Assembly: GCA_016212085.1 (NCBI GenBank)
Contig: JACRHL010000003.1
Location: 321,178 to 385,177, forward strand
Length of the DNA: 64,000 nt
Reading direction: 5' to 3'
Source: Nitrospirota bacterium
Lineage (GTDB): Bacteria; Nitrospirota; JACRHL01
Positions within the stretch are counted from its first letter, which is position 1, and the number at the start of each line of letters is the position of its first letter. Positions 1 through 64,000 of the stretch are shown piece after piece. Made by a program: the position numbers and the translations under genes. The notes below the pieces were generated by a model, which saw only the letters and a list, made by a program, of their open reading frames with translations, was not told where the DNA came from and ran no database searches.

Positions 1-17
1 GCCCGCTCCATTTTGGT

Positions 18-75
18 CTGACCCCGGCGGCCCCGGCGCCATCTTGAGATGGCGCGCCGGGGCCGTTTCGTTTCC
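18..75 (+). terminator. GC-rich stem-loop plus T-rich tract upstream of cobU (possible attenuator or riboswitch expression platform)
   Basis: Imperfect hairpin ccccggcgccatc / ttgag / atggcgcgccgggg followed by gtttcgtttcc. Any aptamer would lie 5' of the window. Confidence 0.25.
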
Positions 76-90
76 GGCGGGAGGGAAATC

Positions 91-627
91 ATGCGCACGT
101 TGGTGTTGGGGGGAACCCGGTCCGGCAAGAGCCTCTATGCGGAATCCCTGCTCGATGGCGCGCCACGGGTGCGCTACGTGGCCACCCTGCGGCCGGACGA
201 TGTGGAGTGCGTGCAGCGCATCCGCCGCCATCGGGAACGCCGCCCGCACGGCTGGGAGCTGGTGGAGGCCGGCCCCCACCTGGGCGCCGCCCTGGACGGC
301 CTGGCGCCCGACACGTCGGTGCTGGTGGACGGCATCACCCTGTGGCTGGCCGCCCTGCTGGACGACGGGGCCGCGGCGGCCAACCCGGAGCCGGCCGTGG
401 AAATGGCGGTGGCCCGGCTGACGGCCCTGCCCAGCGTGGTCATCGTCGCCGACGACGTGGGCGGCGGCCTGGTGCCCGAGAGCGCCCTGGCGCGCCGCTT
501 CCGCGACCTGGCCGGCGAGTTGAACCAGCGCCTGGCCGCCGCCTGCGACCGGGTGGTGCTGGTCACCGCCGGGCTGCCGCTGGTATTGAAGGGGCCGCCG
601 CCCCACACCGCCCACAAGGAGGAATGA
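91..627 (+). CDS. cobU: adenosylcobinamide kinase / adenosylcobinamide-phosphate guanylyltransferase
   Basis: P-loop LVLGGTRSGKS near N-terminus; ATG at 91 preceded by gggaggg; stop overlaps cobT start (ATGA). Confidence 0.85.
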   Translation: MRTLVLGGTRSGKSLYAESLLDGAPRVRYVATLRPDDVECVQRIRRHRERRPHGWELVEAGPHLGAALDGLAPDTSVLVDGITLWLAALLDDGAAAANPEPAVEMAVARLTALPSVVIVADDVGGGLVPESALARRFRDLAGELNQRLAAACDRVVLVTAGLPLVLKGPPPHTAHKEE

Positions 628-1700
628 CCGTGCCGCAACCGCCCGACGGGCTGCTCGCCCGCACCCTGGCCGCCATCACCCCGGTGGGGGACACGTTCAC
701 GCCCCTGGCCGCCGCCCGCCAGAACAGCCTCACCAAGCCGCCCGGCAGCCTGGGGATGCTGGAGCGGCTGGGGAGCCAGGTGTGCCGCATCCAGCGCACC
801 GTCACCCCGTCGGTGGCCAGGAAGACGGTGCTGGTGTTCGCCGCCGACCACGGCGTGGCGCGCGAGGGGGTGAGCGCCTACCCGCCGGAGGTGACGCCGC
901 AGATGGTGCTCAACTTCCTGTCCGGCGGCGCCGCCATCAACGTGCTGGCGCGCCACGCGGGTGCCCGCGTGGTGGTGGTGGACATGGGGGTGGATCACGA
1001 CTTTCCGGCGGACACCAAGGGCCTCACCATCCGCAAGGTCCGCCGCGGCACCGACACCATCACCCGTGGCCCGGCCATGAGCCGCGCCGAGGCCGTGACG
1101 GCGGTGGAGGCGGGCATCGAGGTGGCCGCCGCCGCCATCGCCGACGGGGCCGAGCTGCTCGCCACCGGCGACATGGGCATCGGCAACACCACCCCCAGCG
1201 CCGCCATCACCGCCTGCCTCACCGGCAGGGCGCCGGACCGGGTGACCGGGCGCGGCACCGGCCTGGACGACGCGGGGCTGGCGGCCAAGGTCAAGGCGGT
1301 GGAGCGCGCCTTCGCCGCCAACATCCCGGACCCCACCGATCCGCTGGGGGTGCTGGCGGCCCTGGGCGGCTTCGAGATCGGCGCCATCTGCGGCGCCATG
1401 CTGGGGGCCGCCGCCCTGCGCGTGCCGGTGGTGGTGGACGGTTTCATCTCCGGCGCCGGGGCGCTGCTGGCGGCGGCCCTGAACCCGGACGCGGCGGGCT
1501 ACATGATCGCCGGGCACCGCTCCGTGGAGCCGGGGCATCAGGTCCAGCTCGACCACCTGGGCCTGGCCCCGGTGCTGACCCTGGACATGCGCCTGGGGGA
1601 GGGCAGCGGCGCCGTGCTGGCCATGCACGTGGTGGAGGCGGCGGTGCGCGTCATCAACGAGATGGCCACGTTCGCCGAGGCCGGGGTGAGCGGGCGCTAG
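624..1700 (+). CDS. cobT: nicotinate-nucleotide--dimethylbenzimidazole phosphoribosyltransferase
   Basis: 359-aa ORF with CobT-like motifs (GDMGIGNTT, MRLGEGSGA); translationally coupled to cobU. Confidence 0.9.
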   Translation: MTVPQPPDGLLARTLAAITPVGDTFTPLAAARQNSLTKPPGSLGMLERLGSQVCRIQRTVTPSVARKTVLVFAADHGVAREGVSAYPPEVTPQMVLNFLSGGAAINVLARHAGARVVVVDMGVDHDFPADTKGLTIRKVRRGTDTITRGPAMSRAEAVTAVEAGIEVAAAAIADGAELLATGDMGIGNTTPSAAITACLTGRAPDRVTGRGTGLDDAGLAAKVKAVERAFAANIPDPTDPLGVLAALGGFEIGAICGAMLGAAALRVPVVVDGFISGAGALLAAALNPDAAGYMIAGHRSVEPGHQVQLDHLGLAPVLTLDMRLGEGSGAVLAMHVVEAAVRVINEMATFAEAGVSGR

Positions 1701-1704
1701 CGTC

Positions 1705-2472
1705 ATGGTGATCGCCTTCAGGGATCTGCTGGCGGCGGTGCTGGACGCGCTGCGTTTCCTCACCCGGTTGCCGGTTCCCACCCCCCAACCCGGAGCGGAG
1801 GGGGGGGGCGCCCCGCACCCGTGGACCATGGCCATGTTCCCCGTGGTGGGGCTGTTCCTGGGGGCAATCCTGTGGAGCGCCAGCGCCGTGTTCGAGCGGC
1901 TGCTGCCGCACGGGGTGGTGGACCTGCTGCTGCTGGGATTGCTGGCGCTGCTTTCCGGCGCCATCCACTGGGACGGCCTCATCGACACGGCGGACGCCCT
2001 GGGCGTCCCCGCCGCGCGCCGCGCGGAGGTCCTGCGCGACGTGCACGCCGGCAGTTTCGGGGTGGTGGCGCTGGCGTTCGTGCTGGGCATCCAGTGGGCG
2101 GCGCTGGCCTCCCTGTCCGGCTGGCTGCACGGGGCCGCGCTGCTGCTGTTCCCCCTGTGGGGGCGCTGGCTGATGGTGGCGGTAAGCTGGAACATGGCCG
2201 ACCTGCGCCAGGGCGGCGGACTCGCCGGGGCCTTCCTGAGCCACCTGGACCGCCGCCAGCTGGCGTGGGCCAGCGGCGGCAGCGCCGTGTTGTCGGTGCT
2301 GCTGCTGGGGCTGATCGGCGGTGTGCTGCTGTGCGCCTTGCTGGCCCTGGCCGCGTGGGGGCTGCGGATCGGCTACCGGCGCCTGTTCGGCGGCCTGTCC
2401 GGCGACCCCATCGGCGCCGCCTGCGTGCTGGGCGAGGCGGCCGCGCTGGTGGTACTGGCCGGGCTTGGCTAG
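1705..2472 (+). CDS. cobS: adenosylcobinamide-GDP ribazoletransferase (cobalamin synthase)
   Basis: 255-aa polytopic membrane protein directly after cobT; CobS-like hydrophobic profile; ends with TAG at 2470-2472. Confidence 0.85.
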   Translation: MVIAFRDLLAAVLDALRFLTRLPVPTPQPGAEGGGAPHPWTMAMFPVVGLFLGAILWSASAVFERLLPHGVVDLLLLGLLALLSGAIHWDGLIDTADALGVPAARRAEVLRDVHAGSFGVVALAFVLGIQWAALASLSGWLHGAALLLFPLWGRWLMVAVSWNMADLRQGGGLAGAFLSHLDRRQLAWASGGSAVLSVLLLGLIGGVLLCALLALAAWGLRIGYRRLFGGLSGDPIGAACVLGEAAALVVLAGLG

Positions 2473-2741
2473 GGCCTGTCAGCACAAAGGCAAGGGCGGC
2501 GACGGAACCCATTTTTTTTGCAGACCGAGGCGCGGCGCGCTGGCCGTACCGGCCGTACGGGCAAGCGCTGCAACGCAGGGTTGCGAAAAAATGGGCCGTC
2601 CCTTCGGGTTGCGCCCCGAACGGCCCCATGCCGCGTTGCACGTCGCTCATTTAGCGTAGGCTAAACCACGCTTCCGCGCGCCTTGCCTGGTGCCGTTCGG
2701 GGCGCAACGCCGCGCTTGCCATTTGTGTTGACAGGCCCTAG
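2469..2741. mobile_element. 265-bp inverted-repeat-bounded element (family C) between CTAG duplications
   Basis: Terminal inverted repeats GGCCTGTCAGCACAAAGGCAAG / CTTGCCATTTGTGTTGACAGGCC; flanked by CTAG at 2469-2472 and 2738-2741, which supply the TAG stops of convergent cobS and the deacetylase gene; internal palindromes incl. cccttcggg. Confidence 0.4.
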
Positions 2742-3691
2742 GGCCCTTGGCCGCTCAGGGCGGCCACGTGCGCGTTCACGCTGGCCGCCAGGGCATCCAG
2801 GTCGTACCCCCCCTCCAGTACCGTCACCAGGCGGCCGCCGCACAGGCGGGCGGCCAGGTCGCGCACCAGCAGCGTCATCCGCCCGAAACCGTCCGCGCTC
2901 ACGCGCATGTGCGCCAGGGGGTCGTCAAGGTGGGCGTCGAACCCGGCGGACACCAGGATGAAGTGGGGCCGGAACCGTTCCGCCGCCGGCAGCAGCACCC
3001 GTTCCAGTTCGTTCAGGTAATCCACGTCGCCACACCCCGCGGCCATGGGGCAGTTGACGGTGGTCCCCTCCCCCGCCCCGGCGCCGCGCTCGTCGGCGGC
3101 GCCGCTGCCCGGATAGAACGGATACTGGTGGATGGAGTAGTAGAGCACGCTGGGGTCGGTCCAGAAGGCCGCCTGGGTGCCGTTGCCGTGGTGCACGTCC
3201 CAGTCCACGATCAGCACCCGTTCCAGGCCGTGCCTGCGTTGCAGGTAGCGGGCGCCGATGGCCACGTTGTTGTACAGGCAGAAACCCATGGCACGGTTCG
3301 GCTCCGCGTGGTGGCCGGGCGGCCGCACCAGGCAGAAGGCGTTGTCCAGCTCCCCCGCCACCACCCGGTCGATGGCGGCCAGCACCCCGCCGGCGGCCTT
3401 CCGCGCGGCCTGCCGCGAGCCGGGCGAGACCGGCGTGTCCGGGTCCAGGTAAACGTTGCCACCCCACGCCATGCCCGCCGCCGCCTCGACCCGCGCCAGG
3501 TGCGACGGCGTGTGCACCAGCCCCAGCCAGGCCGCCTCCGCGTCGTACGGGCTGACCGGCGTCAACGCCGGCCGCAGGCCGCTGCGGTCCAGCCCGGCGA
3601 GCACGGCGCGCAGCCGGTCCGGGCACTCCGGGTGCATGGCCCCGGTGTCGTGGTTCAGGTAGGCGGGGTGGTAGACCAGTCCGGTGCGCAT
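2738..3691 (-). CDS. histone deacetylase-family protein (acetoin utilisation AcuC / acetylpolyamine amidohydrolase-like)
   Basis: 317 aa; motifs CLVRPPGHHAE, DWDVHHGNGTQ, SAGFDAH typical of the HDAC/arginase-fold deacetylase family; RBS ggaagg. Confidence 0.85.
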   Translation of the reverse strand: MRTGLVYHPAYLNHDTGAMHPECPDRLRAVLAGLDRSGLRPALTPVSPYDAEAAWLGLVHTPSHLARVEAAAGMAWGGNVYLDPDTPVSPGSRQAARKAAGGVLAAIDRVVAGELDNAFCLVRPPGHHAEPNRAMGFCLYNNVAIGARYLQRRHGLERVLIVDWDVHHGNGTQAAFWTDPSVLYYSIHQYPFYPGSGAADERGAGAGEGTTVNCPMAAGCGDVDYLNELERVLLPAAERFRPHFILVSAGFDAHLDDPLAHMRVSADGFGRMTLLVRDLAARLCGGRLVTVLEGGYDLDALAASVNAHVAALSGQGP

Positions 3692-3765
3692 GACGCCTTC
3701 CTCGTCCGGCGGCCGCCCCCGGCGCCCTTGTGTCCGGGGCGCCGAAGTGGGAGGCTGTTGCGGTG

Positions 3766-4731
3766 ATGGCGCATTCTACACCCGAGCGCGTGCTGGTCGC
3801 CGGCGCGGGCGCCCTGGGCTCCGTGTTCGGCGGCTTCCTGGCCCGGGCCGGGCTGGACGTGACCCTGCTCGGCCGCGCCCCGCTGATGGCCGCCATCGAA
3901 CGGGGCGGGCTGACCGTCACCGGCCTGTGGGGCACCCACCATGTGGACCGCTTGCGGGTGGCCACCGACGCCGCGCACCTCGCCGGCCCGTTCGACACCA
4001 TCCTGCTGTGCGTGAAGTCGTGGGACACGCTGCCCGTCATGCGCGCCCTGGCGCCGCTGTTGGCCGTGGACGGGCTGGCGGTATCGGTGCAGAACGGCCT
4101 GGGCAACGTGGAGGCGCTGGCCGCCGCCGTGGGCCCGGAACGGGCCGCCGGCGCGCGGGTGATCTTTGGCGCCGAGGTCACCGCCCCCGGCCGGGTGGCG
4201 GTGACCGTGTACGCGGCGCCGGTGCTGATCGGCACCCTGGACGGCACGGCCACGCCCGCCCAGCGCGCCCGGATCGACGGGCTGGTGGCGGCCCTGGGCC
4301 GCACCCCCATCCCCACCGAATCCACCCCGCGCCTGCTGCCGGCCCTGTGGGCCAAGGTGCTGTACAACGCGGCCCTCAACCCCCTGGGCGCGCTGCTGGG
4401 CGTGCCCTACGGCGAGCTGGCGGACAGCCCGCACACGCGGGCGGTGATGGACCGGGTGGTGGCGGAGGCGCTCCAGGTGGCGCGGGCGATACCGGTGGGC
4501 CTGCCGTGGGACACGGCGGCGGATTATTTGCAGGTGTTTTACGGCGAGCTGGTGCCGGCCACCGCCCGCCACCGGTCGTCCATGTTGCAGGACCTGGAGC
4601 GCGGCCGGCCCACGGAGGTGGACGCCATCAACGGCCAGGTGGTGGCCGCCGGCACGCGCCTGGGCATCCCCACCCCGGTGAACGCCGCCCTGGCGGACAT
4701 GATCCGCTTCCGCGCCGGAAGGCCCGGCTGA
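3766..4731 (+). CDS. panE: 2-dehydropantoate 2-reductase
   Basis: N-terminal Rossmann motif VLVAGAGALGS; ApbA/PanE-like length; ATG 3766 chosen over upstream GTG 3730. Confidence 0.8.
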   Translation: MAHSTPERVLVAGAGALGSVFGGFLARAGLDVTLLGRAPLMAAIERGGLTVTGLWGTHHVDRLRVATDAAHLAGPFDTILLCVKSWDTLPVMRALAPLLAVDGLAVSVQNGLGNVEALAAAVGPERAAGARVIFGAEVTAPGRVAVTVYAAPVLIGTLDGTATPAQRARIDGLVAALGRTPIPTESTPRLLPALWAKVLYNAALNPLGALLGVPYGELADSPHTRAVMDRVVAEALQVARAIPVGLPWDTAADYLQVFYGELVPATARHRSSMLQDLERGRPTEVDAINGQVVAAGTRLGIPTPVNAALADMIRFRAGRPG

Positions 4732-4737
4732 ACCCCG

Positions 4738-7155
4738 CTACCTGAGGTCGATGTAGTAGACCCGGCCGACACGCCGGAGCAGGAAATCCGAACCCGCCAC
4801 CAGCTCGCCGCCACCGCTCACGTACAGCCGCTTGGCGGGCAGGCCGCCCACGCTGCCCACGCCCACCGCCGCCATGGCGGTGATGCCGTCCACCGCGTTG
4901 TTGGGGAACAGGGGCAGGCGGCCCCAATCGCCAAAGCCGCCGGTGCTCGGGTTGATGCCCAGGTAATACACCTCGCGGTTGCCGCTCACCATGTCATCCC
5001 CCCCCACCACGATCAGCCGGTCGTCGCCGGGGATGTTCACCATGGCGTGGAACTCCAGCGCGCGCGGCAGCGGCGGGCCGGCCATCCAGTCGATGGCAAA
5101 GTCGCCGGTGGCGGGGTTCAGGGTGACGTACCACACCTCGTCCAGCACCTGGTCGGCGGCAAACTCGTCGGCGCCGGCGGAACCGCCGGAGATCACCAGC
5201 CGGTTGCCCACCACCGCCGCGGCGTGCTTGTTGCGCGGGCTGGGCAGGGGCAAGGGCATCTGCGACCAGCCGGTCAGGCGGCCGTCGGGCAGGATCTCGG
5301 CGCGGAAGATCTCCTCCCGGTTGCGCCCCACCTTCTGGCCGTTGCGCTCCGCCCAGCCCCAGCCGCCCAGCACGTACAGCCAGTTGCCGTAGCGCACCAT
5401 GGCGGGGCGGTAGGCGCCGGGCACGTCCACCATGGTCGCGCCACCCGACGGCGCCAGGGACACCGACGGCAGCGGCGGCCCCTCCACCCAGCCATCAACG
5501 CCACCGTTGGCGGGATCCACCCGGGCGATGAGGGTGCGTTCGGAAAAGCGCGTGAGGGTATTGCCGTTGGCCGTCGCACTGCCGCCGTTGATATCGGCCA
5601 CGCCGGTGATGCCCGTGTCGATCTGGGCGTCGATGCCGCCCACCACGTACAGGTGGGTGTCGGTGCCCACCATGGCATGGCCGTGCACCTGGTAGCGCAC
5701 GTAGTAGTCGTGCCGGTTCGGCAGTCCGGTGATGGTGGGGCGGCTGATGCACGCCACCGGAGCACCCGGCTGAAGCTGGGATACATCCGTGCAGCCGGCC
5801 TTCTCGGTGGCGCCGGGCTCGTCCGCCAGGCGCCAGATGGCCATGCAGGCGGGCCAGGTGTCGACCTGGTCGCCGGTGGTGCACGGGTTGAGCACGGTCT
5901 GGTTGACCGCATCGCTCACGTCGGAACGGTCCCAGGAGCGGAACAGCGGGTCGGAACTGAAGATATCGGGCTGATTGGTGGCCATGTGAGCGCGGGCGAC
6001 CTGCTCCTTGGGGCCGCCGTTGCCGTAGCCGCCGGTGTAGAACAGGTGGTCGCCCACGGCGGCCATGGCGTGCTGGGCGGTGGCGTCGGGCATGATCGGC
6101 TTCCCCGCCAGGTCCTTCGCCTCGTTCCACGGGCTGGACACGGTGGGGTCGTAGCGCAGCACGGTCACCAAGACCGCTGGACCGATGTATGTCTGCCCCA
6201 GGTAGGTGGCCCGGGCGGTCACGTTCAGCCTGCCCTCCGCCACGCCGGTGAGCGTGACCCGGCCGGAATCGAGGGGGTCCACATCCAGGGTGACGAGGCC
6301 GGCAGGGCTGGCCACCCACTGCACGTCGGCGGGCAGCACCTGGCCGGTTTCCAGGCTCTTCAAGCGGGCGAACAGGTCGCGCGTCTCGCCGGCGATCATG
6401 GTTGCCGAGGTGGCCGACATCTGCACCTCGGGGGGCGGCGGCGAACTGCCGTTCACCCCGCGCACGATCAGCTGCACCGCGACCCGGGAATTGGCGGTGC
6501 CGGCACCCATCGGCGCCACGGTGATGGTGGCGATGCCGGCGCTGACGCCGCTGATCAGCCCCGATTGATCCAGGATGCTCGCGATGTTGGAGTGGGAGCT
6601 GGCCCACGACAGGGGCACCTCCGGGATCACCTGGCCGGACTGGTTGTACGCGGTGGCGGTCATCTGGATGCGATAGCCCTCGGCCACGATCGGCTGCGGC
6701 GGAAACACGCTCACTGTGGCCACCGCGCGGTCCGATGTGGTGCCGCCCGTGAAGGTGACGGTCGACACGCCCGGGGCCACCGCCACGGGGGCGGAGCGCG
6801 CCTTGGCCTGGCCGGTGATGCCGGAGAGGCTTGCGCTGACGGTCACCGTGCCGACGGTGCTGGGGCTGGTGGAACGCAGACGGCCCTGGTTGTCGACGGT
6901 GGCCAGCAGGGTGTCCGACGATTGCCAACCGAAGGTGGCGCCGGAGACCGCGTCACCGCAGGCGTTGTAGGCCTGGGCGGTCATCTGGAACGGGGCGCTG
7001 CTGGGCACCACCACCGGGTCGTGCGGGTACACGCGCACCTCGGCCACGTCGGTGCTGACGGAGCACGCCTGCAACCCGTCGATGTTGCCGAAGCCGTCCC
7101 CACAGGCGGCCAGCGGCAGCAGAGTTCCCAATATCAGTAAACGGCGTAACAACAT
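4738..7155 (-). CDS. large lipoprotein with Ig-like (BIG2-type) domains and Kelch/beta-propeller repeats
   Basis: Signal peptide plus lipobox (LLPLAACG); repeated Ig-like segments; several GG-rich propeller-like repeats (VVGG, VLGGWG, VISGG). Start ATG 7155 (alternative GTG 7179). Confidence 0.7.
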   Translation of the reverse strand: MLLRRLLILGTLLPLAACGDGFGNIDGLQACSVSTDVAEVRVYPHDPVVVPSSAPFQMTAQAYNACGDAVSGATFGWQSSDTLLATVDNQGRLRSTSPSTVGTVTVSASLSGITGQAKARSAPVAVAPGVSTVTFTGGTTSDRAVATVSVFPPQPIVAEGYRIQMTATAYNQSGQVIPEVPLSWASSHSNIASILDQSGLISGVSAGIATITVAPMGAGTANSRVAVQLIVRGVNGSSPPPPEVQMSATSATMIAGETRDLFARLKSLETGQVLPADVQWVASPAGLVTLDVDPLDSGRVTLTGVAEGRLNVTARATYLGQTYIGPAVLVTVLRYDPTVSSPWNEAKDLAGKPIMPDATAQHAMAAVGDHLFYTGGYGNGGPKEQVARAHMATNQPDIFSSDPLFRSWDRSDVSDAVNQTVLNPCTTGDQVDTWPACMAIWRLADEPGATEKAGCTDVSQLQPGAPVACISRPTITGLPNRHDYYVRYQVHGHAMVGTDTHLYVVGGIDAQIDTGITGVADINGGSATANGNTLTRFSERTLIARVDPANGGVDGWVEGPPLPSVSLAPSGGATMVDVPGAYRPAMVRYGNWLYVLGGWGWAERNGQKVGRNREEIFRAEILPDGRLTGWSQMPLPLPSPRNKHAAAVVGNRLVISGGSAGADEFAADQVLDEVWYVTLNPATGDFAIDWMAGPPLPRALEFHAMVNIPGDDRLIVVGGDDMVSGNREVYYLGINPSTGGFGDWGRLPLFPNNAVDGITAMAAVGVGSVGGLPAKRLYVSGGGELVAGSDFLLRRVGRVYYIDLR

Positions 7156-7273
7156 GAAGAAACAGGCGCACCCTTGCACCGACGCGCGGCCCGGAAACCC
7201 GCGTTACGGCGTTCGCTTTCCCCGACGACGGGAATTTACAGCAATTTCCGCGCCAGCGTGGTCCGGCGGGCCG

Positions 7274-7987
7274 TCACGGCGCGCGGCGCGGCAGGTCGGC
7301 GCCGAAGTGGCGGCGCAGATAGCCCTGCGCCAGCGCCGCCAGGCGGCGCGCCGAATCCGGCGCGAGCGAGCGCCAGGCGCCGTCCTCCAGGGCGGCGGCG
7401 CACAGGGCGGCATGCCCCCGGGGGGGCATCGCCAGGTCGCCATCCGCCCGGCACAGGGCGCACACCATGCCCCCCGGCAGCATGCGGAATCCCGTCAGAT
7501 CGCCAGGAGTCCGGCACGCCACGCAGCACCCCAGCTCCGGCGCCACGCCGGCCACGAGGGTGAGCCGCCACAGGAAGCGCGCCACCACCGGGGCCACCGC
7601 ATCGGCGGGGCGCGCCAGCCCCACCAGGGTGTGGTGCAGCAGGCGGTACAGAACCCGGCCGTCCCCCTCGCGGCCCAGGGCACCCGCCCAGGCGCACACC
7701 AGCCCGGCCCCCAGCATGCTGGGCAGGTCGGCCCGCAGGGCGGGCAGGTCGCGCACCCGGTCCGCCGCCTCCACCCGGTACAGCCCGTCGCCCCGCCCAG
7801 GCGCCAGCACCACCCGGCACACGCCGAACGGTTCCAGGGCGCCGCCCAGGGGCCCGCGCGGCAGGCAGACGCCGCGCGCCACCGCGCGCATGCGCCCGTG
7901 GGCCGGGGTGATCAGCGTCACCAGCCGGTCGGCGCCGGACAGGTGGCGCTGGCCCACGTTGATGGCGGCGGTGTCGATCCAGGTCAT
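7274..7987 (-). CDS. recO: DNA repair protein RecO
   Basis: 237 aa; C-terminal zinc-finger-like CxxC...CxxC (CCVACRTPG...CALCRADG); position downstream of era region. Confidence 0.75.
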   Translation of the reverse strand: MTWIDTAAINVGQRHLSGADRLVTLITPAHGRMRAVARGVCLPRGPLGGALEPFGVCRVVLAPGRGDGLYRVEAADRVRDLPALRADLPSMLGAGLVCAWAGALGREGDGRVLYRLLHHTLVGLARPADAVAPVVARFLWRLTLVAGVAPELGCCVACRTPGDLTGFRMLPGGMVCALCRADGDLAMPPRGHAALCAAALEDGAWRSLAPDSARRLAALAQGYLRRHFGADLPRRAP

Positions 7988-7994
7988 GCCCGCG

Positions 7995-9386
7995 TCACGG
8001 GGCCGGGGGCGCGCCGTGCCGGACCAGCATGAGGGTGGCCATGCCCAGGTAGATGATCAGGCCGGTCAGATCGTTGATGGTGGTCACCAGGGGGCCGGAG
8101 GAGATGGCCGGGTCGATGCGCAGGCGCTGGAACAGCACCGGGGCCAGGGTGCCGGTGATCACCGCCACGCAGCTCGCGGAAAACAGCGACAGCCCCACCA
8201 CCGCGCCCAGCCACGGGTTGTGCCAGAGCAGGGCCACGCCCCCCACCAGGGTGCCGCACGTCAGCCCCACCAGCGCCCCCACGCGCAGCTCGCGCAGGAA
8301 CACACGGCGCACGTCGCTCGGCTCGATGGCGCCGGTGGCCAGGCCACGCACCACGATGGTGGACGACTGCAACCCCAGGCTGCCGCCCAGGGCCATGCTG
8401 ACCGGGATGAACGCCGCCAGCACCAGCATCGCCTCCAGGGTTCCCGAAAAATGCGTCAGCAGCGCGGCGCCGGCGATGCCGCCGGCCACGTTCACCAGCA
8501 GCCACGGCATGCGCAGGCGGTAGGCGCGCAGGCTGCCCACCGACAGGATGTACTGCCCCTCGCCGCCGGTGCCGGACATCTTGAGCATGTCCTCCGTGGC
8601 CTCCTCGCGGATCACGTCGATCACGTCGTCCACGGTGATGATGCCCACCAGCCGATCGTCCGGGTCCACCACCGGCACCGCCAGCAGGTTGTAGCGGGCG
8701 GTGAGGCGCGCCACCGCCTCCTGGTCCATGAACACCCCGGCCTTGATCACCGGCGCGTGCATGATGTCGCCCAGGCGCGCCGACGGCGGCACGGTGAGCA
8801 GGTCGCGCAGCGACAGCACCCCCTTCAGCACCCCGCCCGCGTCCACCACGTACAGGTAGAACACCATCTCCGCGTCGGCGGCGTGCTCCTGGAGGTAGCT
8901 GATGACCGTCTGCGCGTCCGTGTCCTCGGGGAAGGCCAGGAACTGGGGGGTCATGATGCCGCCGGCGGTCTCCGCCGGGTAGCCCATCAGGTCGGCCACG
9001 CCGCCAGAGTGCTCCTCGGACATCTCCTCCAGCAGGTATGTGGCCATGTCCGCCGGCAGCAGGCCCATGAGGTCGGCGGCGTCGTCCGTGTCCAACCCGT
9101 GGAGGATGTCGATCTGCTCGGCGCGCGTCAGCTCGGTGAACACGGCCACGGCGGAGTTCGGGTCCAGCTCGCTGATCACCCCGGCGCGGCGCTCGGCTCC
9201 GGCCACCAGGCCGAACACGATGCGCTTCTCCGACGGGTCGTCCAGGTGGCGGAGGGCCTTGGCCACCTCCACCGGGTACATCTTGTTGACCATCTTGGTC
9301 AGGTTGCGCACGGCGCCGCGCCGCAGCAGGCGGTGCACGGCGTCCAGGATCAGGACGTTGCGCTGGGACAGCTCGTTGACGGACAC
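7995..9386 (-). CDS. mgtE: magnesium transporter MgtE
   Basis: N-terminal cytosolic domain, tandem CBS-like region and C-terminal TM domain; GTG start at 9386 with GGGGG 5 nt upstream (track ORF starts further upstream in GC-noise). Confidence 0.8.
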   Translation of the reverse strand: MSVNELSQRNVLILDAVHRLLRRGAVRNLTKMVNKMYPVEVAKALRHLDDPSEKRIVFGLVAGAERRAGVISELDPNSAVAVFTELTRAEQIDILHGLDTDDAADLMGLLPADMATYLLEEMSEEHSGGVADLMGYPAETAGGIMTPQFLAFPEDTDAQTVISYLQEHAADAEMVFYLYVVDAGGVLKGVLSLRDLLTVPPSARLGDIMHAPVIKAGVFMDQEAVARLTARYNLLAVPVVDPDDRLVGIITVDDVIDVIREEATEDMLKMSGTGGEGQYILSVGSLRAYRLRMPWLLVNVAGGIAGAALLTHFSGTLEAMLVLAAFIPVSMALGGSLGLQSSTIVVRGLATGAIEPSDVRRVFLRELRVGALVGLTCGTLVGGVALLWHNPWLGAVVGLSLFSASCVAVITGTLAPVLFQRLRIDPAISSGPLVTTINDLTGLIIYLGMATLMLVRHGAPPAP

Positions 9387-9561
9387 GGAACCCCCAATGG
9401 GTGTTTCCAGGGTGAAAAAAAGCCGTGCTCCCCCTCCCCCGGCACAAGGATGTGTCCGGGGGCGTGAGGAAGGCAAGCGCGCCGGGGCCGGCCCGGAAAC
9501 CGCGCGCGCCGTGATGTCACACCGGCGTGGGCCCGCAAAGGCCCCCCCGCCGGGGAGGATG

Positions 9562-10464
9562 TCAGCTACGGTAGCCCATCTCCCGCAGGAACTGCGTGTC
9601 CTTGCGCCAGTTGGGCTGCACCTTCACGAACAGGCGCAGGTGCACCGGCTGGCCGGTCACCTGCTCCATCTGCGCGCGCGCCGCCTGGCCCAGGGCCTTG
9701 ATGCGGGCACCCCCCTTGCCGATGAGGATGCCCTTCTGGGAGTCGCGTTCCACGTAGATGGTGGCCCACACCCGGTCGCCGTCGTCCCCCTCCTGGTACT
9801 TGTCCACCGACACCGCCACCGCGTAGGGGATCTCCTCGGCGCATTGCAGGATGACCTGCTCGCGCACCAGCTCGCACACCAGGTCACGCAGGGTCTGGTC
9901 GGTGATCTCGTCGTCCGGGTAATAGGCGGGCCCCTCCGGCAGGCGCGCCAGGACCGGCGGCAGCAGGGTGGTGGCCGCCGCCGGCTCCAGGGCGCAGACG
10001 GTCACCATCTCGGCGAACGGCCCCAGCGCCGTGTAGGCGGCGCGGCGGGCGGCGCGGGCCGCCTCGGGCACCGTATCCCACTTGTTCAGGGCCAGGATCA
10101 CCGGCACCCCGGCGGCCAGGGCGCGCGCGGCCACCAGGTTGTCCCCCTCGCCGGGGTCGCGGCCGGCGTCCACCAGCATCACCACCACGTCCACCTCGGT
10201 CAGGGCCCCCTCCGCCGCCCGCACCATGGACTCGTTGAGGGCGAACTTGGGCTTGTGGAAGCCCGGCGTGTCGAGGAACACGATCTGGCTGCCGGGCAGG
10301 GTGAGCACGCCGCGGATGATGCGCCGGGTGGTTTGCGGCAGCGGCGTGGCGATGGCGATCTTCTCGCCCAGCAGGCGGTTGAGCAGGGTCGACTTGCCCA
10401 CGTTGGGGCACCCGGCCAGGGCCACGAAGCCGGAGCGGAAGCCGGGGGATGGAGAGGTTGTCAC
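9562..10464 (-). CDS. era: GTPase Era
   Basis: G1 motif AGCPNVGKST, DTPG, NKWD; C-terminal KH domain (GILIGKGGARIK). GTG start at 10464 preceded by GGAG; 300 aa. Confidence 0.85.
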   Translation of the reverse strand: MTTSPSPGFRSGFVALAGCPNVGKSTLLNRLLGEKIAIATPLPQTTRRIIRGVLTLPGSQIVFLDTPGFHKPKFALNESMVRAAEGALTEVDVVVMLVDAGRDPGEGDNLVAARALAAGVPVILALNKWDTVPEAARAARRAAYTALGPFAEMVTVCALEPAAATTLLPPVLARLPEGPAYYPDDEITDQTLRDLVCELVREQVILQCAEEIPYAVAVSVDKYQEGDDGDRVWATIYVERDSQKGILIGKGGARIKALGQAARAQMEQVTGQPVHLRLFVKVQPNWRKDTQFLREMGYRS

Positions 10465-10492
10465 GGTACGATCGGGCTCCGCTGGAGTGGCG

Positions 10493-12604
10493 TCAGGTGG
10501 CGGGAAAGGACAGCACGAACACCGCGCCGGCGGGGTCGCCACGCTCGACGTGGATGCGGCCGTGGTGCTCCTCCATGATACGCGATACGATGGCCAAACC
10601 CAGGCCGGTTCCCCCCTCGCGCCTGGAAAAATAGGGCTGGAATACCCGGCTCTCCTCGCCCTCGGCGACACCGGGGCCGGTGTCGGCCACGCGGATCTCG
10701 GCCCGGCCGTCGGGCACCACCCGGCCGGTCACGCGCACCTCGCCGCGTCCCCCCATCACCTGGATGGCGTTCTCGAACAGGTTCGTGAACACCCGGCGCA
10801 TCTGCTTCTTGTCGATCGCCAACTGGCCCACCGGGCCCGCATCGACCCGGATGGCCACGCCCGGATAGGCCTGCCGGTAGAGCCCGGCCACCTCGCCCAC
10901 CAGCCCCCAGATGTCGTCCGTCGCCAGGTTCACCTCGGGCATGCGCGCGAACTGGGAGAATTCGTCCACCAGGCGCTTGAGCCCGCCCACCTCCTCCAGG
11001 ATGGTGTTGGCCGTCTCCTCCACCACGTCGGGCAGCGGCTGACCGTCGCGGCTGTAGCGGCGCTTCAGGCGCTGCACCGAAAGCTGGATGGGGGTGAGCG
11101 GGTTCTTGATCTCGTGGGCCAGGCGCTGGGCCACCTCGCGCCAGGCGGCCTCCTTCTGCACCCGGATCAGCTCGGTCATGTCCGAGAACACCAGCACCTG
11201 GCCCAGGTTGGCGCCGTCCGGCCCCAGCACGCGGCGGGCGTGCACCTGCAAGGTGCGCGGACGGCCGTGACGCACCAGGTGCAGCTCCTGCTCCCGGTCG
11301 CGCTCGCCGGCGTGCAGCGGGCCGATCAACCCGGCGACCGGGGCCAGTTCCGGGTCGGCGAAGGCCTCGGCGAAGCCACGCCCCTTCACCCGCTCCGGGT
11401 CCAGCGACAGGATGTTGGCCGCGGCGCGGTTGAACAGGCTCACCCGCCCCGCCGGGTCGAGGGCGATCACGCCCGTGTCGGCGTTCACCAGGATCGCCTC
11501 CATGTAGGCCCGGCGCTCCTCCAGCTCCCGGTTGCTGGCGGTGAGGGAGCGGTTGGCGTGGGTGAGCTCGTCCTTGTTGCGGGCCAGTTGGGCGGTCATG
11601 GTGTTGAAGCCGTCCACCAGCTCGCCCACCTCGTCCCGGCTGGCGGGGCGCAGTTGCACCGCCAGGTTGCCGGCGGCCACCTCGCGGGTGCCGGCAACCA
11701 GGTTGAGCACCGGCGTGGTGATGCCGCGCGCGATGTAGAACCCGAACCAGGAGGCGGAAAACAGGATCACCAGGGCGATGAGCAGGAACGACAGCCGGTA
11801 GCCCTTCTTGATGGGTTCCTTGTAGGCGGCCAGTTGGGAGAAGTTCTCGTAATCCGCCGTGATCTGGCGCAGGGTGGCGATGGCGGCGGCGGGGATGGTG
11901 CGCTCCGCCACCAGGTAGCCCCAGTCGCCCAGGGGCACCCCGGCGCGCACCAGCTCGCCCCCGGCCACGGCCACGGTCTCGGTGCCGTCCGGCGGCGGCG
12001 GGGGCGTGCCCACGGTGCCCGCCGCCACCACCCGGTCGCGCGCCGGGCCATACATCACCGCCAGCCCGGACAGGCCCCACGCCCCGCGCTGGCGCTCCAG
12101 CCATTCCGAAAGCGCCGCCCGGTCCGGCGATGGCCCGCGCCGTTCGGCCATGGCCGCCAGGATCGCCGCGTCGGCCCCCACCCGCTCGTGCATCTCGCGG
12201 TAGCGCTCGCGGGCCACCTCCACCGCGCCCTGCATGGCCCCCTCGATCTGCGGCGAGAACCAGCCGTTGACGCTGTCCGTCAGCAGCCCCGAGGCGACCA
12301 CGAACATGAGCGCGGTGGGGATCAGCGAGAACCCCAGGAACGCCGCCACCAGCCGCGTGCGCAGACTCGACAGGCGCCCCTCCTCGAACACCCACTTGAG
12401 CAGGTTGCGCGACAGCACCAGGCCGACCAGCACCACCAGGATCAGGTTGATGTTGACCAGGGTCACCACCAGGATGTTGCTGCCACCCTGCCCGTGAATG
12501 CGCGACAGCAGGGCGAGCGAACCCGCCAGCACCAGCAGCAGGGCAACGATGCCCGCCTTGGCGAGGCCGCTCGCGCGGCGCGGCGCGCCGGCCGGCTCGG
12601 TCAC
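10493..12604 (-). CDS. sensor histidine kinase (NtrY-like: TM-HAMP-PAS-HisKA-HATPase)
   Basis: H-box AHEIKNPLTPIQLS, N/G-box segments (FENAIQV, DTGPGV, GGTGLGLAIV); GTG start 12604 overlaps upstream stop (GTGA). Confidence 0.8.
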   Translation of the reverse strand: MTEPAGAPRRASGLAKAGIVALLLVLAGSLALLSRIHGQGGSNILVVTLVNINLILVVLVGLVLSRNLLKWVFEEGRLSSLRTRLVAAFLGFSLIPTALMFVVASGLLTDSVNGWFSPQIEGAMQGAVEVARERYREMHERVGADAAILAAMAERRGPSPDRAALSEWLERQRGAWGLSGLAVMYGPARDRVVAAGTVGTPPPPPDGTETVAVAGGELVRAGVPLGDWGYLVAERTIPAAAIATLRQITADYENFSQLAAYKEPIKKGYRLSFLLIALVILFSASWFGFYIARGITTPVLNLVAGTREVAAGNLAVQLRPASRDEVGELVDGFNTMTAQLARNKDELTHANRSLTASNRELEERRAYMEAILVNADTGVIALDPAGRVSLFNRAAANILSLDPERVKGRGFAEAFADPELAPVAGLIGPLHAGERDREQELHLVRHGRPRTLQVHARRVLGPDGANLGQVLVFSDMTELIRVQKEAAWREVAQRLAHEIKNPLTPIQLSVQRLKRRYSRDGQPLPDVVEETANTILEEVGGLKRLVDEFSQFARMPEVNLATDDIWGLVGEVAGLYRQAYPGVAIRVDAGPVGQLAIDKKQMRRVFTNLFENAIQVMGGRGEVRVTGRVVPDGRAEIRVADTGPGVAEGEESRVFQPYFSRREGGTGLGLAIVSRIMEEHHGRIHVERGDPAGAVFVLSFPAT

Positions 12605-13179
12605 GGCCGCGGTTCCAGGTTGGCGGAGCGCGCCCAGGGGGTTTCGAACGCCAGCACCGGGATGAAGAAGAACACGTAATCCAGGTAGAACGGCTGGCGC
12701 ACCGCCCGCATCTCCGCCTTGACCGCCGCGTACAGGGTGCCCGGATAGGCGGTGGGGGGCACCACCAGCGGCACGCCGTCCACCCGCGCGACGATCTCCA
12801 GCGCCTCCGCGTAGCTGGGCACCTTCCGTTCCGTCACGTGGCCGCCGGGCTGCACGTGGCGGAGGTGGTACCAGCCGTCCAGTGTGTCGTACTTGATGGT
12901 GTAGCGCACCGTCGCCGCCGTCACCTCCTCGTCGAAGAAGCGGCGGTGGCGGCGTCGCACGGTGACCGTGTAGAACAGGTCCTTGGGCACGCCGCGCCGG
13001 ATCTGCTCCACCACCTCCCTCGGAAAGCCGCCTTCGAGGGTGGCGGACACGGTCACCACCCCGCGCTCCATGCGCGCGGTCACGGCGCCGATGCGCCCCT
13101 CCGGCTCCGCCCGGACCGGCGTCGCCAGCGCCGTGACCAGGGCCAGCAGCGCCCACGCCAGGATGCGCGCGCCGGTCAT
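12601..13179 (-). CDS. DUF4390-like secreted protein
   Basis: 192 aa with N-terminal signal peptide; directly upstream of and coupled to the sensor kinase, an arrangement remembered from beta/gammaproteobacteria. Confidence 0.65.
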   Translation of the reverse strand: MTGARILAWALLALVTALATPVRAEPEGRIGAVTARMERGVVTVSATLEGGFPREVVEQIRRGVPKDLFYTVTVRRRHRRFFDEEVTAATVRYTIKYDTLDGWYHLRHVQPGGHVTERKVPSYAEALEIVARVDGVPLVVPPTAYPGTLYAAVKAEMRAVRQPFYLDYVFFFIPVLAFETPWARSANLEPRP

Positions 13180-14432
13180 GCGCCAAACTCCGCCAGGGCA
13201 CGCTCCAGCGCCCGGTCCGCCGTCTCGCCGTACACGGCCAGGAAGGCGCGCTCGAAGGGGCCGTCGTCCACCCTGTTCAGCAGGTCCGCCAGGCGGAACA
13301 TGCCGAAACGCGCGATCAGCGACCGCACCAGCACGTACGACTGGGCATAGGCCCGGTCGGCGCGCTCCGCGGACAGCCCCATGAAGGAGCCGGCGATGGT
13401 GTTCAGGGGAACGGTGTCACCCCCCCTGGCCAGGATGTCGCGCGCCCAGCGCTCCAACTGCGACTGCTCCAGGTTGAGGGCCACCCCCTCGTGCAGCCAG
13501 GTGGGGATGTGGCGCCGCCCCAGCAGGGAGGCGAGCGCCGCGTGCACGTATTCGTGGGTGACCACCCGGCGCAGGCTGGCGGGGTCCTGGTCGGCGCCGG
13601 AGATGGGCAGGCGCACCCGGCCGTCGTAGATGCCGCCCGCCCACTGGGGGCTGCGGGTCACGTCGCGGAAGGCCTGTTCCGTATAGAGGATCGCCTCGAT
13701 CATGCCGTCCGGATAGTACCCCAACGCCAGGCCCACGCTCGAATAGGCCTCCTCCAGCATGTCCAGCACCCGCTCCGCCAGATAGCCCTGGGCGGGGCCC
13801 TCGAAGCGGGCGCGGAAGTGCCGGGTCTCGCCCAGAAAAAAGCGCCGGTCCGTGTTCAGGTCGTGGCGGGCGGTCTCCAGCAGGGGGGCCAGGGTGGGGT
13901 CGAAATCCAGGGTCTGGGCCCGCTCCCACGCCTCCACCGCGCCGCCCAGGTCACCATCGGCGCGCAGCAGCTCGCCCAGCAGGCGCAGGGGCGACGCCTG
14001 GTCCGGCAGGGCCGCCGCCGCCTGATGGGCCATGAGCAGCGCCTCGCCGTCCTTCCCCAGCCGGTGCCAGCTGAGGGCGAGGCCGAACAGGGCATCCGCC
14101 GGGCCGCCATCCACCGCCGCCTGGAAGTGACCGGCCGCGTCCTCGTAGTGCGCTTCCCGGTAGGCGCGCCAGCCGTCGGAGGCGTGGGCGGCCAGTTCCG
14201 GCCAGTCATCCACCGGCGCCTCGGGGGCCGGCGCGGTGGCGGGCGCGCGGGGCGCCACGGTCGCGGAGCGCACCACGGCCACCTCGACGGGGCCGGTCAC
14301 GGGGCCGGGCGCGGATTGGGAAACGGAGGGTGTGGACGCGGGCGGCACGGGCGGCGCCACGTCACGCGGGCGCGCCATCCACACGGCGGCGCCCACCATG
14401 AGCAGGGCGATCAGCAGGCCCAGGCGGGCCAT
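13176..14432 (-). CDS. membrane-anchored TPR-repeat protein with HExxH metallopeptidase-like motif
   Basis: N-terminal TM helix, Pro/Ala-rich linker, TPR-like helices, THEYVHAAL (HExxH) motif; ATGA overlap with downstream gene. Confidence 0.6.
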   Translation of the reverse strand: MARLGLLIALLMVGAAVWMARPRDVAPPVPPASTPSVSQSAPGPVTGPVEVAVVRSATVAPRAPATAPAPEAPVDDWPELAAHASDGWRAYREAHYEDAAGHFQAAVDGGPADALFGLALSWHRLGKDGEALLMAHQAAAALPDQASPLRLLGELLRADGDLGGAVEAWERAQTLDFDPTLAPLLETARHDLNTDRRFFLGETRHFRARFEGPAQGYLAERVLDMLEEAYSSVGLALGYYPDGMIEAILYTEQAFRDVTRSPQWAGGIYDGRVRLPISGADQDPASLRRVVTHEYVHAALASLLGRRHIPTWLHEGVALNLEQSQLERWARDILARGGDTVPLNTIAGSFMGLSAERADRAYAQSYVLVRSLIARFGMFRLADLLNRVDDGPFERAFLAVYGETADRALERALAEFGA

Positions 14433-14436
14433 GGTC

Positions 14437-15981
14437 CTATTCCCACTCGATGGTGGCGGGGGGTTTCGAGGAGATGTCGTAGCATACCCGGTTCACGCCA
14501 CGCACCTCGTTGATGATGCGGTTCGAGATGGTGCCCAGCAGTTCGTAGGGCAGGTGCACCCAGTCGGCGGTCATGCCGTCCACCGAGTGCACGGCGCGCA
14601 GCACCACCACGTTCTCGTAGGTGCGCTCGTCGCCCATCACGCCCACGGTCTTGGTGGGCAGGAGCACCGCGAACGATTGCCAGATGCGCTCGTACAGCCC
14701 GGCGGCCTTGATCTCCTCGAGCACGATGGCGTCCGCCTTCTGGAGCAGCGCCACCCGCTCCGGGGTGACCTCCTCCAGGATGCGGATGGCCAGGCCGGGC
14801 CCGGGGAACGGCTGACGCTGGATGATCTCCATGGGCACGCCCAGCTCGCGGCCGATGGCGCGCACCTCGTCCTTGAACAGCTCGCGGAACGGCTCGACCA
14901 GGGTGAACTTGAGGTCCTCCGGCAGGCCACCCACGTTGTGGTGGGTCTTGATGGTGGCCGACGGGCCCTTGGCGGAGACGCTCTCGATCACGTCCGGATA
15001 CAGGGTGCCCTGCACCAGGAAGCCCACGCCGGTCATGCGCTCGGCGTGGTGGTCGAACACCTCGATGAAGGTGTTGCCGATGATCTTGCGCTTCCGCTCC
15101 GGGTCGGAAACCCCCTTCAGCTTGCCCAGGAAGCGGTCCGCCTCGTCGGCGAACACCAGGTTCATGCCCATGTGGTCGCGGAAGGTGGCCACCACCTTCT
15201 CCGCCTCGCCCGTGCGCAGCAGGCCGTTGTTCACGAAGACGCAGGTGAGCTGGTCGCCGATGGCCTTGTGCACCAGCACCGCCGCCACCGACGAATCCAC
15301 CCCGCCGGACAGGGCGCAGATCACCTTGCCGCCGCCCACCTGCTCGCGGATGCGGGCGATCTCGGTCTCGACGAAGCCCGCCATGGTCCAGGTGGGCTTG
15401 CAGCCGCACACGTTGTAGGCGAAGTTCTCGAGCATGGCGCGCCCCTCGGCGGTGTGCACCACCTCCGGGTGGAATTGCAGGCCGTACACCCGGCGCGCCA
15501 GGTCGGCAAAGGCGGCCACCGGGGCGTTGTCCGTGTGGGCGATGGTGGTAAAGCCCTCGGGCTGGCGCGCGATGCGGTCGCCATGGCTCATCCACACCAG
15601 GGTTTCGGCGCCCAGGCCGTCGAATAGGCCGGCGGGCTGGTCGATGCGAAGCTCGGCGCGGCCAAACTCCCGGTGGCTGGCCGGTTCCACCTTGCCGCCG
15701 AAGTGCTGGGTGATGAGCTGCATGCCGTAGCAGATGCCCAGCACCGGGATGCCCAGCTCGAACACCCGGGGGTCCGGGTGCGGCGCCCCCGGGGCGTAGA
15801 CGCTCGCCGGGCCGCCGGACAGGATCAAACCCTTGGGGTTGTGGGCCCGGATCTCCCCGATGGGGACGTTGAACGGCAGGATCTCCGAATACACGCTCGA
15901 CTCGCGGACGCGGCGCGCGATGAGCTGGGTGACCTGGGAGCCGAAGTCGAGGATCAGGATGTTGTCTTCGTGGACGGACAT
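14437..15981 (-). CDS. guaA: GMP synthase (glutamine-hydrolysing)
   Basis: GATase catalytic Cys (GICYGMQ), PP-loop SGGVDSS, conserved C-terminal dimerisation region ending IEWE. Confidence 0.95.
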
Positions 15982-16048
15982 GGGGCCGCTGCCAATCAAA
16001 CGGGGTGGAAGGTGAATCCCCCGGCAACGGCCGGGACGCGCCGGCCCC

Positions 16049-17515
16049 CTAGGGCTCGCGCTGGTAGTTGGGCGCCTCCTTGGTGATGATCACGTCGTGG
16101 GCGTGGGACTCGATCAGGCCCGAGTGGGTGAGCCGCACGAAGCGGCCGTTGGCCTTCAGCTCGGCAACGGTGCGGCAGCCCGCATAGCCCATGCCGGCGC
16201 GCAGGCCGCCCACCAGCTGGTAGATCACGTCGCTCACCTTGCCCTTGTAGGGCACGCGCCCCTCGATGCCCTCGGGCACCAGCTTGTGGGTCTCGACCGT
16301 GTCCTGAAAATAGCGGTCACGGCTGCTGCCGCGCTCCATGGCGCCCAGGGAGCCCATGCCCCGGTACGACTTGTAGCTGCGGCCCTGGTAGAGGATCACC
16401 TCGCCGGGCGACTCGTCGGTGCCGGCGAAGTAGCCGCCCAGCATCACGCAGTCGGCCCCGCCGACGATGGCCTTGGTCACGTCGCCGGAGTATTTGATGC
16501 CGCCGTCGCCGATCACCGGCACGCCCAGCGGGCCGCACACCTTGGCGGCGTTGGCGATGGCGGTGAGCTGCGGCATGCCGCAGCCGGACACCATGCGCGT
16601 GGTGCAGATGGAGCCGGGCCCCACCCCCACCTTGACGCCGTCGGCCCCGGCCTTCACCAGCGCCTCCGCCGCCTCGGCGGTGGCGATGTTGCCGCCCACC
16701 ACCTGCAACGACGGGTAGGCCGCCTTGATCTCGCGCACCCGCTCCAGCACCTTGATGGAGTGGCCGTGGGCGGTGTCGACCACCACCAGGTCCACCCCGG
16801 CGTTCACCAGGGCCTGCACCCGGCTCATGGTGTCGGCCCCCACGCCCACCGCCGCGCCCACCCGCAGGCGGCCCCGGGAGTCCTTGCAGGCGTTGGGGTA
16901 CTGGATGCGCTTCTCCACGTCCTTGATGGTGAACAGGCCCATGAGCATGCCGTCGGCATCCACCACCGGCAGTTTTTCGATGCGGTGCCGGTGCAGGGTG
17001 GCCTTGGCCTCGTCGAGGCTGATGCCCACCGGCGCGGTGACCAGGTTCTTGGCGGTCATGATGTCGCCCACGGGGACGCTCATGTTCTCCTCGAACTGGA
17101 GGTCGCGGCGGGTCAGGATACCCACCAGCCGGCCCTCCACGGTGATCGGGATGCCGGAGATGCCGTGCTGGCTCATCACCGCCACCGCCTCGCCGATGGG
17201 CCGGTTGGGACCGACGGTGATGGGGTCCACCACCATGCCGCCCTCGGACTTCTTGACCTTCTCCACCTCGGCGGCCTGGTGGCGGATGGAGCCGGCGCGG
17301 TGAACGATGCCCATGCCGCCGTTCTGGGCCAGGCCGATGGCCATGGCCGCCTCGGTGATGGTGTCCATGGCGGCGGACAGCACGGGAACGTTGAGGGTGA
17401 TGTCGCGGGTCACCTGGGTGGCGGTGTTCACGTCCTGCGGCACCACCTCGGAGCGGGCCGGGATGACCACCACGTCGTCGAAGGTAAGGCCGGTTTCGAT
17501 GGAATCGTGCAACAT
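16049..17515 (-). CDS. guaB: IMP dehydrogenase
   Basis: CBS pair plus TIM barrel with catalytic [11 protein letters not shown] motif; 488 aa. Confidence 0.95.
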
Positions 17516-17765
17516 AGGCTCTTGTAACCCGGGTCCGGGGTGTCGGAAATGTCGGAATGGGGCGCGCGGGCGCTGTCGGGTCCGCCGGGCCTTGCGGAAG
17601 ACCCCGGCTTAAGAGGGGAATTATTACCGTAACAGGCAGGGACCGTCAAGGACGGCGCGCCCTTGCGCCACCCGGCCGGGGCGCTTATAGTGGGCTTGCC
17701 GCGCGCCCCCAAAAACACCCCCGGAGCGGGGCGCATCCCCCCGGTTCAGCCCCCAGGTTCTGCCC

Positions 17766-18170
17766 ATGACCGACGGATTCTATTACGCGATACTCATATC
17801 CTGGCTGCTGTCGTTCCTGTTCTACGGCCTCGCCGGAGGGCTGATCAAGGCCCGCACGGTCGGCCGCACGCCGCACATCATGCTCACCGTGGGCGGCTTC
17901 ATGACCGACTTCGTCGCCTACTTCTTCCAGACCCAGCACCTGGTGATCCTGGCGGCCACCGTGCCCGGCTTCGCCCTGGACCCGGCGCTGCGCGGCTGGC
18001 AGACCGTGGCGACAAACCTGTCCATGGCCATGTATTGCGTGACGGCGATGTTCGGCTTCGCGCGCGTTGTCGGGTGGCACGGCGTGGGCCGCTGGCACGT
18101 GCCCGTGGCGCTGCTGTTCGTGGTCAACCTGGTGACGGCGCGGACCCTCTACTGGCGGCTGATTAACTAG
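17766..18170 (+). CDS. hypothetical small membrane protein
   Basis: 134-aa ORF with 3-4 predicted TM helices; ends with TAG inside the CTAG that flanks the downstream repeat; no recognised family. Confidence 0.4.
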   Translation: MTDGFYYAILISWLLSFLFYGLAGGLIKARTVGRTPHIMLTVGGFMTDFVAYFFQTQHLVILAATVPGFALDPALRGWQTVATNLSMAMYCVTAMFGFARVVGWHGVGRWHVPVALLFVVNLVTARTLYWRLIN

Positions 18171-18335
18171 CAGACTGTTGAAAAAGTCCTTCCATGGACT
18201 TTCTCAACTCGAAACCGGCAAAGCGCGGTTTCCCGGTTTCTCCGGATTGCAGGCGCTGACGCGCTCGCAATCCGCCGGCACATCCCTGTGCCGGACGCAG
18301 ACATGCCGAAAAACGGTGTTTTAACCGCCTGCTAG
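18167..18335. mobile_element. hairpin-rich mosaic repeat element, family A (copy 1), flanked by CTAG/CTAG
   Basis: Core 18171-18331 begins CAGACTGTTGAAAAAGTCC...GGACTTTCTCAAC (perfect hairpin), further hairpins inside; CTAG at 18167-18170 and 18332-18335 provide TAG stops to the convergent flanking genes. Confidence 0.6.
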
Positions 18336-19630
18336 CCGCGCTCCAGGCGGCGCGAGACGGCGTGGGCCGCCTCCCACACCGTCTCGCTCAGGGTGGGGTG
18401 CGGAAACACCGCCGCCGCCAGGTCGTGAACGGTCATCCCGGCCCGGATGCAGGCCCCCAGCAGGCCCGCCAGATCGGTCACCCCCGCCCCCGCGAGCTGG
18501 GCGCCCGCCAGCCGCCCCGCCCCGTCCGCCACCAGCCGCACGCCGCCCGCCACCTGGCCGGTCACCACCGCCATGCCGTTGGCGCGGAAGATGGCCTCGC
18601 CGGTCACCCGGTCCGGCCCGGCGCCCACCCCCACCGAGGCCAGTTGCGGATGGGTGTAGATGCACGCCGGGATCAGCATCGCGTCCAGCGGCGCCGGGTT
18701 CCTGCCCGCCAGCCACTCGGCGGCGATGCGCCCCTGGGCATGGGCCCGATGGGCAAGCAGCGGCGGGCCGCTCAGGTCGCCGATGGCGAGCACCCCGTCC
18801 ACGGCGGTGCGGCCGTGACCATCCACCGGGATGCCCCACGGTTGCGGATCGAGGCCCACGGCGTCCAGCCCCAGGCCGCTCAGGTTGGGATCCCGCCCCA
18901 CCGCCACCAGCACCTGGTCCGCCGCCAGTTCCCGCTCCCCGTCCGGGCCCGCCACGCGCAGGGCGATGCCCTCCGCCGTCACCGTGGCGGCGGTGACGGC
19001 CGCGCCGCACAGCATGTCGATGCCGGCGGCGCCGAATGCCCGCTCCAGGTGTCTGGCCAGCCACGGGTCCTCACCGGGAAGCAGGCGCTCGCGGGCCTCG
19101 ACCAGGGTCACCCGCGCGCCACGGGCGCGGAAGATCTCGGCGAACTCCACCCCCACCGCCCCGGCACCGATCACGACCAGGTGGCCGGGAACGGCCCCCG
19201 GCGCCACCGCGTGGTCGCTGGACAGCACGCGCGCGCCGTCGAACGGCAGGCCGGCCAGGGGGCGCGGCCGGGAGCCGGTGGCGAGCACCACATGGCGGAA
19301 ACGCACCTCCCCGTGCCCGGCCACATCGGCCACGCCGGGGCCGGCCAGGCGCGCGGCGCCGGGCAGCACGGCGACCTTTTTCAACAACTGGGCGATCCCC
19401 CGGCGCAGGGCGGCAATGGCCGCGTCGTTCATGGCCACCCGCTCCGCCAGCGCCACACCGGCGCCGGCCAGCAGCCCCTTGGTGGGGATGCAGCCCCGGT
19501 TCAGGCACACGCCGCCCAGCTCCGCCGGCTCCGCCAGCGCCACGCGCAGGCCCAGCTCCGCCGCGCGCGCCGCGCAGGCGTAGCCACCGGGGCCGCCGCC
19601 CACCACCAGCAGGTCGAAGCGATCAGCCAC
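18332..19630 (-). CDS. FAD-dependent pyridine nucleotide-disulfide oxidoreductase (dihydrolipoyl dehydrogenase family)
   Basis: DLLVVGGGPGGY FAD motif, redox-active GGVCLNRGCIPTK disulfide, NAD site VVIGAGAVG; GTG start 19630 after GGAGGG. Confidence 0.75.
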   Translation of the reverse strand: MADRFDLLVVGGGPGGYACAARAAELGLRVALAEPAELGGVCLNRGCIPTKGLLAGAGVALAERVAMNDAAIAALRRGIAQLLKKVAVLPGAARLAGPGVADVAGHGEVRFRHVVLATGSRPRPLAGLPFDGARVLSSDHAVAPGAVPGHLVVIGAGAVGVEFAEIFRARGARVTLVEARERLLPGEDPWLARHLERAFGAAGIDMLCGAAVTAATVTAEGIALRVAGPDGERELAADQVLVAVGRDPNLSGLGLDAVGLDPQPWGIPVDGHGRTAVDGVLAIGDLSGPPLLAHRAHAQGRIAAEWLAGRNPAPLDAMLIPACIYTHPQLASVGVGAGPDRVTGEAIFRANGMAVVTGQVAGGVRLVADGAGRLAGAQLAGAGVTDLAGLLGACIRAGMTVHDLAAAVFPHPTLSETVWEAAHAVSRRLERG

Positions 19631-20222
19631 CGTTCCCTCCCCGTTGCAGGATGCCGGTCCTGAGCAGCATTTCCGCCATGGCTTCATACCCGGCGGGCGC
19701 CGGGTGCGCCACGTCCGCCAGCAGGCCGGCGCCGACCGTGCCATCCGCCGACCGGAAGGCCCGGTCGAAGGGCACCACGCGCACATGGCGGGTGCCCGCC
19801 AGCGTGTTCACGAACTGCCGGTACCCCGCCAAGATCCGCTCGCAGCGCGCGTCCAGGAACGGCGGCGGCATGCCGATCACCGGCACCACCCCGGCGTTGG
19901 CCAGGGCTTCCACCATGGCCCCCAGGTCGGCGGCCATGTCCGGCACCGGGCGCCCCAGGGCGGCGTCGTTGGTGCCGCCGGTGACGATGCACGCCACCGG
20001 CCGCGCCGCCAGCACCCGGCCCAGGCGGGCGCGCATGCCGGCCAGGGTATCGCCGTTCACCCCCATGTTGATGATCTCCACCCCGCTGGCCCGCGCCGCC
20101 AGCGCCACCCACGACGCATGCGTGCCCTCCGGGAAACCCCAGGTGATGGAGTCGCCCAGCGCCACGAAGCGGTGCCGGGTGGCGCCCGCCGCGTCGTTTT
20201 CGCTGCTGACCGGGTGGTACAT
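19623..20222 (-). CDS. SGNH/GDSL-family hydrolase
   Basis: GDSIT block near N-terminus, later GTND; ATG 20222 chosen (track start 20258 is TTG). Confidence 0.6.
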   Translation of the reverse strand: MYHPVSSENDAAGATRHRFVALGDSITWGFPEGTHASWVALAARASGVEIINMGVNGDTLAGMRARLGRVLAARPVACIVTGGTNDAALGRPVPDMAADLGAMVEALANAGVVPVIGMPPPFLDARCERILAGYRQFVNTLAGTRHVRVVPFDRAFRSADGTVGAGLLADVAHPAPAGYEAMAEMLLRTGILQRGGNGG

Positions 20223-20329
20223 GGCGCTACTGTACGGCGCCCGCGCGCGGGGCGTCAAAGCCCGCCAGGAACGGACATGGCGCGCTCACCCTGGCCCGAC
20301 CGCGCGGGGCCGGGGTACACTTGCTCCCC

Positions 20330-21220
20330 ATGGGACCGCCTCGCCAGACACCGGGAACCGACCACGCGGCGCTTCGCGAGCACCGGGCCCACCCGCGCGC
20401 CTTTCACGAGAACCGCTACGTGTACGCCGTGCTGTCGCGGCGCTCCGGCGGCATCTCCATCGGCGTCAACCTGAACCCGGACAAGCGCTGCAACTTCGAC
20501 TGCATCTACTGCCAGGTGGACCGCCGGTGCATGCCGCCGCCGGAGCCGGTGAACCTGGAACAACTGCGCGACGAGCTGGAGGGCGTCCTGGCCGCCGCCG
20601 CCCGCGGCGACCTGTACGCCGAGGCGCGCTTCCGCGACCTGCCGCCCCCCCTGAGACAGGTGCGCGACATCGCCCTGTCCGGCGACGGCGAGCCCACCCA
20701 GTGCACCCGTTTCGAGCGGGTGGCCGAGGTGGTCACCGAACTGGCCGCCCGCCACGCCACGCCACCGCTGCCGGTGGTGCTGATCACCAACGCCACCGGC
20801 CTGAACCGGAGCCGGGTGGTGCGCGGGGTGGACCGCATCATGGCCGGCGGCGGCGCCATCTGGGCCAAGCTCGACGCGGGCACGGCGGAGCGCTACGCGC
20901 GCATCTGCGGCCACCGGGTGCCGTTCCGGAAGGTGCTGGACAACCTGGCGGCCACCGCGCGCCGCCACCCCGTCACCCTGCAAACCTGCCTGTTCAACCT
21001 GGAGGGCAGCCCCCCGCCGGACGGGGAGATCGACGCCTACGCGAAACAGCTCGCCAAAATATTGGCGAATGACGGTCAAATCCTTGGCATCCAGCTTTAC
21101 ACGGTGGCCAGAAAACCGGCGGAATCCTGCGTGACCGCCCTCGACGCGTCCACCCTGGACGCCATCGCCGCCCGCATCGGCGCGGCCCTGCCCACGGTGC
21201 CGCTGCACGTTTATCCATAG
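20330..21220 (+). CDS. radical SAM domain protein
   Basis: CNFDCIYC (CxxxCxxC) about 50 aa from start, preceded by SRRSGGISIGVNLNP; start uncertain (ATG 20330 vs TTG 20321). Confidence 0.7.
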   Translation: MGPPRQTPGTDHAALREHRAHPRAFHENRYVYAVLSRRSGGISIGVNLNPDKRCNFDCIYCQVDRRCMPPPEPVNLEQLRDELEGVLAAAARGDLYAEARFRDLPPPLRQVRDIALSGDGEPTQCTRFERVAEVVTELAARHATPPLPVVLITNATGLNRSRVVRGVDRIMAGGGAIWAKLDAGTAERYARICGHRVPFRKVLDNLAATARRHPVTLQTCLFNLEGSPPPDGEIDAYAKQLAKILANDGQILGIQLYTVARKPAESCVTALDASTLDAIAARIGAALPTVPLHVYP

Positions 21221-21385
21221 CAGGATGTTGAAAAAGTCCCTCCATGGACTTTTTCAACTCGAAAACGGCAAAGCGTGGTTTCCCGTTCTCTCCGGGTTTC
21301 AAGCGCTTGCGCGCCTGAAACCCGCCGGTACCTCCCTGTACCGGGCGCAGGCTGTTGAAAAAGTCCCTCCATGGACTTTTTCCAA
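21218..21385. mobile_element. hairpin-rich mosaic repeat element, family A (copy 2)
   Basis: Begins immediately after radical-SAM TAG stop: TAG|CAGGATGTTGAAAAAGTCCCTCCATGGACTTTTTCAAC...; same hairpin repeated at its 3' end; TAG/ATAG at both ends. Confidence 0.55.
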
Positions 21386-21507
21386 TAGACCGGCCCGTGA
21401 CCGGCGCCCGGCGGCGCCGCCGGCGCGGGGTTGGCGCAGGGTTGGCACGGGAAATGCTATTCCTAACCTTTCGGGAGGGACAAAACCGCCCCCCGGAAGG
21501 AATCGTC

Positions 21508-21591
21508 ATGAATCGGCACATGCTCAAATCGGGTCTGGCGCTGCCCGCGTTCTACGCGGCGGTGGGCGCCCTGATCACCTTTCTCGCCTGA
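21508..21591 (+). CDS. possible 27-aa hydrophobic small protein
   Basis: ATG 21508 with ggaaggaa RBS 5 nt upstream; MNRHMLKSGLALPAFYAAVGALITFLA; sits between two repeat elements upstream of dnaE. Confidence 0.25.
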   Translation: MNRHMLKSGLALPAFYAAVGALITFLA

Positions 21592-21658
21592 CGCACCCCC
21601 CCCCCGCGCCGGCAGGCCGGGCACGGTGTACCAATCCGTACACTGTGTACACCGTGGT

Positions 21659-21801
21659 GGGCACCTCTAAAAACCTGCTACGCGGTTCGATTGCTGCGTT
21701 GGGCGGTGCTCGAACCCTCTCCTATCACCATGATATGTCTCGGGTTCTGTGCTCCGGCCACCTTGCACTCGAACCGCTCGCAACGGTTTTTAGAGGTGCC
21801 C
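21659..21801. mobile_element. 143-bp MITE, family B (intergenic copy upstream of dnaE)
   Basis: TIRs GGGCACCTCTAAAAACC / GGTTTTTAGAGGTGCCC; 4-bp direct duplication TGGT on both sides. Confidence 0.7.
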
Positions 21802-21952
21802 TGGTGCACCCGTCACGGCCACGTTCCGGCCGCCCATCGAACAGGCACGCCACCCGGACGCCGCCCGCGCCGGGTGATCCCCCCGTGGCGACGGACGCCG
21901 CGGCTCGGCTAGAATGGGGGCAACCCGCAACCCGTTGTCACCCCGGACCGCC

Positions 21953-25579
<3,627 letters not shown>

Positions 25580-25620
25580 CGGTTTGGGGTATGTTTTTCC
25601 TCCCAACCTTGCCGGAGTGA

Positions 25621-26574
25621 ATGGTGCGCCAATACCTGGATTTCGAGAAACCCATCGCCGACATCCACGAGCAGATCGAGTCCCTGCGCGCGTCCGGCGC
25701 CGCCCCCGGCACCCACGACAAGGAGCTTGAGCGCCTCACCAAGAAGGCCCACTCCCTCGAGGTGGACATCTACGGCAAGCTCTCCCCCTGGCAGCAGACG
25801 CAACTGGCGCGCCACCCGGAGCGCCCCTCCATGCTCGACTACGTGGAAAAGTTCGTGGAGGGCTTCCTGGAACTGCACGGCGACCGCGCCTATCGGGACG
25901 ATCCGGCCATCGTCGGCGGCATCGGCCGTATCGGCACGCGCGAGGTGGTGATCATCGGCAACCAGAAGGGCCGCACCCTCAAGACCCGCGTCATCCGCAA
26001 CTTCGGCATGGCCAACCCGGAGGGGTACCGCAAGGCCCTGCGCCTGATGCACATGGCCGAGCGCTTCAAGAAGCCCGTGGTCTGCTTTGTCGACACCCCC
26101 GGCGCCTACCCCGGCATGGGCGCCGAGGAGCGCGGCCAGTCCGAGGCCATCGCCCGCAACCTGATGGAGATGGGCCGGCTCAAGGTGCCCATCGTGGTGG
26201 TCATCATCGGCGAGGGCGGCTCCGGCGGCGCCCTGGCGGTGGGCGTGGGCGACCGCATCCTGATGCTCGAGAACTCCGTCTACTCCGTCATCTCCCCCGA
26301 GGGGTGCGCGGCCATCCTGTGGAAGGACGGCACCAAGACCGCCACCGCCGCCGAGGCCCTGAAGGTGACCGCCAAGGATCTGTTGGCGCTGAAGGTGATC
26401 GACGAGATCCTGCCCGAGCCCCTGGGCGGCGGCCACCACGACGTGACCCAGATGTCCACCACCATCCGCACCGCCATCGTGCGCCACCTGGACCAGCTCG
26501 AGAAGATGTCCGAGAAGGAGCGCACCGAGGCCAGGTACCAGAAGTTCCGCGCCATGGGCGTGTACGAGGGCTAG
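25621..26574 (+). CDS. accA: acetyl-CoA carboxylase carboxyltransferase subunit alpha
   Basis: 317 aa colinear with remembered AccA (DFEKPIA, FDDPAIVGG-like, GEGGSGGALA); RBS ggag. Confidence 0.95.
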   Translation: MVRQYLDFEKPIADIHEQIESLRASGAAPGTHDKELERLTKKAHSLEVDIYGKLSPWQQTQLARHPERPSMLDYVEKFVEGFLELHGDRAYRDDPAIVGGIGRIGTREVVIIGNQKGRTLKTRVIRNFGMANPEGYRKALRLMHMAERFKKPVVCFVDTPGAYPGMGAEERGQSEAIARNLMEMGRLKVPIVVVIIGEGGSGGALAVGVGDRILMLENSVYSVISPEGCAAILWKDGTKTATAAEALKVTAKDLLALKVIDEILPEPLGGGHHDVTQMSTTIRTAIVRHLDQLEKMSEKERTEARYQKFRAMGVYEG

Positions 26575-26652
26575 ACCGCTGGACGGTACAGACCGAGACG
26601 CCCCCCGAGACGACGCCCCGCCCGGCGCCCCCGCGCCCCAGCCCCCCCGGTC

Positions 26653-26742
26653 CGCCGGCAGCCTGCCGGACAATTCCCTGCCCGACGGCAGCCCGCCGGA
26701 TGATTCGTTTTCCGACGGCAGCCTGCCGTTCGGGCCCCTGCG
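26653..26742 (+). repeat. three tandem 30-bp direct repeats, each with a near-palindrome GGCAGCCTGCC
   Basis: Units cgccggcagcctgccggacaattccctgcc / cgacggcagcccgccggatgattcgttttc / cgacggcagcctgccgttcgggcccctgcg. Confidence 0.6.
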
Positions 26743-26947
26743 CTACCGCATCGACCGCCGCGAGATCGCCTATTTAAGCTCCCTGTTCGAGTCCTACGAG
26801 GACCTGGGCGCCATCCGTACCCTGGACCCGGTGGCGGCGATCATCGAGGTTCTGTATGCTCCGGATTGCTACGCGGACGTGGTGGCGTTGATGACGGCGC
26901 TGGAGGGGGAGGTGGAGAGCCTGGAACGGATGCCACCGCTCCCGTAG
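26738..26947 (+). CDS. small conserved-looking ORF (DUF4911-like) lacking a canonical start codon
   Basis: Protein-like translation ...YRIDRREIAYLSSLFESYEDLGAIRTLDPVAAIIEVLYAPDCYADVVALMTALEGE...; no in-frame ATG/GTG/TTG upstream; CTG at 26738 proposed; family assignment from memory only. Confidence 0.3.
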   Translation: MRYRIDRREIAYLSSLFESYEDLGAIRTLDPVAAIIEVLYAPDCYADVVALMTALEGEVESLERMPPLP

Positions 26948-26968
26948 GCTGGCGCTGAATGAAATGAA

Positions 26969-27023
26969 GCCCAACGGTTCGGGGTTGCCGACGAACCATG
27001 AACGGGAAACGGGGGTGTTGGGC
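26969..27023 (+). other. attC-like site (candidate): GCCCAAC ... GTTGGGC
   Basis: Perfectly complementary 7-mers matching integron core consensus RYYYAAC / GTTRRRY, 41 bp apart, at the left boundary of the low-GC island. Confidence 0.3.
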
Positions 27024-27089
27024 TTCGCGTTGCATGCGCCAGAAGCTCGTCGATACAACGCTCCAATCGCCTGGGGATGGGAGATGGTC

Positions 27090-27815
27090 ATGAAGAAACT
27101 TGAAATTAAGAACTGGGACGGATTTTCGGGCAAGATCAGCGAAATTGAAAAGGATGCCTCGGAAAACAGCAACGCCATTCGGCTATTCCGAGGGGTTACC
27201 GATCATCAACATAACCTAGTCCCGAAAATCGGGAGACCCGGCGCGCGGAAGAATCCGGCAGATGGGACGCAACTGTCCCATTGCAAGGATGAAGAGCGTA
27301 AGATGTTGGAACTGTTCAAGAGGACGGCTCTTCCATACCTTCCATATCAGCCCAGGAATGATCTGGAGTGGCTTGCCGTTGCCCAACACCACGGAGCGCC
27401 GACCCGCCTGATTGACTGGACGGAAAGTCCCCTGGTTGCAGCGTATTTCGCGATGGAGAAGGCTGGCACGGAGGGGCAGCCGGCGATCTACGTGCTTTCC
27501 GGGACTGCGGAAGCCCCGGAGAAACTAGTTGACGAAAAGCCGGATGTCTTCTCCTGGACCGAGACGTACTGCTACCGTCCGCCACACATCAGTCCCCGTA
27601 TCCAAGTTCAGCGGAGCGTGTTCACCATACACCATTGTCCTTCGTCGGAGTTCAATCCAGATAACCTTGAAAAATGGGTGTTCCCGAAAGGTCCAACGTG
27701 CTTCGAGATCAAACGCATACTTGATCGTGTGGGCTTTAACCGAGCATCCCTATATCCAGATTTACAGGGGTTGGCAGAACACGTCGGATGGTGCTACAAG
27801 TGGGGCCGCTTCTAG
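27090..27815 (+). CDS. FRG-domain protein
   Basis: LFRGVTDHQHNLVPKIGR and AQHHGAPTRLIDWTESPLVAAYFA motifs characteristic of the FRG domain; ~47% GC versus ~70% background; ATG 27090 with gggag RBS. Confidence 0.7.
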   Translation: MKKLEIKNWDGFSGKISEIEKDASENSNAIRLFRGVTDHQHNLVPKIGRPGARKNPADGTQLSHCKDEERKMLELFKRTALPYLPYQPRNDLEWLAVAQHHGAPTRLIDWTESPLVAAYFAMEKAGTEGQPAIYVLSGTAEAPEKLVDEKPDVFSWTETYCYRPPHISPRIQVQRSVFTIHHCPSSEFNPDNLEKWVFPKGPTCFEIKRILDRVGFNRASLYPDLQGLAEHVGWCYKWGRF

Positions 27816-27880
27816 TGGCAAGTTGGGGTTCGCTCCGCTCTGCCAAACTTATATAGCTTTTCCAACTGGGAAACCGTGCT

Positions 27881-28276
27881 TTGAACATCCACGCAATCAC
27901 CGTCTCAGCCGTTAGGATCGCTCTAGCTGCTCTCATGTGCGGCGGATTGGCATCTTGCGTCCATACACGAAGTATCACCTACGAAACGACCGACAGGCCG
28001 CCGAAGCCACAAGACCGATTGATCGGGATCGTGGACTCCCAAACCGTTACTAGGCCATTCACGATCATCGGTGTTGTAGAAGGAAACGCCGGGAAGCTGC
28101 ATAGTGTCGTGGATACGTTGGAAAACCTCAAGCGTGCGGCTCGGCGGATGGGCGGCGACGCCTTGATGGATATTCAACACGGGCCCAAGGGGGGTGTGGC
28201 AGTGCCCTTCGGAAGCGGCTATGCCTATGGGAATTTAAGGGAAATCTGGTCAGCGAAAGTGATTATCTGGCAGTAG
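27881..28276 (+). CDS. putative lipoprotein (hypothetical)
   Basis: Signal peptide with lipobox LASC; ~55% GC; TTG start at 27881 (uncertain); weak resemblance to the YbjQ-like fold only. Confidence 0.4.
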   Translation: MNIHAITVSAVRIALAALMCGGLASCVHTRSITYETTDRPPKPQDRLIGIVDSQTVTRPFTIIGVVEGNAGKLHSVVDTLENLKRAARRMGGDALMDIQHGPKGGVAVPFGSGYAYGNLREIWSAKVIIWQ

Positions 28277-28279
28277 CCC

Positions 28280-28347
28280 GTTGGGCAGAGCAACGCGAAG
28301 CCAAACGCCACGGTGGCCACCCGTGGCACTCCGGGAAGGCGTTGGGC
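28280..28347 (+). other. attC-like repeats at right boundary of low-GC island
   Basis: GTTGGGC (28280-28286), GCCAAAC (28300-28306), palindrome gccacggtggccacccgtggc, GTTGGGC (28341-28347); the 17-mer GTTGGGCTTCGCGTTGC recurs inverted relative to the left boundary. Confidence 0.3.
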
Positions 28348-28451
28348 TTCGCTACACTCTTCCCAACCTACAATTCGCGCTCTATGGGCGCGCCGATTTC
28401 CCCCTCATAGACGTCCGGTTTTGCGCCGAACCCGGAGACACCCAACCTCCC

Positions 28452-29147
28452 CTAAGGCATCGAATAAACGGTTGGGTCTTCCTGCCCTGCCTCCACAAAT
28501 CCCCTCCTCCGCAAAATGCAGCTATCGCACTGCCCGCACGCCCGGCCCTTCTCGTCCGGGTCGTAGCAGCTATGGGTCAGGCCGTAGTCCACCCCCAGGC
28601 GGATTCCCTCCCGGATGATGTCCGCCTTGGTCATGCGGATCAGGGGGGCGTGGATGGTGAAGCGGCCGCCCTCGGCGCCGGCCTTGGTGGCCAGGTTGGC
28701 CAGGTTCTCGAAGGCGCCCAGGAATTCCGGCCGGCAGTCCGGGTAGCCCGAGTAGTCGATGGCGTTGGCGCCCACGAAGATGTGGAACGCGCCCAGCACC
28801 TCGGCATAGGCCAGGGCCAGGGCCAGGAACACCGTGTTGCGCGCGGGCACGTAGGTGACCGGGATGTCGTCCCCCATGTGTTCGGCGCTGCGGCCCTTGG
28901 GCACGTCTATCGCGTCCGTCAGGGCGGAGCCGCCCAGGTCGCTCAAGTCCACCCGCACCGTCTTGTGGGCCAGGGCGCCCCCGGCCGCCGCCACCTTCCG
29001 CGCCGCCGCCAGTTCCACCCGGTGGCGCTGGCCATAGTCGAAGCTGATGGCGTAGGGGGCGTAGCCCTGGGCCTTCGCCATGGCCAGCACCGTGGCCGAA
29101 TCCAGGCCGCCGCTCACCAGCACCACCGCCTTCCGGACACCTTCCAA
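28452..29147 (-). CDS. queC: 7-cyano-7-deazaguanine synthase
   Basis: N-terminal [14 protein letters not shown]-loop, C-terminal Zn-binding CGQCDSC; proposed TTG start 29147 lies inside the adjacent MITE terminus. Confidence 0.8.
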
Positions 29148-29277
29148 AACCTGCCGCGCGCCCCGATCGCTGCGTTGGGCGGTGCCCGGCCCCTCGCCTA
29201 TCGGCTTGACATGTCTCGGGGCCTGCGCTCCGTCCGCCTTGCGCTCGGGGCGCTCGCCACGGTTTCCGATGGTGCCC
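29135..29277. mobile_element. 143-bp MITE, family B (degenerate copy at queC 5' end)
   Basis: Degenerate TIRs GGACACCTTCCAAAACC / GGTTTCCGATGGTGCCC; internal sequence matches other copies (ccgagacatgtc, gcgatcggggcgcgc). Confidence 0.6.
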
Positions 29278-29457
29278 GTCTGTCCCGTGTTCATGGGGGC
29301 GATTTTGGGCACGGGGGCGTGATCCGTCAAGCCACGCCCGGCGCCGGAACCGGCGCGGGGGCGTGGCACCGGGCCCGTGGTTGGGATACACTGGCCCCTT
29401 TCCGCGTTCCGCGCCGGGGGACACCTCCCGCCACCATATGGATGTGAGCCAACGCCC

Positions 29458-30459
29458 GTGACCACAGCGAACCCCCTTGCCGACGCCCTCCACGCATTCG
29501 CCGACGCCGTGCCGTACCGCGCCACCGGCGCCGAGACCGTGCCCCTGGCCGAGGCCGCCGGCCGCGTGCTGGCCGCGACCCTGACCGCCCCGGAGGACGC
29601 CCCGCCCTACCACCGCGCCATCGTGGAGGGCTTCGCCATACACCTGGCGGACACCAAGGAGGCATCGGCGGAGCATCCGGTGATCCTCAGGATCGTGGGC
29701 CGGGTGAATCCGGGCGACGCGGAGTTCCCGCTGTTCCATACCGGCGAGGCCGTCCAGGTGGCCACCGGCTCCATCATGCCCGACGGCCCCTTTGCCGTGG
29801 CGCGCATGTTCGAGGTGACGGTGCACGGCGGCACGGTCAGCCTGTCGCGCCCCTTCCCGCCGCGCTTCTTCATCGAGGAGAAGGGGTGCGACCACACCCA
29901 GGGCAGCCCCGTCGTCTCCGCCGGCACCCGCCTGGGCCCCGTCCACATCGGCACCATCGCCAGCCTGGGCATCGACACGGTGACGGTGGCCCGCCGCCCG
30001 CGCGTGGCCATCTTCTCGTCCGGCGACGAGGTGATCCCCCACACCTCCCCCATGCGCCCCGGCGCCATCCGCGACGGCAACCAGCCCATGCTGGCCGCCG
30101 CCGTGGCCCAGGCGGGCGCCATTCCCGCGCCCCGGGGCATCATGGGCGACGATTTCGACGGCTTCGTGGCCGCCGTGAAGGCCGCCCTGGCGGACAGCGA
30201 CATGGTGCTGATCTCCGGCGGCACCGCCGTGGGCGGGCGCGATTTTATTTCCGACCTGGTGAAGGCCGTGGGCACGCTGGTGGTGGACGGCGTGCCCATG
30301 CGATCCGGCCGGCCGCTCATCATGGGCGTGGCCGACGGAAAACCGCTGGTGTGCGTGGCGGGCCACCCGCCGGAGGCGCTGCGCGGCTTCGGGCTGTTCG
30401 GCATGGCCGCCCTGACCCGCCTCACCGGCCACGACGCCCCCCTGCCCGCCGACGGCTGA
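29458..30459 (+). CDS. MoeA-like molybdopterin-binding protein (N-terminal and MoCF-binding domains only)
   Basis: MoeA-type motifs ([28 protein letters not shown]); ~333 aa, shorter than canonical MoeA; GTG start uncertain. Confidence 0.6.
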
Positions 30460-30720
30460 CCGCCCCCCGGCCGGGCGGCCGAAAGGCGCATATTTTCGGC
30501 ATTTTACAGTCCTTGACCTCGCCCGGCGGCCTTCCGATGATGAAGGGGTAAGTCGCCGGCATGGACGCTGGCGGCGCAAAACGCTTGTTCGGAGTTCGGT
30601 CATGCTTGACCGATTGCGCACCCGCCTCTACCTTTCCTGGCACCACCCGGCCCGGCGCCGGGCCGCTTGCACCCGCCACGGGGCCGTCCGCCCCGGTCCG
30701 CCCACTTCCGGAGACCCTGC

Positions 30721-32394
30721 ATGACCATGATCAGTCACGACGTTGTGATTGTCGGCGCCGGCCTGACCGGCATGCGCGCCGCCATCGAGATGGGTCCGGG
30801 CGTGGACGTGGCGGTGATCTCCAAGGTGCATCCGGTGCGCTCCCACTCCGGCGCCGCCCAGGGGGGCATCAACGCCGCCCTGCGCGAGGAGGACTCGTGG
30901 GAGAGCCACGCCTACGACACGGTAAAGGGCAGCGACTACCTGGGCGACCAGGACGCCATCGAGATCATGTGCCGCGAGGCCCCGTCGGACATCCGCCAGA
31001 TGGAGCACTGGGGGGTGATCTTCTCCCGCGCCGACGACCGGCGCATCGCCCAGCGCCCGTTTGGCGGCGCCGGCTACCCGCGCACCTGCTACGCCGCCGA
31101 CCGCACCGGCCACGCCCTGCTGCACGCCATGTACGAGCAGGTGATGAAGCGCCGGGTGAAAGTGTACACGGAGTGGTTCCTCACCTCGCTGATCGTGGAG
31201 AACGGCGAGTGCCAGGGCGTCACCGTGCTCGACATGGCCTCGGGCGAGCTGGTGGCGGTGCGCGCCAAGGCGGTGGTGTTCGCCACCGGCGGCTACGGCC
31301 GGGTATACCTGACCAGCTCCAACGGCCTGGTCAACACCGGTGACGGCATGGCGGTGGCCTACCGCGCCGGCGCCCCGCTGATGGACATGGAGTTCGTGCA
31401 GTTCCACCCCACCACCCTCAAGTCGAACGGGGTGCTGATCACCGAGGGCAGCCGCGGCGAGGGTGGCATCCTCATCAACGCCAAGGGCGAGCGCTTCATG
31501 AGCAAATACGCCCCCAACGCCATGGAGCTGGCCAGCCGCGACGTGGTCTCCCGCTCGGAGCAGACCGAGATCAACGAGGGGCGCGGGGTGGACGGCTGCG
31601 TGCTGCTCGACCTGCGCCACCTGGGACGCGACAAGATCCTGGAGCGGCTGCCGCAGATCCGCGACCTGGCCATCAAGTTCGCCGGCACCGATCCCATCGA
31701 GGTGCCCATCCCGGTGCGCCCCGGCGCCCACTATTCCATGGGCGGCATCAAGGTCGACGTGGACGGCGCCACCCCCATGCCGGGCCTGTTCGCCGGCGGC
31801 GAGTGCGCCTGCGTGTCGGTGCACGGCGCCAACCGCCTGGGCGGCAACTCCCTGCTGGAGACCATCGTGTTCGGGCGCCGCGCCGGCACCGCCGTGAACC
31901 GCTACATCACCGGGCGCGCCATGCCCATCCCCGGCGACCACCACCTGGCGGCCCAGCGGGACCGCATCCACACCCTCATGTCCCGTTCCGGCGGGGAGCG
32001 CGGCAACCTGCTGCGCCACGAGCTGGGCACGGTCATGAACACCGACGTGGGCGTGTTCCGCGACGAGAAGGGCCTGATGGAGGCGGTGGCCAAGGCGCGC
32101 GAGATCAACGACCGCGCCCAAAGCCTCTGGGTCATGGACAAGTCGCGGGTGTTCAACACCGACCTGACCGAGGCCCTGGAGATGCAGAACGTGGCCGAGC
32201 TGGCGCAGACCATCGCCGCCGGCGCCCTGGCCCGCAAGGAGTGCCGCGGCGCCCACTACCGCAACGACCACCCGGGGCGCGACGACGCGAACTGGATGAA
32301 GCACACCCTGGCCCGGTGGACGCCCGACGGCCCCGAGCTGTCCTATTCGGCGGTGACGGTCACCAAATACCAGCCCCAGGAACGCAAATACTGA
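30721..32394 (+). CDS. sdhA: succinate dehydrogenase / fumarate reductase flavoprotein subunit
   Basis: FAD motif [10 protein letters not shown], covalent-FAD region SHSGAAQGG, catalytic HPTT and RxGxxS blocks; RBS ggag. Confidence 0.9.
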
Positions 32395-32417
32395 GCGACC
32401 CGTTTTAAGGACCCGTC

Positions 32418-33374
32418 ATGCGCATTGAAATCGAGATCGAGCGCTCCAACCCGGCGGAGGGGCAACCGGCCCGCTTCGAGACCTTCCGCGTCGAGGTGCC
32501 GCGCCACATCACCGTGCTCGACACCCTCATCAAGCTCAAGAACGAGGTGGACGGCTCCATCACCTTCCGCCGCTCCTGCCGCAGCGCCATCTGCGGCTCG
32601 TGCGCCATGCGCATCAACGGCCGTTCGGGCCTGGCCTGCGACACCCTGGTGGAGGACGAACTGCACCGCTTCGGCCACCTGCGCGTGCAGCCCCTGGCGC
32701 ACATGCCGGTGATGCGCGACCTGGCGGTGGACATGCAGCCGTTCTGGAACCGGGTGGAGGCGGTCAACCCGTGGGTGGAAACGGCCCCGGAGCGCGAGCC
32801 CGCGTGGCCCGTGGAGCGCGAGACGCTCATGGACCAGGCCGCCGTGGACGAGATGGACGACACCTCCAAGTGCATCATGTGCATGGCGTGCTTCTCCGCC
32901 TGCGAGGTTTCCGACGTGGACACCCGCTTCCTGGGCCCGGCGGCCCTGGCCAAGGCCTACCGGGTGGTGGCCGACCCGCGTGACGAGCGCAAGCAGGAAC
33001 GCCTGACGGCGTTGAACGAGGTGGGCGGCTACTGGGATTGCACCCGCTGCAACCAGTGCGTGCAGGCCTGCCCCAAGGACGTGAAGCCCATGGAGGCGAT
33101 CGTCCACCTGCGCCGCGAGGCCATCAACGCCGGCCTCACCAACACCGCCGGCAGCCGCCACATCACCGAGTTCATCAAGATCGTGCGCTCGGAAGGGCGC
33201 CTGAACGAAGGGCGCATGCCGCTCAAGATGGTGCTGAGCGATCCGAAAAAGCTGCTCTCGGTGCTGCCGCTGGCGGTGGACATGCTGCGCCACGGCAAAC
33301 TGCCCTCCCCCATCCACCCGCCCATTCCGCGGGTGAAGGAGGTTCGGCGCATCATGGACAAGAAGGCCAAATAA
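32418..33374 (+). CDS. sdhB: succinate dehydrogenase / fumarate reductase iron-sulfur subunit
   Basis: 2Fe-2S motif CRSAICGSC and 4Fe-4S/3Fe-4S clusters (CIMCMACFSAC, CTRCNQCVQACP); extended C-terminus. Confidence 0.9.
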   Translation: MRIEIEIERSNPAEGQPARFETFRVEVPRHITVLDTLIKLKNEVDGSITFRRSCRSAICGSCAMRINGRSGLACDTLVEDELHRFGHLRVQPLAHMPVMRDLAVDMQPFWNRVEAVNPWVETAPEREPAWPVERETLMDQAAVDEMDDTSKCIMCMACFSACEVSDVDTRFLGPAALAKAYRVVADPRDERKQERLTALNEVGGYWDCTRCNQCVQACPKDVKPMEAIVHLRREAINAGLTNTAGSRHITEFIKIVRSEGRLNEGRMPLKMVLSDPKKLLSVLPLAVDMLRHGKLPSPIHPPIPRVKEVRRIMDKKAK

Positions 33375-33375
33375 C

Positions 33376-34257
33376 ATGAAGCTGAAGTACGCATACTATA
33401 CGGGCTGCGCCGCCAAGGGCGTGTGCCCCGAGCTGGACCAGGCCACCCAGGCGGTGGCCCGCGCCCTGGACATCGAGCTGATCGAGCTCACCGCCGCGTC
33501 GTGCTGCGGCGCCGGCGTGATCGGCGAGCTGGAGTACGATACCCAGCTGGCCATGAACGCCCGCAACCTGGCCATGGCCGAGCAGCTCGGCCTCAACATG
33601 ATGACCATCTGCGGCACCTGCCAGGGGGTGATCTCCCGCGCCAACGTGGCGTTGCAGCACACCGCCACCCGCGACCGCATCAACCAGGGCCTGATCGGCA
33701 ACGGCGGCATCTACAAGGGCACCACCGGCGTGCTGCACCTGCTGTGGGTGCTGGTGAAGGAGTTCGGCCTGGCGCGGCTGGAGCAGGCGGTGACCCACCC
33801 GCTCACCGGCCTTAGGGTCGGGCCGTTCTACGGCTGCTACATCCTGCGCCCGTCCGAATACCTGGGTTTCGACGACCCCTACAACCCGCGCAGCCTGGAG
33901 GGGGTGATCCGCGCCCTGGGCGCGGAGCCGGTGGACTATTCCGGCCGCACCAAGTGCTGCGGCTTCCCCATCGTGCTGGAGAACGAGTCCAACGCCATGA
34001 AGATGGTGGGCGCCCACCTGCTGGAGGCGAAGGGCAACGGCGCCGACTGCCTGGTGACCCCCTGCCCCCTGTGCCACATGAACCTGGACCTGTACCAGGG
34101 CAAGGCGGAGCAGGAGATGCACCGCAAGATCGGCCTGCCCATCCTGCACCTGCCGCAACTGGTGGGCCTGGCCCTGGGCCTGGGGCCCGAGGCGCTGGGC
34201 CTGCGCCGGAACATGGTGGACGCCATGCAACTGGCCGCCGACGTGGGGGCCACCTAG
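33376..34257 (+). CDS. CCG-domain (HdrB-like) third subunit of a non-classical succinate dehydrogenase/fumarate reductase
   Basis: Two cysteine-rich CCG motifs (ASCCGAG, KCCGFP) plus CPLC; no predicted TM anchor. Confidence 0.8.
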   Translation: MKLKYAYYTGCAAKGVCPELDQATQAVARALDIELIELTAASCCGAGVIGELEYDTQLAMNARNLAMAEQLGLNMMTICGTCQGVISRANVALQHTATRDRINQGLIGNGGIYKGTTGVLHLLWVLVKEFGLARLEQAVTHPLTGLRVGPFYGCYILRPSEYLGFDDPYNPRSLEGVIRALGAEPVDYSGRTKCCGFPIVLENESNAMKMVGAHLLEAKGNGADCLVTPCPLCHMNLDLYQGKAEQEMHRKIGLPILHLPQLVGLALGLGPEALGLRRNMVDAMQLAADVGAT

Positions 34258-34281
34258 CTGCGCTTGCCGCGAGCGTTGTCG

Positions 34282-34446
34282 GGGCACCTCTATTAACCGT
34301 CGCGCGCGCCCCCTGGTGCCAGGTGCCCCGAGCGGAGCGGCACCGTTACGCCGCGCGGAACCCGAGACATATCCGGGTGATGGGCGAGGGTTCGAGCACC
34401 GCTGGGCGCGGCAATCGGGGCGCGCGGCAGGTTGATAGAGGTGCCC
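34282..34446. mobile_element. 165-bp MITE, family B (copy with internal expansion)
   Basis: TIRs GGGCACCTCTATTAACC / GGTTGATAGAGGTGCCC; no matching target duplication; abuts transposase remnant. Confidence 0.7.
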
Positions 34447-34610
34447 AGGCGTTTGGCGTCCGACACGGGCGTGCCACCGAACTTGTTGCGCCAGAGGTAA
34501 CAGCTCGCCTCCGAGAACCCGTGCCGCCGGCACAAGTCCTTCACCGGCATTCCGGCATCGGCCTCGCGCAGAAAACCGGTGATCTGCTCTTCCGAAAACC
34601 GCTTCTTCAT
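34447..34610 (-). pseudogene. IS3-family transposase OrfA N-terminal fragment (truncated by MITE)
   Basis: MKKRFSEEQITGFLREADAGMPVKDLCRRHGFSEASCYLWRNKFGG...DAKRL (HTH region of IS3/IS911-type OrfA) with GGAG RBS; reading frame then runs into the repeat. Confidence 0.55.
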
Positions 34611-34881
34611 GTCCAATCTCCTTCCGGTTCAGGGATTGGGCTCTCAATCGGGGCGCTACTGAAAGAGGGGGAGACGTCGGTCCGGAGACGTGTTGCGCCC
34701 CATGCCGCCAATCGGATGAAATAACGGACTGGCAATCCGATGTTCATGGTTGTGGGCAGGCGGGCGGTGTCTCGATCCGGTGGCTTCCGGGCCGACTCCG
34801 CCGTTGTCAGAGGGCGATTGGTGAGTCGGCGTCATCTGGCCGCGCGGCCCTTTGGCTGAAGAATTCAGGAGATGTTTCGTG

Positions 34882-35922
34882 ATGCACGACGTGGTGCAAG
34901 ACTATTACGGGCGGCAGTTGCGGTCTTCCGAAGACCTCAAAACCTCTGCCTGCTGCGATCCGACGCGGGTTCCCGCTTGGCTGAAACCGCTGCTGGCCAA
35001 CATCCACGAGGAGGTGCTGGAGCGTTACTACGGCTGCGGCCTGATCTGCCCGCCCCTTCTGGAGGGGTTGACCGTGCTGGACCTGGGCTGCGGCAGCGGG
35101 CGCGACGTGTACGCCCTGGCCCAACTGGTGGGGCCGACGGGGCGCGTGGTGGGCGTGGACATGACGGAGGAGCAGCTTGCCGTGGCGCGCCGCCACTAGG
35201 CACATCACGCGGAGCTGTTCGGCTTTTCCAACGTGGCATTCGAGCACGGCTTCATCGAACGCCTCGACGCGCTGGACCTGCCGGCGGGCGGGTTCGACGT
35301 GATCGTTTCCAACTGCGTGGTGAACCTGTCGCCGGACAAGGATGCGGTGCTGGCCGGCGTGCACCGGCTGCTCAAGCCGGGCGGCGAGTTCTATTTTTCC
35401 GACGTGTACGCGGACCGGCGCGTGCCGGACGCGGTGCGGAACGATCCGGTGTTGTATGGCGAATGCCTGGGCGGCGCCCTGTACTGGAACGACTTCCTGC
35501 GCGCCGCCCACCGGGCCGGGTTCGCCGACCCCCGGTTGCAGGAGGACCGGCCCCTGGCGGTGACGGATCCGGAACTGGCGGAGCGGGCCGCTGGTGTCAA
35601 CTTCCACGCGGCCACCTGGCGCCTGTTCAAGCTGGACGGGTTGGAGACCGCCTGCGAGGATTACGGCCAGGCGGTGGTCTACCGGGGTACCGTGCCCGGT
35701 CACCCCAACCGCTTCGCGCTCGACAAGCATCACGACATCCAGACCGGCCGGGTGTTCCCCGTGTGCGGCAACACCTGGCGCATGCTGGCCGATACGCGCT
35801 TTGCGCCGCATTTCGCGTTCATCGGGGATTTTTCGCGTCACCACGGCCTGTTCGAGGGGTGTGGCGGAGGCATCCCGTTCGACCGCGCCGCCCCGCCGGA
35901 CACGCAAAAAGGGTGCTGTTGA
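34882..35922 (+). pseudogene. arsM: arsenite S-adenosylmethionine methyltransferase with in-frame TAG
   Basis: N-terminal Cys pair (TSACCDPT), SAM motif VLDLGCGSGRD, C-terminal Cys; single in-frame amber codon at 35197-35199 (ARRH*AHHAELF), frame otherwise continuous. Confidence 0.65.
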
Positions 35923-36010
35923 TGGCGTGGCGGCGGGCAGCGGTGGCGCCAATGACCGGAACGGTGAACAGGCCGTCGCGCCCACCGGCCCTCACCGGCG
36001 GGTGCGGCCC

Positions 36011-36250
36011 GTGACGCCCTTCCTGCGCGCCGCGTTCCGGCGCCCCACCGTCCTTGGCGCCATCCAGGTGTCGGTGGTGGTGGGGAGCATGCTGAACGTC
36101 ATCAACCAGGGTGAGGCGTGGCTCCACGGCGCGTCCGTCTCCGTGGGGCACCTGATCCTCAATTATCTGGTCCCGTACGGCGTGGCGACGTTCAGCGCGG
36201 CGCGCACCGAGCTGCGCCGCTGCCCACCGGACGAGGAGGGGCATTCATGA
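36011..36250 (+). CDS. NrtS-like small membrane protein (putative nitrate/nitrite transporter family)
   Basis: ~80 aa; FLRAAFRRPTVLGAIQVSVVVGSMLNVINQGEAW...LNYLVPYGVATF resembles the NrtS family from memory; GTG start. Confidence 0.4.
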   Translation: MTPFLRAAFRRPTVLGAIQVSVVVGSMLNVINQGEAWLHGASVSVGHLILNYLVPYGVATFSAARTELRRCPPDEEGHS

Positions 36251-37054
36251 CCATCGGCCCGCGTCGTCCCAGTTCAGCGAATGATGGTCGAACCCGTGCT
36301 CCAGGGTCGGCTTGACCACCGCGAAGTAGGGTGACACGTCAAAGTCCCGGGGGGTGAACAGGCTGTGGTGGCGGACTCGCAGTACCTCCTCCACGCATCC
36401 CCGGCAGCCGGGGCGATCCGCGTCCTTCCGGCCCACCAGGGGAAGAATGGGATAGCGGATCGACTGGAACGCCTGGGCGATGAGGGTGGAGCAGATGGCG
36501 CGGGTGGGATCGCCGCCGCCCAGGGCCAGCATGCGACGCCGGAAGCGTCCGGGAACGGGCGGGGTGGGGAACAGGTAACGCGCCAGGTCCACGACGTTGC
36601 GCAGATCGTAGCGGTCGCCGATGCGGGCGATGACGAATGCGGTCACCCGCCGCACTTCCGCCGGCGTCAGGCCGATCGGCCGGCAGATGCGGGTGGGCCG
36701 ATCGGCAAAGGCGGCGATGCCCACGGCACGCACGCCGTCCAGCGGATCCGCCTCCACGAACAGGCATGACGGCTTTCCGCCTGCCTCGGCCAGGTGGGTT
36801 CCCACGAACAGGGCCGCGTGGGTCCAGGTGGACTGGGTGAGGTAGCTGATGGCGGCGCTCAGGCGCGTGCCCCCCTCCACCAGCAGCACGTCGCCCGGCC
36901 TAAGGCAGGCCAGCAGCAACTCCGGCGGGGTGGGGCGCCCCGTGCCGTCCGTGTGCACCGGACGCGTGAGGAAGCGCGCCAGTCGTGTCCCGATCTGTTC
37001 CAGGATGCCGTTCACGGGCGGAGGGGCCGGGTGGGGGGAGGTGGCGCCCCCCAC
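36245..37054 (-). CDS. YiiX/YebB-like permuted papain-fold hydrolase (putative)
   Basis: GDVLLVEGGTRLSAAISYLTQSTWTHAALFVG block resembles the permuted NlpC/P60-like YiiX family; GTG start. Confidence 0.5.
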   Translation of the reverse strand: MGGATSPHPAPPPVNGILEQIGTRLARFLTRPVHTDGTGRPTPPELLLACLRPGDVLLVEGGTRLSAAISYLTQSTWTHAALFVGTHLAEAGGKPSCLFVEADPLDGVRAVGIAAFADRPTRICRPIGLTPAEVRRVTAFVIARIGDRYDLRNVVDLARYLFPTPPVPGRFRRRMLALGGGDPTRAICSTLIAQAFQSIRYPILPLVGRKDADRPGCRGCVEEVLRVRHHSLFTPRDFDVSPYFAVVKPTLEHGFDHHSLNWDDAGRWS

Positions 37055-37068
37055 CCGGCGGGACGCCG

Positions 37069-37626
37069 CTAAGCCGGCGTCCAGGCCTCATCCGCGAAGG
37101 CGGCGTCCACCGGCGTGCCCAGCAGGCGGTTGGCGTAGTTGCTCAACGTCTTCTGGGTCACGCCCACCACCACCTCCAGCGCCTGGGCCGGGGTGTAGCC
37201 TGCGGCCAGGAAGGCCTTGTGCTCGGCCGAGTCCGCCACATGGCCGCGCTCCCGCACCACGGCACGGGCGAAATCCGCCAGGGCGGCCAGCTTGGGGTCC
37301 GCCAGGGCGCCACCGCAGCGCATGGCGTCCACCACCGGGTCCGGAGCCCCGGCCATCTTGCGGGCGATCATGGAATGGGCGGCCACGCAGTAGGGGCAGC
37401 CGTTGTCGACGCTGGTGGCCAGTAGCACCACCTGGCGCTCGACCGGCGTCAGGCTGGTGCCCTCGAAGGCGTCCGCCACGGCCAGATAGGCGCCCAGGGC
37501 GGCGGGTGCGTTGGCCAGCCCGGCAATCAGGTTCGGGACGAAGCCGAACTTCCCCTTGACGGCCTGCAAAACGGGGCGGACCGCCTCCGGGGCGGTTTCC
37601 TGGGTGTGAAACGGGTAGGTGCTCAT
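37069..37626 (-). CDS. carboxymuconolactone decarboxylase-family protein (AhpD-like)
   Basis: Two CMD-like halves with CPYCVAAH motif; strong RBS aggagaa before ATG 37626. Confidence 0.8.
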   Translation of the reverse strand: MSTYPFHTQETAPEAVRPVLQAVKGKFGFVPNLIAGLANAPAALGAYLAVADAFEGTSLTPVERQVVLLATSVDNGCPYCVAAHSMIARKMAGAPDPVVDAMRCGGALADPKLAALADFARAVVRERGHVADSAEHKAFLAAGYTPAQALEVVVGVTQKTLSNYANRLLGTPVDAAFADEAWTPA

Positions 37627-37639
37627 GGATTCTCCTTTC

Positions 37640-38197
37640 CTAGAACGGGCTGCAGGTACCGGCCGGTTTCCGCGCCGACGGCTGGCAGGCGCATGGGTGC
37701 GAAGCGGCGGCCGACGGCGGAATCACCCCCTCGCGGGCGGTCTGGTGCAGAACCGGCGCGGCCTCCACCGCCTGGGCCAGCCCCGCCAGGACGCGTTCCA
37801 TCATTCCCCCCATCATGCGGCGCATCATCATCACGTCCATGAGCCAGCCCAGCGGGCCGAACCGCACCGTGTAGTCCAGGATCATGTAGGCTTCGGCGCC
37901 GCCCGCCGCGTCGCGCACGCCGAGGGTGGCGAAGGCGCGGGAGAGGGGCATGGAACTGTCGAATATCTCCACGCGGTAGCCCTCGCCCTCGTTCCAGGCC
38001 ACCACCCGCTCGCGCAGGAAGTTGCCATCCTTCAGGTCACAGCGGCGCACGGCGCCGATGCCGCACGCTTCCGCTGTCTCCTGATGCACCGCGCTCAGCA
38101 GCGGATGGAAGCGGTGGATGTTGGTGTAGTCGGAAATCCAGCGCCACACGTCCGCTCGGGGAGCGTCGACATGGCGGGAGCGGGTGATCTGTCCCAT
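37640..38197 (-). CDS. SRPBCC-family protein (polyketide cyclase/START-like)
   Basis: HVDAPRADVWRWISDYTNIHRFHP N-terminal signature typical of SRPBCC ligand-binding fold; ATG 38197 with agga RBS. Confidence 0.65.
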   Translation of the reverse strand: MGQITRSRHVDAPRADVWRWISDYTNIHRFHPLLSAVHQETAEACGIGAVRRCDLKDGNFLRERVVAWNEGEGYRVEIFDSSMPLSRAFATLGVRDAAGGAEAYMILDYTVRFGPLGWLMDVMMMRRMMGGMMERVLAGLAQAVEAAPVLHQTAREGVIPPSAAASHPCACQPSARKPAGTCSPF

Positions 38198-38339
38198 GGC
38201 CGATCCTGTGAAAATAGGTTGTACGGAGCACCCCGGCATGCCCTGGCCGAAAGACGCGACGGGTATTTCCGACGCGGGCTCTCTCCAACGGGTGCGACAG
38301 ATCGGTTAACACCCGGCGCCCTCTTCCTATTCCCGCCGC

Positions 38340-38540
38340 TCAGGCGTGAGGCCCGCGTAGCGGGCAAGTGCGGATTCCCAACACCCGGTACAGCGGACAC
38401 CAACCCGCCAGCGCCGTGCCCAGGAGAATCACCCCGATCCACCCCCAAGGGGTCTGCGGCCCCACGAACACGATGCTGACCAGTCCGATCCCCAGGATTG
38501 CGCGGGCGGCGCGATCCAATGTTCCAACGTTCTTGTTCAT
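38340..38540 (-). CDS. DUF2892-family small inner-membrane protein
   Basis: 66 aa; NVGTLDRAARAILGIGLV...GWCPLYRVLGIRTC pattern; perfect AGGAGG RBS. Confidence 0.7.
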   Translation of the reverse strand: MNKNVGTLDRAARAILGIGLVSIVFVGPQTPWGWIGVILLGTALAGWCPLYRVLGIRTCPLRGPHA

Positions 38541-38557
38541 CGGTATCACCTCCTGGA

Positions 38558-38690
38558 GTTCCCATGCAGTGTGTTGCAAAAGCTCTTCCCCGGCTTGTTC
38601 AACTCGAAACCGGAAAAGCGTGGTTTTCCGGTTTCTCCGGCGCCAGAAAAGCCTCTCACACGGATTGTCACCCTGCGGATGCGGGCGGGT
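38558..38690. repeat. partial family A repeat element
   Basis: ttgttcaactcgaaaccggaaaagcgtggttttccggtttctccgg closely matches the central hairpin module of the other family A copies. Confidence 0.45.
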
Positions 38691-38701
38691 CTGTAGCATC
38701 G

Positions 38702-39355
38702 CTACATTGCGGCCTGGTGCCGCGCCAGGGATTCGGCATCGACGATGTGAACCCCGCCACGGAACAGCCGCACCCATCCGTTTCGTTCATACTCCTTCAA
38801 CAGCCGGCTGACGACCTCCCGGACCGTGCCAAGCTCCACCGCCAGTTGGGCGTGGGTGGCGTGAACGGTGTCATCTCCGTCACGCCCTTCCAGCAGTTTG
38901 CGGGCCAGGCGTACATGGGTGCGCTCGAAGGCCAGTTCCTGGACCCGGCGCATCAGCCCGGCCATCCGGTCGCCGATCTGAGCGAAGACGAACCGTCGGA
39001 ATCCGACAGAATCCGCGAGCAAACGGTTGAAGACGTCCCGCGGCATGACGGCGGCGCGAACCTCCCCTTCGGCGATGCCCTGGGCGGGGTAGTCGGTCTC
39101 GCCCAGGAGGCAGGCGGTGGTCAGGGTGCAGGTCTGTCCCGAGCCCACGCGATACAGCACCACCTCCCGACCCTCGTGGCTCAGGCTGGTGACCGTTACC
39201 GAACCGGACACCACGAACAGGTAGTTCCGGCATGGGTCACCGCACTGGAAGATGGCGGCTCCGGGAGGAAGCGTGATCTCCCTGACCTGGGCCAAGGCGG
39301 CCTTCCATTCGGCGTCATTCAGCGTGCGCAGGGTGGTGAACGCGTTGAACCACAT
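38702..39355 (-). CDS. Crp/Fnr-family transcriptional regulator
   Basis: cNMP-binding beta-barrel N-terminus and C-terminal HTH (THAQLAVELGTVREVVSRLL); GGAGG RBS before ATG 39355. Confidence 0.8.
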   Translation of the reverse strand: MWFNAFTTLRTLNDAEWKAALAQVREITLPPGAAIFQCGDPCRNYLFVVSGSVTVTSLSHEGREVVLYRVGSGQTCTLTTACLLGETDYPAQGIAEGEVRAAVMPRDVFNRLLADSVGFRRFVFAQIGDRMAGLMRRVQELAFERTHVRLARKLLEGRDGDDTVHATHAQLAVELGTVREVVSRLLKEYERNGWVRLFRGGVHIVDAESLARHQAAM

Positions 39356-39436
39356 GCCTCGACCTCCACGATGCCGTTGACCTGTCGGCACGTCCCCGCT
39401 TGCCGGGATGGAGCATGGGGCCGCGCCGGTAAACAT

Positions 39437-39581
39437 GGGCACCTCTATTAACCGTCGCGAGCGCCCCGAGCGCAAGGCGGACTTAAGCGGAGAACCCGAG
39501 ACATATCATGGTGATAGGAGAGGGTTCGAGCACCGCTTAGGCGCAGCAATCGGGGCGCACAGCAGGTTAATAGAGGTGCCC
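39437..39581. mobile_element. 145-bp MITE, family B
   Basis: TIRs GGGCACCTCTATTAACC / GGTTAATAGAGGTGCCC; 4-bp duplication ACAT on both sides. Confidence 0.75.
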
Positions 39582-39713
39582 ACATGTGCCAGCCTCAATT
39601 TTGAGGATACCCCCCCTCCAATCGGCCACTCCATTCCCGGCCGGGTCGGAAATAGACCGCGCCCTCCCAATTGTTCACGGAGGTGAGTGCCCCACCCGGA
39701 GACGAGGCGCCGA

Positions 39714-40412
39714 ATGACTGGACCGATCCCCCTGCTTGAGAACCTGTACGACGTGCTGCCCTCCTACCTGGTGGGCATCGGCGCCGTGGTGTCCGCCGCC
39801 GTGTGCGGCGCGGCCATCGGCTGGGACCGGGAGCGCCTGAAAAAACCCGCCGGGCTCACCACCATGGCGCTGATCTGCGTGGGGGCGGCCATCTACACCC
39901 AGGCGTCCCTGCTGCTGGGGGGCGACGCGAACGACCCGGCGCGTGTGGCGGCCCAGATCGTCACCGGCATCGGCTTCCTGGGGGGCGGCGTCATCCTGCG
40001 CGAGCGGGGCCGGGTGAGCGGGATCACCACCGCCGCCACCATCTGGGCGGTCGCGGCGGTGGGCATCGTGCTGGGTGCGGGCTATCTGGCGGGCGGACTT
40101 GGCCTTACCGCCCTGGTGCTGGGCATCCTGACCGGGGTCAAGCGGCTGGAGCATGCCATCCTGGGCCCCTGCGCCGTGGGCGCGCTGGAGGTGGCCTTCG
40201 CGCCGGACGGCGGCCGGGCCGAGCTGACCCTGCGCGCCATCCTGGACCAATACGGGATCGACGACGGCGCCTACCGCTTCACGGACCTGGCGGACGGCGA
40301 GCGCGTCCTCACGCTCAGCTACTGCCCCGTGCACCGGCACCACCGGGGCGTCGCCGCCGAACTGGCCGCCCATCCGGCTGTGCGGCGCATGGCGTCCGGG
40401 GTGTCACCTTGA
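39714..40412 (+). CDS. MgtC/SapB-family membrane protein
   Basis: N-terminal polytopic region with GAAIGWDRE and TAATIWAVAAVG motifs; alternative GTG start 39687. Confidence 0.75.
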   Translation: MTGPIPLLENLYDVLPSYLVGIGAVVSAAVCGAAIGWDRERLKKPAGLTTMALICVGAAIYTQASLLLGGDANDPARVAAQIVTGIGFLGGGVILRERGRVSGITTAATIWAVAAVGIVLGAGYLAGGLGLTALVLGILTGVKRLEHAILGPCAVGALEVAFAPDGGRAELTLRAILDQYGIDDGAYRFTDLADGERVLTLSYCPVHRHHRGVAAELAAHPAVRRMASGVSP

Positions 40413-40435
40413 TCCGGGTTTGGGGTCCATTTGCC

Positions 40436-41344
40436 ATGACGGCAGCGCTGCTTGCGCTGACCGTCGGGGCGGCGTTGGCCGAGCAACGGAACGACTTCGA
40501 CCTGACCGGCGCGCTGGTGCCGCCGGAACATATCGTGTCCGGCGGCCCGCCCCGTGACGGCATTCCCGCCATCGATCGGCCGCGCCTTGTCACGGCCGGC
40601 CATGCCGGTTTCCTGAAACCGGCCGACCGGGTGCTGGGGCTGGCGCTGGACGGCGAGACCCGCGCCTACCCCATCGCCATCCTCAACTGGCACGAGATTG
40701 TCAACGATACGGTAGCCGGCCGCCCCGTGGTCATAACCTATTGCCCCTTGTGTGGCACCGGCATGGCCTTTGATGCCACCGTGGCCGGCAGGGCGCGCCG
40801 CTTCGGCGTCTCGGGGCTGCTTTACAACAGCGACGTGCTGCTGTATGACCGCGAGAGCGAATCCCTCTGGTCGCAGATCCTGGGCCGGGCGGTCAGCGGC
40901 CCCCTGAAGGGCGAATCCCTCGCCCCGATCCCCCTGGCCCATACCACCTGGGGCGACTGGCGGCGGCGCCACCCGGACACGGCGGTGCTCTCCACCAACA
41001 CGGGGTACGCCCGCGACTACGGGCGGGCCCCCTACGCGGGCTATGCGGACAGCCCGGTGGTGTACTTCCCCACCGGTGCCGTGGACCGGCGCTACCATCC
41101 AAAGGAGCTGGTGCTCGGGGTGGCGATTGGCGGCGTGTCCAAGGCCTATCCGTTCTCCGAACTGGAGCGGGCGGAGGGAACGGTCACCGACACGCTCGCG
41201 GGCCGCACGCTGACCGTGGTGTTCGACGCCGGGAACCAGACGGCCCGGGCGCTGGACGGGGACCGGGAGATTCCCTCGGTCATCGCGTTCTGGTTCGCCT
41301 GGCACGCCTTCCATCCCGAAGGGGCGGTATTCACCGCCCCATAG
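40436..41344 (+). CDS. DUF3179-domain secreted protein
   Basis: Signal peptide; GIPAIDRP...YCPLCGTG...YNSDVLLYDRESESLWSQ pattern remembered for DUF3179. Confidence 0.6.
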   Translation: MTAALLALTVGAALAEQRNDFDLTGALVPPEHIVSGGPPRDGIPAIDRPRLVTAGHAGFLKPADRVLGLALDGETRAYPIAILNWHEIVNDTVAGRPVVITYCPLCGTGMAFDATVAGRARRFGVSGLLYNSDVLLYDRESESLWSQILGRAVSGPLKGESLAPIPLAHTTWGDWRRRHPDTAVLSTNTGYARDYGRAPYAGYADSPVVYFPTGAVDRRYHPKELVLGVAIGGVSKAYPFSELERAEGTVTDTLAGRTLTVVFDAGNQTARALDGDREIPSVIAFWFAWHAFHPEGAVFTAP

Positions 41345-41370
41345 CGGGTTACAGGGCGGTTGCCGTTCCG

Positions 41371-42561
41371 TCAGAACGCCGTGCCCGCGAACAGCCACAG
41401 CTTGTCCGTGTCGGTGCCGAAATCGTCGGCGTTGTAGGTGGCGTATGCCACGCCGACCGTGTGGGGACCGAACGCGCGGGTGGCCTGGAGGTCGGTCTCC
41501 ATGCCATAGTCGGTGCCGCCGGAGTCGGACGTGAAGACATGGTGCACGCAGGTCAGCTTCAGCCCGGATACCGCACCATTCAGGGTGACCATCAGGTCCG
41601 CCAGGCCGCCGGGCGGCGTGGTCAGGAACTGGTCCGCCCAGCCGTTGAAGGCGTGCTTGGTGGCCAGGGGCGTCTGGAAGGCGTCGGTGCCGTCACCCTC
41701 CAGCACCTCGTACCCCACCTTCACCCCCGAGCCGTTCATGGAACCGGACACCTCGGCGAGCCAATAGCTCGTGTCGCCGATGCCGGAACCGGCGAACTCA
41801 GACAGGTCCGCATACTCGGCCGTGGCGCCGAAAAGGATGGCCCCCAGCGGGTAACTGCCCGCGTAGCGGAGCCCGACCGTCTGGCTGCCCGTGGCGGGCG
41901 CGCCATCGTCGTTGACGAAGTAGCCGTATGCCGTGGCCACGCCCGCTCCGGGGACATGCCACGCCACGTTGGCCAGATGGCTGTCGTGCCGGGTATCCCG
42001 GAAGGTGACGTCGTTCACCCGCCACAGGTAGGCGTAGGTGGCCCGCACCGACGCGGACGGTACGACGTCCAGGCGGACCGCGTCGTAGGTCTGTTCGTTC
42101 TGGCGGAACCCCACGTTGCCGACGAAGCGGCCGTCGCCAAGGACGATGCGCTGGCGTCCGACGGTGGCGTCGACGCCGTATGCGGACGCCATCAGCGCCG
42201 CCCGGTTCAACTCGGTGCCGGCGGGGTCGGCCACCACCGGCCGGCCTGCCTTGCCGTTGGTGGTGCTGTTGTATTCGTCGCCCTCCACGGTGGCGACGTT
42301 CTCGAACTCCACCACGGCCCGCGCGCCATGGAACGCCCCGGTGGTGTAGCCGAGCCGGGTGCGCAGGGTGGAGGCCTGCGCCGTGTCGGCGATCCCGTCC
42401 TGGTCCACCGTTTCGTACCGGTAGCGCAGGTCGAGGCTGGGGGTTCCGCCACGGATGGCGTCCGTCAGCCCGCCTGCGCCGGCGGGCGCCGCGAAGGCCG
42501 TGGATATTCCCGCCACCATGGCGATCAGGGCCGGAAGGGATTGACGCGGATCACGGTTCAT
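41371..42561 (-). CDS. outer-membrane beta-barrel protein (porin/DUF1302-like)
   Basis: Signal peptide, alternating amphipathic beta-strands, C-terminal aromatic residue (…LFAGTAF); GGGAG RBS before ATG 42561. Confidence 0.6.
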   Translation of the reverse strand: MNRDPRQSLPALIAMVAGISTAFAAPAGAGGLTDAIRGGTPSLDLRYRYETVDQDGIADTAQASTLRTRLGYTTGAFHGARAVVEFENVATVEGDEYNSTTNGKAGRPVVADPAGTELNRAALMASAYGVDATVGRQRIVLGDGRFVGNVGFRQNEQTYDAVRLDVVPSASVRATYAYLWRVNDVTFRDTRHDSHLANVAWHVPGAGVATAYGYFVNDDGAPATGSQTVGLRYAGSYPLGAILFGATAEYADLSEFAGSGIGDTSYWLAEVSGSMNGSGVKVGYEVLEGDGTDAFQTPLATKHAFNGWADQFLTTPPGGLADLMVTLNGAVSGLKLTCVHHVFTSDSGGTDYGMETDLQATRAFGPHTVGVAYATYNADDFGTDTDKLWLFAGTAF

Positions 42562-42583
42562 GGCTCGTCTCCCTGGCGAATGG

Positions 42584-43459
42584 TTACGGTCGTTGGCGAA
42601 AGCGTTTGAGGCCGTCCTGCATGGTTCGTTCCGAAAAGAAGCGGTCCGGCAGGCCGGCATTGACCCGGACATCGCCCATTTCCAGGGTCGTGGCGTCGCC
42701 GGAGCGGGTGTCGCGCGCGGCGACCCGGTCCCACACCCAGACGCCGTCCACCTGTCGCCAGGTGAACGCGACCTCCTTCCACGTGCCGTCCGGCCTCAGG
42801 TAGCGGGTGAGCAGCGGCAGCGCATCGCTCCGCGATACCCACGTACGCACCTTGGCATAGGGTGACTCGGCATCTGTCGGGACGCTGTCGATCACCTCGG
42901 CAAGCTGGCCGGAAACCACCTCGGTTCCCGTGGTCTGGTGGCCGCCCAGGGCGGAGGCGCGCATTTCCAGCTCGGTCCGCCTCAGCACGGAGGCATCGAA
43001 GGGATCGGTCTCGGCGGTGCCGTGACCGTGCGTGTGGCGGTGCGGTTGCGTCATCCGGCGCACGGTCCGCAATTCGGGGATGTACAGCCACGCCTCCTCG
43101 CCACCGGTGGTCTGGAACCACCCCATGTAGGCGAACCCCTTGGCGGTGGCGGGCTCCTCGCTGAAGAAGATGGCCTTGGAGGTATATTTCGAGCCCGCCG
43201 GATAGGGCTTCCAGAACATGACGTACACCAGCCGCCGGGGCGCCTCGCCGGGCCGGGAGGTGGTGAACGTCAGGCGCGCCTCGATGTCGCCGGCCGCGCG
43301 CGTGGCGGCGGACCGCGCCATCCAATCCGCCGCCCCCGTCCCCTCGGAAAGGGCCGGGGAAGCGGTCAGCGCCGCGGCGATTGCCGCCCACATGGCGACC
43401 GTGCGGGCGGTCGCCATGTGGGCGCGTCCGGGCATGCTCCGTCCCAGCCAGCCGCGCAT
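42584..43459 (-). CDS. LolA-like outer-membrane lipoprotein-sorting-family protein (DUF1329-like)
   Basis: Secreted ~290-aa protein with LolA-like beta-rich profile; start ambiguous (43459 / 43417 / 43393); abuts upstream cytochrome stop. Confidence 0.5.
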   Translation of the reverse strand: MRGWLGRSMPGRAHMATARTVAMWAAIAAALTASPALSEGTGAADWMARSAATRAAGDIEARLTFTTSRPGEAPRRLVYVMFWKPYPAGSKYTSKAIFFSEEPATAKGFAYMGWFQTTGGEEAWLYIPELRTVRRMTQPHRHTHGHGTAETDPFDASVLRRTELEMRASALGGHQTTGTEVVSGQLAEVIDSVPTDAESPYAKVRTWVSRSDALPLLTRYLRPDGTWKEVAFTWRQVDGVWVWDRVAARDTRSGDATTLEMGDVRVNAGLPDRFFSERTMQDGLKRFRQRP

Positions 43460-43461
43460 GC

Positions 43462-44103
43462 TCAGCGGAGGGTGTGCAGGTAGGCGGCCACCGCCGCGCG
43501 GGCGCGGTCATCCATCGGGAAGGTGGGCATGAAGGTGCCCGGCTTGATGGCCTGGGGATCCTTGAGCCACGTGGCCTCCCATTCCGGGTAGATTTTGGCG
43601 CCGACGCGGGTGAGGTCCGGGTAGCGGCTGCGCCCCTCCGTCCCGATGCGGTGGCAGGCGCGGCAGTCGAATGCGCCAACCAGGCGCTCCCCGGCCACCT
43701 CGGGAGACGGTGCGGCGGCGACGATGGCGCGATGGTCCACCGGTGTCGCCAGGCTGCTCAGGTAGGCGATCAGGTCGGCCAGTTCCTGGTCCGACTCCCA
43801 CTCGAAGGTGGGCATGTCGGTGCCGGGAACCACCAGGCTCGGATCGCGCAGCCAGTTCTCGATCCATTCGGGTTTTCTGCGCACGGCCAGTTGGGTCAGA
43901 TCGGGGCCGACCTGCCCCCCCTTGTGACGGATCGAATGACAGCCCTTGCAGGCCCGTTGGGTGAACACCTTCTCGCCTTCGGCCACCCGTCCGGGGGGCA
44001 GGCCGTCGTCATCATCCGCCGCCCATGCCGGATTGGCGAGGGCGAACAGCGCGAGGGCCATCATCAACGCGGGCGTGAATCCTATCCAGCGCTTGAAACT
44101 CAT
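43462..44103 (-). CDS. dihaem c-type cytochrome
   Basis: Signal peptide; two CxxCH sites (CKGCH, CRACH), each followed by a conserved Met-containing segment. Confidence 0.8.
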   Translation of the reverse strand: MSFKRWIGFTPALMMALALFALANPAWAADDDDGLPPGRVAEGEKVFTQRACKGCHSIRHKGGQVGPDLTQLAVRRKPEWIENWLRDPSLVVPGTDMPTFEWESDQELADLIAYLSSLATPVDHRAIVAAAPSPEVAGERLVGAFDCRACHRIGTEGRSRYPDLTRVGAKIYPEWEATWLKDPQAIKPGTFMPTFPMDDRARAAVAAYLHTLR

Positions 44104-44375
44104 TGTGTACATCCTCTTTGGATCGTGACGCGTGGTGGACCACCCTCCGGGCATCGCGTCGCGACGGATGCCAGGCGTGGCCCAACCCTGTTCCCGCCGG
44201 ACCGGGTGGGAGACGCGGGGAGGGGAATCCCGGCCCGGCGGGATGGACCGGCGGAGACCGAATGCGCGGATCGGGATGGAGGGCGATCCGCGCGCCGCCG
44301 GTCCAGGACCGCGCCCGGACAGCGCGCGACGACTGCGTGCGTGGCGCTGCCCGGACACGGATCCAACCCAGGCCG

Positions 44376-44936
44376 TTACATCGCGCCCGGTACCGGCGTC
44401 GGCACGGTCTTGGCACCACCCGGATCGACCTTCTTGCCGCTGGCGAAGGAGGTCACGTAGGCCGCCAGATCCACCGCCGCCTGGGAATTGCGGTCGAGCG
44501 GATCACCCTTGAGGAAGCTCATGATGCACATGTTGTCCATGCCCATCAGGTCCACCACCGCCTTCATGGGGCCGGCCGGCTTCGGGAAATGGCTGGCGGC
44601 GGTCTTCAGCGTGGGGATCGCGACCTTCATGGTCATGCCCTTCCACTCCATGTCCGCCGCGCCGCCGATGGTGTTGCCGCCGGGGTGGCAACTGGCGCAG
44701 CTCTGCCCCGTCTTGTTGTGGCCCAGGGAGGTGTCGTTGAACAGCACCTTGCCCCGCTCCACGGATGCCTTGAGGGTGTCCGGCTCCATGGTCATCATCA
44801 TGGTCATCATGGCCTTGATCTCGTCGGGGGGCAGGTAGGGGTCCATCCCGCCCTCGGCGAAGGCCAGCCAGGCGGGGCCGGCGAGTGCGGCCGTCAGGGT
44901 GGCGCCCAGTACGAGTCGTTTGTAAATCGGCTTCAT
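44376..44936 (-). CDS. monohaem c-type cytochrome
   Basis: Signal peptide; haem site CASCH preceded by GKVLFND (peroxidase/TsdA-like context); RBS ggaggag. Confidence 0.75.
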   Translation of the reverse strand: MKPIYKRLVLGATLTAALAGPAWLAFAEGGMDPYLPPDEIKAMMTMMMTMEPDTLKASVERGKVLFNDTSLGHNKTGQSCASCHPGGNTIGGAADMEWKGMTMKVAIPTLKTAASHFPKPAGPMKAVVDLMGMDNMCIMSFLKGDPLDRNSQAAVDLAAYVTSFASGKKVDPGGAKTVPTPVPGAM

Positions 44937-44976
44937 CTCCATCTCCTCCATGCTGGGAATCCCGGCCGGGATGGCC

Positions 44977-45109
44977 GGGCGACTAAAAACTACTGCGCGG
45001 CTCGATTGCCGCGTTGGGCGGTGCCCGCACTCTCTCCACGAGATGTCTCGGGTCATGCGCTCCGTCCGCCTTGTGCCCGAACCATTCGCGTCGGTTGTTG
45101 GCGGTACCC
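44977..45109. mobile_element. 133-bp MITE, family B (degenerate copy)
   Basis: Degenerate termini GGGCGACTAAAAAC / GGTTGTTGGCGGTACCC; internal match to family core. Confidence 0.55.
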
Positions 45110-45160
45110 GATACGACACGGATGGTCGCACCGATGGAGGTTGCGGGACCGTAAGCGGGC

Positions 45161-45868
45161 TTACGTTTCGGCACGAAACACCTCAAGCGCGCCGCGATCG
45201 AGAATCCGGATGCTGCGCCGGTCGAAGGAGACCACACCCTGGCTCCGGAACGCGCCCATGGTGAGGCTGACGGTCTCGCGCGTGGAGGCGATGAGGCTGG
45301 CCATTTCCTGATGGCTGAGGCCGGGCCGCAGCTCGATGTCGTTCCCGGCCGGCCGGCCCATCTGGTCGGCCAGTTCCAGGAGCAGGTCGGCCAGGCGCGC
45401 GGAGACATCCTTGAACAGGAGGCGCTCGATACGGTTCTCGAAGCGCCGGAGGCGCAAACCGATGAGCTTGGTCAACCGGATGGACAGGGCCGGCCGGGCC
45501 GCCATCATGGCGGCGAAATCCTCACCGCGGATGATGCATATGGCCGCGTTGTCCATCGCGAACGCGTGGGACTCATGGGTTCCGGCGTTCATGGCCGCCA
45601 CCTCGCCGAAGATCTCCCCCGGCCCGAGGATCGCCAGGGTCAGTTCGCGCCCATCGGGGAGCAGTCGGGAGATCTTGATCCGTCCGGCCTTGAGGAGGTA
45701 GACGTGCTCGCCCGGCTCCCCCGCCCCGTAGATGCATTCATGCCGCGCCACGGATGCCATGCGGGTGATCTCGCCCATGGCCTTGAGCTCGTCAACGCCC
45801 AGGTCGGCGAACAACTGAATCTGCTTGAGGAACCAGATCTTCGTGAGGGGGGATAGCACTGTCTGCAT
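45161..45868 (-). CDS. Crp/Fnr-family transcriptional regulator
   Basis: cNMP-binding domain (GEPGEHVYLLKAGRIKISR) and C-terminal HTH; upstream of the cytochrome operon. Confidence 0.8.
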   Translation of the reverse strand: MQTVLSPLTKIWFLKQIQLFADLGVDELKAMGEITRMASVARHECIYGAGEPGEHVYLLKAGRIKISRLLPDGRELTLAILGPGEIFGEVAAMNAGTHESHAFAMDNAAICIIRGEDFAAMMAARPALSIRLTKLIGLRLRRFENRIERLLFKDVSARLADLLLELADQMGRPAGNDIELRPGLSHQEMASLIASTRETVSLTMGAFRSQGVVSFDRRSIRILDRGALEVFRAET

Positions 45869-46150
45869 AGAGATCGGCTCTCGACCAGGACATCGAATCG
45901 AATGGAAAACCGCAAAGACAACCTCTTGCCATAAACAGCGGGCCACCTGTCGCTTATTCCGACTGAACCGCGTGGCTTGGCGCGGCACCATGACGCGGCC
46001 GCACCCCGTCGAAAGGGAGGGGGCCGCCCGAATGGAAGAAATTCGCCGCCACGGCGGATTAATGGAACCAGGGCGTCGCACGGCGCTTGGATCCAGGGAC
46101 TGTTCGGAACGTGAGGGCACCCGACCGTGGCGCATACCCCATCGCCCCCC

Positions 46151-47011
46151 ATGCCATCGGACAAGGCCATATTCCGGCCGATGCTGACCCTGGCCGCGAT
46201 GGTCGCGTTTGCCGCCAATTCGGTATTGTGCCGGCTGGCGCTCACCGAGACGGACATCGGCCCCGCCGCCTTCACCGCCACGCGCCTCGCCACCGGCGCC
46301 ATCGTGCTGTGGATCGTTCTGGCATTGCGCGGCCGACCGAGGGGGGCCGCGGGAAGCCGTGCCGGCGCTATCTTCCTGTTCTGTTATGCCGCGGCATTTT
46401 CCTTTGCCTACGTCGATCTGCCGACCGGCACCGGAGCGTTGCTCCTGTTCGGCGCGGTCCAGTTGACCATGATCGTCTGGGGAATCCGGAGCGGCGAGCG
46501 CCTGAACCGTGTCCAGGCGGGGGGGCTTCTCGCGGCGTCAGGGGGCCTGGTATGGCTTCTAATGCCGGGAATCTCCGCCCCGCCGGTGGGGACCGCCATG
46601 ACCATGTTTGGCGCCGGCGTGGCCTGGGGCGCCTATTCGTTGTTGGGGCGGGGGACGGGCGATCCCCTGGCGGCCACGGGCGGCAACTTTCTGCTTGCGC
46701 TGGCACCGGCGCTGGCATTGGTGGTCACGGCGTGGCCGCATCCGCGGTGGGACGGGTTGGGCATGGTCTATGCCGCGCTGTCCGGTGGCGTGGCCTCGGG
46801 GCTCGGCTATGCGGTCTGGTATGCGGCCCTGCGCGGGCTGTCGGCCACGCGGGCGGCCACGGTGCAACTGTCGGTCCCCCTGATCGCCGCGGTTGGCGGG
46901 GTGCTGTTCCTGTCCGAACCATTCACGGCGCGCCTCGCCGTCGCTTCGGTTCTCATTCTTGGTGGCATCGCGCTGGTGGCGGTCACGCGAGGAGGTGTCG
47001 GCAAGCCTTGA
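46151..47011 (+). CDS. DMT-superfamily (EamA-like) transporter
   Basis: Ten predicted TM helices in two EamA-like halves; start uncertain (46127 GTG / 46151 ATG / 46181 ATG). Confidence 0.65.
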   Translation: MPSDKAIFRPMLTLAAMVAFAANSVLCRLALTETDIGPAAFTATRLATGAIVLWIVLALRGRPRGAAGSRAGAIFLFCYAAAFSFAYVDLPTGTGALLLFGAVQLTMIVWGIRSGERLNRVQAGGLLAASGGLVWLLMPGISAPPVGTAMTMFGAGVAWGAYSLLGRGTGDPLAATGGNFLLALAPALALVVTAWPHPRWDGLGMVYAALSGGVASGLGYAVWYAALRGLSATRAATVQLSVPLIAAVGGVLFLSEPFTARLAVASVLILGGIALVAVTRGGVGKP

Positions 47012-47128
47012 GCACCGTGGGAACGCTGGAAGAGGCCGAACATCCCTCTCCGTATTCCGTCCGGACCTGGCCGGCGCCCGAGCCGTGCCCCATTGACCAG
47101 ACTCCACACGCAATAAAGGCCGTTCGGG

Positions 47129-47323
47129 CTATTGGCCGAGTTGGCGTGGCGGGCACGGCGTGCTGCCGAACGAGCAGAACACGCAGCAATCCCCCTGGCG
47201 GGGCCGCAGCATGGTTCCGCAGCCCGTGCACCGGTAGAAGAACTGGCACGCGTCCGTGGGCATGGCCTCGGTTTTCCGGTGTCCGCAATGGGGGCAGGTG
47301 AGGGTGGAACTCAGGATCGGCAC
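47129..47323 (-). CDS. small cysteine-rich protein (CPHCG ... GDCCVFCS), putative metal-binding
   Basis: 64 aa with 8 Cys; GTG start preceded by AGGAGGAA; last gene of the mer-type operon. Confidence 0.5.
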   Translation of the reverse strand: MPILSSTLTCPHCGHRKTEAMPTDACQFFYRCTGCGTMLRPRQGDCCVFCSFGSTPCPPRQLGQ

Positions 47324-47523
47324 GACGGTTTCCTCCTGATCAGGGCCCATGCGATCATGCCCACGAAGCATGCCAGGGCCGGCAGCAACACGTAGTTCAG
47401 CCACCCCACCCACGCCGACAGGCCCAAGGCGCCCAGCAGGATCACCAGCGCGGGCGTGAAGCAGCAGACGGCGGCGAGGGTGGTGCCGGCGATTCCGGTC
47501 CCGAGCAGTCTCTTGTCCGTCAT
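47311..47523 (-). CDS. merF: mercury transporter MerF-like
   Basis: 70 aa, two TM helices, vicinal Cys (LAAVCCFTPALVILLG), C-terminal Cys; ATG overlaps merB stop (ATGA). Confidence 0.75.
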   Translation of the reverse strand: MTDKRLLGTGIAGTTLAAVCCFTPALVILLGALGLSAWVGWLNYVLLPALACFVGMIAWALIRRKPSCRS

Positions 47524-48302
47524 CGTGATGTCCTTCGCGGGTTGGATGCAAGGGTTGAAAGCGGCGCCAGGAGCGGCGCGAAGATGGCCTTGCCGACCTG
47601 GAGCCCCTCGTCGATGGAGAGGCGCACACCCGGCGCGCCCCCTGGTTGAGATTGGCGCCAGGATACGAGGTGCTCGTCGGAGCAGAAGAACGCCAGCGCC
47701 GGGCAGAGGGTGTCGGCGGCACAGCCGCCGGTGTTCCTCGCCCCCGCCCAGACCACGGCGCCCTCGGGCGCCACGGCCTCCAGGGTAGCGCCCCGGTCTC
47801 GGGTGGTGACATGGACGGCCGCGCCGCAAGTGGCGCAGGCCGAGTCGATGGCGGTGTCTGTGCGATACATGGCCCCGGCGCCCAGGGCGTCGATGGCGCA
47901 CATGGCGTTCAGCACCTGGCCGCCCAGCCGTACCCGGTGCCCGGTTTCCCGGTCCCGGAACGGGTAGGCCCCCGTCACGTCGCCGTGTGCGTCCAGCACC
48001 ACCAGGTCGCGCCCTTCCAGTTGCCGCAGCAGGCGGCGTACCTCGTCCAGCGGCAGGTCGGCGGCGAGGTGTTCGACGGAAGGGGCACGGCCCCGATCCG
48101 CATAGCCATCGAGCACGGCCCGCCGCACGCGGTCCTCCGCCTCCCCCATGCCGGTCCAGCACCGTTCGGCGTCGAATGCGGCGAGGATCGCGGCCAGTGC
48201 CCGACGGGCCGCCTCCGAGGTGATTGCCGACCAATCCGGGAAGGTCACGCCGGGTCCGATGGAGATTTCGAGGGGGGTCCGGGTGGGTCGCGGTATGTCC
48301 AT
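47520..48302 (-). CDS. merB: organomercurial lyase
   Basis: Catalytic-region match (NAMCAIDALG with Cys/Asp, later Cys cluster); ~45-aa N-terminal extension; GGAGG RBS before ATG 48302. Confidence 0.7.
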   Translation of the reverse strand: MDIPRPTRTPLEISIGPGVTFPDWSAITSEAARRALAAILAAFDAERCWTGMGEAEDRVRRAVLDGYADRGRAPSVEHLAADLPLDEVRRLLRQLEGRDLVVLDAHGDVTGAYPFRDRETGHRVRLGGQVLNAMCAIDALGAGAMYRTDTAIDSACATCGAAVHVTTRDRGATLEAVAPEGAVVWAGARNTGGCAADTLCPALAFFCSDEHLVSWRQSQPGGAPGVRLSIDEGLQVGKAIFAPLLAPLSTLASNPRRTSR

Positions 48303-48322
48303 GCGCTGGCCCTCCATGCTCA

Positions 48323-48465
48323 GGGCACCTCTATTAACCGTCGCGAGCGCTCCGATTGCAAGGCGGACGGAGCGGAGAACCCGAGACATATCTGGGTGAT
48401 AGGCGAGGGTTCGAGCACCGCCCAACGCAGCAATCGGAGCGCGCAGTAGGTTAATAGAGGTGCCC
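48323..48465. mobile_element. 143-bp MITE, family B (inside mer operon, between merP and merB)
   Basis: TIRs GGGCACCTCTATTAACC / GGTTAATAGAGGTGCCC; 4-bp duplication CTCA on both sides. Confidence 0.75.
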
Positions 48466-48466
48466 C

Positions 48467-48748
48467 TCACTCGACCGGCCGCGAGGGGTAGCCGGCGTTG
48501 GTCGTCGCCCGGGTGAGGGCCCCCACGTCCGTGAGCACATCGTCGAACGTCACCACGGCTTGCTTGTGCAACAGGGACACCTTGACCGCCTTCACGCCGG
48601 GAACATGGGAAAGGGCCTTTTTCACGGTGATCGGGCAGGTGACGCAGGTCATCCGCTCCACCCCCAGGGTGACGGTCCGCTCCGTCGCGATGGCGTTTCC
48701 GGTGGACACCAGGAGAGCGACGGCCACCAGGATCGGTACAAGCTTCAT
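48467..48748 (-). CDS. merP: periplasmic mercury-binding protein
   Basis: Signal peptide plus HMA motif GMTCVTCPITVKKAL; 93 aa; AGGAGGG RBS. Confidence 0.85.
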   Translation of the reverse strand: MKLVPILVAVALLVSTGNAIATERTVTLGVERMTCVTCPITVKKALSHVPGVKAVKVSLLHKQAVVTFDDVLTDVGALTRATTNAGYPSRPVE

Positions 48749-48768
48749 CGGATCGTCCCTCCTTCCGT

Positions 48769-49155
48769 TCAGACACCCCCGTACAGGGGGGCCAGGTAGG
48801 GCAGCGCCAGGATCGCCAGCACCAGTAGCGCCGCGCTCCACAAGGCAATCTTCACCATCCGCCCGGAACCGGGCCGGGTGCACTCCCCCTCCGGCCCGCA
48901 GGCGGCCGCCGGCTTCCGGTAGGCGAGCCGGAACCCGGCGGCGAGCAGGACGACGGTCAGGGCCATGAAGTAGGGCTGGTACGGCGCCAGGGCCGTCAGC
49001 CCGCCCATCCAGGCGCCGCCCAACCCCAGGCTTACCAGCACCAGCGGCAGGATGCAGCAGGACGAGGCGGCGAGTGCCCCCAGCACGGCGCCGCCGGCGA
49101 CCACGCCGCGCCGGGCATGACCGCCGCCAATGTGCTCTCCACCCGCGTCCTTCAC
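48769..49155 (-). CDS. merT: mercuric ion transport protein
   Basis: First TM helix with vicinal Cys (LAASSCCILPLVLVSLG), second Cys pair (CGPEGEC); GTG start 49155 overlaps upstream stop (GTGA); alternative ATG 49218. Confidence 0.7.
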   Translation of the reverse strand: MKDAGGEHIGGGHARRGVVAGGAVLGALAASSCCILPLVLVSLGLGGAWMGGLTALAPYQPYFMALTVVLLAAGFRLAYRKPAAACGPEGECTRPGSGRMVKIALWSAALLVLAILALPYLAPLYGGV

Positions 49156-49418
49156 AGCGCCCGACCGACGCCCGCGGCTCGCAACCGCGCCTCGTCCACC
49201 CCCGCGCCCGCACAGCATTGGGCCAGGCGGCCATCCACCGCCACCGCCGGGAGCGCCCGCACCCCCAGATCGGCCGCCTTCGCCGCCACGGCGGGTGCGC
49301 GCATGTCCAGCACGCTCACCGCGCACGCGGGGCAGGCGAGCCGCTCCACGAGGCGGACCGCCTCCTCGCACACGGGGCACCCGGCGCTGAATACCTCGAC
49401 CCTGCGTTTGTCGGTCAT
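49152..49418 (-). CDS. thioredoxin-fold protein with CPxC active site
   Basis: 88 aa; RVEVFSAGCPVCEEA...LPAVAVDGRL resembles small thioredoxin-family proteins; GGAGGAA RBS; first gene after the mer promoter. Confidence 0.6.
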   Translation of the reverse strand: MTDKRRVEVFSAGCPVCEEAVRLVERLACPACAVSVLDMRAPAVAAKAADLGVRALPAVAVDGRLAQCCAGAGVDEARLRAAGVGRAL

Positions 49419-49518
49419 CGTTCTTCCTCCCGACTTGCGTGGCCGCCGCCCCCGGAAAACGGGTTTGGCGGCCGTGCGGTTCCATACCTGGCAGGGGCCG
49501 CGTGCCCCCTCTTCTGCT

Positions 49519-49549
49519 ACGATAGAACCTGTAGTGGCTACAGGTTCAA
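49519..49549 (-). promoter_or_regulatory. MerR-type promoter/operator: -35 TTGAAC, 19-bp spacer containing dyad, -10 TATCGT
   Basis: On the minus strand TTGAAC-(19 bp)-TATCGT; the spacer holds the perfect inverted repeat GAACCTGTAG-tgg-CTACAGGTTC (49525-49547); lies between divergent merR and the mer operon. Confidence 0.6.
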
Positions 49550-49566
49550 GGGGGGAGCGGAAAAAA

Positions 49567-49989
49567 ATGGGCACGGAAGCGGATTCGGTCTGTTCCATCG
49601 GGGCGCTGGCGGCGCGTACCGGCGTCAACGCGGAGACGATCCGCTACTACGAGCGGATCGGGCTGTTGCCCCGGCCGCGGCGCACGGACGGCGGACATCG
49701 CCTGTACGACCACGGCCAGCGCAAGCGGCTCGTCTTCATCCGGCGGGCGCGGGAGCTGGGCTTCTCGGTGGAAGAGGTGCGGGAACTGCTACGGCTGGTG
49801 GACGGCGGCGATCACACCTGCGCCGAGGTGAAATCCGTCACCGTGCGTCATCTGGCCGACGTGCGCCGGAAGCTCGCGGATCTCGGGAAGCTGGAGCGGA
49901 CCTTGGGCACGATCTCCGCGCGCTGCGCGGGCGGACTGGTGCCGGACTGCCCCATCCTGGATGCGCTGTTCGAGGACGGGCTTGGCTAG
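49567..49989 (+). CDS. merR: Hg(II)-responsive transcriptional regulator MerR
   Basis: N-terminal HTH (IGALAARTGVNAETIRYYERIGLL), metal-binding Cys triad (HTCAEV ... CAGGLVPDCP); GGGGAG RBS. Confidence 0.85.
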   Translation: MGTEADSVCSIGALAARTGVNAETIRYYERIGLLPRPRRTDGGHRLYDHGQRKRLVFIRRARELGFSVEEVRELLRLVDGGDHTCAEVKSVTVRHLADVRRKLADLGKLERTLGTISARCAGGLVPDCPILDALFEDGLG

Positions 49990-50155
49990 CAGGTTGTTGA
50001 AAAACGGCGTTTTTCGGCATGACTGCGTCCGGTACCGGGAGGTACCGGCGGATTTCACGCGGGCAAGCGCCTGGAATCCGGAGAAACCGGGAAACCGCGC
50101 TGTTCCGGCTTCAAGTTGAAAAAGGCCACGGATGGACTTCTTCAACATCCCGCCG
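49986..50155. mobile_element. hairpin-rich mosaic repeat element, family A (copy 4, opposite orientation)
   Basis: Starts at merR stop: CTAG|CAGGTTGTTGAAAAACGG...; ~80% identical to the reverse complement of copy 1. Confidence 0.55.
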
Positions 50156-50160
50156 GACCA

Positions 50161-51024
50161 TCAGCCGGGCGAATCCGCCTTAAGCCACGCGGCCAGGTCG
50201 GCGAACACCGCCCGGCGCTCCGTTTCCAGCAACACCTCGTGGAACATCTCCGGGTATTCCCGGTAGGTGGCCGCCGGGCAGCGGGCGCACCACGCCCGCG
50301 CCGCCGCCGGCGCCACCACCCGGTCGGCGCCCGCCTGCAAACACAACAGCGGCAGGTCCACGTCGGCGGCGTGGGCGTTCACGAACGCCATCTCGCGGCA
50401 CACCTCCGTGAACCAGCGCACGTTCACCCACTTGAAGATGAGCGGGTCGGCACGGCGCCGCGCCTCCTGCTCCGGGTCGTGGCTGTTGGCGTAATCGCCG
50501 CCCCCGGCGGGTAGCGACAGCCACGGCAACGCGCCGCTGACCAGCTCCCCCAGGCGCCGCCGCAGGGGCGGCACCGGCAGGCGGATCGCAAGCAGCGGCG
50601 AGGTGACGGCCACCCGCTCCACCCCCCAGCGCGCCAGCGCCGCGGGGCGCCGGATCAGGGACGACAGCGCCACCAGGCCGCCGGTGCTGTGGCCGAGCAG
50701 GGCCCAGCGCGCCACCCCGGAGCGTTCGCGGGCGGTGGCCAGGGCCTGGTGCAGGTCGTCCAGATACTCCTCGAAACGCCCGAGGCGGCCACGCAGGCCG
50801 CTGGAGCGGCCATGGCCACGCGGGTCCATGGCCCACACGGCCAGGCCCCGGCCCGCGAAGAACGCGAACAGCTCGCCGTAGCGCTCCAGGTGGTCGGTAT
50901 AGCCGGGCAGCAGGAACAGGCCGCGGCCGGCGCCGTCCGGGGTGATGCCGGCCAGGTGCAGGCGGGCGCCCGGAACGGGCAGGGTCAGGTGCTGGGTGCC
51001 CTCGGGAAGGGGGCGGGGGGTCAC
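50161..51024 (-). CDS. alpha/beta-hydrolase (lysophospholipase/monoacylglycerol lipase-like)
   Basis: Nucleophile elbow GHSTGG, HGRSSG oxyanion region; GTG start 51024 overlaps upstream stop (GTGA). Confidence 0.75.
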   Translation of the reverse strand: MTPRPLPEGTQHLTLPVPGARLHLAGITPDGAGRGLFLLPGYTDHLERYGELFAFFAGRGLAVWAMDPRGHGRSSGLRGRLGRFEEYLDDLHQALATARERSGVARWALLGHSTGGLVALSSLIRRPAALARWGVERVAVTSPLLAIRLPVPPLRRRLGELVSGALPWLSLPAGGGDYANSHDPEQEARRRADPLIFKWVNVRWFTEVCREMAFVNAHAADVDLPLLCLQAGADRVVAPAAARAWCARCPAATYREYPEMFHEVLLETERRAVFADLAAWLKADSPG

Positions 51025-52352
51025 AGCTCGGGCAGCAGGGCCGTCTTGTTCCGAGTGGCCACGGCGGCCACGGTGGCGGCCCCCGGCGTGGCCGCCGCCT
51101 CCTCCAGGCGCGCGAGGGCGAGGCGCGCCTCATCCCACGCCAGGTCGAAGTCGGCGGATGAGGCCAGGCCGACGGCCTCGGCCACGGGGGTGTAATCCAG
51201 GCTCAACGGATCGATGGCGCGGCCGTCGCGGTAGAGGCCGTAGTGCAGATGGGCGCCCGTGGAGGCGCCGGAGTTGCCCACGTAGCCGATCACCTGCCCC
51301 TGGGTGACGCGGGTGCCCCGGGTGATGCCGTTGGCAAAGCGGGACAGGTGGGCGTAGGCGGTACGGTACACGCCGTTGTGGCGCAGCATGACCAGCCGGC
51401 CGTTGTCGCCCTTCCAGCCGGAGAAGATCACCTCGCCGTCGCCGGCGGCGCGCACCGGGGTGCCGTAGGCGGCCACGAAATCCACCCCGTAGTGGGGCCG
51501 CACGACGCCGTACACCGGGTGGCGGCGCGCGTGACTGAAACGCGACGAGACGTAGCTGTAGTCCACCGGCGCCGGCAACAGGGTGGCGCGCAGCGCACGC
51601 CCGTCCGGGTCGTAGTACTCCCCGTCGAAATAGACGCTCTCGAGCACCCGGCTGCCGGCGTTGATCCGCGCGTAGCGCACGGCGCCATAGTGGTCGAACT
51701 CGCCATCGCGCCACACCGCGTCGGCCAGGATGTGGAACGTGTCGCCGGGGCGGACGTCGCGGTTGAAGTCGATGCGCCAGGCGAACACGTCCTGCATCCG
51801 GCGGATCAACTCGGCGCCGCCGCGCTTGCCGATCAGGCTGGCGAACAGCGAACTGCGCGCGGTGCCGGAAAAGATGGCCTGGCGCGTCTCGTAGCGGATC
51901 TCGGCCTTGTCGGCCACGTAGCCGAACGGGGTGACCGAGATGCGCACCAGGCGCGTGGCGGAGAGATCGATTTCGAGCTGCTTGAACCGGCCGTTCCCGT
52001 CCAGGCGGATGCAATAGCCCTGCCCGGAGCGCACCTGGCTCAGGTTCAGGTAGGGCTTGGCGGCGCGGGCCACCTGGGCCACCGCGCCCTTGTCCAGCCC
52101 GTAGCGGGAGAGCAGGTTGTGGACGCTCTGGCCCTTGCGGATCTGGCCGCGGATGATCTCGTCGGGGCTGGTCACCAGCGCCAACGGTTCCGGGGTGACC
52201 TCGAAAACGGGATAGGCCACGGTGGCCTCCACGTCGCGCACGTGGATGAACATGCCGCCCCAGATCCCGCCGCCGACCGCAAGGGCGGCGACGGCCAACA
52301 GGGAACTCCGGAGCCACCCCTTGCGCGACGTTTGGTTGGCGGACGTGCTCAT
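51021..52352 (-). CDS. M23-family peptidoglycan metalloendopeptidase (MepM/YebA-like)
   Basis: N-terminal TM, OapA/LysM-like region, C-terminal M23 motifs (HYGVDF ... GNSGASTGAHLHYGL). Confidence 0.8.
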   Translation of the reverse strand: MSTSANQTSRKGWLRSSLLAVAALAVGGGIWGGMFIHVRDVEATVAYPVFEVTPEPLALVTSPDEIIRGQIRKGQSVHNLLSRYGLDKGAVAQVARAAKPYLNLSQVRSGQGYCIRLDGNGRFKQLEIDLSATRLVRISVTPFGYVADKAEIRYETRQAIFSGTARSSLFASLIGKRGGAELIRRMQDVFAWRIDFNRDVRPGDTFHILADAVWRDGEFDHYGAVRYARINAGSRVLESVYFDGEYYDPDGRALRATLLPAPVDYSYVSSRFSHARRHPVYGVVRPHYGVDFVAAYGTPVRAAGDGEVIFSGWKGDNGRLVMLRHNGVYRTAYAHLSRFANGITRGTRVTQGQVIGYVGNSGASTGAHLHYGLYRDGRAIDPLSLDYTPVAEAVGLASSADFDLAWDEARLALARLEEAAATPGAATVAAVATRNKTALLPEL

Positions 52353-52521
52353 GCGGCGGTAATCACCTTACCCGGCCGCGACACGGCGCGGCGATCTTCC
52401 CTGATCGGAACGGCAAATTTCGGGGCAAGGCCCGTTTGGACCACGCGTGCGTTCCGAGATATTACAGGCTTCTTCGGCAAATGATCCAATTTTTTTAAGG
52501 GGGAAGGGCGACAAAATAATG

Positions 52522-53535
52522 TCACAGGTGCGTGCGATACCAGTCGATGGCCTTGGCCAGGCCGCCGGCCACGTCGTCCGTCACCCGGTAGCCCAGGCCC
52601 TTCCGGATCTTGCCGATGTCGGCTTGGCTGTGGCGCACGTCGCCGGGGCGCGGCGGGCCGTACACGGGCGAAAGCTCCGCCACCTGGGGCAGGTGCGGGG
52701 CCAGCAACCCGCGCAACTCGCGGTACAGCACGTTGAGGGTGACCCGCTCGCCGCAGGCCACGTTGTAAACCGTGTTGGCGGAGGCCTCCGGCGCGGTGGC
52801 CGCCAGCAGGTTGGCCTGCACCACGTTGTCGATGTAGGTGAAATCCCGCGACTGCTCGCCATCGCCATGGATGGTGGGCGCCTGCCCCTTGAGCAGGGCC
52901 GACACGAACAGCGGCATCACCGCCGCGTAGGCGGAGTCCGGGTCCTGACGGCGGCCGAACACGTTGAAGTAGCGCAGCCCCACCGTGGACAGGCCGTAGC
53001 AGGTGGCGAACACCTGGGCGTACAGCTCGTTCACATGCTTGGTGACCGCATAGGGCGACAGGGGCCGGCCGATGCGCTCCTCCACCTTGGGCAGGGTGGG
53101 CTCGTCGCCATAGGTTGCGGACGATGCGGCGTACACCACCCGCTTCACCCCCGCGTCACGCGCCGCCACGAACACGTTGAGGGTGCCGCCCACGTTCACC
53201 TGGTCGCTGGTGATGGGGTCCTCGATGGAGCGCGGCACCGAGCCCAGCGCCGCCTGGTGCAGCACATAGTCGATGCCGTCCATGGCCGCCCGGCAGGTGT
53301 CCAGGTTGCGGATGTCGCCGAGGATGAACTCGTAGCCGGCGCCGGCGCCGGGCAGCGCCGCCAGCTCGTCCAGGTTTTCCTGCTTGCCGGTGGACATGTC
53401 GTCCAGCCCGCGCACGAAAAAACCATCCAGCACCAGGGCCTCCACCAGGGCGGAGCCGATGAAGCCGGCGGAACCGGTCACCAGGAAGCGGCTGCCCCTG
53501 GGAACGCGCACCCAATCGGGAATGAACGACGGCAT
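52522..53535 (-). CDS. NAD-dependent sugar-nucleotide epimerase (UDP-GlcNAc/Glc 4-epimerase family)
   Basis: Rossmann [10 protein letters not shown], catalytic YxxxK (YAVTKHV); perfect AGGAGG RBS before ATG 53535. Confidence 0.85.
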
Positions 53536-53645
53536 CTTGTCCTCCTTGACTTCCACCCCCACGGGGTTACCCACGTGCCACGCGCGCCGGCGCGCCGACG
53601 CACACCAACCACCGGGGCGGTGCGCCTCTTATCGGCGGCCCCGCG

Positions 53646-54641
53646 TCAATTCCCAAAGGGCACGATGCCCATGGCGTCGTACACCTCGTCCAGGGTGGCG
53701 CGGGCCACCTGCTGGGCGCGCCTGGAGCCCTCGATCAGCACCGCCTCCACCGCCGCGTTGTCCCGTGCGATGGCCTGGCGCCGCTCGTGGATGGGCGTGA
53801 AGGTGATGTCCAGGAAGGCGTTCAGGCGCTTCTTGCAGTCGATGCAGCCGATCCCGGCGCCGCGGCAGCCGGCCGCCATCTCGTCCCGCGTGGCGCGGTC
53901 GGAAAACACCTTGTGCAGGTCGAACACGGGGCACACGTCCGGGTTGCCCGGGTCGGTTCGGCGCACCCGCGCCGGGTCGGTGACCATGGTGCGCACCTTG
54001 TCCCAGCGCTGGGCCGGCGAGTCGGACAGGAACACCGCGTTGCCGTACGACTTGCTCATCTTGCGCCCGTCCAGGCCGGGCAGCTTGGGGGCCTCGGTGA
54101 GGGGCGTCTCCGGGATCGGGAACACCTCGCGGTACAGGTGGTTGAAACGCCGGGCGATCTCCCGCGTCAGCTCCACGTGGGGCAACTGATCGACGCCCAC
54201 CGGCACCGCCTGCGGCTTGTAGATGAGGATGTCCGCCGCCTGGAGCACCGGGTAGCCCAGGAAGCCGTAGGTGGTCAGGTCGCGGTCGGCGATGTTGGCC
54301 TGCTGGTCCTTGTAGGTGGGGTTGCGCTCCAGCCACGCGAGCGGCGTGATCATCGAGAACAGCACGTGCAGCACCGCGTGCTCCGGCACCCGCGACTGCT
54401 GGAAGATGACGCACCGTTCGGGGTCGAGGCCGGCGGCCATCCAGTCCACCAGCATCTCGCGGCAATAGTCGCGGATGGGCGCGGTGTTCTCGTAATTGGT
54501 GGACAGGGCGTGCCAGTCCGCCACGAAAAAATAGGCGTCATAGCTGTCCTGGAATTTCACCCAGTTGGCCAGGGCGCCCATGTAGTTGCCCAGGTGCAGC
54601 CGGCCACTGGGCTGCATGCCGCTAAGCGTTCGTTTCCTCAC
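53646..54641 (-). CDS. trpS: tryptophan--tRNA ligase
   Basis: Class-I HIGH (LHLGNYMGA) and KMSKS motifs; colinear with remembered TrpS; GTG start with GGAAG RBS. Confidence 0.9.
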
Positions 54642-55027
54642 CGGTGTGCTTCCTCAACTGTATCCCTGGCGGCCGGGGCCCCATCACCCGCCCGTCGCCA
54701 CCCCGATCCCGAAAATTTTCGTGTATTATTACACGTTCCCGGAACGATTCCCCAACCCGTGCCGTTGGGGAGATGCATGCCGCGCGCCCGGCCGGACTCG
54801 GACAACGGAATGTCCGATCCGGCGCCGGCGCCGTTCAAGATTGCACGGTCGGCGCCCGTATTCGCGACGGGCGGCGGGCCCGCCGCCCGCGCTGCGCGGC
54901 CGGTCCGGCACCTCGCCGGACCCCGAACCGGGGTGGCATCCCCATTGCTATAACACTGCACCCGGTTCCCGGCCGGCCAGGATGGCCACCAGGGAATCCC
55001 TTCTCAAGGAAACGCCGCAAGGACGCC

Positions 55028-57121
55028 ATGCCGCCGCTTCACGCCACATCCTTCCCCGTCGTCGGCCCTCCATCACGGGCACGGAGGGGGGTGTATTTTT
55101 TTCCGGCGGGTGGCGGCATTTTGGCATTGCTGCTGATCCTATTGTTGCCGGCGCCCCTGTGGGCCGCCTCCATCAGCCTGACCTGGAGCCCCAATCCGGA
55201 GCCGGACCTGGGCGGCTACATCGCCTCGTACGGTATCGCGAAGGGCAGCTACACGGCCCACCAGGATTTTGGCGGCGCCACCCAGGGCAGCCTGAACGGG
55301 CTGACGCCGGGGCAGACCTATTACGTCGCCCTCAAGGCCTACGACCAGAACGGCAACCAGAGTGCCTATTCGGACGAGATCCGGCTCACCGCGCCACTGG
55401 TGGATGACACGCCGCCCACCCTGGTGACGGTGACCACCCCCAACCCCACCACCGTGCTGGTCACCTTCTCCGAGCCGGTGGACCCGTTGCTGGCGGCGGA
55501 CCCGGCCCACTACCTCATCGACGGCATCGTGCAGCCGGTCTCGGCGGTGCCGGGGGCGGACGGCCTCACGGTGCGGCTGACCACCTTCGTGCAGTTGCAC
55601 GGCCAATCCCATGCGGTTCAGGTTAACGGCGTGGCGGACGCGGCCGGCAACCCCATCGTGACCATAAGCCGCGCCTACACGGTGGACCTGGGGCTGAGCG
55701 TGACCGTTTCGGCCCCGGCGGGCCATGCGGTGGCGCCGCTGCTCGCCGGCACCTCCCTGTATGGCGATGCGGACGTGCCGGTGGCCGATGTGGCGCCGGA
55801 ACTCACCGGGGCCATGCTGGTGCAAACCCTTCAGGCGGACCGGGCCGGCACCGGCACCGACCTCCTGCACCTGTCCGTGGACCGGGACGCCCTGCTGTTC
55901 GTGGCCTACGACCCCCTGGCCGCCACCCCGCCGGACTGGCTCACCGGCGCCTTCGTCCCGGCGGGGGCGGGGCCGGCGGGCGCCGGCGGCGCGCCGCTGG
56001 CCCTGTGGGCGCGCAACATCCCTGCGGGCGGCATCATGCTGGGCGGCAACGGCGGCCCCGGCGCCGTGAACCCCGGCGATCAGTACGCCGTGCTGGCACT
56101 GCCCATGGGCACGGAAACCACCCCCTGGGACGCGGACGGCGACACCATGCCGGACACCTGGGAGCAGACCGTCGGGCTGGACCCCGCGCGCTTCGACGCC
56201 CATGCGGACGCCAACGGCGACGGCCTCACGAACCTCCAGGCCATGTGGCTGGGAGCCGACCCGCTGGCGTCCCCCGCCGGCCCGGCCCCGGCGGGCAACC
56301 GCGCCCCGCTGGCGCTGCTGGACGACACGGTGGTGGCCACCGCCGGCCAGCCGCTGACCCTGGACGGCGGCGCCAGCGCCGACCCGGATGGCAACCCCCT
56401 GTCCTTCGGCTGGGCGCAGGCCGCCGGAACCGCCGTGGACCTGACCGGGCAGGGCACGGCCACCGCCACCTTCACGCCCGCCGCCGCCGGACTGTACATA
56501 TTCCGCCTGACCGTGTCCGACGGCCACGCGGCGGGCGCCACCACCGTGTACGTGGAGGTCTACGACAGCGTCGTCACCAGCCTGCCCGCGGCCACCGAGG
56601 GCTCCCTGGCCGTCACCCAGGGCACGCTGGCGGGTGCCGCCCTGGACCTGTTCCCGGGCGCCCTGGACAAGCCGCGCCAGATCGCCATCGGCGAACGGGC
56701 GCTGCCGGCGCCCCTGCCCGCCGGGCACGAGGCGGCGGGGCCGGTGCTGCACTTCTCCCCCTCCGGCGTGACGCTGCTGACGGCGGGCGTGGTGCAGGTG
56801 CCATACGCCCCGCCCGGGGACGCGGAACCGCTGGACACGGTGCGGGTACTCATGTGGTACGACCCCGCCCTGGGCGCCTGGACGGAACTGGCCGGCGCCG
56901 CGCAGGACGCCGACACGCTGGATGCGGCGGTGGACCGCCTGGGCACCTTCGTGGTGAGCAAGACCCGGCTCACCACGTCCGGGGCCGGGGGGGGGTGCAG
57001 CGTGCTGGCCACGGCCCCGACGGGCCCGGCGGACGCGGCCCCCCTGTTGCTGCTGCTGGCGCTGATCGCCTTGCGCTGGATATGGCACCGGGCGCGCCGC
57101 CTGGCCGCCCGCCAACCCTGA
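55028..57121 (+). CDS. secreted multidomain protein (FN3, Ig-like, Ca-binding DxDxDG repeats, PKD) with C-terminal Cys/Gly-hydrophobic-Arg anchor
   Basis: Signal peptide; FN3-like [30 protein letters not shown] repeats, PKD-like block; C-terminus [41 protein letters not shown]. Confidence 0.7.
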
Positions 57122-57173
57122 CCCGCCGCCCGGCCCGCCGCGCCATCGCCCGACGGCGCGTTTCAACCGCCCG

Positions 57174-57611
57174 CTAGAACTTGTGCTTGGTGATGGCGCG
57201 GTACAGCACCAGGAGCAGGAAGAAGGTCATCACCACCACCTCGATGCCGAGGATGAAGTAGCTCATCTTCTTGTCCCGGCGGTGGCGCTCCGCGTCCAGG
57301 TCGCCCGGCTGGTTGGGGGGCGGCTTGACCGGGCCGGCCTGGCGCGCCCGCTCCTGGGTGGCGCCCCGGCCCACGGAAACCCAGCGCACCCGGTCGTACT
57401 CGCCCTTGCTGACGGGGTCCCTCAGCACCGCGTAGGCGCGGTTGATCTCCTTGCAACGCTCCGTGGCCCACTCCTTGTCCGGGTGCAGGTCGGGGTGGCA
57501 CGTCTTGGCCAGGCGCTTGTGGGCCCGGGCGATGTCGTCCGCGCTGGCGCCGGGGGACAGGTCGAACAGGACATAGTAGTCGTTGTTCGGATCGTAGTGG
57601 ATCTCGCTCAC
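57174..57611 (-). CDS. J-domain (DnaJ-like) protein with C-terminal transmembrane helix
   Basis: DYYVLFDL...CHPDLHPDK...INRAYAVLRD (HPD motif), C-terminal TM YFILGIEVVVMTFFLLLVLY; GTG start with ggaaagg RBS; 26 nt downstream of VWA gene. Confidence 0.65.
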   Translation of the reverse strand: MSEIHYDPNNDYYVLFDLSPGASADDIARAHKRLAKTCHPDLHPDKEWATERCKEINRAYAVLRDPVSKGEYDRVRWVSVGRGATQERARQAGPVKPPPNQPGDLDAERHRRDKKMSYFILGIEVVVMTFFLLLVLYRAITKHKF

Positions 57612-57636
57612 GCGGGCCCTTTCCGGCAAAGCCGCC

Positions 57637-58827
57637 TCAGCCCATGCCGCCGGCGGTGAGCAGGGGGATCTTCTTGGCGTCGGAGAGCGCCTCGAACTCC
57701 GACTCCAGCACCCGCACCTCGGCCACCGGGGTGAACTTGCCGCCGGTGACCTCGGCGATGCGCCTGAGCAGCGGCTCGTCATAGCTGACCCGGTTGCGGG
57801 CGTCCTCGCGGCCCACGCCGATGGTATCGATCACCACGCCCATCATCTTGGCCTTGAAGGCCAGCTCCAGCACCAGGTCGCTGCCGGTGGTGGTGGGGCA
57901 GCCGTCGGAGAGCAGAATGGCGCGGCGCAGGCCGCCGGCGTCCGCCAGCAGCTCCAGCGTGTATTCCAGCCCCTCGAACATGGCGGTGCGGCCATAGGGG
58001 GAGAGGCGTCCGGCACGGGCACGCAGGCGCGGGAAGTCGTCGGACGGCTCGCACACCAGTTCGCACGCCTCGCCAAACGTGACCAGCCCCACCAGGTCGT
58101 GCTCGCGGGCCCGCGCCTTGCTTTGCAGCAACCGGTCGATGGCCTCGCGGGTGGCCCGCATCTTACTGGCGCGGAAACCCAGCGCCTCGTCCATGCTGCC
58201 GGATGCGTCGATGAGCAGCACCAGGGTTTCGTAGGGGACGATCTCGATCAGGTCGCCGATGGCCACCTGGAGCATGCCGCGCGCCATGGGGTTGAGGCGC
58301 GCCACCGCCTCGTCCCCATGGGCACCGGCCTCCACCCGGGCCGGCACCTGGGTGACGCCCGCCTTGATGTTCACGTAGTCGCCCACGGACAGGCCCAGGT
58401 TGTCGCGCATGCGGTGCGACAGGCGCACCAGCGGCTCCGCGTCGTGCTCGTCGCCCTTGATGGCGGACGCCACCTCGAGGGGGATCGCCGAGCTGGAGAT
58501 GGGGGTGGTGTTGATGAACGCCTGCACCGTGTGGCCCAGTTCCGCCCCGAGCAGGATGCGGGCGCGGGGATTGAGGCGGATCAGGTCCTTGCCATCGTCG
58601 GTGCGGGCCGAGATCGCCACCCGGCAGTTGACCGAGCGGCCGCCGTAACTCACCTTGAGCACGCTCCCCGCCACCACGTTCAAGCGCTTGCGCAACGATT
58701 CACACAGCCGGGCCTTGGGGATGCGGTCATCCGCGTCCTCGCGGAATCCCGCCGCGACCGTCAGCGCTGCCTCGGGCGGCGCGAGCGCGCTCCCCCGCCG
58801 GCCGGAAAACACCTGCAGAAATTTCAT
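57637..58827 (-). CDS. VWA-domain protein with two N-terminal Cdc48-N/AbrB-like beta-barrel domains
   Basis: MIDAS DASGSM ... SDG ... DTIGVG in C-terminal half; tandem N-terminal repeats (RLNPRARILLGAELGHTV / RLNPMARGMLQVAIGDLI); GGAG RBS. Confidence 0.75.
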   Translation of the reverse strand: MKFLQVFSGRRGSALAPPEAALTVAAGFREDADDRIPKARLCESLRKRLNVVAGSVLKVSYGGRSVNCRVAISARTDDGKDLIRLNPRARILLGAELGHTVQAFINTTPISSSAIPLEVASAIKGDEHDAEPLVRLSHRMRDNLGLSVGDYVNIKAGVTQVPARVEAGAHGDEAVARLNPMARGMLQVAIGDLIEIVPYETLVLLIDASGSMDEALGFRASKMRATREAIDRLLQSKARAREHDLVGLVTFGEACELVCEPSDDFPRLRARAGRLSPYGRTAMFEGLEYTLELLADAGGLRRAILLSDGCPTTTGSDLVLELAFKAKMMGVVIDTIGVGREDARNRVSYDEPLLRRIAEVTGGKFTPVAEVRVLESEFEALSDAKKIPLLTAGGMG

Positions 58828-59107
58828 GGGCGCTCCACTCGGGCGATGTATGCCCGATTTTAGGGATTGCCGCGTAAGGAGTCAAAACCCCCCGTCCACC
58901 CCGGCCGCCGGCGGGGGGCGATCCCGGGGAAATTGTTTTCCCCGGCGGGGGAACGCCACTTCCCATCGGGATGCGGGCCGGCGGCCGGGGCCGGGGGATA
59001 AAGGTCATAAAATGGTGTTTTTCAAGGCGTTTTTATCCGCGCCTGGAACGGCCCGGTGCTTGCTTCCCTCCATTGTAAACAATGTGTCCCCAAGAGATCG
59101 GTTGCAT

Positions 59108-59380
59108 ATGATGCGTTTGTCGTTGTTGCCCGGCACCCGTCCGCGGGACGGGAGGGGCCAGTCACCCGTGCGGCCCTGCCCTCGATCCCCCCTGCCGCCC
59201 ACCGTGCGGAAGGCGCTTGCCATCACCGCCCTGGCCGCCGCCGCGGCCCTTGGCACCGTGGCCCTGCCGCTGGCCATGAACCAGGGGGTGCCGCCGGCGC
59301 CGTCCTCGGCCTATCGGGACGCGGCGCCCGGCCAGCATACGGTGGTCCTGCACGCGGACGGCACCCTGTCCGTCTGGTAA
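59108..59380 (+). CDS. hypothetical small secreted/membrane protein
   Basis: 90-aa ORF with central hydrophobic segment (ITALAAAAALGTVALPL); no family recognised; weak support. Confidence 0.25.
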   Translation: MMRLSLLPGTRPRDGRGQSPVRPCPRSPLPPTVRKALAITALAAAAALGTVALPLAMNQGVPPAPSSAYRDAAPGQHTVVLHADGTLSVW

Positions 59381-59488
59381 CCCGGCCCCGGGCCCGCCGG
59401 CCGGCCCGCATCCCGGCTCCCCTCGCATTACGGGCCGCCGTTCGCCGATAATGGGTCGACGGCGTCCTGCCGCCGGTTTGGAGTTCCC

Positions 59489-60112
59489 ATGCGCGACGAC
59501 CCCTTTGCCCCACCTCCCGGCCACCGTCCGGCGCCGTTCACGCCGGCGGGCCTGTACCTGCCCCCCGGCGCCCCTCCGGCGGGACGGGCCGCCGTGGCGC
59601 CGCGCCGTCCGCCCGGCGACGCGGGCTACCCGTTCGATCCGGTGCGGGACACGGCGGTGCCGCGCCCGGCCGGCTTCTTCCGGCGCGCCCTGGCCTTCAT
59701 GGCCGACCTGCTGGTGGTGGAATTCATGGCGGTCATGCTGGGCAGCGTGGCCACCATGGGGCAACTGCTGTCCGGCGACGGGGTGGTGGTGGCGGAGAGC
59801 GCGCAGGAAACCTCGGTGATGTTCGCCGCCCAGGCGTTTCCGCTGCTCGGGTTCTGCTACTTCTTCTTTTTCACCGCCTACGGCGGCCGCACCCCCGGCA
59901 AGATGCTGCTGGGGATGCGCGTGGCCACCGTCGATGGCGAGGCCCCCGGCTGGCGGCGCTCCCTGGCGCGCACCCTGTGCTACCTGCTGTCGGTGCTCAC
60001 CTGGGGCATCGGCTTCCTGCTGGCCATGGGCCCCGCCAAGCGCGCGCTGCACGACCGGCTGACCGGCACCCGGGTGGTGCTCACCACCCCGCCCGCGGCG
60101 GCGCCCGGATGA
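59489..60112 (+). CDS. RDD-family membrane protein
   Basis: Pro-rich N-terminus then RDD-type TM core (FFRRALAFMADLLVV ... GRTPGKMLLGMRV); GGAG RBS. Confidence 0.75.
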   Translation: MRDDPFAPPPGHRPAPFTPAGLYLPPGAPPAGRAAVAPRRPPGDAGYPFDPVRDTAVPRPAGFFRRALAFMADLLVVEFMAVMLGSVATMGQLLSGDGVVVAESAQETSVMFAAQAFPLLGFCYFFFFTAYGGRTPGKMLLGMRVATVDGEAPGWRRSLARTLCYLLSVLTWGIGFLLAMGPAKRALHDRLTGTRVVLTTPPAAAPG

Positions 60113-60723
60113 CGCGCCGCGCCGCCGCGCTGCTGCCGGTGGCGCTGCTGCTTGTGCTGGGCGGCGTCGCGTCGGCGATGGAGTGGTTCGACGCCCTGCT
60201 GGCGCGCGTCAACGGCAATCCGTTGCTGCTCAGCGAGGTGAGCGCCGGCGAGGTGCTGTTCCGCTCCGGCAGGCCGGTGCCGGAGCTTTCCCCGGAAGCG
60301 CGCGCGGCCGCCCTGGACCACGCCATCGACCGCCGCCTGCTGCTGGCCGAGGCGGAGCGCTTCGGCGTGGCGCGGCCGCCCGACGCGGCGGTGGCCGACG
60401 GGCTGCGCCAGATCACCCCGCGCCTGGACGGTAACGGCTGGTGGCTGGACCGGGAGACCATCGCGGCCGCCGTGCACGACCAGTTGTGGGTGGATGCGTT
60501 CATCGCCGCCCGCATCCGCGCCTTCGTCCTGATCCGTGACGACGCGGTCACCCGCGAGGTGGCGAAGCAGAACGGGCCGCTCCCCGGCGAAACCGGCCAG
60601 GAAGCGATGGCGCGGGTGCGGCATGATCTGGAGGAACGGGAGACCGCCGTGCGTCTGGCGCGCTATCTGGAGCGGCTGCGCTCCCGCGCGGAGATCCGCC
60701 GCTACCCCGTCGACCTGCCCTGA
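60109..60723 (+). CDS. SurA N-terminal-domain-like periplasmic chaperone protein
   Basis: Signal peptide; VNGNPLLLSEV ... helical chaperone-like region; ATGA overlap with RDD gene. Confidence 0.55.
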   Translation: MTRRAAALLPVALLLVLGGVASAMEWFDALLARVNGNPLLLSEVSAGEVLFRSGRPVPELSPEARAAALDHAIDRRLLLAEAERFGVARPPDAAVADGLRQITPRLDGNGWWLDRETIAAAVHDQLWVDAFIAARIRAFVLIRDDAVTREVAKQNGPLPGETGQEAMARVRHDLEERETAVRLARYLERLRSRAEIRRYPVDLP

Positions 60724-60741
60724 CCCGCCGGGCGGCGAACG

Positions 60742-61158
60742 CTACACGCAGTCCCAGAACAGGGCGTTGGTGTGCCCGGAATCCGACTCGCCGGTGTTCC
60801 GGTACAGCAGGAAGTGGAGCACCTCGTGCTTCCACACATAGGGGCTGCCCAGCTTGATGGTGTTGGGCGTGACGAACTCGCCGCTGCATCCGGCCTCGTA
60901 CCAGCGGCACGGGAACTGGGGCTGCATCATCACCACGGTAAGCTCCTCGTACAGGCCTTCCGTAAAGCCGGTGCAGGCCTTCGTCTCGTTGAAGCTGGTT
61001 TCCAGGTATTCGGCCAGGGTGGCGTCGGTAAACAGGCCCGGGGGGTTGGCCTTGGGCATGCCGCCGCCGGTCAGATCCGCGCCACCACAACTCGCCAGTA
61101 TCAGCAGACCGGCCGCCGCCAGGCAGGCGCGCAACCAGATCCGGAGTATTCCGGGCAT
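60742..61158 (-). CDS. hypothetical Cys-containing lipoprotein
   Basis: Lipobox LLILASCGG; 138 aa with 5 further Cys; GAGGAA RBS. Confidence 0.55.
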   Translation of the reverse strand: MPGILRIWLRACLAAAGLLILASCGGADLTGGGMPKANPPGLFTDATLAEYLETSFNETKACTGFTEGLYEELTVVMMQPQFPCRWYEAGCSGEFVTPNTIKLGSPYVWKHEVLHFLLYRNTGESDSGHTNALFWDCV

Positions 61159-61324
61159 GCGATTCCTCAATCCGAGCACCACGGGATAGTGTCATTTTTT
61201 TGTCGGTTTCCGGGCCGGATTCCTTAACCTCCTTTTTTGCGGGACGGCATCCGCCACTCCCCTGTGGACCGTCCCGGCGGTCCCTGCTAACCTGAACGGA
61301 TCGACCAGTCAGTCAGGACCCGCC

Positions 61325-62731
61325 TTGATCCACACCGAAACCCACGACATCGCCACCCTGGCGCCATTCCTCAAGGACCTGGTGCGCCACATGGAGCGGC
61401 GCGTCCCCTACGCCGCCGTGCTGGTCACCGACGAGGCCGGCGAGCGCGTGCGCACCGCCACCACCGAGGAGCAGGTGGGCGAGGCGCCGCCGTCGCGCGG
61501 GGCCGTCGTCACCGTGCATACCGGCCGCGCCACGGTGGAGGCGGCGGTGGACGTGCTGACCGAGGAGGCGCTGGCGGAAGCCGCCGAGCAGGCGATGGCC
61601 CGCGCCGCGCAGGCGGGGCTGCTGGACGGGGGCGTGGCGCCGGATCCGGGCCCGGTCATGGACCACGACTTCGCCACGCCGGAGGAGACGCCCTACGCGG
61701 CGGTGCCCCTGGCGGACAAGGTGGCCCGCGCCCGCGCCCTGCGCGACCAGGCCCACGCGGCGGACGGCCGGGTGGTGAACGCCTTCGGCATGATCTCCCA
61801 CACCCGCTCCCGCGAGTTGTTCGTCAACCGCAACAAGCGGCTGTTCCAGGACCTGCGCCGCACCCAGGCGGTGGTGGGGGTGACGGTGAGCGTGGACGGC
61901 GCGGCGGCGGCCCTGATGGACGGCCGCGGCCGCCGCGGCGGCTGGGAGGCGGCGGCCCTGCCCGACGGGCTGGTGCCGCGACTGGTGGCGGACTGCGCGC
62001 GCATCGCCGGTGCGCCGCGCCTGAAGGCCGGTTACTACGACTGCATCTTCTCGCCGGAGTTCTCCGGCATCTTCGCCCACGAGGCGTTCGGCCACGGCAC
62101 CGAGGCCGACATGTTCGTGAAGAAGCGCTCCAAGGGCGAGGAATACCTGGGCAAGCCCGTGGCCGCGCCGCAGGTGACCCTGTTCGACGACCCGGACCTG
62201 CCGGACGCGGCGGCCAGCTACTTCTTCGACCACGAGGGGCAGCTTGCAAGCCGCACCCAGATCATCGAGAAGGGCGTCCTGGTGCGCCCCATCACCGACA
62301 TGCACACCGCCCACGCCCTGGGCCTGCCGCGCACCGCCAACGGCCGCCGCGAGTCGTTCGCGCGCAAGGCCTATACGCGCATGAGCAACACCTTCTTCGG
62401 CCCCGGCCACCACGATTTTGGCGACATGCTGGCGGACATCGAATATGGCTTCTACCTGGAGCGCCCATCCAACGGCATGGAGGACCCCAAGAGCTGGGGC
62501 ATCCAGCTGGAGGGGCACATGGCGTCGGAGATCATGAACGGCAAGCTCACCGGCCGCATATTCTCCCCGGTGATCGTCACCGGCTACGTGCCGGAGCTGC
62601 TCACCTCCATCACCATGGTGGGGCGCGAGGTCGAGATCACCGGCCTGGGCATGTGCGGCAAGGGCTACAAGGAGTGGGTCAAGGTGACCGACGGCGGCCC
62701 CTGCCTGCGCCTCAAGGCGCGCCTGGCATGA
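61325..62731 (+). CDS. tldD: TldD-family metallopeptidase
   Basis: HExxxH-type motif FAHEAFGHG and C-terminal GxC motif (GLGMCGKG); TTG start at 61325 uncertain. Confidence 0.75.
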   Translation: MIHTETHDIATLAPFLKDLVRHMERRVPYAAVLVTDEAGERVRTATTEEQVGEAPPSRGAVVTVHTGRATVEAAVDVLTEEALAEAAEQAMARAAQAGLLDGGVAPDPGPVMDHDFATPEETPYAAVPLADKVARARALRDQAHAADGRVVNAFGMISHTRSRELFVNRNKRLFQDLRRTQAVVGVTVSVDGAAAALMDGRGRRGGWEAAALPDGLVPRLVADCARIAGAPRLKAGYYDCIFSPEFSGIFAHEAFGHGTEADMFVKKRSKGEEYLGKPVAAPQVTLFDDPDLPDAAASYFFDHEGQLASRTQIIEKGVLVRPITDMHTAHALGLPRTANGRRESFARKAYTRMSNTFFGPGHHDFGDMLADIEYGFYLERPSNGMEDPKSWGIQLEGHMASEIMNGKLTGRIFSPVIVTGYVPELLTSITMVGREVEITGLGMCGKGYKEWVKVTDGGPCLRLKARLA

Positions 62732-64000
62732 GCCTGGACGCCATCACCCGCGCCCTGTCCGCCGCCCCCGGCGTGGCCGCCTGGCATGTGTGCGAGCGGG
62801 TGCTCACCAGCCATCAGCACTACCGGGTGTTCAAGGCGGTGGAAGCGGAGCGGAGCGCGCGCATGCGCACCGTGCAGATCACCCTGCACACGGCCGGCAC
62901 CCGCGACGGCCAGCCGGTCATCGGCGAGGCCACCATCACCCTCACCGGCGACGCCACGGAGATTCCCGCCCAGCGCCTGCGCGAGGCGGTGGCCCAGGCC
63001 ACCCTGGTGGCCAACCCCGCCTACACCCTGCCCGGCCGGGCGGCGGTGCCGGACATGGCCCTGGCCGATCCGGACATCGTCACCGACCCGTGGGCGGTGA
63101 TCGCCGACCTGACCGCCCAGATGGACGCGGGCGCGGGCGCCACCCCCATCTGCGCGTCGGAACTGTTCGCCGACGTGCAAACCCTGACCGTGGTCACCTC
63201 CGGCGGCTTTTCCGGCCGCTACACGGGCACGGAGCTGTTCGCCGAGTTCGTGTTGCTGGCGGAGGATGGAAAAAACAGCGTGGAGTGCCACGGCATGCGC
63301 CGCGCGCGCCGCCCCGCGGAACTGGAGCTGGCCCCCGCCCTGGCCCGCCACGCGGGCTGGACGGCGGACCGGCTGCGCGCCACCCTGCCCGCCACCGCCA
63401 CCCTGCCCGTGGTGTTCGGCGAGGAGGCCCTCGATTCCCTGTTCGACACCTTCGTGGCTCACGCGGGGGGCCGCGCCCGTTTCGAGGGCTGGTCGCGCCT
63501 GGCGGAGGGCAAGCCCCTGATCGCCGACCTGGCCGGCGAGGCGCTCTCCATCGCCGTGGACGCCACCCTGCCGTGGCGCCTGTCGAGCCGCCCGTTCGAC
63601 ATGGAGGGGCAGGTGAACCACCGGGTGGACATCGTGCAGGACGGCCGCTTCGAGCGGCGGGTGGCCTCCAAGCGCTATGCGGACTATCTGGGGATCGCGG
63701 CCACCGGCAGCGGCGGCAGCGTGGTGGTGGCGACCGGCGCCACCCCAATGGCCGAACTACTGGCGGGCGGCCCCGTGCTGCACGCCCTGCGCTTCTCCAC
63801 CTTCCACCCCAATCCGGTGACCGGGGCGTTCTCCGGCGAGCTGCGCACCGCCTACCTGGTGGGGGCGGACGGCAGGGCCACGCCGGTGTGCGGCGGCAGC
63901 GTGAGCGGCAACGTGTGGGAGGCGTTCAGGAACGCACGACTGTCCAGGGAGCGGACCGTGCGGCCGGGATACGACGGCCCGGCGGGGGTGCGCCTGCACG
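62728..64000 (+). CDS. PmbA/TldE-family protein (partial, continues beyond window)
   Basis: ATG 62728 overlaps tldD stop (ATGA); open frame to end of window; TldD/PmbA-family C-terminal region without HExxH. Confidence 0.65.
   Translation, partial: MSLDAITRALSAAPGVAAWHVCERVLTSHQHYRVFKAVEAERSARMRTVQITLHTAGTRDGQPVIGEATITLTGDATEIPAQRLREAVAQATLVANPAYTLPGRAAVPDMALADPDIVTDPWAVIADLTAQMDAGAGATPICASELFADVQTLTVVTSGGFSGRYTGTELFAEFVLLAEDGKNSVECHGMRRARRPAELELAPALARHAGWTADRLRATLPATATLPVVFGEEALDSLFDTFVAHAGGRARFEGWSRLAEGKPLIADLAGEALSIAVDATLPWRLSSRPFDMEGQVNHRVDIVQDGRFERRVASKRYADYLGIAATGSGGSVVVATGATPMAELLAGGPVLHALRFSTFHPNPVTGAFSGELRTAYLVGADGRATPVCGGSVSGNVWEAFRNARLSRERTVRPGYDGPAGVRLH

Follow-up and report, generated by a model that had tools for sequence, protein, structure and literature searches.

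The occurrence of a CCG-domain protein gene directly behind an sdhAB pair in a Nitrospirota bacterium raises the question of which kind of succinate dehydrogenase or fumarate reductase is encoded and with which partner it would exchange electrons. The window, which is the whole 64-kb stretch of DNA analyzed, contains four open reading frames (ORFs) between positions 29458 and 34257, all on the plus strand: a short MoeA-like gene (29458 to 30459, 333 amino acids [aa], longest ORF from 29377), sdhA for the flavoprotein subunit (30721 to 32394, 557 aa, longest ORF from 30667), sdhB for the Fe-S subunit (32418 to 33374, 318 aa), and sdhE for an HdrB-like subunit with two CCG domains (33376 to 34257, 293 aa). 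Values of GC3 by codon position ranging from 0.92 to 0.97 indicate that the four ORFs are real genes. The gaps are 23 nt between sdhA and sdhB and 1 nt between sdhB and sdhE, and 261 nt separate the MoeA-like gene from sdhA. As read from its sequence, the sdhA-sdhB-sdhE segment (30721 to 34257) is an ordinary three-gene type E operon for a known kind of enzyme, and its product is very probably a cytoplasm-facing, three-subunit type E succinate:quinone oxidoreductase/quinol:fumarate reductase of the Nitrospirota bacterium.

SdhA contains FAD_binding_2 and Succ_DH_flav_C domains (Pfam) and passes the NCBIfam SdhA/FrdA family TIGR01812 (794 bits; cutoff, 567). In the PDB, it matches classical SdhA proteins best; its alignment with the M. 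smegmatis Sdh2 SdhA has an E value of 3e-153, and its FAD-linking residue, His42, corresponds to the His of the segment TRSHTGAAQGG in the solved SdhA 6LUM. The N terminus opens directly into the FAD fold. Since the start lies only 11 residues before the GxGxxG motif, there is no signal on SdhA; inspection of the N terminus found neither a Tat signal nor any other, and the longest ORF adds just 18 non-hydrophobic residues. The orthologues called in relatives are also 557 aa long. The initial annotation had noted the missing Tat signal, an observation that stands, and the enzyme is predicted to face the cytoplasm.

SdhB contains Fer2_3 and Fer4 domains (Pfam), and its best-matching family is PRK12577. 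The [2Fe-2S] ligands are Cys 54, 59, 62, and 74; a second motif, CxxCxxCxxxC, occupies residues 152 to 162, and a third, CxxCxxCxxxCP, occupies residues 208 to 218, where the sequence (residues 208 to 219) is CTRCNQCVQACP, compared with CRTTFNCTEACP in classical SdhB. The third motif therefore has four Cys residues, one of them extra, implying that the [3Fe-4S] site would be turned into a second [4Fe-4S] site. All 12 of these Cys residues are invariant across seven orthologues with identities ranging from 46% to 76%. In addition, residues 235 to 318 form an HdrC-like C-terminal extension, and residues 139 to 314 match positions 18 to 179 of the 192-position hdrC_Methbact profile.

The third subunit, SdhE, carries the CX31CCGX34CXXC motif twice, at residues 11 to 82 and 154 to 233, and both copies are recognized as CCG domains by Pfam, which bears out the earlier reading of a nonclassical SdhABE in which a CCG subunit replaces the heme b anchor. 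Among 16 homologues, nine of the ten motif Cys residues are invariant and the tenth, C82, is shared by 90% or more, and the two nonmotif Cys residues vary. Solved HdrB structures align with approximately 270 to 285 of the 293 residues, including all ten cluster Cys residues (E value, 5e-49). Of the NCBIfam profiles, that of the SdhE of 8-methylmenaquinol:fumarate reductase (MFR) scores higher (251 bits) than HdrB (218 bits), both being under their cutoffs. No 19-residue segment of SdhA, SdhB, or SdhE reaches transmembrane-like hydropathy (maximum, 1.58). The FAD-linking His, the extra SdhB Cys, and a two-CCG SdhE without transmembrane helices are the hallmarks of type E enzymes as defined previously (PMC2754724, PMC2680327), and all are present here.

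Succinate and fumarate would be interconverted at the FAD of SdhA, whose covalent attachment is predicted by homology, and electrons would pass along SdhB from the [2Fe-2S] cluster to the [4Fe-4S] cluster and on to the second [4Fe-4S] cluster that replaces the usual [3Fe-4S] cluster. SdhE would dock on the HdrC-like extension of SdhB, and its two CCG-domain Fe-S sites would trade electrons with the membrane quinone pool. Because SdhE has no transmembrane helix, the complex would be peripheral on the cytoplasmic face of the membrane. Against this attachment, no surface segment of SdhE is clearly more hydrophobic than in soluble HdrB, a segment of which aligns with the most hydrophobic part of SdhE. 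Whereas the genes and their layout, the cofactor ligands and their conservation, the lack of a Tat signal and of transmembrane anchors, and the host phylum are direct observations, we infer the redox partner (a quinone), the association with the membrane, and the direction of the reaction in the cell by analogy with characterized homologues. Knockout of Slr0201, the cyanobacterial homologue, is reported to abolish both the succinate dehydrogenase activity and the entry of electrons into the plastoquinone pool (bioRxiv 10.1101/2021.09.27.461999). Some Nitrospirota use high-potential methyl-plastoquinone, and if the host does so, quinol-driven fumarate reduction would be thermodynamically unfavorable (PMC13147460, PMC12324825). 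The operon bears on how Nitrospirota reduce fumarate.

The initial annotation had also raised the possibility of a thiol- or quinol-linked enzyme. In the thiol-linked case, the enzyme would be a soluble fumarate reductase that, like TfrAB of methanogens, works with thiols or disulfides; its HdrB-like subunit would oxidize a protein dithiol or a low-molecular-weight thiol in place of a quinol and would supply the fumarate reduction step of the reductive tricarboxylic acid (TCA) cycle. The near full-length match of SdhE to HdrB, ten cluster Cys included, is consistent with this, as is the lack of an evident transmembrane helix or clearly amphipathic anchor. The fused TfrB profile is matched by both SdhB (167 bits) and SdhE (28 bits), and it has been stated that Nitrospirota, given quinones that are too oxidizing, probably depend on a novel fumarate reductase (PMC13147460). 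However, the cutoffs of TfrA (515 bits; cutoff, 718), TfrB (167 bits; cutoff, 385), and HdrB (218 bits; cutoff, 345) were all missed, and the Fe-S and CCG modules are on separate genes with no TfrB-type fusion. The operon neighbors in relatives include no conserved thiol metabolism gene, and synthesis of the CoM and CoB thiols is not known from bacteria. Moreover, the three-subunit bacterial homologues studied are quinone linked (PMC2680327; bioRxiv 10.1101/2021.09.27.461999). The thiol-linked proposal thus found no positive support and is unlikely. There is a slim chance that the Nitrospirota SdhE couples fumarate reduction to a low-potential nonquinone donor, for example, a protein dithiol or a thiol/disulfide pair; if so, the operon would be the "missing" reductive TCA fumarate reductase that recent genome surveys expect in Nitrospirota on the grounds that the methyl-plastoquinone of these bacteria is too oxidizing.

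The MoeA-like gene upstream of the type E operon had been described as truncated. Its product contains MoeA_N and MoCF_biosynth domains (Pfam) and corresponds to domains I to III only, so the absence of the C-terminal domain (MoeA_C) stands, but truncation does not, since all ten orthologues aligned share the same endpoint, at approximately residue 335 of E. coli MoeA, and define a conserved family of approximately 333 aa. The protein aligns over approximately 300 residues with residues 22 to 327 of the PDB MoeA 1uz5 (E value, 1.5e-51) and falls under every NCBIfam MoeA cutoff (183 bits; cutoff, 440). Domains I to III resemble those of the MoeA, gephyrin E-domain, and Cnx1E molybdenum insertases; E. 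coli MoeA residues T100, D142, E188, D228, and D259, which we take to be functionally important according to published mutagenesis, are invariant in the family alignment, and D59 is replaced by Glu. Unlike MoeA, every member of the short family lacks domain IV (E. coli residues ~336 to 411), the domain to which R350 and S371 of the active-site cleft presumably belong, and the family carries motifs of its own. In relatives, the intergenic gap after the gene is 144 to 158 nt, which is too small for a hidden domain of approximately 75 aa. The gene is thus an intact member of a widespread conserved family.

Whether its position reflects a dedicated role in the Sdh enzyme, such as cofactor insertion or flavinylation, was also considered. 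The order queC/MoeA-like gene/sdhABE is shared by five related Nitrospirota metagenome-assembled genome (MAG) loci, but these loci are collinear throughout, including queC, the hydrolase, M23 peptidase, and trpS genes, and the adjacency is therefore uninformative. The 261-nt gap ahead of sdhA holds a candidate sigma-70-like promoter on the plus strand (TTGACC-17-GATGAT, 30513 to 30541), a consensus match with putative function, such sites numbering 2 in 5.8 kb compared with 0.4 expected. Outside the host's Nitrospirota lineage, the short family is not associated with sdh; it is frequent in Gammaproteobacteria, where it lies away from sdh, and no MoeA-like gene accompanies sdhB-sdhE in more distant Nitrospirota. 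To our knowledge, complex II has no molybdenum cofactor. An accessory role is therefore very unlikely, and the MoeA-like gene is probably unrelated to the Sdh enzyme and transcribed independently.

It is also very unlikely that SdhE is a genuine subunit B of heterodisulfide reductase that adjoins sdhAB by chance. This is what the NCBI product name of SdhE, [quoted passage not shown] implies, and the match to solved HdrB agrees with it, but the JGI names the homologues as the third subunit of Sdh/Frd, and the HdrB equivalog cutoffs were missed (TIGR03288, 218 bits against 345; NF041780, 74 bits against 450). Furthermore, sdhE starts 1 nt past the sdhB stop, the adjacency holds across Nitrospirota loci with SdhB identities of 46% to 76%, the 64-kb window contains no hdrA- or hdrC-type gene, and an HdrC-like module is already present on SdhB. 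A classical complex II, with its membrane anchor genes overlooked or located in another part of the genome, is likewise very unlikely: although the SdhB core (residues 2 to 237) passes the classical SdhB subfamily PRK05950 (244 bits; cutoff, 228), the top PDB matches of SdhA are classical, and the view is of 64 kb of the genome, no plausible membrane anchor was found among ORFs of at least 40 aa in 29 to 35 kb, where all hydrophobic ORFs are shadows with low GC3 lying antisense to sdhA and sdhB, no SdhC/SdhD-type anchor is annotated in the 64-kb window, sdhE in relatives abuts a convergent hydrolase gene and so leaves no space for an anchor gene, and the extra Cys and C-terminal extension of SdhB are type E traits.

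The type E enzyme is common in Nitrospirota. SdhE and the MoeA-like protein are 100% identical to the Nitrospirota MAG proteins MBI5136043.1 and MBI5136040.1, respectively, and the close homologues number in the thousands and are for the most part from Nitrospirota, so the description of the enzyme as uncommon in proteobacteria does not apply to this host. No sdhA, sdhB, or sdhE paralogue occurs elsewhere in the 64-kb window. Five related Nitrospirota loci retain the order sdhA-sdhB-sdhE, and in more distant ones, sdhB and sdhE are still adjacent and lie near fumarase or malate dehydrogenase genes. Further relatives occur in cyanobacteria, Aquificota, Chloroflexota, and Veillonella, and the closest named relatives of SdhE beyond Nitrospirota are from Gloeobacter (51% identity) and Thermovibrio. 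SdhA, SdhB, and SdhE all fall under every equivalog-level NCBIfam cutoff, which indicates a clade distinct from the enzymes of Sulfolobales, Campylobacterota, and methanogens.

The type E enzymes of Sulfolobales are far in sequence, SdhA scoring only 595 bits (cutoff, 862) with PRK06452, which we take to be the Sulfolobales-type SdhA profile. Shared with the enzymes of Acidianus ambivalens and Sulfolobus (SdhABEF) are the FAD-linking His, the SdhB Cys pattern for the second [4Fe-4S] cluster, a ten-Cys SdhE without transmembrane helices, and the cytoplasmic orientation (PMC2754724). Unlike them, the Nitrospirota operon belongs to a bacterium and has no SdhF gene, no candidate ORF being present downstream of sdhE, and caldariellaquinone would not be its quinone. 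SdhF is absent from bacterial members too (PMC2680327), and its lack is therefore not defining for the bacterial branch. The MFR of Wolinella succinogenes and Campylobacter jejuni, also SdhABE, shares the gene order, the absence of SdhF, the type E SdhB Cys residues, and the ten-Cys SdhE (PMC2680327), and its SdhE profile is the top-scoring one for the Nitrospirota SdhE. However, the MFR SdhA is periplasmic, with a Tat signal of approximately 40 residues and no FAD-linking His (PMC2680327), whereas the Nitrospirota SdhA has the His and no signal. Membership in MFR was rejected because of the missing Tat signal and the equivalog scores (SdhA, 541 bits against 1,100; SdhB, 156 against 600; SdhE, 251 against 500).

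The methanogen TfrAB and HdrBC are alike in their modules, namely, an SdhA-like flavoprotein, a ferredoxin-like Fe-S module, and HdrB-type CCG domains; in alignments, the C-terminal half of SdhB corresponds to HdrC and SdhE to HdrB. TfrB is one fused polypeptide, and the methanogen enzyme uses CoM-SH and CoB-SH, whereas sdhB and sdhE are separate genes here and the 64-kb window has no hdrA. The cyanobacterial sdh genes are scattered in the genome and are not known to form one operon, and the enzyme runs as a dehydrogenase. The Synechocystis Sdh with the HdrB-like Slr0201 is, like the Nitrospirota enzyme, bacterial and cytoplasmic, with a CCG-type third subunit; it feeds a plastoquinone-type pool, and plastoquinone derivatives are used by some Nitrospirota as well (PMC12324825).

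The MoeA-like gene (29458-30459), sdhA (30721-32394), sdhB (32418-33374), and sdhE (33376-34257) all lie on the + strand and are separated by successive gaps of 261, 23, and 1 nt. The 333-aa MoeA-like protein has the Pfam domains MoeA_N and MoCF_biosynth without MoeA_C, SdhA (557 aa) has FAD_binding_2 and Succ_DH_flav_C, SdhB (318 aa) has Fer2_3 and 4Fe-4S dicluster domains, and SdhE (293 aa) has two CCG domains. Among the NCBIfam profiles, SdhA scored 794 bits on TIGR01812 (SdhA/FrdA), which is over the cutoff. The four ORFs are real genes, since the codon-position GC3 is 0.92 to 0.97 in all of them. A sigma-70-like site was located at 30513-30541, within the 261-nt gap upstream of sdhA, and Rfam and tRNA scans of the entire window gave no matches. 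The coordinates and description of the four ORFs in the initial annotation proved right when ORF positions, domains, and gaps were re-read.

SdhE matches MBI5136043.1, and the MoeA-like protein MBI5136040.1, at 100% identity; both accessions are from one 448-kb contig of a MAG labelled "Nitrospirae bacterium" (Nitrospirota), and the close relatives with organism names are from Nitrospirota MAGs, including Leptospirillia, Nitrospiria, and Nitrospira. The window has a G+C content of ~70% and contains the chromosomal housekeeping genes cobT/cobS, recO, era, guaA/guaB, dnaE, accA, and trpS. The remark that such an enzyme is uncommon in proteobacteria is therefore inapplicable, because protein identity and the names of the relatives place the host in the Nitrospirota.

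Type E succinate:quinone oxidoreductases are defined by an SdhB cysteine pattern giving a second [4Fe-4S] cluster that replaces [3Fe-4S] and by an SdhE that has CCG domains and a ten-Cys motif, lacks transmembrane helices, and replaces SdhC/SdhD (PMC2754724, PMC2680327). All of these defining features are found in the sdhABE of the window. In SdhB, the [2Fe-2S] ligands are C54/C59/C62/C74, the second Cys motif is CIMCMACFSAC at 152-162, and the third is CTRCNQCVQACP at 208-219, where a solved classical SdhB has CRTTFNCTEACP; all 12 cysteines are invariant among seven orthologues (46 to 76% identity). SdhE contains CX31CCGX34CXXC two times. Across sixteen homologues (57 to 78% identity), nine of the ten motif cysteines are invariant and the other, C82, is kept in at least 90%, while both non-motif cysteines are variable. 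SdhA His42 aligns with the FAD-linking His of solved SdhA, and the protein starts 11 residues ahead of the GxGxxG motif and thus has no Tat signal. No transmembrane-like 19-residue window was found across SdhA, SdhB, and SdhE, and the most hydrophobic stretch of SdhE aligned to a segment of soluble HdrB. A missed membrane anchor or SdhF was sought among all ORFs of 40 aa or more between 29 and 35 kb; none was credible, and the scan yielded only low-GC3 antisense shadows. No sdh paralogue or second complex II occurs within the 64-kb window. The Cys patterns, the CCG subunit, and the absence of a Tat signal and an anchor ORF support the earlier reading of a type E-like, non-classical succinate dehydrogenase/fumarate reductase.

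The order queC(-)/MoeA-like/sdhA/sdhB/sdhE is kept at five related Nitrospirota loci (L005-L009, 60 to 80% identity), although no queC was detected at L008. These genomes are collinear across the entire region, so the adjacency of the MoeA-like gene and sdh says little. In more distant Nitrospirota, sdhB and sdhE are either adjacent, with fumarase or malate dehydrogenase nearby, or dispersed, and sdhA is elsewhere in both cases; sdhB and sdhE were separated in the one Nitrospira genome examined. The MoeA-like gene was absent from the more distant Nitrospirota sdh loci examined. Since sdhA, sdhB, and sdhE form one tight operon in this lineage, the genomic evidence clearly points to the protein labelled "HdrB family" by NCBI as the third subunit of Nitrospirota complex II, and its reassignment corrects a systematic mis-annotation. 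The product of sdhABE is a housekeeping enzyme of the TCA cycle, well conserved and of a type already described, and by itself it matters little.

The MoeA-like gene had been called truncated, which is the wrong wording: all orthologues share one stop point and belong to a family of ~333 aa. The best 120 matches in a search of 5.8 billion proteins are all ~330 to 370 aa with MoeA_N and MoCF_biosynth only, and many of these are from Gammaproteobacteria, e.g., Candidatus Tenderia electrophaga. In the alignment to E. coli MoeA, the family stops at residue ~335 and domain IV is missing; T100, D142, E188, D228, and D259 are retained, D59 is replaced by Glu, and the family has motifs of its own. The protein is under all NCBIfam MoeA cutoffs. 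A frameshift in the gap of 261 nt might have hidden a MoeA_C domain; this was rejected, as the orthologues end alike, with gaps of only 144 to 158 nt. A functional link between the MoeA-like gene and sdh also received no support from the genomic context in Gammaproteobacteria, where sdh was not found near the short MoeA genes in the loci examined, or in distant Nitrospirota. The gene is best classed as a member of a MoeA-like family without domain IV and is probably unrelated to Sdh. To our knowledge, this family has not been characterized, and it may deserve separate study. At the two gammaproteobacterial loci examined, a gene without a Pfam match lies directly upstream of the short MoeA gene on the same strand (L012, 6119-6892, 257 aa; L013, 6401-6976, 191 aa), and it could be a partner of the family.

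Directly 3' of sdhE, ~15.9 kb (34258-50160) is missing from two of the related loci (L005 and L009), in which a hydrolase, an M23 peptidase, and trpS directly follow sdhE; these genes are at 50161-54641 in the window. The first feature of the insert is an IS3-type OrfA (HTH_Tnp_1) remnant at 34293-34616(-), and the insert also carries two Crp/FNR regulators, MgtC, two cytochrome c genes, an EamA transporter, and a mercury-resistance cluster (47129-49989). The cluster encodes MerR on the + strand (~49.5-49.99 kb) and MerT, a MerP-like HMA protein, MerB (alkylmercury lyase), MerF, and a small Cys-rich GDCCVFC protein on the - strand. No merA was seen in the cluster; a pyridine nucleotide-disulphide oxidoreductase gene is located at 18332-19786. 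A SAM-dependent methyltransferase (Methyltransf_31), ArsM-like by eye at its N-terminus, is split into N- and C-terminal domain halves (ORFs 34852-35199 and 35233-35922) and represents a pseudogene or else a misassembly. Between accA and queC, a low-GC islet (26700-28300, 0.615 versus ~0.70) contains an FRG-domain protein gene (26964-27815) and a small ORF (27881-28276) that matched no Pfam family at E<=1e-6; three imperfect tandem units of 30 nt come before these, at 26651-26750.

Seven copies of a palindromic repeat of ~145 to 165 nt, with terminal inverted repeats GGGCACCTCTATTAACCG ... CAGGTTAATAGAGGTGCCC, are dispersed in the window (21654-21803, 24463-24606, 29135-29287, 34282-34447, 39437-39583, 44985-45109, and 48323-48466). 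Folded as RNA, each of the four copies tested formed a single full-length hairpin (-67 to -108 kcal/mol). Two copies in inverted orientation flank the MoeA-like/sdhABE block. Since no copy was found in the 13 related loci, the repeat is a MITE-like element that has expanded specifically in this lineage. The copy at 24463-24606 is inserted in frame in dnaE (21914-25579), whose ORF is still open, and adds ~49 residues (850-898, GGTSIDRRERSECKADGAQDPRHVQWMGEGPSTAQRSNRGAQQVDRGHL) inside the helix-hairpin-helix profile match; it resembles the Rickettsia palindromic elements, which insert into coding sequences. A second dispersed family, up to 130 to 167 nt long with an internal GTTGAAAAAGTCC..GGACTTTTTCAAC hairpin, occurs at 18156-18322, 21220-21389, 38594-38640, and 50001-50167, including one tandem partial copy and one short fragment; the copy at 50001-50167 lies precisely on the right-hand boundary of the 15.9-kb insert.

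The relationship of the enzyme to reference enzymes was judged by NCBIfam profile scores and named nearest cluster representatives, which served as proxies for phylogeny. SdhE scored 251 bits with the SdhE profile of 8-methylmenaquinol:fumarate reductase (MFR) and 218 bits with HdrB, both under the cutoff, and the TfrA and TfrB cutoffs of methanogen thiol:fumarate reductase were not reached. Outside the Nitrospirota cluster, the closest proteins with a named source belong to a Dehalococcoidia MAG, Gloeobacter kilaueensis, and Thermovibrio ammonificans (50 to 53% identity). SdhA scores better with the "forward" SdhA profile (683 bits) than with FrdA (582 to 600 bits), and its residue 47 is Gln, at a position that is Gln in E. 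coli SdhA and Glu in E. coli FrdA. However, in Nitrospirota that fix CO2 via the reductive TCA cycle, fumarate reduction is required, which runs counter to these dehydrogenase-like signs.

Wolinella MFR uses 8-methylmenaquinol (PMC2680327), and in Synechocystis a knockout of Slr0201, the CCG subunit, reportedly abolished both succinate dehydrogenase activity and the passage of electrons into the plastoquinone pool (bioRxiv 10.1101/2021.09.27.461999). Because the three-subunit bacterial homologues studied by experiment are quinone-linked, a quinone-linked, peripherally membrane-associated enzyme is favoured, and type E membership together with this mechanism appears quite probable. A thiol- or other non-quinone-linked partner for SdhABE is very unlikely. 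No positive evidence emerged for the thiol link suggested in the initial annotation, with the TfrA, TfrB, and HdrB cutoffs missed and the studied homologues quinone-linked. The non-quinone reading retains some standing through a 2026 survey, according to which the quinones of Nitrospirota are too oxidising to reduce fumarate, so that these bacteria are likely to have a novel fumarate reductase (PMC13147460; see also PMC12324825). The obvious candidate for the reductase argued for there is an electron entry module that is HdrB-like and anchor-less.

SdhB 139-314 aligned to a nearly complete HdrC (profile positions 18-179 of 192), and SdhE aligned to solved HdrB over ~270 to 285 residues, nearly full length (E 5e-49). 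On the basis of these alignments, the enzyme can be described as SdhA, an SdhB made of a [2Fe-2S] domain and an HdrC-like module, and an HdrB-like module. Electrons would likely pass from FAD through the three SdhB clusters and the SdhE CCG clusters to an external redox partner. Equivalent modules are present in methanogen TfrB, but they are fused there.

Follow-up and report, generated by a model that had tools for sequence, protein, structure and literature searches.

A Nitrospirota arsM gene with a single in-frame amber codon is a candidate for a recent nonsense pseudogene

Long-form arsenite S-adenosylmethionine methyltransferases (ArsM/AS3MT) are known from the structures of the Cyanidioschyzon (CmArsM, PDB 4fr0/4kw7) and Chlamydomonas (CrArsM, 5evj) enzymes. 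The family has four conserved cysteines, C44, C72, C174 and C224 of CmArsM; the last two bind As(III). In the stretch of Nitrospirota DNA analysed here, 64 kb in length and called the window throughout, a gene is found that resembles these enzymes from end to end, sharing their C-terminal domain, SAM motif I and all four cysteines, and that differs from them by a TAG at codon 106.

In-frame stop codons are also a feature of methyltransferase genes with recoded stops. The likeness to the methylamine methyltransferases that contain pyrrolysine, encoded by UAG, is superficial, as it consists of an in-frame UAG in a methyltransferase gene. Those enzymes belong to another family, whereas the UAG of arsM is unconserved, occupies a variable, non-catalytic position and is followed by no RNA structure; moreover, TAG is widely used as a stop around it, and neither pyl genes nor any tRNA gene were detected in the 64-kb window. 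The selenoproteins of the ArsM family (NCBIfam NF041537, NF041536 and NF047649) are themselves ArsM-like methyltransferases with a recoded in-frame stop. Their models match ArsM partially, with E-values of ~1e-31 to 1e-33, and far under their cut-offs (116 versus 510 bits). These proteins use UGA for selenocysteine, at or near cysteines and in fused domains, while the codon here is a UAG at a variable Arg/Gln position, for which no SECIS-like structure or Rfam match was found.

The similarity to amber pseudogenes that arose by CAG-to-TAG changes is closer. Here as there, a single premature stop lies one transition away from a common codon of the orthologues, and the stop is a normal terminator. 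As in other nonsense pseudogenes, the affected gene is an accessory one, probably horizontally acquired and situated by the relic of a mobile element, and we see no substantive difference from this class. A search of the literature on arsM pseudogenes returned nothing relevant.

The reading frame extends on the plus strand from the ATG at 34882 to the TGA at 35920-35922 (34882-35922, 346 codons plus stop), and its translation contains a single internal stop: codon 106 of the 346 is a TAG (35197-35199), in the context CAC-TAG-GCA. A Shine-Dalgarno-like AGGAG (34867-34871) is located 10 nt 5' of the ATG, and these translation start signals are still undamaged. The gene was assigned as a long-form arsM from its Methyltransf_31 domain, its match to the ArsM structure 5evj and the lengths of its homologues. 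With X at codon 106, the translation matches Pfam Methyltransf_31 over residues 61-212 (E 6.2e-36), Chlamydomonas ArsM (5evj) over residues 4-344 in one stretch (E 3.5e-101), and Cyanidioschyzon ArsM (4fr0/4kw7) over residues 2-326, again in one stretch (E ~5e-87; 5.5e-87 for 4fr0). Homology in the same frame on either side of the TAG rules out a chance arrangement. The original prediction of a frame that is open for 105 codons, meets a TAG at 35197-35199 and continues with conserved sequence was exact, the alignment to the ArsM structures being uninterrupted. SAM motif I, of the GxGxG type, is kept as LDLGCGSG, and C24, C52, C145 and C195 correspond to C44, C72, C174 and C224 of CmArsM according to the numbering offsets in the 4kw7/4fr0 alignment.

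The NCBIfam model NF008823 scores 174 bits against a cut-off of 263 and covers only residues 3-232 (the model has 272 positions), as expected for the long-form subfamily. Homologues from this subfamily carry only the NCBI name 'methyltransferase domain-containing protein'. Among 5.8 billion protein clusters, the best 120 homologues are 344-352 residues long and 74-81% identical, and their source names are either 'arsenite methyltransferase' or 'methyltransferase domain-containing protein'. Leaving the NF008823 score aside, the locus has every sequence feature that defines a long-form ArsM except an open reading frame, which makes it a candidate for an arsM-derived pseudogene rather than an intact arsM.

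The residue replaced by the TAG, which the original prediction had proposed to identify by alignment with ArsM orthologues, falls in a variable column that is mainly Arg or Gln: in 120 homologous proteins, R is found 72 times, Q 36, L 5, H 3, E 2, and K and S once each. At the codon level, 160 homologous loci from genomes and metagenomes have CGC (56), CAG (40), CGT (12), CGG (12), CAA (7) and others in this column. CAG is therefore the second most common codon, and by far the most frequent of those one step from TAG, the others being AAG (4), GAG (2) and TTG (2). The homologues with the closest local sequence (AVARQHQA-HAE) have Gln at the position. In the structures, codon 106 corresponds to V128 (CmArsM) and A128 (CrArsM), neither of them catalytic; it probably falls within the helix after strand beta-2 of the Rossmann fold, at a distance from the catalytic residues.

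As CAG occurs at 40 of the 160 loci and is one transition from TAG, a C-to-T change of CAG is the simplest origin of the stop, and the ancestral codon was most likely CAG (Gln). This ancestry is deduced and not observed directly, because the closest intact relatives that were found are at most 81% identical. The present CTAGG is the product expected from a C-to-T change in CCAGG. In E. coli, CCAGG is a Dcm methylation hotspot for amber mutations, with deamination of the methylated site giving CTAGG. A hotspot of this type was considered for arsM as well and rejected: the sequence around the stop would suit it, but the window shows no depletion of CCWGG (observed/expected 0.99-1.00), so that nothing supports Dcm-type methylation.

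Apart from the TAG, the gene is undamaged. At 174 conserved columns, defined by at least 97% agreement among the homologues, ArsM deviates twice, by the conservative exchanges V55I and S243A; intact homologues deviate at 1.15 of these 174 columns on average and at 5 at most. The TAG is the sole defect of the gene, and the lack of further damage indicates that the inactivation is recent.

Given that TAG normally ends genes in this organism, ArsM synthesis is expected to halt after residue 105. The predicted product (34882-35199, plus strand) is a 105-residue N-terminal fragment, whose exact sequence (P0121) is present in the protein collection, where it was called on the Logan contig SRR12113396_141044. 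This fragment keeps C24, C52 and SAM motif I and is devoid of the rest of the Rossmann fold, of C145 and C195 and of the C-terminal domain. Without most of the fold, the As(III)-binding cysteines and the C-terminal domain it is expected to be inactive, which suggests a loss of ArsM function. We propose that a single point mutation, most likely C-to-T, converted CAG (Gln) to TAG at codon 106, and that translation would then end after 105 residues. With good confidence, arsM can be regarded as a recent nonsense pseudogene, or as a null allele that is dominant in the sampled population. Of the readings offered by the original prediction, that of a recent nonsense mutation is favoured, with the TAG as the only defect and one transition away from CAG; the two others, sequencing error and recoded stop, are disfavoured by the evidence presented below.

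The use of TAG as terminator was examined in a crude, GC3-based gene prediction that gave 38 ORFs in the window. TAG ends about 14 of the 36 predicted genes other than arsM, including dnaE, accA, guaA and guaB. The first three run to their TAG at profile positions 1143 of 1146, 317 of 319 and 512 of 512, respectively; the guaB ORF ending in TAG encodes 488 residues, the same length as the NCBI protein P0122, from which it differs at none of the 487 residues compared (100% identity). A genome-wide reassignment of TAG was rejected, given that these four genes end in TAG at their profile ends and that no further in-frame stop is found. The proportion of TAG stops is unusually high for a genome of ~70% GC; in such genomes TGA normally dominates as stop. 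CTAG is strongly under-represented in the window, with 19 occurrences observed and 58 expected.

A six-frame scan of the 64-kb window for stops inside continuous high-GC3 coding signal revealed no in-frame stop in any other gene. A second candidate TAG, at 60742-60744 on the minus strand, was dismissed: a small lipoprotein-like gene genuinely ends there, and beyond it the frame is the antisense of a plus-strand gene. Other genes with an in-frame TAG and a suppressor tRNA, which the original prediction had proposed to look for, are both absent from the 64-kb window.

These observations weigh against a read-through of the TAG, by which some full-length ArsM would be made via a suppressor tRNA, a pyrrolysine system encoded elsewhere or leaky near-cognate decoding, and by which the TAG could even throttle arsM expression. 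We consider this improbable. TAG ends essential genes at their true ends, there is no second in-frame TAG in the window, and a TAG in the codon-106 column is seen at none of the other 160 homologous loci. In favour of read-through, the lack of any decay besides the TAG is also compatible with a gene that is still under selection, for instance by way of read-through, and the ribosome-binding AGGAG and the ATG are intact. Furthermore, the codon-106 column takes R, Q, L, H, E, K, S, I, V and N in homologues, so nearly any inserted amino acid should be acceptable. The RNA 3' of the TAG, however, is unremarkable: the fold of the 116 nt from 35185 to 35300 has about the stability expected of shuffled sequence (z = -0.16). 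The base that follows the TAG is a G, and a G after the stop is not a leaky context in E. coli termination. The 64-kb window contains no Rfam family match and no tRNA, with the tRNA search covering only this part of the genome. These sequence features do not support programmed recoding, whether by pyrrolysine, of the selenocysteine type or otherwise, and the recoded stop of the original prediction is disfavoured: TAG terminates essential genes, is not conserved in orthologues and is accompanied by no tRNA, Rfam match or structure in the window. A more specific form of this idea, and slightly less probable still, is that a suppressor tRNA or another mechanism encoded outside the window lets the Nitrospirota host decode UAG often enough to be useful, with ArsM still made and perhaps throttled. 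It would, if true, explain the absence of other decay in arsM, and if read-through were shown, the locus would be an interesting case of natural amber suppression.

It is also very unlikely that the T at 35197 was introduced during sequencing or assembly and that the genome in fact has a sense codon there. The window apparently comes from a metagenome-assembled genome, for which low coverage or mixed strains can give consensus errors; the TAG, however, survives a different assembler and occurs in more than one run. The Logan contig on which the 105-residue product was called (921 bp, assembled separately from SRR12113396) is 100% identical to positions 34417-35337 of the window, TAG included, and is recorded in three samples. 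The runs SRR12113393, SRR12113394, SRR12113396 and SRR12113407 contain genes of this organism that neighbour arsM. The Logan contigs and the window assembly probably share a sample series, so their agreement is independent of the assembler and not of the samples. In addition, the TAG site is outside any homopolymer, and the collection holds no protein more than 81% identical with a sense codon at this position.

No intact arsM allele was detected among about 15 billion proteins. When the first 152 residues were used as a protein query, only the truncated 105-residue product exceeded 81% identity, and among exact look-ups of alternative-start variants of both fragments only the 105-residue form matched. 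An exact 47-nt pattern with NNN at codon 106 had no match in metagenome contigs, and scans for an intact allele returned only relatives of at most 80% identity from genome contigs and of at most 79% from a protein-based scan of metagenomes. As no protein of the collection that spans the site exceeds 81% identity besides the truncated form, an intact allele of this lineage has not been assembled anywhere.

Downstream of the TAG, a remnant ORF with a GTG start (35233-35922, plus strand, 229 residues) retains C145, C195 and the C-terminal domain. The 18 nt 5' of this GTG are CTGTTCGGCTTTTCCAAC. A restart here is unlikely, as the GTG lacks a preceding Shine-Dalgarno sequence and the resulting piece would not restore an intact fold. 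That arsM works as two separately translated pieces, the 105-residue N-terminal and the 229-residue C-terminal one, which reassemble into an active enzyme, is hardly conceivable, for although an in-frame GTG is present 34 nt past the TAG and the gene caller called an ORF there, that start has no Shine-Dalgarno sequence, the Rossmann fold would be cut with residues 106-117 dropped, the best 120 homologous proteins are all single chains of 344-352 residues, and 160 of 160 homologous loci align as one piece, with no orthologue split at codon 106.

The preferred reading of arsM as a nonsense pseudogene can be compared with a further stop-bearing homologue. On the metagenome contig Ga0208788_1000498, from a different organism, an arsM (locus L099, 3001-4041) with 76% identity and a GC content of 61% has in-frame TAGs at codons 73 and 162, where homologues mainly have Ser and His/Gln, respectively. 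It deviates at four conserved columns, including a G-to-S exchange in the YYGCG motif, and the other genes on 7 kb of this contig contain no in-frame stop. It is probably a more decayed arsM pseudogene. Together with the arsM of the window, premature stops are found in 2 of 161 homologous loci; this would correspond to about the usual background rate of pseudogenes in bacterial genomes.

The host belongs to the Nitrospirota. An NCBI 'Nitrospirae bacterium' MAG encodes, on a 448-kb contig, a protein with 100% identity to its guaB product, and the next relatives are from Nitrospirota and Leptospirillia (75-85%). A plasmid origin of the window was rejected: plasmid matches are only distant, with 67% identity to DNA of the Nitrobacter pPB12 type, and the window carries the chromosomal housekeeping genes dnaE, accA, guaA, guaB and lpd. 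An ars operon context was not found either. Upstream of arsM are sdhA, sdhB and a gene for a CCG-domain subunit (30667-34257), forming a cluster of the succinate dehydrogenase/fumarate reductase type, and downstream, on the other strand, are genes for a C92-like peptidase, a CMD-family protein and an SRPBCC protein.

Between the sdh cluster and arsM, 200 bp upstream of the latter, an IS3-family element (IS1389/IS407-like) has left a truncated 236-bp relic of its left end (34447-34682, minus strand). The relic comprises only the 5' end and about the first 57 codons of orfA, from the helix-turn-helix region, as identified by HTH_Tnp_1 and blastn: an ORF at 34293-34616 (minus) matches Pfam HTH_Tnp_1 with an E-value of 4.9e-15, and query positions 200-435 are 76% identical to IS3-like IS1389 transposase genes in blastn. 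Short-read Logan contigs break at this relic.

The nearest relatives of arsM are from Beta- and Gammaproteobacteria, with at most 81% identity (Thermomonas 80%, Undibacterium 79%), and these stand in unrelated gene neighbourhoods. The GC3 of arsM is 0.83-0.88, versus 0.93-0.97 for its neighbours. The proteobacterial relatives, their unrelated neighbourhoods and the lower GC3 point to a horizontal acquisition, and the Nitrospirota host probably obtained arsM from Proteobacteria.

Some further features of the surroundings were recorded. Directly 3' of arsM is a candidate ORF for a hydrophobic protein of 79 residues (36011-36250, plus strand), which has no Pfam or NCBIfam match and no tblastn match in 84 loci, i.e. 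80 homologous arsM genome loci and four contigs of this organism. The adjoining peptidase-like gene (36245-37054, minus strand) is of the C92 type (YaeF/YiiX-like permuted papain). Homologues of it, with 53-68% identity, also adjoin arsM in four unrelated proteobacterial loci (L016, L059, L072 and L049), which hints at a loose association between arsM and C92 genes. The closest intact arsM homologues (loci L169, with 1911-2894 and 9595-11824, and L170) adjoin genes for a PHO4 phosphate transporter and a DUF6969 protein; in L169, arsM is also near a radical-SAM/DUF3641 gene of the ArsS-like type, which is associated with the synthesis of arsenosugars. The PHO4/DUF6969/radical-SAM context is missing from the window. 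About 12 kb from arsM, genes for a protein with a MerB (alkylmercury lyase) domain (47520-48848, minus strand) and for a MerR-family regulator (49117-49989, plus strand) are located, so that metal and metalloid genes are scattered across the region and not combined in one operon. At 26000-28000, the GC content drops to 0.615, compared to ~0.70, with a gene for an FRG-domain protein at ORF 26964-27815 (plus strand); this patch may be another foreign insertion.

Overall, the arsM of the window would be an ordinary nonsense pseudogene of an already known kind. The locus is best annotated as a pseudogene of arsM that has an internal stop, and in metabolic inference for this Nitrospirota genome it should not count as arsenic-methylation capacity. 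It would be a small and clean case of an accessory gene that was gained horizontally and lost soon afterwards.

Follow-up and report, generated by a model that had tools for sequence, protein, structure and literature searches.

Five minus-strand genes at positions 41371-45868 of the 64-kb stretch of DNA that was analyzed (the window) may best be explained as encoding a periplasmic oxidoreductase of the sulfur type, controlled by a Crp-family regulator and recently joined by a solute channel and an accessory LolA-like protein with a His-rich loop. We hold this explanation tentatively, at somewhat short of an even chance. An earlier reading made from the letters alone (the sequence-only reading) had recognized here two c-type cytochromes (one monohaem, one dihaem), a LolA-like protein and an outer-membrane beta-barrel downstream of a Crp/Fnr regulator, and domain matches confirmed this gene content. 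Its suggestions of sulfur redox and of control by the neighboring regulator also fared well in our analysis, but its proposal that electrons are carried to the outer membrane or across it did not.

Organization of the locus

An identical block was found on an independent Logan contig (L001), and in a locus from another sample (L038) the LolA-like, barrel and DUF3179 genes are arranged as in the window, with a barrel that is 87% identical. GC3 is 0.78-0.87 at the locus and 0.91-0.96 elsewhere in the window. Further genes of this low-GC3 island encode MerR/T/P/B/F, a GDCCVxC protein, MgtC and an ArsM-like product. All four operon products have a signal-peptide-like N-terminus, as judged by eye, and none has a lipobox.

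The tight spacing described previously was seen for the last three genes. Short gaps (22 nt between the LolA-like and barrel genes and, according to which start is used, 2-44 nt between the dihaem and LolA-like genes) and ribosome-binding sites (AGGGAG for the barrel gene) tie these genes together, and a consensus scan found no terminator-like site between them. In contrast, the two cytochrome genes are 272 nt apart. This intervening spacer (44104..44375, minus strand) is non-coding and highly structured, with inverted repeats and a minimum free energy of -157.9 kcal/mol versus -133.2 +/- 5.2 for shuffled sequences (z = -4.7). It has no Rfam match and no second copy in the window or in the compared loci, and the corresponding gap in other loci is 3-80 nt. 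The regulator and monohaem genes are separated by 224 nt, within which lies a putative terminator-like hairpin with a T-run (44996..45013, minus strand; consensus scan). The spacer and the hairpin were counted against a common transcript, which we nevertheless consider probable for the cytochrome, LolA-like and barrel genes.

A convergent plus-strand gene (40436..41344) encodes a DUF3179 protein with a CPLC motif (PF11376, 322 bits), a family named in reviews of prokaryotic selenoprotein families. DUF3179 genes adjoin the locus in the window, in L010 and in L038, and in L017 and L027 one immediately precedes the monohaem gene in the same orientation; this recurrent neighbor is possibly linked to the operon in function.

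The two cytochromes

The monohaem gene (44376..44936, minus strand) starts behind a GGAGGAG ribosome-binding site and specifies a predicted periplasmic c-type cytochrome of 186 aa with a single CASCH motif; an alternative ATG is present at 44951. The protein matches the SoxA/TsdA domain PF21342 (28.2 bits; cut-off 27), and a Foldseek search with its AF2 model (pLDDT 76) retrieved TsdA first (E=1.7e-5), followed by TsdBA and SoxA. Its homologues (n=90) are 49-100% identical, most of them at least 55%, and in a 20-sequence alignment (A1) the CxxCH motif and Cys137 are invariant. The family profile matches TsdA (E=7.6e-4); the CxxCH motifs are in register, and the invariant Cys aligns with that of the TsdA RIGDC motif, a Cys that ligates TsdA haem 1 and is the catalytic residue (PMC4423706). 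Judged by sequence and modeled fold, the monohaem protein is thus a one-domain relative of SoxA and TsdA. Its haem probably has His/Cys ligation.

The protein also has distinctive features, including an NNMC motif that holds the invariant Cys, a Met-rich N-terminal helix (MxxMMMxM) that is nearly invariant in the family, and a conserved C-terminal PVPGAM; the helix and tail are additions relative to TsdA, which has two haem domains rather than one. The SoxA-family fold is shared with the monohaem SoxA proteins of types II and III, although known SoxA proteins are much longer. Pro, Met/Gln and Phe, respectively, align with the thiosulfate-binding residues of TsdA, namely Arg109, Arg119 (an invariant residue of both TsdA and SoxA) and Ser127. 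This was counted against the sulfur explanation; since the TsdA residues for binding of free thiosulfate have not been retained, the substrate is probably another sulfur species or a carrier thiol, e.g. that of SoxY.

The product of the next gene (43462..44103, minus strand; 213 aa) is predicted to be a periplasmic dihaem class-I c-type cytochrome with CKGCH and CRACH motifs and two Cytochrom_C domains (80 bits). It is also FixO/CcoO-like, and its first domain falls just short of the SoxX model TIGR04485 (57.6 bits; cut-off 61), although SoxX, the partner of SoxA in SoxAX, is a monohaem protein. We presume that it is the electron-transfer partner of the monohaem protein; as for TsdA with TsdB, a separate dihaem cytochrome is the neighbor and probable electron acceptor.

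Linkage of the two genes was examined in 24 loci with the monohaem family from other genomes (Nitrospirota and Thermodesulfobacteriota). In about 17 of these the monohaem gene is immediately followed by a dihaem homologue; in one more the homologue is inverted. Recurrent neighbors of the pair are a Crp-type regulator, a Ycf48-like propeller and, in marine Nitrospirales, soxYZ. Downstream of the pair, Nitrospiraceae loci encode SoxY (with a C-terminal GGC) and SoxZ, and in 10 loci the next gene after the dihaem one encodes a Ycf48-like BNR protein. A census of 138 neighboring proteins from 20 loci counted Ycf48-like BNR proteins eight times and Crp and SoxZ four times each; no metal (copper included) or porin family was among the 25 most frequent families listed. 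The 64-kb window contains no SoxYZ, SoxB or other sulfur genes, which was counted against the sulfur explanation. The SoxA/TsdA fold, the aligned Cys ligand and the homologues adjoining soxYZ nonetheless make the previously suggested sulfur-type redox role of the cytochromes plausible.

The barrel and the LolA-like protein

The outer-membrane beta-barrel (41371..42561, minus strand) has 396 aa and ends in FAGTAF, in agreement with its description as a barrel of ~400 aa with a C-terminal Phe. The proposed DUF1302 assignment was rejected, as the protein matches PF13372 Alginate_exp (26.8 bits; cut-off 25.2) and its AF2 model (pLDDT 83.5) is an 18-stranded barrel of the Alginate_exp/OprD type, for which Foldseek returned Occ/OprD, MOMP and AlgE (E = 1e-14 to 1e-10). 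Scores for both PF21342 and PF13372 barely exceed their thresholds, and we counted this against our explanation. Based on the match and the model, the barrel is an 18-stranded Alginate_exp/OprD-Occ-type solute channel. It shares strand number, C-terminal Phe and PF13372 with the OprD/Occ and AlgE channels, with Foldseek E values reaching 2e-14, but is only 11-17% identical to solved members, and it has no alginate genes nearby. In the neighborhoods of its closest relatives (44-65% identity) are nitrate/nitrite assimilation genes but no cytochromes, a setting that speaks for a small-anion channel; among these proteins, only the window barrel is linked to cytochromes.

The LolA-like gene (42584..43417, minus strand; alternative starts at 43435 and 43459) encodes a predicted secreted protein of 277 aa without Cys. 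Its LolA-like character was borne out, but it belongs to PF17131 (95.6 bits), and DUF1329, to which it had been likened, is touched only by more distant relatives. A His-rich/acidic loop (HRHTHGHG...DPFD) is a trait of its subfamily. The nearest relative, 54% identical, lies in L010 in a syntenic locus (Crp...LolA-like/DUF3179/MgtC), where a cupredoxin (C-x2-H-x2-M) and an unknown Met/His-rich secreted protein replace the cytochromes, which was also counted against our explanation. An integrase and a Prim-Pol gene are found near this locus. A profile search, even at E<=1, found neither the LolA-like protein nor the barrel at any of the 24 other cytochrome loci, and their link to cytochromes therefore comes from one lineage.

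The pairing of a barrel with a LolA/LolB-like secreted protein resembles an envelope system, linked to export to the cell envelope, in which DUF1302, DUF1329, Ycf48-like BNR and RND exporter genes are cofit in other bacteria (Price et al., bioRxiv 10.1101/072470). Relatives of the window LolA-like protein have weak DUF1329 matches, and a gene following the cytochrome pair in 10 other loci likewise encodes a protein of the Ycf48-like BNR type. However, the window barrel falls outside DUF1302, its LolA-like neighbor is PF17131 rather than PF07044, the window has no BNR gene, and relatives of the two proteins also occur separately.

The regulator and a candidate operator

The regulator (45161..45868, minus strand; 235 aa) belongs to the Crp/Fnr superfamily (cNMP_binding, 71.5 bits; HTH_Crp_2, 65.2 bits; Crp domain). 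Its best NCBIfam models, NtcA (87 bits; cut-off 245 bits), FixK and CRP, all score under cut-off. Its homologues (37-53% identity) precede the cytochrome pair in L014, L015, L022 and L033 and the LolA-like operon in L010. Overlapping the regulator stop codon is a palindrome, CGTAAGCCCGCTTACG (45150..45165; GTAA-N6-TTAC), an NtcA/CRP-like candidate operator that occurs once in the window (0.03 expected). L010, L014 and L033 have an exact TGTAA-N6-TTACA box at this 3'-terminal position of the regulator gene, and L015 has it with one mismatch; this box is the sole conserved block across the aligned intergenic regions. The sequence-only reading considered the operon possibly Fnr-controlled. Control by the adjacent superfamily regulator is likely, given its recurrence upstream of the pair and the shared box, but not by a regulator of the FNR type: its only two Cys residues are scattered, which implies that there is no FNR-type Fe-S cluster, and a search for an FNR box found none.

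Alternative explanations

It is highly improbable that the cytochromes and barrel form a porin-cytochrome conduit by which electrons reach or cross the outer membrane in metal or sulfur redox. As in MtrCAB, PioAB/MtoAB and Cyc2, c-type cytochromes are encoded beside an outer-membrane barrel, here in one probable operon, and a barrel homologue occurs in the electroautotroph Candidatus Tenderia electrophaga. However, that homologue belongs to a nitrate assimilation cluster, and the window differs from these conduits in haem count, barrel size and barrel family. The conduit barrel MtrB has ~26 strands, and in Cyc2 the cytochrome and porin are fused, whereas the window barrel, with 18 strands and no CxxCH, resembles Occ/AlgE solute channels and is unfused to the cytochromes, which carry only one and two haems. 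Cytochrome-barrel adjacency is missing from 24 of 24 other loci, and the nearest relatives of this solute-channel-type barrel in other genomes lack cytochrome linkage. The TsdA/SoxA-like nature of the monohaem protein, with its Cys ligand, also speaks against a conduit, as does the low potential of such haems, which PMC9562282 places several hundred mV under the thiosulfate/tetrathionate couple. A nitrogen-oxyanion or NO module, in which the channel would admit nitrite or nitrate and the Cys-ligated haem would bind or transform NO or nitrite under an NtcA-like regulator, appears quite unlikely. The nitrate/nitrite assimilation neighborhoods of the barrel relatives, an NrtA-like gene adjoining the regulator in L010, the expansion of the monohaem family in Nitrospiraceae, NtcA as the best regulator model and a box that fits the NtcA consensus (GTA-N8-TAC) are consistent with it. 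Nevertheless, the NtcA score is far under cut-off, no nitrite or NO reductase is nearby, linkage to soxYZ recurs in other loci while linkage to N-cycle genes does not, and many hosts of the family are non-nitrifying Thermodesulfobacteriota or 'Delta' MAGs.

Metal homeostasis deserves more weight, though we consider it unlikely that the cytochromes, LolA-like protein and channel handle or oxidize periplasmic copper, mercury or another metal. The near-invariant Met-rich helix and the His-rich loop could be metal sites, the mer and other genes of the island and the L010 cupredoxin and Met/His-rich protein fit such a role, and a copper-response cluster with cbb3-type c-cytochromes and a His-rich cupredoxin (PMC3707914) provides a precedent. 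On the other hand, SoxZ, Ycf48-like and Crp proteins recur in the neighbor census, in which metal families were not among the most frequent; L010 has no mer genes; the Met-rich stretch is a conserved, modeled helix rather than a low-complexity tail; and the monohaem fold and Cys alignment favor SoxA/TsdA chemistry. It is likewise unlikely, and slightly more so, that the locus is a mosaic without shared function, in which an envelope module resembling the DUF1302/DUF1329 system landed beside the cytochromes on a mobile island. The missing linkage at the other cytochrome loci, the separate occurrence of barrel and LolA-like relatives, the island-like GC3, the L010 integrase and Prim-Pol genes and the cofitness elsewhere would suit this scenario. 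The close, terminator-free spacing of the last three genes argues against it, as does the presence of a Crp-regulated electron-transfer cassette before the LolA-like gene in two differently composed loci (window and L010); moreover, the Ycf48-like protein, a partner in the DUF1329 system, takes the same post-dihaem position in 10 loci, hinting at a real functional slot.

Proposed mechanism

According to the sulfur explanation, which we favor tentatively, the core of the locus would be a two-gene periplasmic redox module under a Crp-family regulator that probably acts via the TGTAA-N6-TTACA box overlapping the stop codon of its gene. The Cys of the monohaem protein would serve as the reactive center, as in TsdA and SoxAX, which form S-S bonds via a Cys adduct, and the dihaem cytochrome would accept electrons and feed them into the respiratory chain. 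The module of this lineage lies on a low-GC3 island and is followed, probably within one transcript, by the LolA-like and barrel genes. The 18-strand channel would most likely pass a small, probably anionic substrate or product through the outer membrane, and the LolA-like protein, predicted to be soluble, may act as an accessory ligand binder or shuttle.

Organization of the operon and its spacers

The five minus-strand genes that the sequence-only reading had described at 41371-45868 were all present. They encode a Crp-family regulator with cNMP-binding and Crp-type HTH domains (45161-45868); a monohaem cytochrome with one CASCH motif (44376-44936), which is 186 aa long if its start is taken after the GGAGGAG ribosome-binding site and which marginally matched the SoxA/TsdA family PF21342 (28.2 bits, with the cut-off at 27); a dihaem cytochrome with CKGCH and CRACH motifs and matches to Cytochrom_C and FixO (43462-44103); a LolA-like protein that is a clear member of PF17131 (42584-43417; 95.6 bits); and a barrel of 396 aa with a C-terminal Phe and a marginal match to PF13372, Alginate_exp (41371-42561; 26.8 bits against a cut-off of 25.2). 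Inspection by eye showed a signal-peptide-like N-terminus on all four operon products and a lipobox on none of them. The whole block was also present on an independent Logan contig (L001), and a contig from another sample (L038) repeated the LolA-like/barrel/DUF3179 arrangement with a barrel 87% identical to that of the window.

The tight spacing that had been noted earlier held for the last three genes, which are separated by 2-44 nt, depending on start choice, and then by a 22-nt gap with an AGGGAG ribosome-binding site for the barrel gene. It did not hold between the two cytochrome genes, where the gap is 272 nt in the window versus 3-80 nt in other genomes. This spacer (44104-44375, minus strand) contains four long hairpins and folds with an MFE of -157.9, versus -133.2 for shuffled sequences (z = -4.7). 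It matched no Rfam family, showed no coding signal and occurred in a single copy, and a search of it for a decayed gene gave only low-complexity Pro/Arg matches; the Rfam search of the operon returned nothing close to threshold. The 224 nt that separate the regulator gene from the first cytochrome gene contain a terminator-like hairpin; on the operon strand, the gaps separating the cytochrome, LolA-like and barrel genes showed no terminator-like site. We predict that the operon is co-transcribed.

Control by the adjacent regulator

The regulator (235 aa) has only two scattered Cys residues and therefore no FNR-type [4Fe-4S] cluster. Among NCBIfam models, the best for this protein were NtcA, FixK and CRP, each of which scored far under its cut-off. 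The best match to the FNR box (TTGAT-N4-ATCAA) had four mismatches, and neither the FNR nor the CRP consensus gave a good match; a TGTAA-N6-TTACA box was present instead. The palindrome, CGTAAGCCCGCTTACG, overlaps the stop codon of the regulator gene, and GTAA-N6-TTAC occurs once in the 64-kb window versus 0.03 occurrences expected. The exact TGTAA-N6-TTACA box was found at the equivalent place in three other loci (L010, L014 and L033), and with one mismatch in a fourth (L015), and no other block was conserved when the intergenic regions were aligned. Conservation of this box at the end of the regulator gene supports control by the adjacent Crp-family protein.

The monohaem cytochrome resembles SoxA and TsdA

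A word-index search recovered about 90 cluster representatives of the monohaem cytochrome, most of them at 55-81% identity. The family is unannotated and widespread, with members of about 185 aa in Nitrospirota, Thermodesulfobacteriota and groundwater 'Deltaproteobacteria' MAGs. An alignment of 20 sequences showed that CxxCH is invariant (20/20), as is the Cys in [MQ]NNMC, that a Met-rich helix is nearly invariant, and that a C-terminal PVPGAM is conserved. Foldseek comparison of the AF2 model (pLDDT 76) ranked TsdA first (E=1.7e-5), followed by TsdBA and, after it, SoxA (E=3e-3 to 2e-2 for SoxA), and the family profile matched TsdA in the PDB (E=7.6e-4). In the profile alignment, the CxxCH falls on haem 1 of TsdA and, without gaps, the invariant Cys falls on the Cys of TsdA RIGDCFERSLNG; the position of the [MQ]NNMC Cys is thus that of the RIGDC Cys (Cys123), the distal haem ligand.

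Previous work showed that this Cys of TsdA is the haem ligand that carries the catalytic S-thiosulfonate, and that Arg119, four residues before it, is an invariant residue of both TsdA and SoxA (PMC4423706). In the monohaem family, Arg109 of TsdA is replaced by Pro, Arg119 by Met or Gln, and Ser127 by Phe, so that the CxxCH, the domain (by fold and a marginal HMM match) and the aligned Cys are shared with the SoxA/TsdA family, but its hallmark Arg ahead of the Cys is absent. The protein also lacks a second haem domain in the same polypeptide, as it has one CxxCH in 186 aa, whereas TsdA proper carries two haem domains in one chain. With the fold and reactive Cys of the SoxA lineage and the Arg/Arg/Ser residues replaced, the family is without one defining feature of that lineage, and we treat the protein as a new one-domain variant of it. 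Judging from the alignment, its haem may be Cys-ligated. Free thiosulfate is probably not the substrate, and a substrate of the sulfur type is predicted for the cytochromes.

The two cytochromes form the conserved unit

A scan of one genome per species gave 24 loci with monohaem homologues, in Nitrospirota, Thermodesulfobacteriota and 'Deltaproteobacteria' MAGs. In about 17 of the 24, the gene directly downstream encodes a dihaem homologue, and the order is inverted in L034; in most of the remaining loci without an adjacent dihaem gene, the contig stops at the monohaem gene. The conserved unit is the cytochrome pair. The dihaem cytochrome scored 57.6 bits on the SoxX model TIGR04485, under the cut-off of 61. 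A homologue of the window regulator lies upstream of the pair in four loci (L014, L015, L022 and L033), and DUF3179 lies upstream in two (L017 and L027).

In loci from Nitrospiraceae, the monohaem gene is duplicated or triplicated in tandem, and after it come a BNR protein, a second dihaem cytochrome, SoxY (with a GGC end) and SoxZ, then a small cytochrome c, a propeller of the YncE type and a Ycf48-like lipoprotein. Tandem monohaem genes and two dihaem genes flanking soxY and soxZ were seen in marine Nitrospiraceae/UBA2166-type MAGs (L031, 7896-16256; L032, 7308-15568; L012, ~7970-15925; also L016 and L029). Both SoxY and SoxZ were detected beside monohaem homologues in L012, L031 and L032, and SoxZ alone in L016. 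In SoxAX systems the SoxYZ carrier is encoded alongside; some homologue loci have both genes, but the 64-kb window has neither, a search for SoxY and SoxZ giving only low-complexity Pro/Arg matches.

An unbiased count of Pfam families among 138 neighbours, drawn from 20 loci, gave Ycf48-like BNR proteins (8), Crp (4), SoxZ (4) and extra cytochromes c (4); metal, copper, porin and LolA-like families were absent from the 25 most frequent families listed. After the dihaem gene, 10 loci carry a Ycf48-like BNR lipoprotein, in the slot that the LolA-like and barrel genes occupy in the window. In other bacteria, proteins of this Ycf48-like BNR type show cofitness with DUF1302/DUF1329 pairs (bioRxiv 10.1101/072470), which together with the shared slot gives a hint of a relationship. 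The DUF1302/DUF1329 system has a linked Ycf48-like BNR protein and an RND exporter, and the window has no Ycf48-like gene.

Small Thioredoxin_3 proteins, DUF3179 and an AhpD/CMD-family protein also recur beside the cytochrome pair (L017, 3-4433; L019-L021; L027, 4632-6811). DUF3179 has a CxxC motif and is cited in reviews of selenoprotein families. The window has equivalents in a DUF3179 gene (40436-41344) and a CMD/AhpD-like gene (37072-37722). These recurring neighbours hint at thiol-redox chemistry.

The LolA-like protein and the barrel have separate relatives

The LolA-like subfamily comprised 58 representatives at E<=1e-30. They are soluble proteins, most of them poor in Cys, and their distinguishing mark is a His-rich/acidic loop that varies. 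The protein had been called LolA-like and DUF1329-like: the window protein matched PF17131 only, and relatives at 34-37% identity gave faint or weak matches to DUF1329 (PF07044). A Leptospirillia MAG (L010) has the nearest relative of the LolA-like protein (54% identity) in a syntenic locus, in the order Crp, a 352-aa Met/His-rich secreted protein, a cupredoxin and the LolA-like gene; the opposite strand carries DUF3179 and MgtC, then a polyketide-cyclase-like gene, CMD and Peptidase_C92. The window shares this frame, with the cytochromes in place of the cupredoxin cassette and the barrel added. The Leptospirillia cassette (8195-9796 of L010) encodes the 352-aa protein, for which sequence searches of Pfam, NCBIfam and the PDB gave nothing, and a cupredoxin of 120 aa (C-x2-H-x2-M); integrase and Prim-Pol genes lie upstream.

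The four-gene block was not found in any of the 24 cytochrome loci, in which BLAST and profile searches detected neither the barrel nor the LolA-like protein (0/24). A general linkage between LolA-like proteins and cytochromes was rejected, as a metagenome scan returned only two distant loci. The neighbours of more distant LolA-like relatives are unrelated: one locus has VIT1, GGDEF-EAL, YfiR and a TonB receptor, and the relatives P0123 and P0124 adjoin a FemAB-like gene. The combination of cytochromes, LolA-like protein and porin is confined to one lineage.

The AF2 model of the barrel (pLDDT 83.5) has 18 strands, and Foldseek matched it to OprD/Occ channels, Campylobacter MOMP and AlgE. Strand number, C-terminal Phe, family HMM and fold all fit an Alginate_exp/OprD-type channel. 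The DUF1302-type barrel proposed earlier was not borne out, since PF13372 was the only family reported at E<=0.01, without PF06980, and the fold is Occ/AlgE-like. AlgE itself lies in an alginate biosynthesis/export cluster, but no alg-type genes were seen among the annotated neighbours of the window barrel.

Homologues of the barrel are numerous, and the contexts of five were read; none showed cytochromes or a LolA-like protein beside it. Homologues at 63-65% identity adjoin assimilatory nitrate reductase, sulfite/nitrite reductase and a nitrate transporter, and those at 44-46% identity (among them Candidatus Tenderia electrophaga and Thiohalobacter) adjoin NirBD, NasA and NrtABC-type genes. 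Because its surroundings are those of nitrate assimilation, the Tenderia electrophaga homologue was set aside as a lead on electron uptake. At 51% identity, one homologue has a P-type cation ATPase beside it and MgtC nearby (L008, 5147-13266); the window barrel is likewise two genes from MgtC, and a link to Mg or other cations is possible. The contig of homologue P0137 ends at the gene.

The operon lies on a probable acquired island

Between about 36 and 50 kb, the GC3 of the genes is 0.78-0.87, versus 0.91-0.96 elsewhere in the window, which suggests that the region ~36000-50000 is an acquired island. A succinate dehydrogenase/fumarate reductase cluster (30.6-34.3 kb) lies at its left boundary. 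Other products encoded in the region are MerR/T/P/B/F, a GDCCVxC protein, a transporter of the EamA family and a second Crp paralogue. The mer genes (47132-49989) comprise MerR on the plus strand and MerT, MerP, MerB, MerF and the GDCCVxC protein on the minus strand, with a small thioredoxin-like ORF; the genes annotated around this cluster did not include merA, and MerB without MerA nearby is unusual. The second Crp-family regulator (38702-39475, minus strand) lies between the polyketide-cyclase-like gene and MgtC and is absent from the Leptospirillia locus. Just upstream of the island, an ArsM-like frame (34825-35922, plus strand) has an in-frame TAG at 35197-35199, and is probably a pseudogene or an assembly error; a selenocysteine reading was rejected because the codon is TAG, not TGA.

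Discussion

The reading that we favour, while giving it somewhat less than an even chance as a whole, is that the core of the operon is a periplasmic enzyme of the SoxA/TsdA type, whose Cys-ligated haem would perform chemistry of the S-S type and whose electrons would be carried onward by the dihaem cytochrome. In this lineage, the operon would have gained an 18-strand solute channel from a nitrate/nitrite-linked clade, which may pass a small anionic substrate or product over the outer membrane, with the His-loop LolA-like protein as a putative accessory. The identities, the folds, the alignment of the Cys, the synteny counts and the box are results of the analysis; haem ligation, class of substrate, co-transcription and the parts played by the channel and the LolA-like protein are predictions.

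A module for metal homeostasis is an unlikely alternative that would draw on the Met-rich helix of the monohaem family, the His loop of the LolA-like protein, the exchange between cupredoxin and cytochromes seen against the Leptospirillia locus, the mer/MgtC setting and a precedent in M. xanthus (PMC3707914); against it, no copper or metal family is among the 25 most frequent neighbour families listed. That the operon is a mosaic of parts without a shared function is somewhat less probable again, and we are more doubtful still of a role in nitrogen-oxyanion or NO metabolism. Electron transfer to or across the outer membrane, as first proposed for these genes, is very improbable. Conduits of the MtrAB or Cyc2 type have a multihaem cytochrome in a large barrel or a haem domain joined to the barrel, whereas the window has cytochromes with one and two haems and an 18-strand barrel without CxxCH; furthermore, the cytochrome-barrel pairing is conserved neither in the 24 cytochrome loci nor in the five barrel contexts read. 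For extracellular electron transfer, this is a negative result that removes a false lead.

An extension of the sulfur reading, which we consider speculative and improbable, is that the cytochrome pair, as an unrecognised 'mini-SoxAX' whose non-polar active site lacks the thiosulfate-binding Arg residues, initiates sulfur oxidation and is the missing partner of orphan SoxYZ in UBA2166-type Nitrospirales. Here it would be wired to its own outer-membrane channel and LolA-like carrier, and the whole would serve for both uptake and oxidation of a sulfur substrate that is poorly soluble or metal-bound, such as S8, polysulfide or a metal thiolate. In a comparative study of UBA2166-type Nitrospirales with soxYZ, other sox genes were not found (PMC12342949).

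The main interest of our results lies in the unannotated one-domain SoxA/TsdA-like family and its place beside soxYZ in UBA2166-type Nitrospirales, with the window as an example of how, on a metal-resistance island, such a redox module can be joined to a LolA-like protein and a solute porin. If the favoured reading is true, this family of ~185 aa would add to the SoxA/TsdA enzymes with Cys-ligated haem a minimal form that has one domain and whose substrate pocket differs, and it may explain the use of soxYZ by some Nitrospirales.

Follow-up and report, generated by a model that had tools for sequence, protein, structure and literature searches.

The locus analysed here is a real and intact mercury-handling operon that encodes a MerB-family lyase and has no mercuric reductase gene. 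It lies in a window of 64 kb, by which we mean the whole stretch of DNA that was analysed, and its minus-strand genes run in the order trx-like gene, merT, merP, a 143-bp MITE, merB, merF and a gene for a Cys-rich GDCCVxC protein, with merR divergent from them. In many bacteria, GDCCVxC recurrently replaces merA. Our working reading, which we regard as evenly poised between right and wrong, is that this is a MerA-less uptake and lyase operon in which merA was replaced by GDCCVxC and a six-Cys trx-fold protein was added, with Hg(II) being handed to Cys-rich cytosolic acceptors. An earlier note on this DNA had called the same seven genes, and each was recovered at or near the position given there; profile searches upheld its assignments of MerT, MerP, MerB, MerF and the Cys-rich ORF and reassigned none of them. 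The note had also called the locus atypical. This is correct in that a mer operon without merA is present, but the locus is not a one-off and belongs to a recurrent architecture.

Searching the window by tblastn with bona fide MerA, we found no MerA, as the note had claimed, and in this respect the locus departs from a canonical mer operon. The search returned an Lpd-like gene only (18332-19630), which lies 28 kb off and which we rejected as a MerA because its best family is dihydrolipoyl dehydrogenase and it has no C-terminal Cys pair. A merA just beyond the window in the same operon, named in the note as a finding that would overturn its view, is excluded by geometry, because the genes that border the operon at either side lie on the opposite strand and at least 14 kb separate it from either window end.

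The divergent merR (49567..49989, plus strand) encodes 140 aa with the Pfam domains MerR_1, MerR and MerR-DNA-bind. The MerR-type promoter/operator described in the note (49519..49549, minus strand) was read directly from the sequence: a -35 element TTGAAC (49549-49544) and a -10 element TATCGT (49524-49519) are separated by a spacer of 19 nt, and the operator is a perfect 10-3-10 dyad (GAACCTGTAG-CCA-CTACAGGTTC). A divergent merR with a 19-bp-spacer dyad promoter, as in canonical mer operons, is thus present, and near-identical operators were found upstream of merT in merA-containing relatives (L013, L064, L030 and L043). The regulator scored 124.4 bits with the MerR equivalog TIGR02051 (cut-off 150.85) and nearly the same with other models (CueR 122.9, ZntR 118, CadR about the same), staying below every cut-off. 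Its three Cys aligned with C82, C117 and C126 of Tn501 MerR, with a spacing of C-x7-C instead of C-x8-C; regulators of merA-containing relatives have the same three-Cys C-x7-C pattern.

We consider it highly improbable that the operon serves another soft metal or organometal (Cu, Ag, Au, Cd, Pb, organotin or organolead) instead of mercury. The regulator's equal scores with the MerR, CueR, ZntR and CadR models would fit such a role, and C-x7-C is the Cys spacing of CueR. Copper genes near trx-like and GDCCVxC genes point the same way, as does the ability of MerB-family sites to take other metals (bioRxiv 10.1101/2022.07.06.499078). However, the same type of regulator and operator runs operons whose bona fide MerA scores higher than the NCBIfam cut-off, and both MerP and MerF of the window pass their equivalog cut-offs. 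The regulator also keeps the Cys aligned to MerR C82, a position typical of divalent-ion sensors.

merT (48769..49155, minus strand) encodes 128 aa, also according to an independent gene call, and matched Pfam MerT with 84.4 bits (cut-off 32.9) and NCBIfam NF010314 with 96.9 bits, under the cut-off of 150. The protein has a CC pair in TM1 (SSCCILP) and a loop pair (CGPEGEC). merP (48467..48748, minus strand; 93 aa) scored 103.2 bits with TIGR02052, above the equivalog cut-off of 92.55, and matched Pfam HMA; with a signal peptide and an MTCVTC motif, its product is a predicted periplasmic Hg-binding protein. MerF (47311..47523, minus strand; 70 aa) scored 93.1 bits with NF033565 (cut-off 50) and 73 bits with Pfam Transport_MerF, and has the TM1 Cys pair (VCCFTP). 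Prototype MerF carries a C-terminal cytoplasmic Cys pair. We found no C-terminal CC pair in the window MerF, which ends in ...RRKPSCRS with a single Cys, and most MerF proteins of the same clade likewise lack it.

The merB-like gene (47520..48302, minus strand) encodes 260 aa and matched Pfam MerB (PF03243; EC 4.99.1.2) with 106.8 bits, well over the gathering score of 27, while staying below the NCBIfam equivalogs PRK13239 (65.5 against 193 bits) and NF033555 (59.5 against 200). It falls in an alphaproteobacterial 'MerBA-type' clade, annotated as 'alkylmercury lyase family protein', which includes MerBA fusions and merB1 of pMR68. C135, D138 and C200 align with the catalytic Cys96, Asp99 and Cys159 (3f2g, 5c17), and the triad is invariant in 15 clade members. 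The protein is predicted to have a MerB fold: its AlphaFold2 model (pLDDT 87.5) retrieved MerB2 and MerB in Foldseek with TM scores of 0.76-0.81, and for 5c17 and 3f0o the probability was 1.0 and the target-normalised TM score 0.77-0.81. The N-terminal extension pointed out in the note is real, as the NCBIfam MerB profile begins at about residue 61 and residue 35 of PDB MerB corresponds to query residue 72, but it occurs across the clade and is not peculiar to this gene. Membership in the SaoL family of the SAO system was considered and rejected, with a score of 69.1 bits against a cut-off of 140, no CU motif and mer genes as neighbours. Cleavage of the C-Hg bond by the window lyase is putative and is supported indirectly by pMR68, whose MerB is 41% identical and whose cloned operon made E. 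coli resistant to phenylmercury and able to volatilise it (PMC3737084). Xanthobacter autotrophicus Py2, which bears MerBA, breaks MeHg down to Hg(0) (PMC10114901).

The last gene of the operon (47129..47350, minus strand) scored 106.2 bits with the GDCCVxC (seleno)protein family NF041374 (cut-off 40). Its likely start, read from the sequence, is GTG 47323, giving a protein of 64 aa, with AGGAGG at 47336-47331 inside the merF end. Such a merF/GDCCVxC gene overlap occurs in the window, L006 and L028 and argues for co-expression. All nine invariant Cys of the family are present (C19xxC22, C35, C41xxC44, C55C56xxC59 and C66). A C-terminal CC tail is common in the family, where at least 90% of 30 aligned proteins have Cys; it was not found in the window protein, which stops at ...CPPRQLGQ. 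The protein collection contains no sequence identical to the window protein, whose gene is uncalled on public contigs. The structure was predicted with moderate confidence (pLDDT 73.5), and zinc-ribbon matches were weak.

The first gene of the operon (49152..49418, minus strand) encodes an 88-aa trx-like protein with three Cys pairs (C14xxC17, C29PxC32 and C68C69). It matched Thioredoxin_3 (PF13192) weakly, with 23.4 bits against a gathering score of 24.8, and gave weak ArsE/MJ0307-like matches; most of its homologues have a precomputed PF13192 match. The family (∼88 aa) shows 56-82% identity across phyla, with five Cys invariant and C29 present in at least 90%. In the merB-clade set the gene was confined to GDCCVxC-type loci (3 of 9 clusters compared with 0 of 33 merA-type clusters), and homologues elsewhere are found in loci with MerR and MerT, MerC or HMA, where MerA is absent. 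Copper genes often occur near trx-like and GDCCVxC genes.

Comparison of related loci revealed what stands in the place of merA. Several relatives carry merA in the slot after merF, in the order merR/merT-merP-merB-merF-merA (L003, L008, L010, L013, L030 and others), and others carry GDCCVxC in the same slot, in the order merR/merT-merP-merB-merF-GDCCVxC (L005-L007). Among 52 dereplicated merB-locus relatives, 33 had merA only, nine had GDCCVxC only, none had both and ten had neither; the Fisher p of 2.5e-5 for this exclusion is only indicative because the counted loci are not phylogenetically independent. On the MerB tree, GDCCVxC-type loci lie in scattered places, corresponding to at least seven independent switches. 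Povalibacter uvarum offers a caught replacement of merA, with a merA stump of ∼95 codons followed by GDCCVxC, and full merA in the sister locus. None of 80 GDCCVxC-centred metagenome loci contained merA, and mer transporters adjoined GDCCVxC in 30 of the 54 informative ones. The usual context is merR/merT-merP-GDCCVxC, of which the 'defective' mer locus of Tn5563 is one instance. Full-length merA was missing from each of the six plasmid loci inspected, four of them having GDCCVxC straight after merT/merP. In many loci (for example L066, L096, L122, L163 and the Jiella plasmid) GDCCVxC comes together with a conserved MerA-like flavoprotein that shares 34% identity with MerA; its active site is CALRGCDPKK, and it lacks both the N-terminal Hg-binding domain and the C-terminal CC pair. 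Remnants of a MerA-like flavoprotein lie beside GDCCVxC in L108 and L110, so some GDCCVxC-only loci arose by deletion.

The MITE that the note had placed between merP and merB is indeed there (48323-48465; 48319..48469 with its target duplications). It is 143 bp long; its terminal inverted repeats are perfect over 17 bp, and a 4-bp CTCA target duplication flanks it at 48319-48322 and 48466-48469. Repeat-sequence matches in the window numbered 9 compared with 0.07 expected, and we counted five full copies, of which four align over their whole length and the fifth has a degraded terminal repeat, as well as two partial or diverged ones; copies are 143-165 bp long and 4-bp target duplications were seen at three of them. 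With terminal inverted repeats, target-site duplication, multiple copies and no ORF, the element has the properties of a MITE. Public short-read assemblies break at it. The insertion point is the merP stop codon, within the former 17-nt merP-merB spacer; the insertion restores this stop and does not disturb the merB ribosome-binding site. The predicted RNA hairpin is strong (-106.5 kcal/mol, z = -7.3), and the element has no Rfam match and no terminator-like site. Transcription presumably reads through it.

A MITE with such a hairpin splitting the operon could mean that the locus is a decayed remnant, a mer operon that lost merA, was disrupted by the MITE and is now non-functional or mildly harmful, with GDCCVxC as a bystander. 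In favour of this, the literature calls merRTP of Tn5563 defective and reports that the Hg MIC is often reduced by this module (PMC4785139, PMC4447125), and deletion scars are present in L046, L108 and L110. We nevertheless consider decay decidedly unlikely here. All seven ORFs are whole, with Shine-Dalgarno sites and overlapping start and stop codons: the merT GTG overlaps the trx-like stop codon (GTGA), the merF ATG overlaps the merB stop codon (ATGA), and the trx-like gene has GGAGG 7 nt ahead of its ATG. The catalytic and metal-binding Cys are conserved, the promoter/operator is perfect, and neither the merP stop nor the merB ribosome-binding site was harmed by the MITE. Moreover, this architecture has several independent origins and a very wide distribution, the GDCCVxC family comprising at least 2450 protein clusters and the gene being present on 352 plasmids.

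In the reading of an intact MerA-less uptake and lyase operon, binding of Hg(II) to the three Cys of MerR would activate the 19-bp-spacer promoter, and MerP, MerT and MerF would import Hg(II) and probably organomercurials too. The MerB-like lyase would split the C-Hg bond with Cys135, Asp138 and Cys200. Thiol exchange may then move Hg(II) from the transporters and MerB on to the GDCCVxC and trx-like proteins, which would buffer or sequester it, standing in for the NmerA domain and the C-terminal Cys pair of MerA. The operon would encode no reduction step, and formation of Hg(0) would require unlinked host enzymes. An alternative Hg(II) route through these two proteins had been suggested in the earlier note; the exclusion between merA and GDCCVxC, their shared slot and the confinement of the trx-like gene to GDCCVxC-type loci give it comparative support, while the binding and transfer of Hg(II) by both proteins, as well as its fate, are inferred. 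Import of Hg(II) without reduction can be harmful, which counts against this reading: removing merA from a broad-spectrum mer operon made E. coli hypersensitive to organomercurials (PMC10114901), and with the Tn5563a merRTP(+GDCCVxC) module the Hg MIC fell in six strains and rose in two (PMC4447125). The moderate confidence of the GDCCVxC model with its weak zinc-ribbon matches, the missing CC tail of the window copy and the origin of some GDCCVxC-only loci by deletion also speak against it.

Alternatively, reduction could take place in trans. GDCCVxC would be an adaptor delivering Hg(II) to an unlinked flavoprotein, either a merA elsewhere or a MerA-like oxidoreductase without its own Cys tail, and the locus would supply uptake and lyase functions as one half of a complete broad-spectrum system. 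The pairing of GDCCVxC with the MerA-like flavoprotein and the MerA-like CC tail at the end of most GDCCVxC proteins argue for this, and merA was also found in 91 of 93 merB-carrying MAGs of one survey (PMC9948709). The host-dependent phenotype of Tn5563a fits the need for a host factor (PMC4447125). We take this alternative seriously and still find it unlikely, as the sole MerA relative in the 64-kb window is Lpd-like, the window GDCCVxC lacks the CC tail, 47 of the 54 informative GDCCVxC loci have no adjoining flavoprotein, and MerB-only genomes are reported as numerous (PMC8261052).

It is possible, though we would not count on it, that GDCCVxC, helped by the six-Cys trx-fold protein in some lineages, provides a widespread MerA-independent handling of cytosolic Hg(II), either as a dedicated sink of high affinity or as a detachable module that delivers Hg within a two-component reductase. 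If true, this would explain the demethylation tolerance of 'MerB-only' organisms and the persistence of 'defective' merRTP modules such as that of Tn5563 on hundreds of plasmids. The swap of merA for GDCCVxC, recurrent in many bacteria, is a lead on how "lyase-only" microbes cope with released mercury.

Among known systems, the alphaproteobacterial-type broad-spectrum mer operons share with the window the divergent merR, the same operator, merT/merP/merF and the MerB clade (41-61% identity), and those of the L003 type share even the gene order. They are represented by pMR68 of Pseudomonas K-62, with merR-orf4-orf5-merT-merP-merF-merA-merB1. The window differs from them in having a 64-73-aa GDCCVxC in the merA slot, a trx-like first gene and the merP-merB MITE. 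The MerBA fusions of soil Alphaproteobacteria (Xanthobacter, Bosea, Sinorhizobium plasmids) have a lyase domain of the same clade (∼52% identity) with the N-terminal extension, but there the lyase is covalently joined to the reductase, the tightest possible coupling, whereas the window operon has no reductase. The selenocysteine-assisted organometallic (SAO) system likewise combines a MerB-family lyase (SaoL), a Cys-overloaded thioredoxin-fold protein (SaoT) and metal transporters (bioRxiv 10.1101/2022.07.06.499078). SaoL is nominally the best NCBIfam match of the window MerB, yet far under the cut-off, and the CU/Sec motif and the Sao transporter and partner genes have no counterpart in the mer context of the window. 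Tn5563/Tn5563a, on IncP-6 and other plasmids, shares a merA-less MerR-controlled module with GDCCVxC straight after merP, and differs in having no merB, merF or trx-like gene; the Tn5563 papers list merRTP alone and do not mention the GDCCVxC ORF (PMC4785139, PMC4447125). Modules of this type are also present on Xanthomonas and Hydrogenophaga plasmids. A similar logic may underlie the window operon and engineered Hg accumulators, with GDCCVxC as the putative cytosolic Cys-rich trap. In such accumulators MerT-MerP is combined with metallothionein, and Hg(II) is imported and trapped instead of reduced. Compared with these, the window system is natural and MerR-regulated and includes an organomercurial lyase.

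The mer locus occupies positions 47129-49989 of the window and consists of a divergent merR gene and a minus-strand operon; every protein of the locus belongs to a named family. The merR gene (49567-49989, plus strand; 140 aa, Pfam MerR domains) is separated by the promoter/operator (49549-49519, minus strand, read from sequence) from minus-strand genes for a thioredoxin-like protein of 88 aa (49418-49152; Thioredoxin_3, 23.4 bits versus 24.8), MerT (49155-48769; 128 aa, Pfam MerT, 84 bits), MerP (48748-48467; 93 aa, TIGR02052, 103 bits with a cut-off of 92.6), a MerB-like protein (48302-47520; 260 aa, Pfam MerB, 107 bits), MerF (47523-47311; 70 aa, NF033565, 93 bits with a cut-off of 50) and a small cysteine-rich protein of the GDCCVxC family (47350 or 47323 to 47129; NF041374, 106 bits with a cut-off of 40). 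The stop codon of the thioredoxin-like gene is overlapped by the GTG of merT, and that of merB by the ATG of merF. Unrelated genes border the locus, with a convergent EamA transporter gene downstream (46127-47011, plus strand) and an alpha/beta hydrolase gene on the other side (50161-51024, minus strand). We left the EamA protein out of the system as a possible Hg-thiol exporter because its gene is not conserved beside related loci. Past it, at 43400-46200 (locus L001, 2484-4890), lie a Crp/Fnr-type regulator gene and several c-type cytochrome genes (SoxA/TsdA-like, cbb3-type), with no evident tie to the mer locus. The G+C content of the window is 70%, and values across the mer locus (0.66-0.75) are the same as in its flanks. 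Recent horizontal acquisition was rejected, as the composition shows no anomaly and the nearest MerB homologue is 61% identical.

The earlier note had described a textbook MerR-type promoter, and this description holds. The minus-strand intergenic region contains TTGAAC (49549-49544) and TATCGT (49524-49519) separated by a 19-nt spacer, with a perfect 10-3-10 dyad, GAACCTGTAG-CCA-CTACAGGTTC. From HMM searches alone the identity of the regulator is ambiguous; it scored 124 bits with the MerR model (cut-off 151) and much alike with CueR, ZntR and CadR. The promoter is linked to mercury because merA-containing relatives have near-identical operators and regulators sharing three cysteines. The same operator sequence is present upstream of merT in L064, an operon with a bona fide merA, and close variants precede merT in operons with bona fide merA at L013, L030 (Xanthobacter autotrophicus) and L043 (Methylobacterium). 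The three cysteines are common to the window regulator and those of merA-containing operons in our alignment; they align with C82, C117 and C126 of Tn501 MerR but have C-x7-C spacing throughout the clade. That the locus serves a different metal is very improbable, given that its type of regulator and operator is common to merA-containing operons.

We searched the 64-kb window for merA with a motif scan and with tblastn, using as queries a MerA-like flavoprotein (see below) and MerA from comparison locus L003 (558 bits on TIGR02053). Only an Lpd-like gene was returned (18332-19630, minus strand), in agreement with the earlier claim that the window holds no mercuric reductase. This gene is unlinked to the mer genes and encodes the sole flavoprotein disulfide reductase in the window. 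We rejected it as MerA, since its best family is dihydrolipoyl dehydrogenase (TIGR01350, 361 bits, below the cut-off of 409) and it has no C-terminal cysteine pair; guaB (16049-17515) lies about 800 bp from it. A merA just outside the window in the same operon, named at the outset as a finding that would overturn the reading, is excluded because opposite-strand genes close the operon on both sides and the window ends are at least 14 kb away.

In relatives of the locus, merA is recurrently replaced by the GDCCVxC gene, and the two are mutually exclusive. We fetched 80 loci with relatives of the window MerB and scored their neighbours. The commonest architecture was merR|merT-merP-merB-merF-merA, and the window has this gene order with the GDCCVxC gene standing in the position of merA. 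Dereplication at 90% MerB identity left 52 clusters, of which 33 had merA without GDCCVxC, nine had GDCCVxC without merA, none had both and ten had neither (several of these are cut by contig ends). Fisher's test for the exclusion gave p = 2.5e-5, a figure that is only indicative because the loci are related. The GDCCVxC-type loci are scattered over a neighbour-joining MerB tree, and therefore at least seven changes of state have occurred. In Povalibacter uvarum DSM 26723 (L046 10678-11308) the first ~95 codons of merA persist between merB and the GDCCVxC gene; in its sister L064 merA is full-length, and DNA homology between the two (81%) stops ~280 bp into merA. L046 is one switch from merA to GDCCVxC caught in the act. 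GDCCVxC-type merB loci are also carried by the cultured strains Novosphingobium nitrogenifigens DSM 19370 and Sphingomonas panni DSM 15761. The likely start codon of the window GDCCVxC ORF (47129-47350, minus strand) is a GTG at position 47323; the ORF thereby overlaps the end of merF, in which an AGGAGG lies. The two genes overlap in two independent loci as well (L006 and L028), which suggests that merF and the GDCCVxC gene are co-translated. In related operons, MerA or GDCCVxC is often followed by a predicted membrane protein of 130 aa that has a CGRMHC motif and no Pfam match (L003 10528-10920; also in L012, L096, L122, L124, L128, L140 and L174); it is absent from the window.

The GDCCVxC family, matched by at least 2450 protein clusters and carried by 352 plasmids, has an NCBI name without an attached function. 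Its members share nine invariant cysteines (CPxC, C, CxxC, GDCCVxC and C). The window ORF is apparently unannotated, because there was no exact match among 5.8 billion clustered proteins and public contigs with this sequence carry no gene call for it. MerA with a CC tail was found in none of 80 metagenome loci centred on close relatives (0/80). Of these, 54 had enough upstream sequence, and in 30 of the 54 the GDCCVxC gene directly followed mer transporter genes, typically as merR|merT-merP-GDCCVxC. MerB occurred in only one GDCCVxC-centred locus and the thioredoxin-like gene in only one, and the two were never together among the 54 informative loci (0/54). In seven GDCCVxC-centred metagenome loci, in a Sphingomonad/Paracoccus mobile locus (L063-L077) and on a Jiella plasmid, GDCCVxC is paired with a conserved MerA-like flavoprotein of ~450 aa, which has the active site CALRGCDPKK and neither an N-terminal Hg-binding domain nor a C-terminal CC. 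With MerA it shares 34% identity, and its TIGR02053 score is 290 bits (cut-off 454). The two genes lie side by side in mer-like operons (flavoprotein at L066 10663-12087, L096 3266-4609, L122 1613-2974, L163 502-2097 and L175 5242-6588), and residual or internally deleted flavoprotein copies were seen in L108 and L110. Together, GDCCVxC and the flavoprotein may form a two-component mercuric reductase. The main rival to our preferred reading (given below) is that GDCCVxC only ferries Hg(II) to an unlinked reductase. This frequent pairing argues for it, as does the C-terminal CC tail of at least 90% of family members, but the window has no such flavoprotein and its GDCCVxC copy has no tail, and we consider the ferry unlikely.

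The thioredoxin-like protein belongs to a family of 88-89 aa with 56-82% identity across Acidobacteria, Deltaproteobacteria, Armatimonadota and Pseudomonas. Five cysteines are invariant and the sixth (C29) is present in at least 90% of members, forming the pairs C14xxC17, C29PxC32 and C68C69. All three contexts examined contained a MerR-family regulator and MerT/MerC-type transporters or HMA proteins, and none contained MerA. In the MerB survey the gene was present in 3 of 9 GDCCVxC-type versus 0 of 33 merA-type clusters (p ~0.007, hypergeometric, calculated by hand). The combination of merB, GDCCVxC and the thioredoxin-like gene is rare (3/52 clusters). In Pseudomonas sp. MBLB4123 (L088 5001-8135), two six-cysteine paralogues flank a MerR-family regulator, with DsbD-like and HMA genes, beside a cluster for copper resistance. 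The role of the family may extend to soft metals other than mercury.

The window MerB matches an "alkylmercury lyase family protein" from a Nitrospirae MAG at 100% identity, and its next relatives reach 61% identity at most. It belongs to a family of ~260-aa proteins matched by at least 682 protein clusters, with at least 492 loci in species-representative genomes, mostly of Alphaproteobacteria. [quoted passage not shown] Alignment with solved structures (MerB2, 5c17, E = 1.8e-13; MerB, 3f2g, E = 1.4e-7) places C135, D138 and C200 on the catalytic C96, D99 and C159. All three, together with C156xxC159 and C207, are invariant across the family. An AlphaFold2 model (pLDDT 87.5, pTM 0.86) matched MerB structures with TM scores of 0.76-0.81, normalised to target. 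The N-terminal extension of ~45 residues pointed out in the earlier note is real and ordered in the model (pLDDT 86-95); it is not peculiar to this gene and is a feature of the clade, because it is ordered and has a conserved PGVxFPDWS motif. Annotated lyase-reductase fusions (MerBA), found on plasmids from Bosea, Sinorhizobium, Xanthobacter and others, have this lyase domain as their N-terminal portion, and a review reports that Xanthobacter autotrophicus Py2, which has MerBA, breaks MeHg down to Hg(0) (PMC10114901). Another family member, 41% identical, is merB1 of the Pseudomonas K-62 plasmid pMR68, whose cloned operon gave E. coli phenylmercury resistance and volatilisation (PMC3737084). 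We filed the window gene as a probable MerB-family lyase of alphaproteobacterial type because of the catalytic-residue alignment, the predicted fold, the MerBA fusions and the links to pMR68 merB1 and Py2.

A 143-bp MITE lies between merP and merB (48323-48465), as first noticed from the sequence, with perfect 17-bp terminal inverted repeats (GGGCACCTCTATTAACC) that match the window nine times versus 0.07 expected. Further copies are found at 21659-21801, 24463-24605, 34282-34446 (with a 22-bp internal insertion) and 39437-39581, and two more, at 29135-29277 and 44985-45037, are diverged or partial. A 4-bp target duplication accompanies three of the copies: CTCA (operon copy), TGGT (21659) and ACAT (39437). 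The CTCA duplication includes the merP stop codon. The insertion harms no ORF and no ribosome-binding site, because removing it in silico restores a 17-nt merP-merB spacer with GGAGGG before the merB ATG. The predicted RNA fold of the MITE is a hairpin with a free energy of -106.5 kcal/mol (z = -7.3). An RNA element or terminator was rejected, as neither an Rfam match nor a predicted terminator-like site was found in or near it; a sigma-70-like site was likewise absent, as expected of a scan covering only 16-18-nt spacers. In public short-read (Logan) assemblies from the same organism, contigs end exactly at the operon MITE, and breaks also occur at other copies. A second family of short repeats, whose inverted ends are GCAGGTTGTTGAAAAA / TTCTTCAACATCCCGC, has a copy at 49989-50153 and others at 18168-18300, 21218-21350, 21347-21389 and 38594-38640. 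The first of these directly follows the merR stop codon, so that the mer locus has a MITE-like element of one family at its edge and an element of another family inside it.

Sequence comparison and modelling establish the identities of the parts, the mercury-type promoter/operator, the intact active site and predicted fold of MerB, and the recurrent exchange of merA for GDCCVxC, the two excluding each other. How the parts work together is more tentative. The reading we prefer, which in our estimate stands at an even chance, is a MerA-less uptake and lyase operon. Binding of Hg(II) by MerR would switch the operon on; Hg(II), and probably organomercurials too, would be imported via MerP, MerT and MerF; and MerB would cleave the C-Hg bond. 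The GDCCVxC and six-cysteine thioredoxin-like proteins would take over Hg(II) by thiol exchange and then buffer or sequester it, the operon itself apparently encoding no reduction step.

The GDCCVxC gene is also present in the Tn5563-type merR-merT-merP locus of a Klebsiella plasmid, right after merP (L181 4989-5201), and directly 3' of merP in similar modules on Hydrogenophaga and Xanthomonas plasmids (L182, L183). This type of locus occurs on clinical IncP-6/IncU plasmids, and the gene is missing from published Tn5563 descriptions; on IncP-6 carbapenemase plasmids the locus has been termed defective (PMC4785139). The Tn5563a module increased the Hg MIC in two strains and decreased it in six (PMC4447125). 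This often negative phenotype, together with the deletion scars in some relatives, would fit a window locus that is a decayed remnant; however, its ORFs are intact, the cysteines are conserved, the genes are coupled and the architecture recurs independently, which makes decay improbable.

Our literature search found no paper mentioning GDCCVxC, including the selenoprotein preprint on SAO (bioRxiv 10.1101/2022.07.06.499078), and no description of GDCCVxC systematically in the place of merA (in mer operons, lyase-containing ones and Tn5563 among them) or of a six-cysteine thioredoxin-fold protein travelling with merA-less loci. In the "defective" mer locus that Tn5563 brings to carbapenemase plasmids, the GDCCVxC gene has gone unnoticed. 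Should GDCCVxC trap Hg(II) or pass it on, environmental surveys in which merB stands for MeHg detoxification to Hg(0) would have to be revised, estimates of microbial Hg volatilisation versus retention would shift, and Hg bioaccumulation would gain a natural part. In canonical systems Hg(II) goes from MerB straight to MerA (PMC10114901, PMC8261052), and how cells with MerB and without MerA survive the released Hg(II) is an openly stated puzzle (PMC8261052). Two specific candidates for MerA-less Hg(II) handling, both clonable, emerge from the locus and its relatives, and with them this long-standing question can be put to simple experiments.
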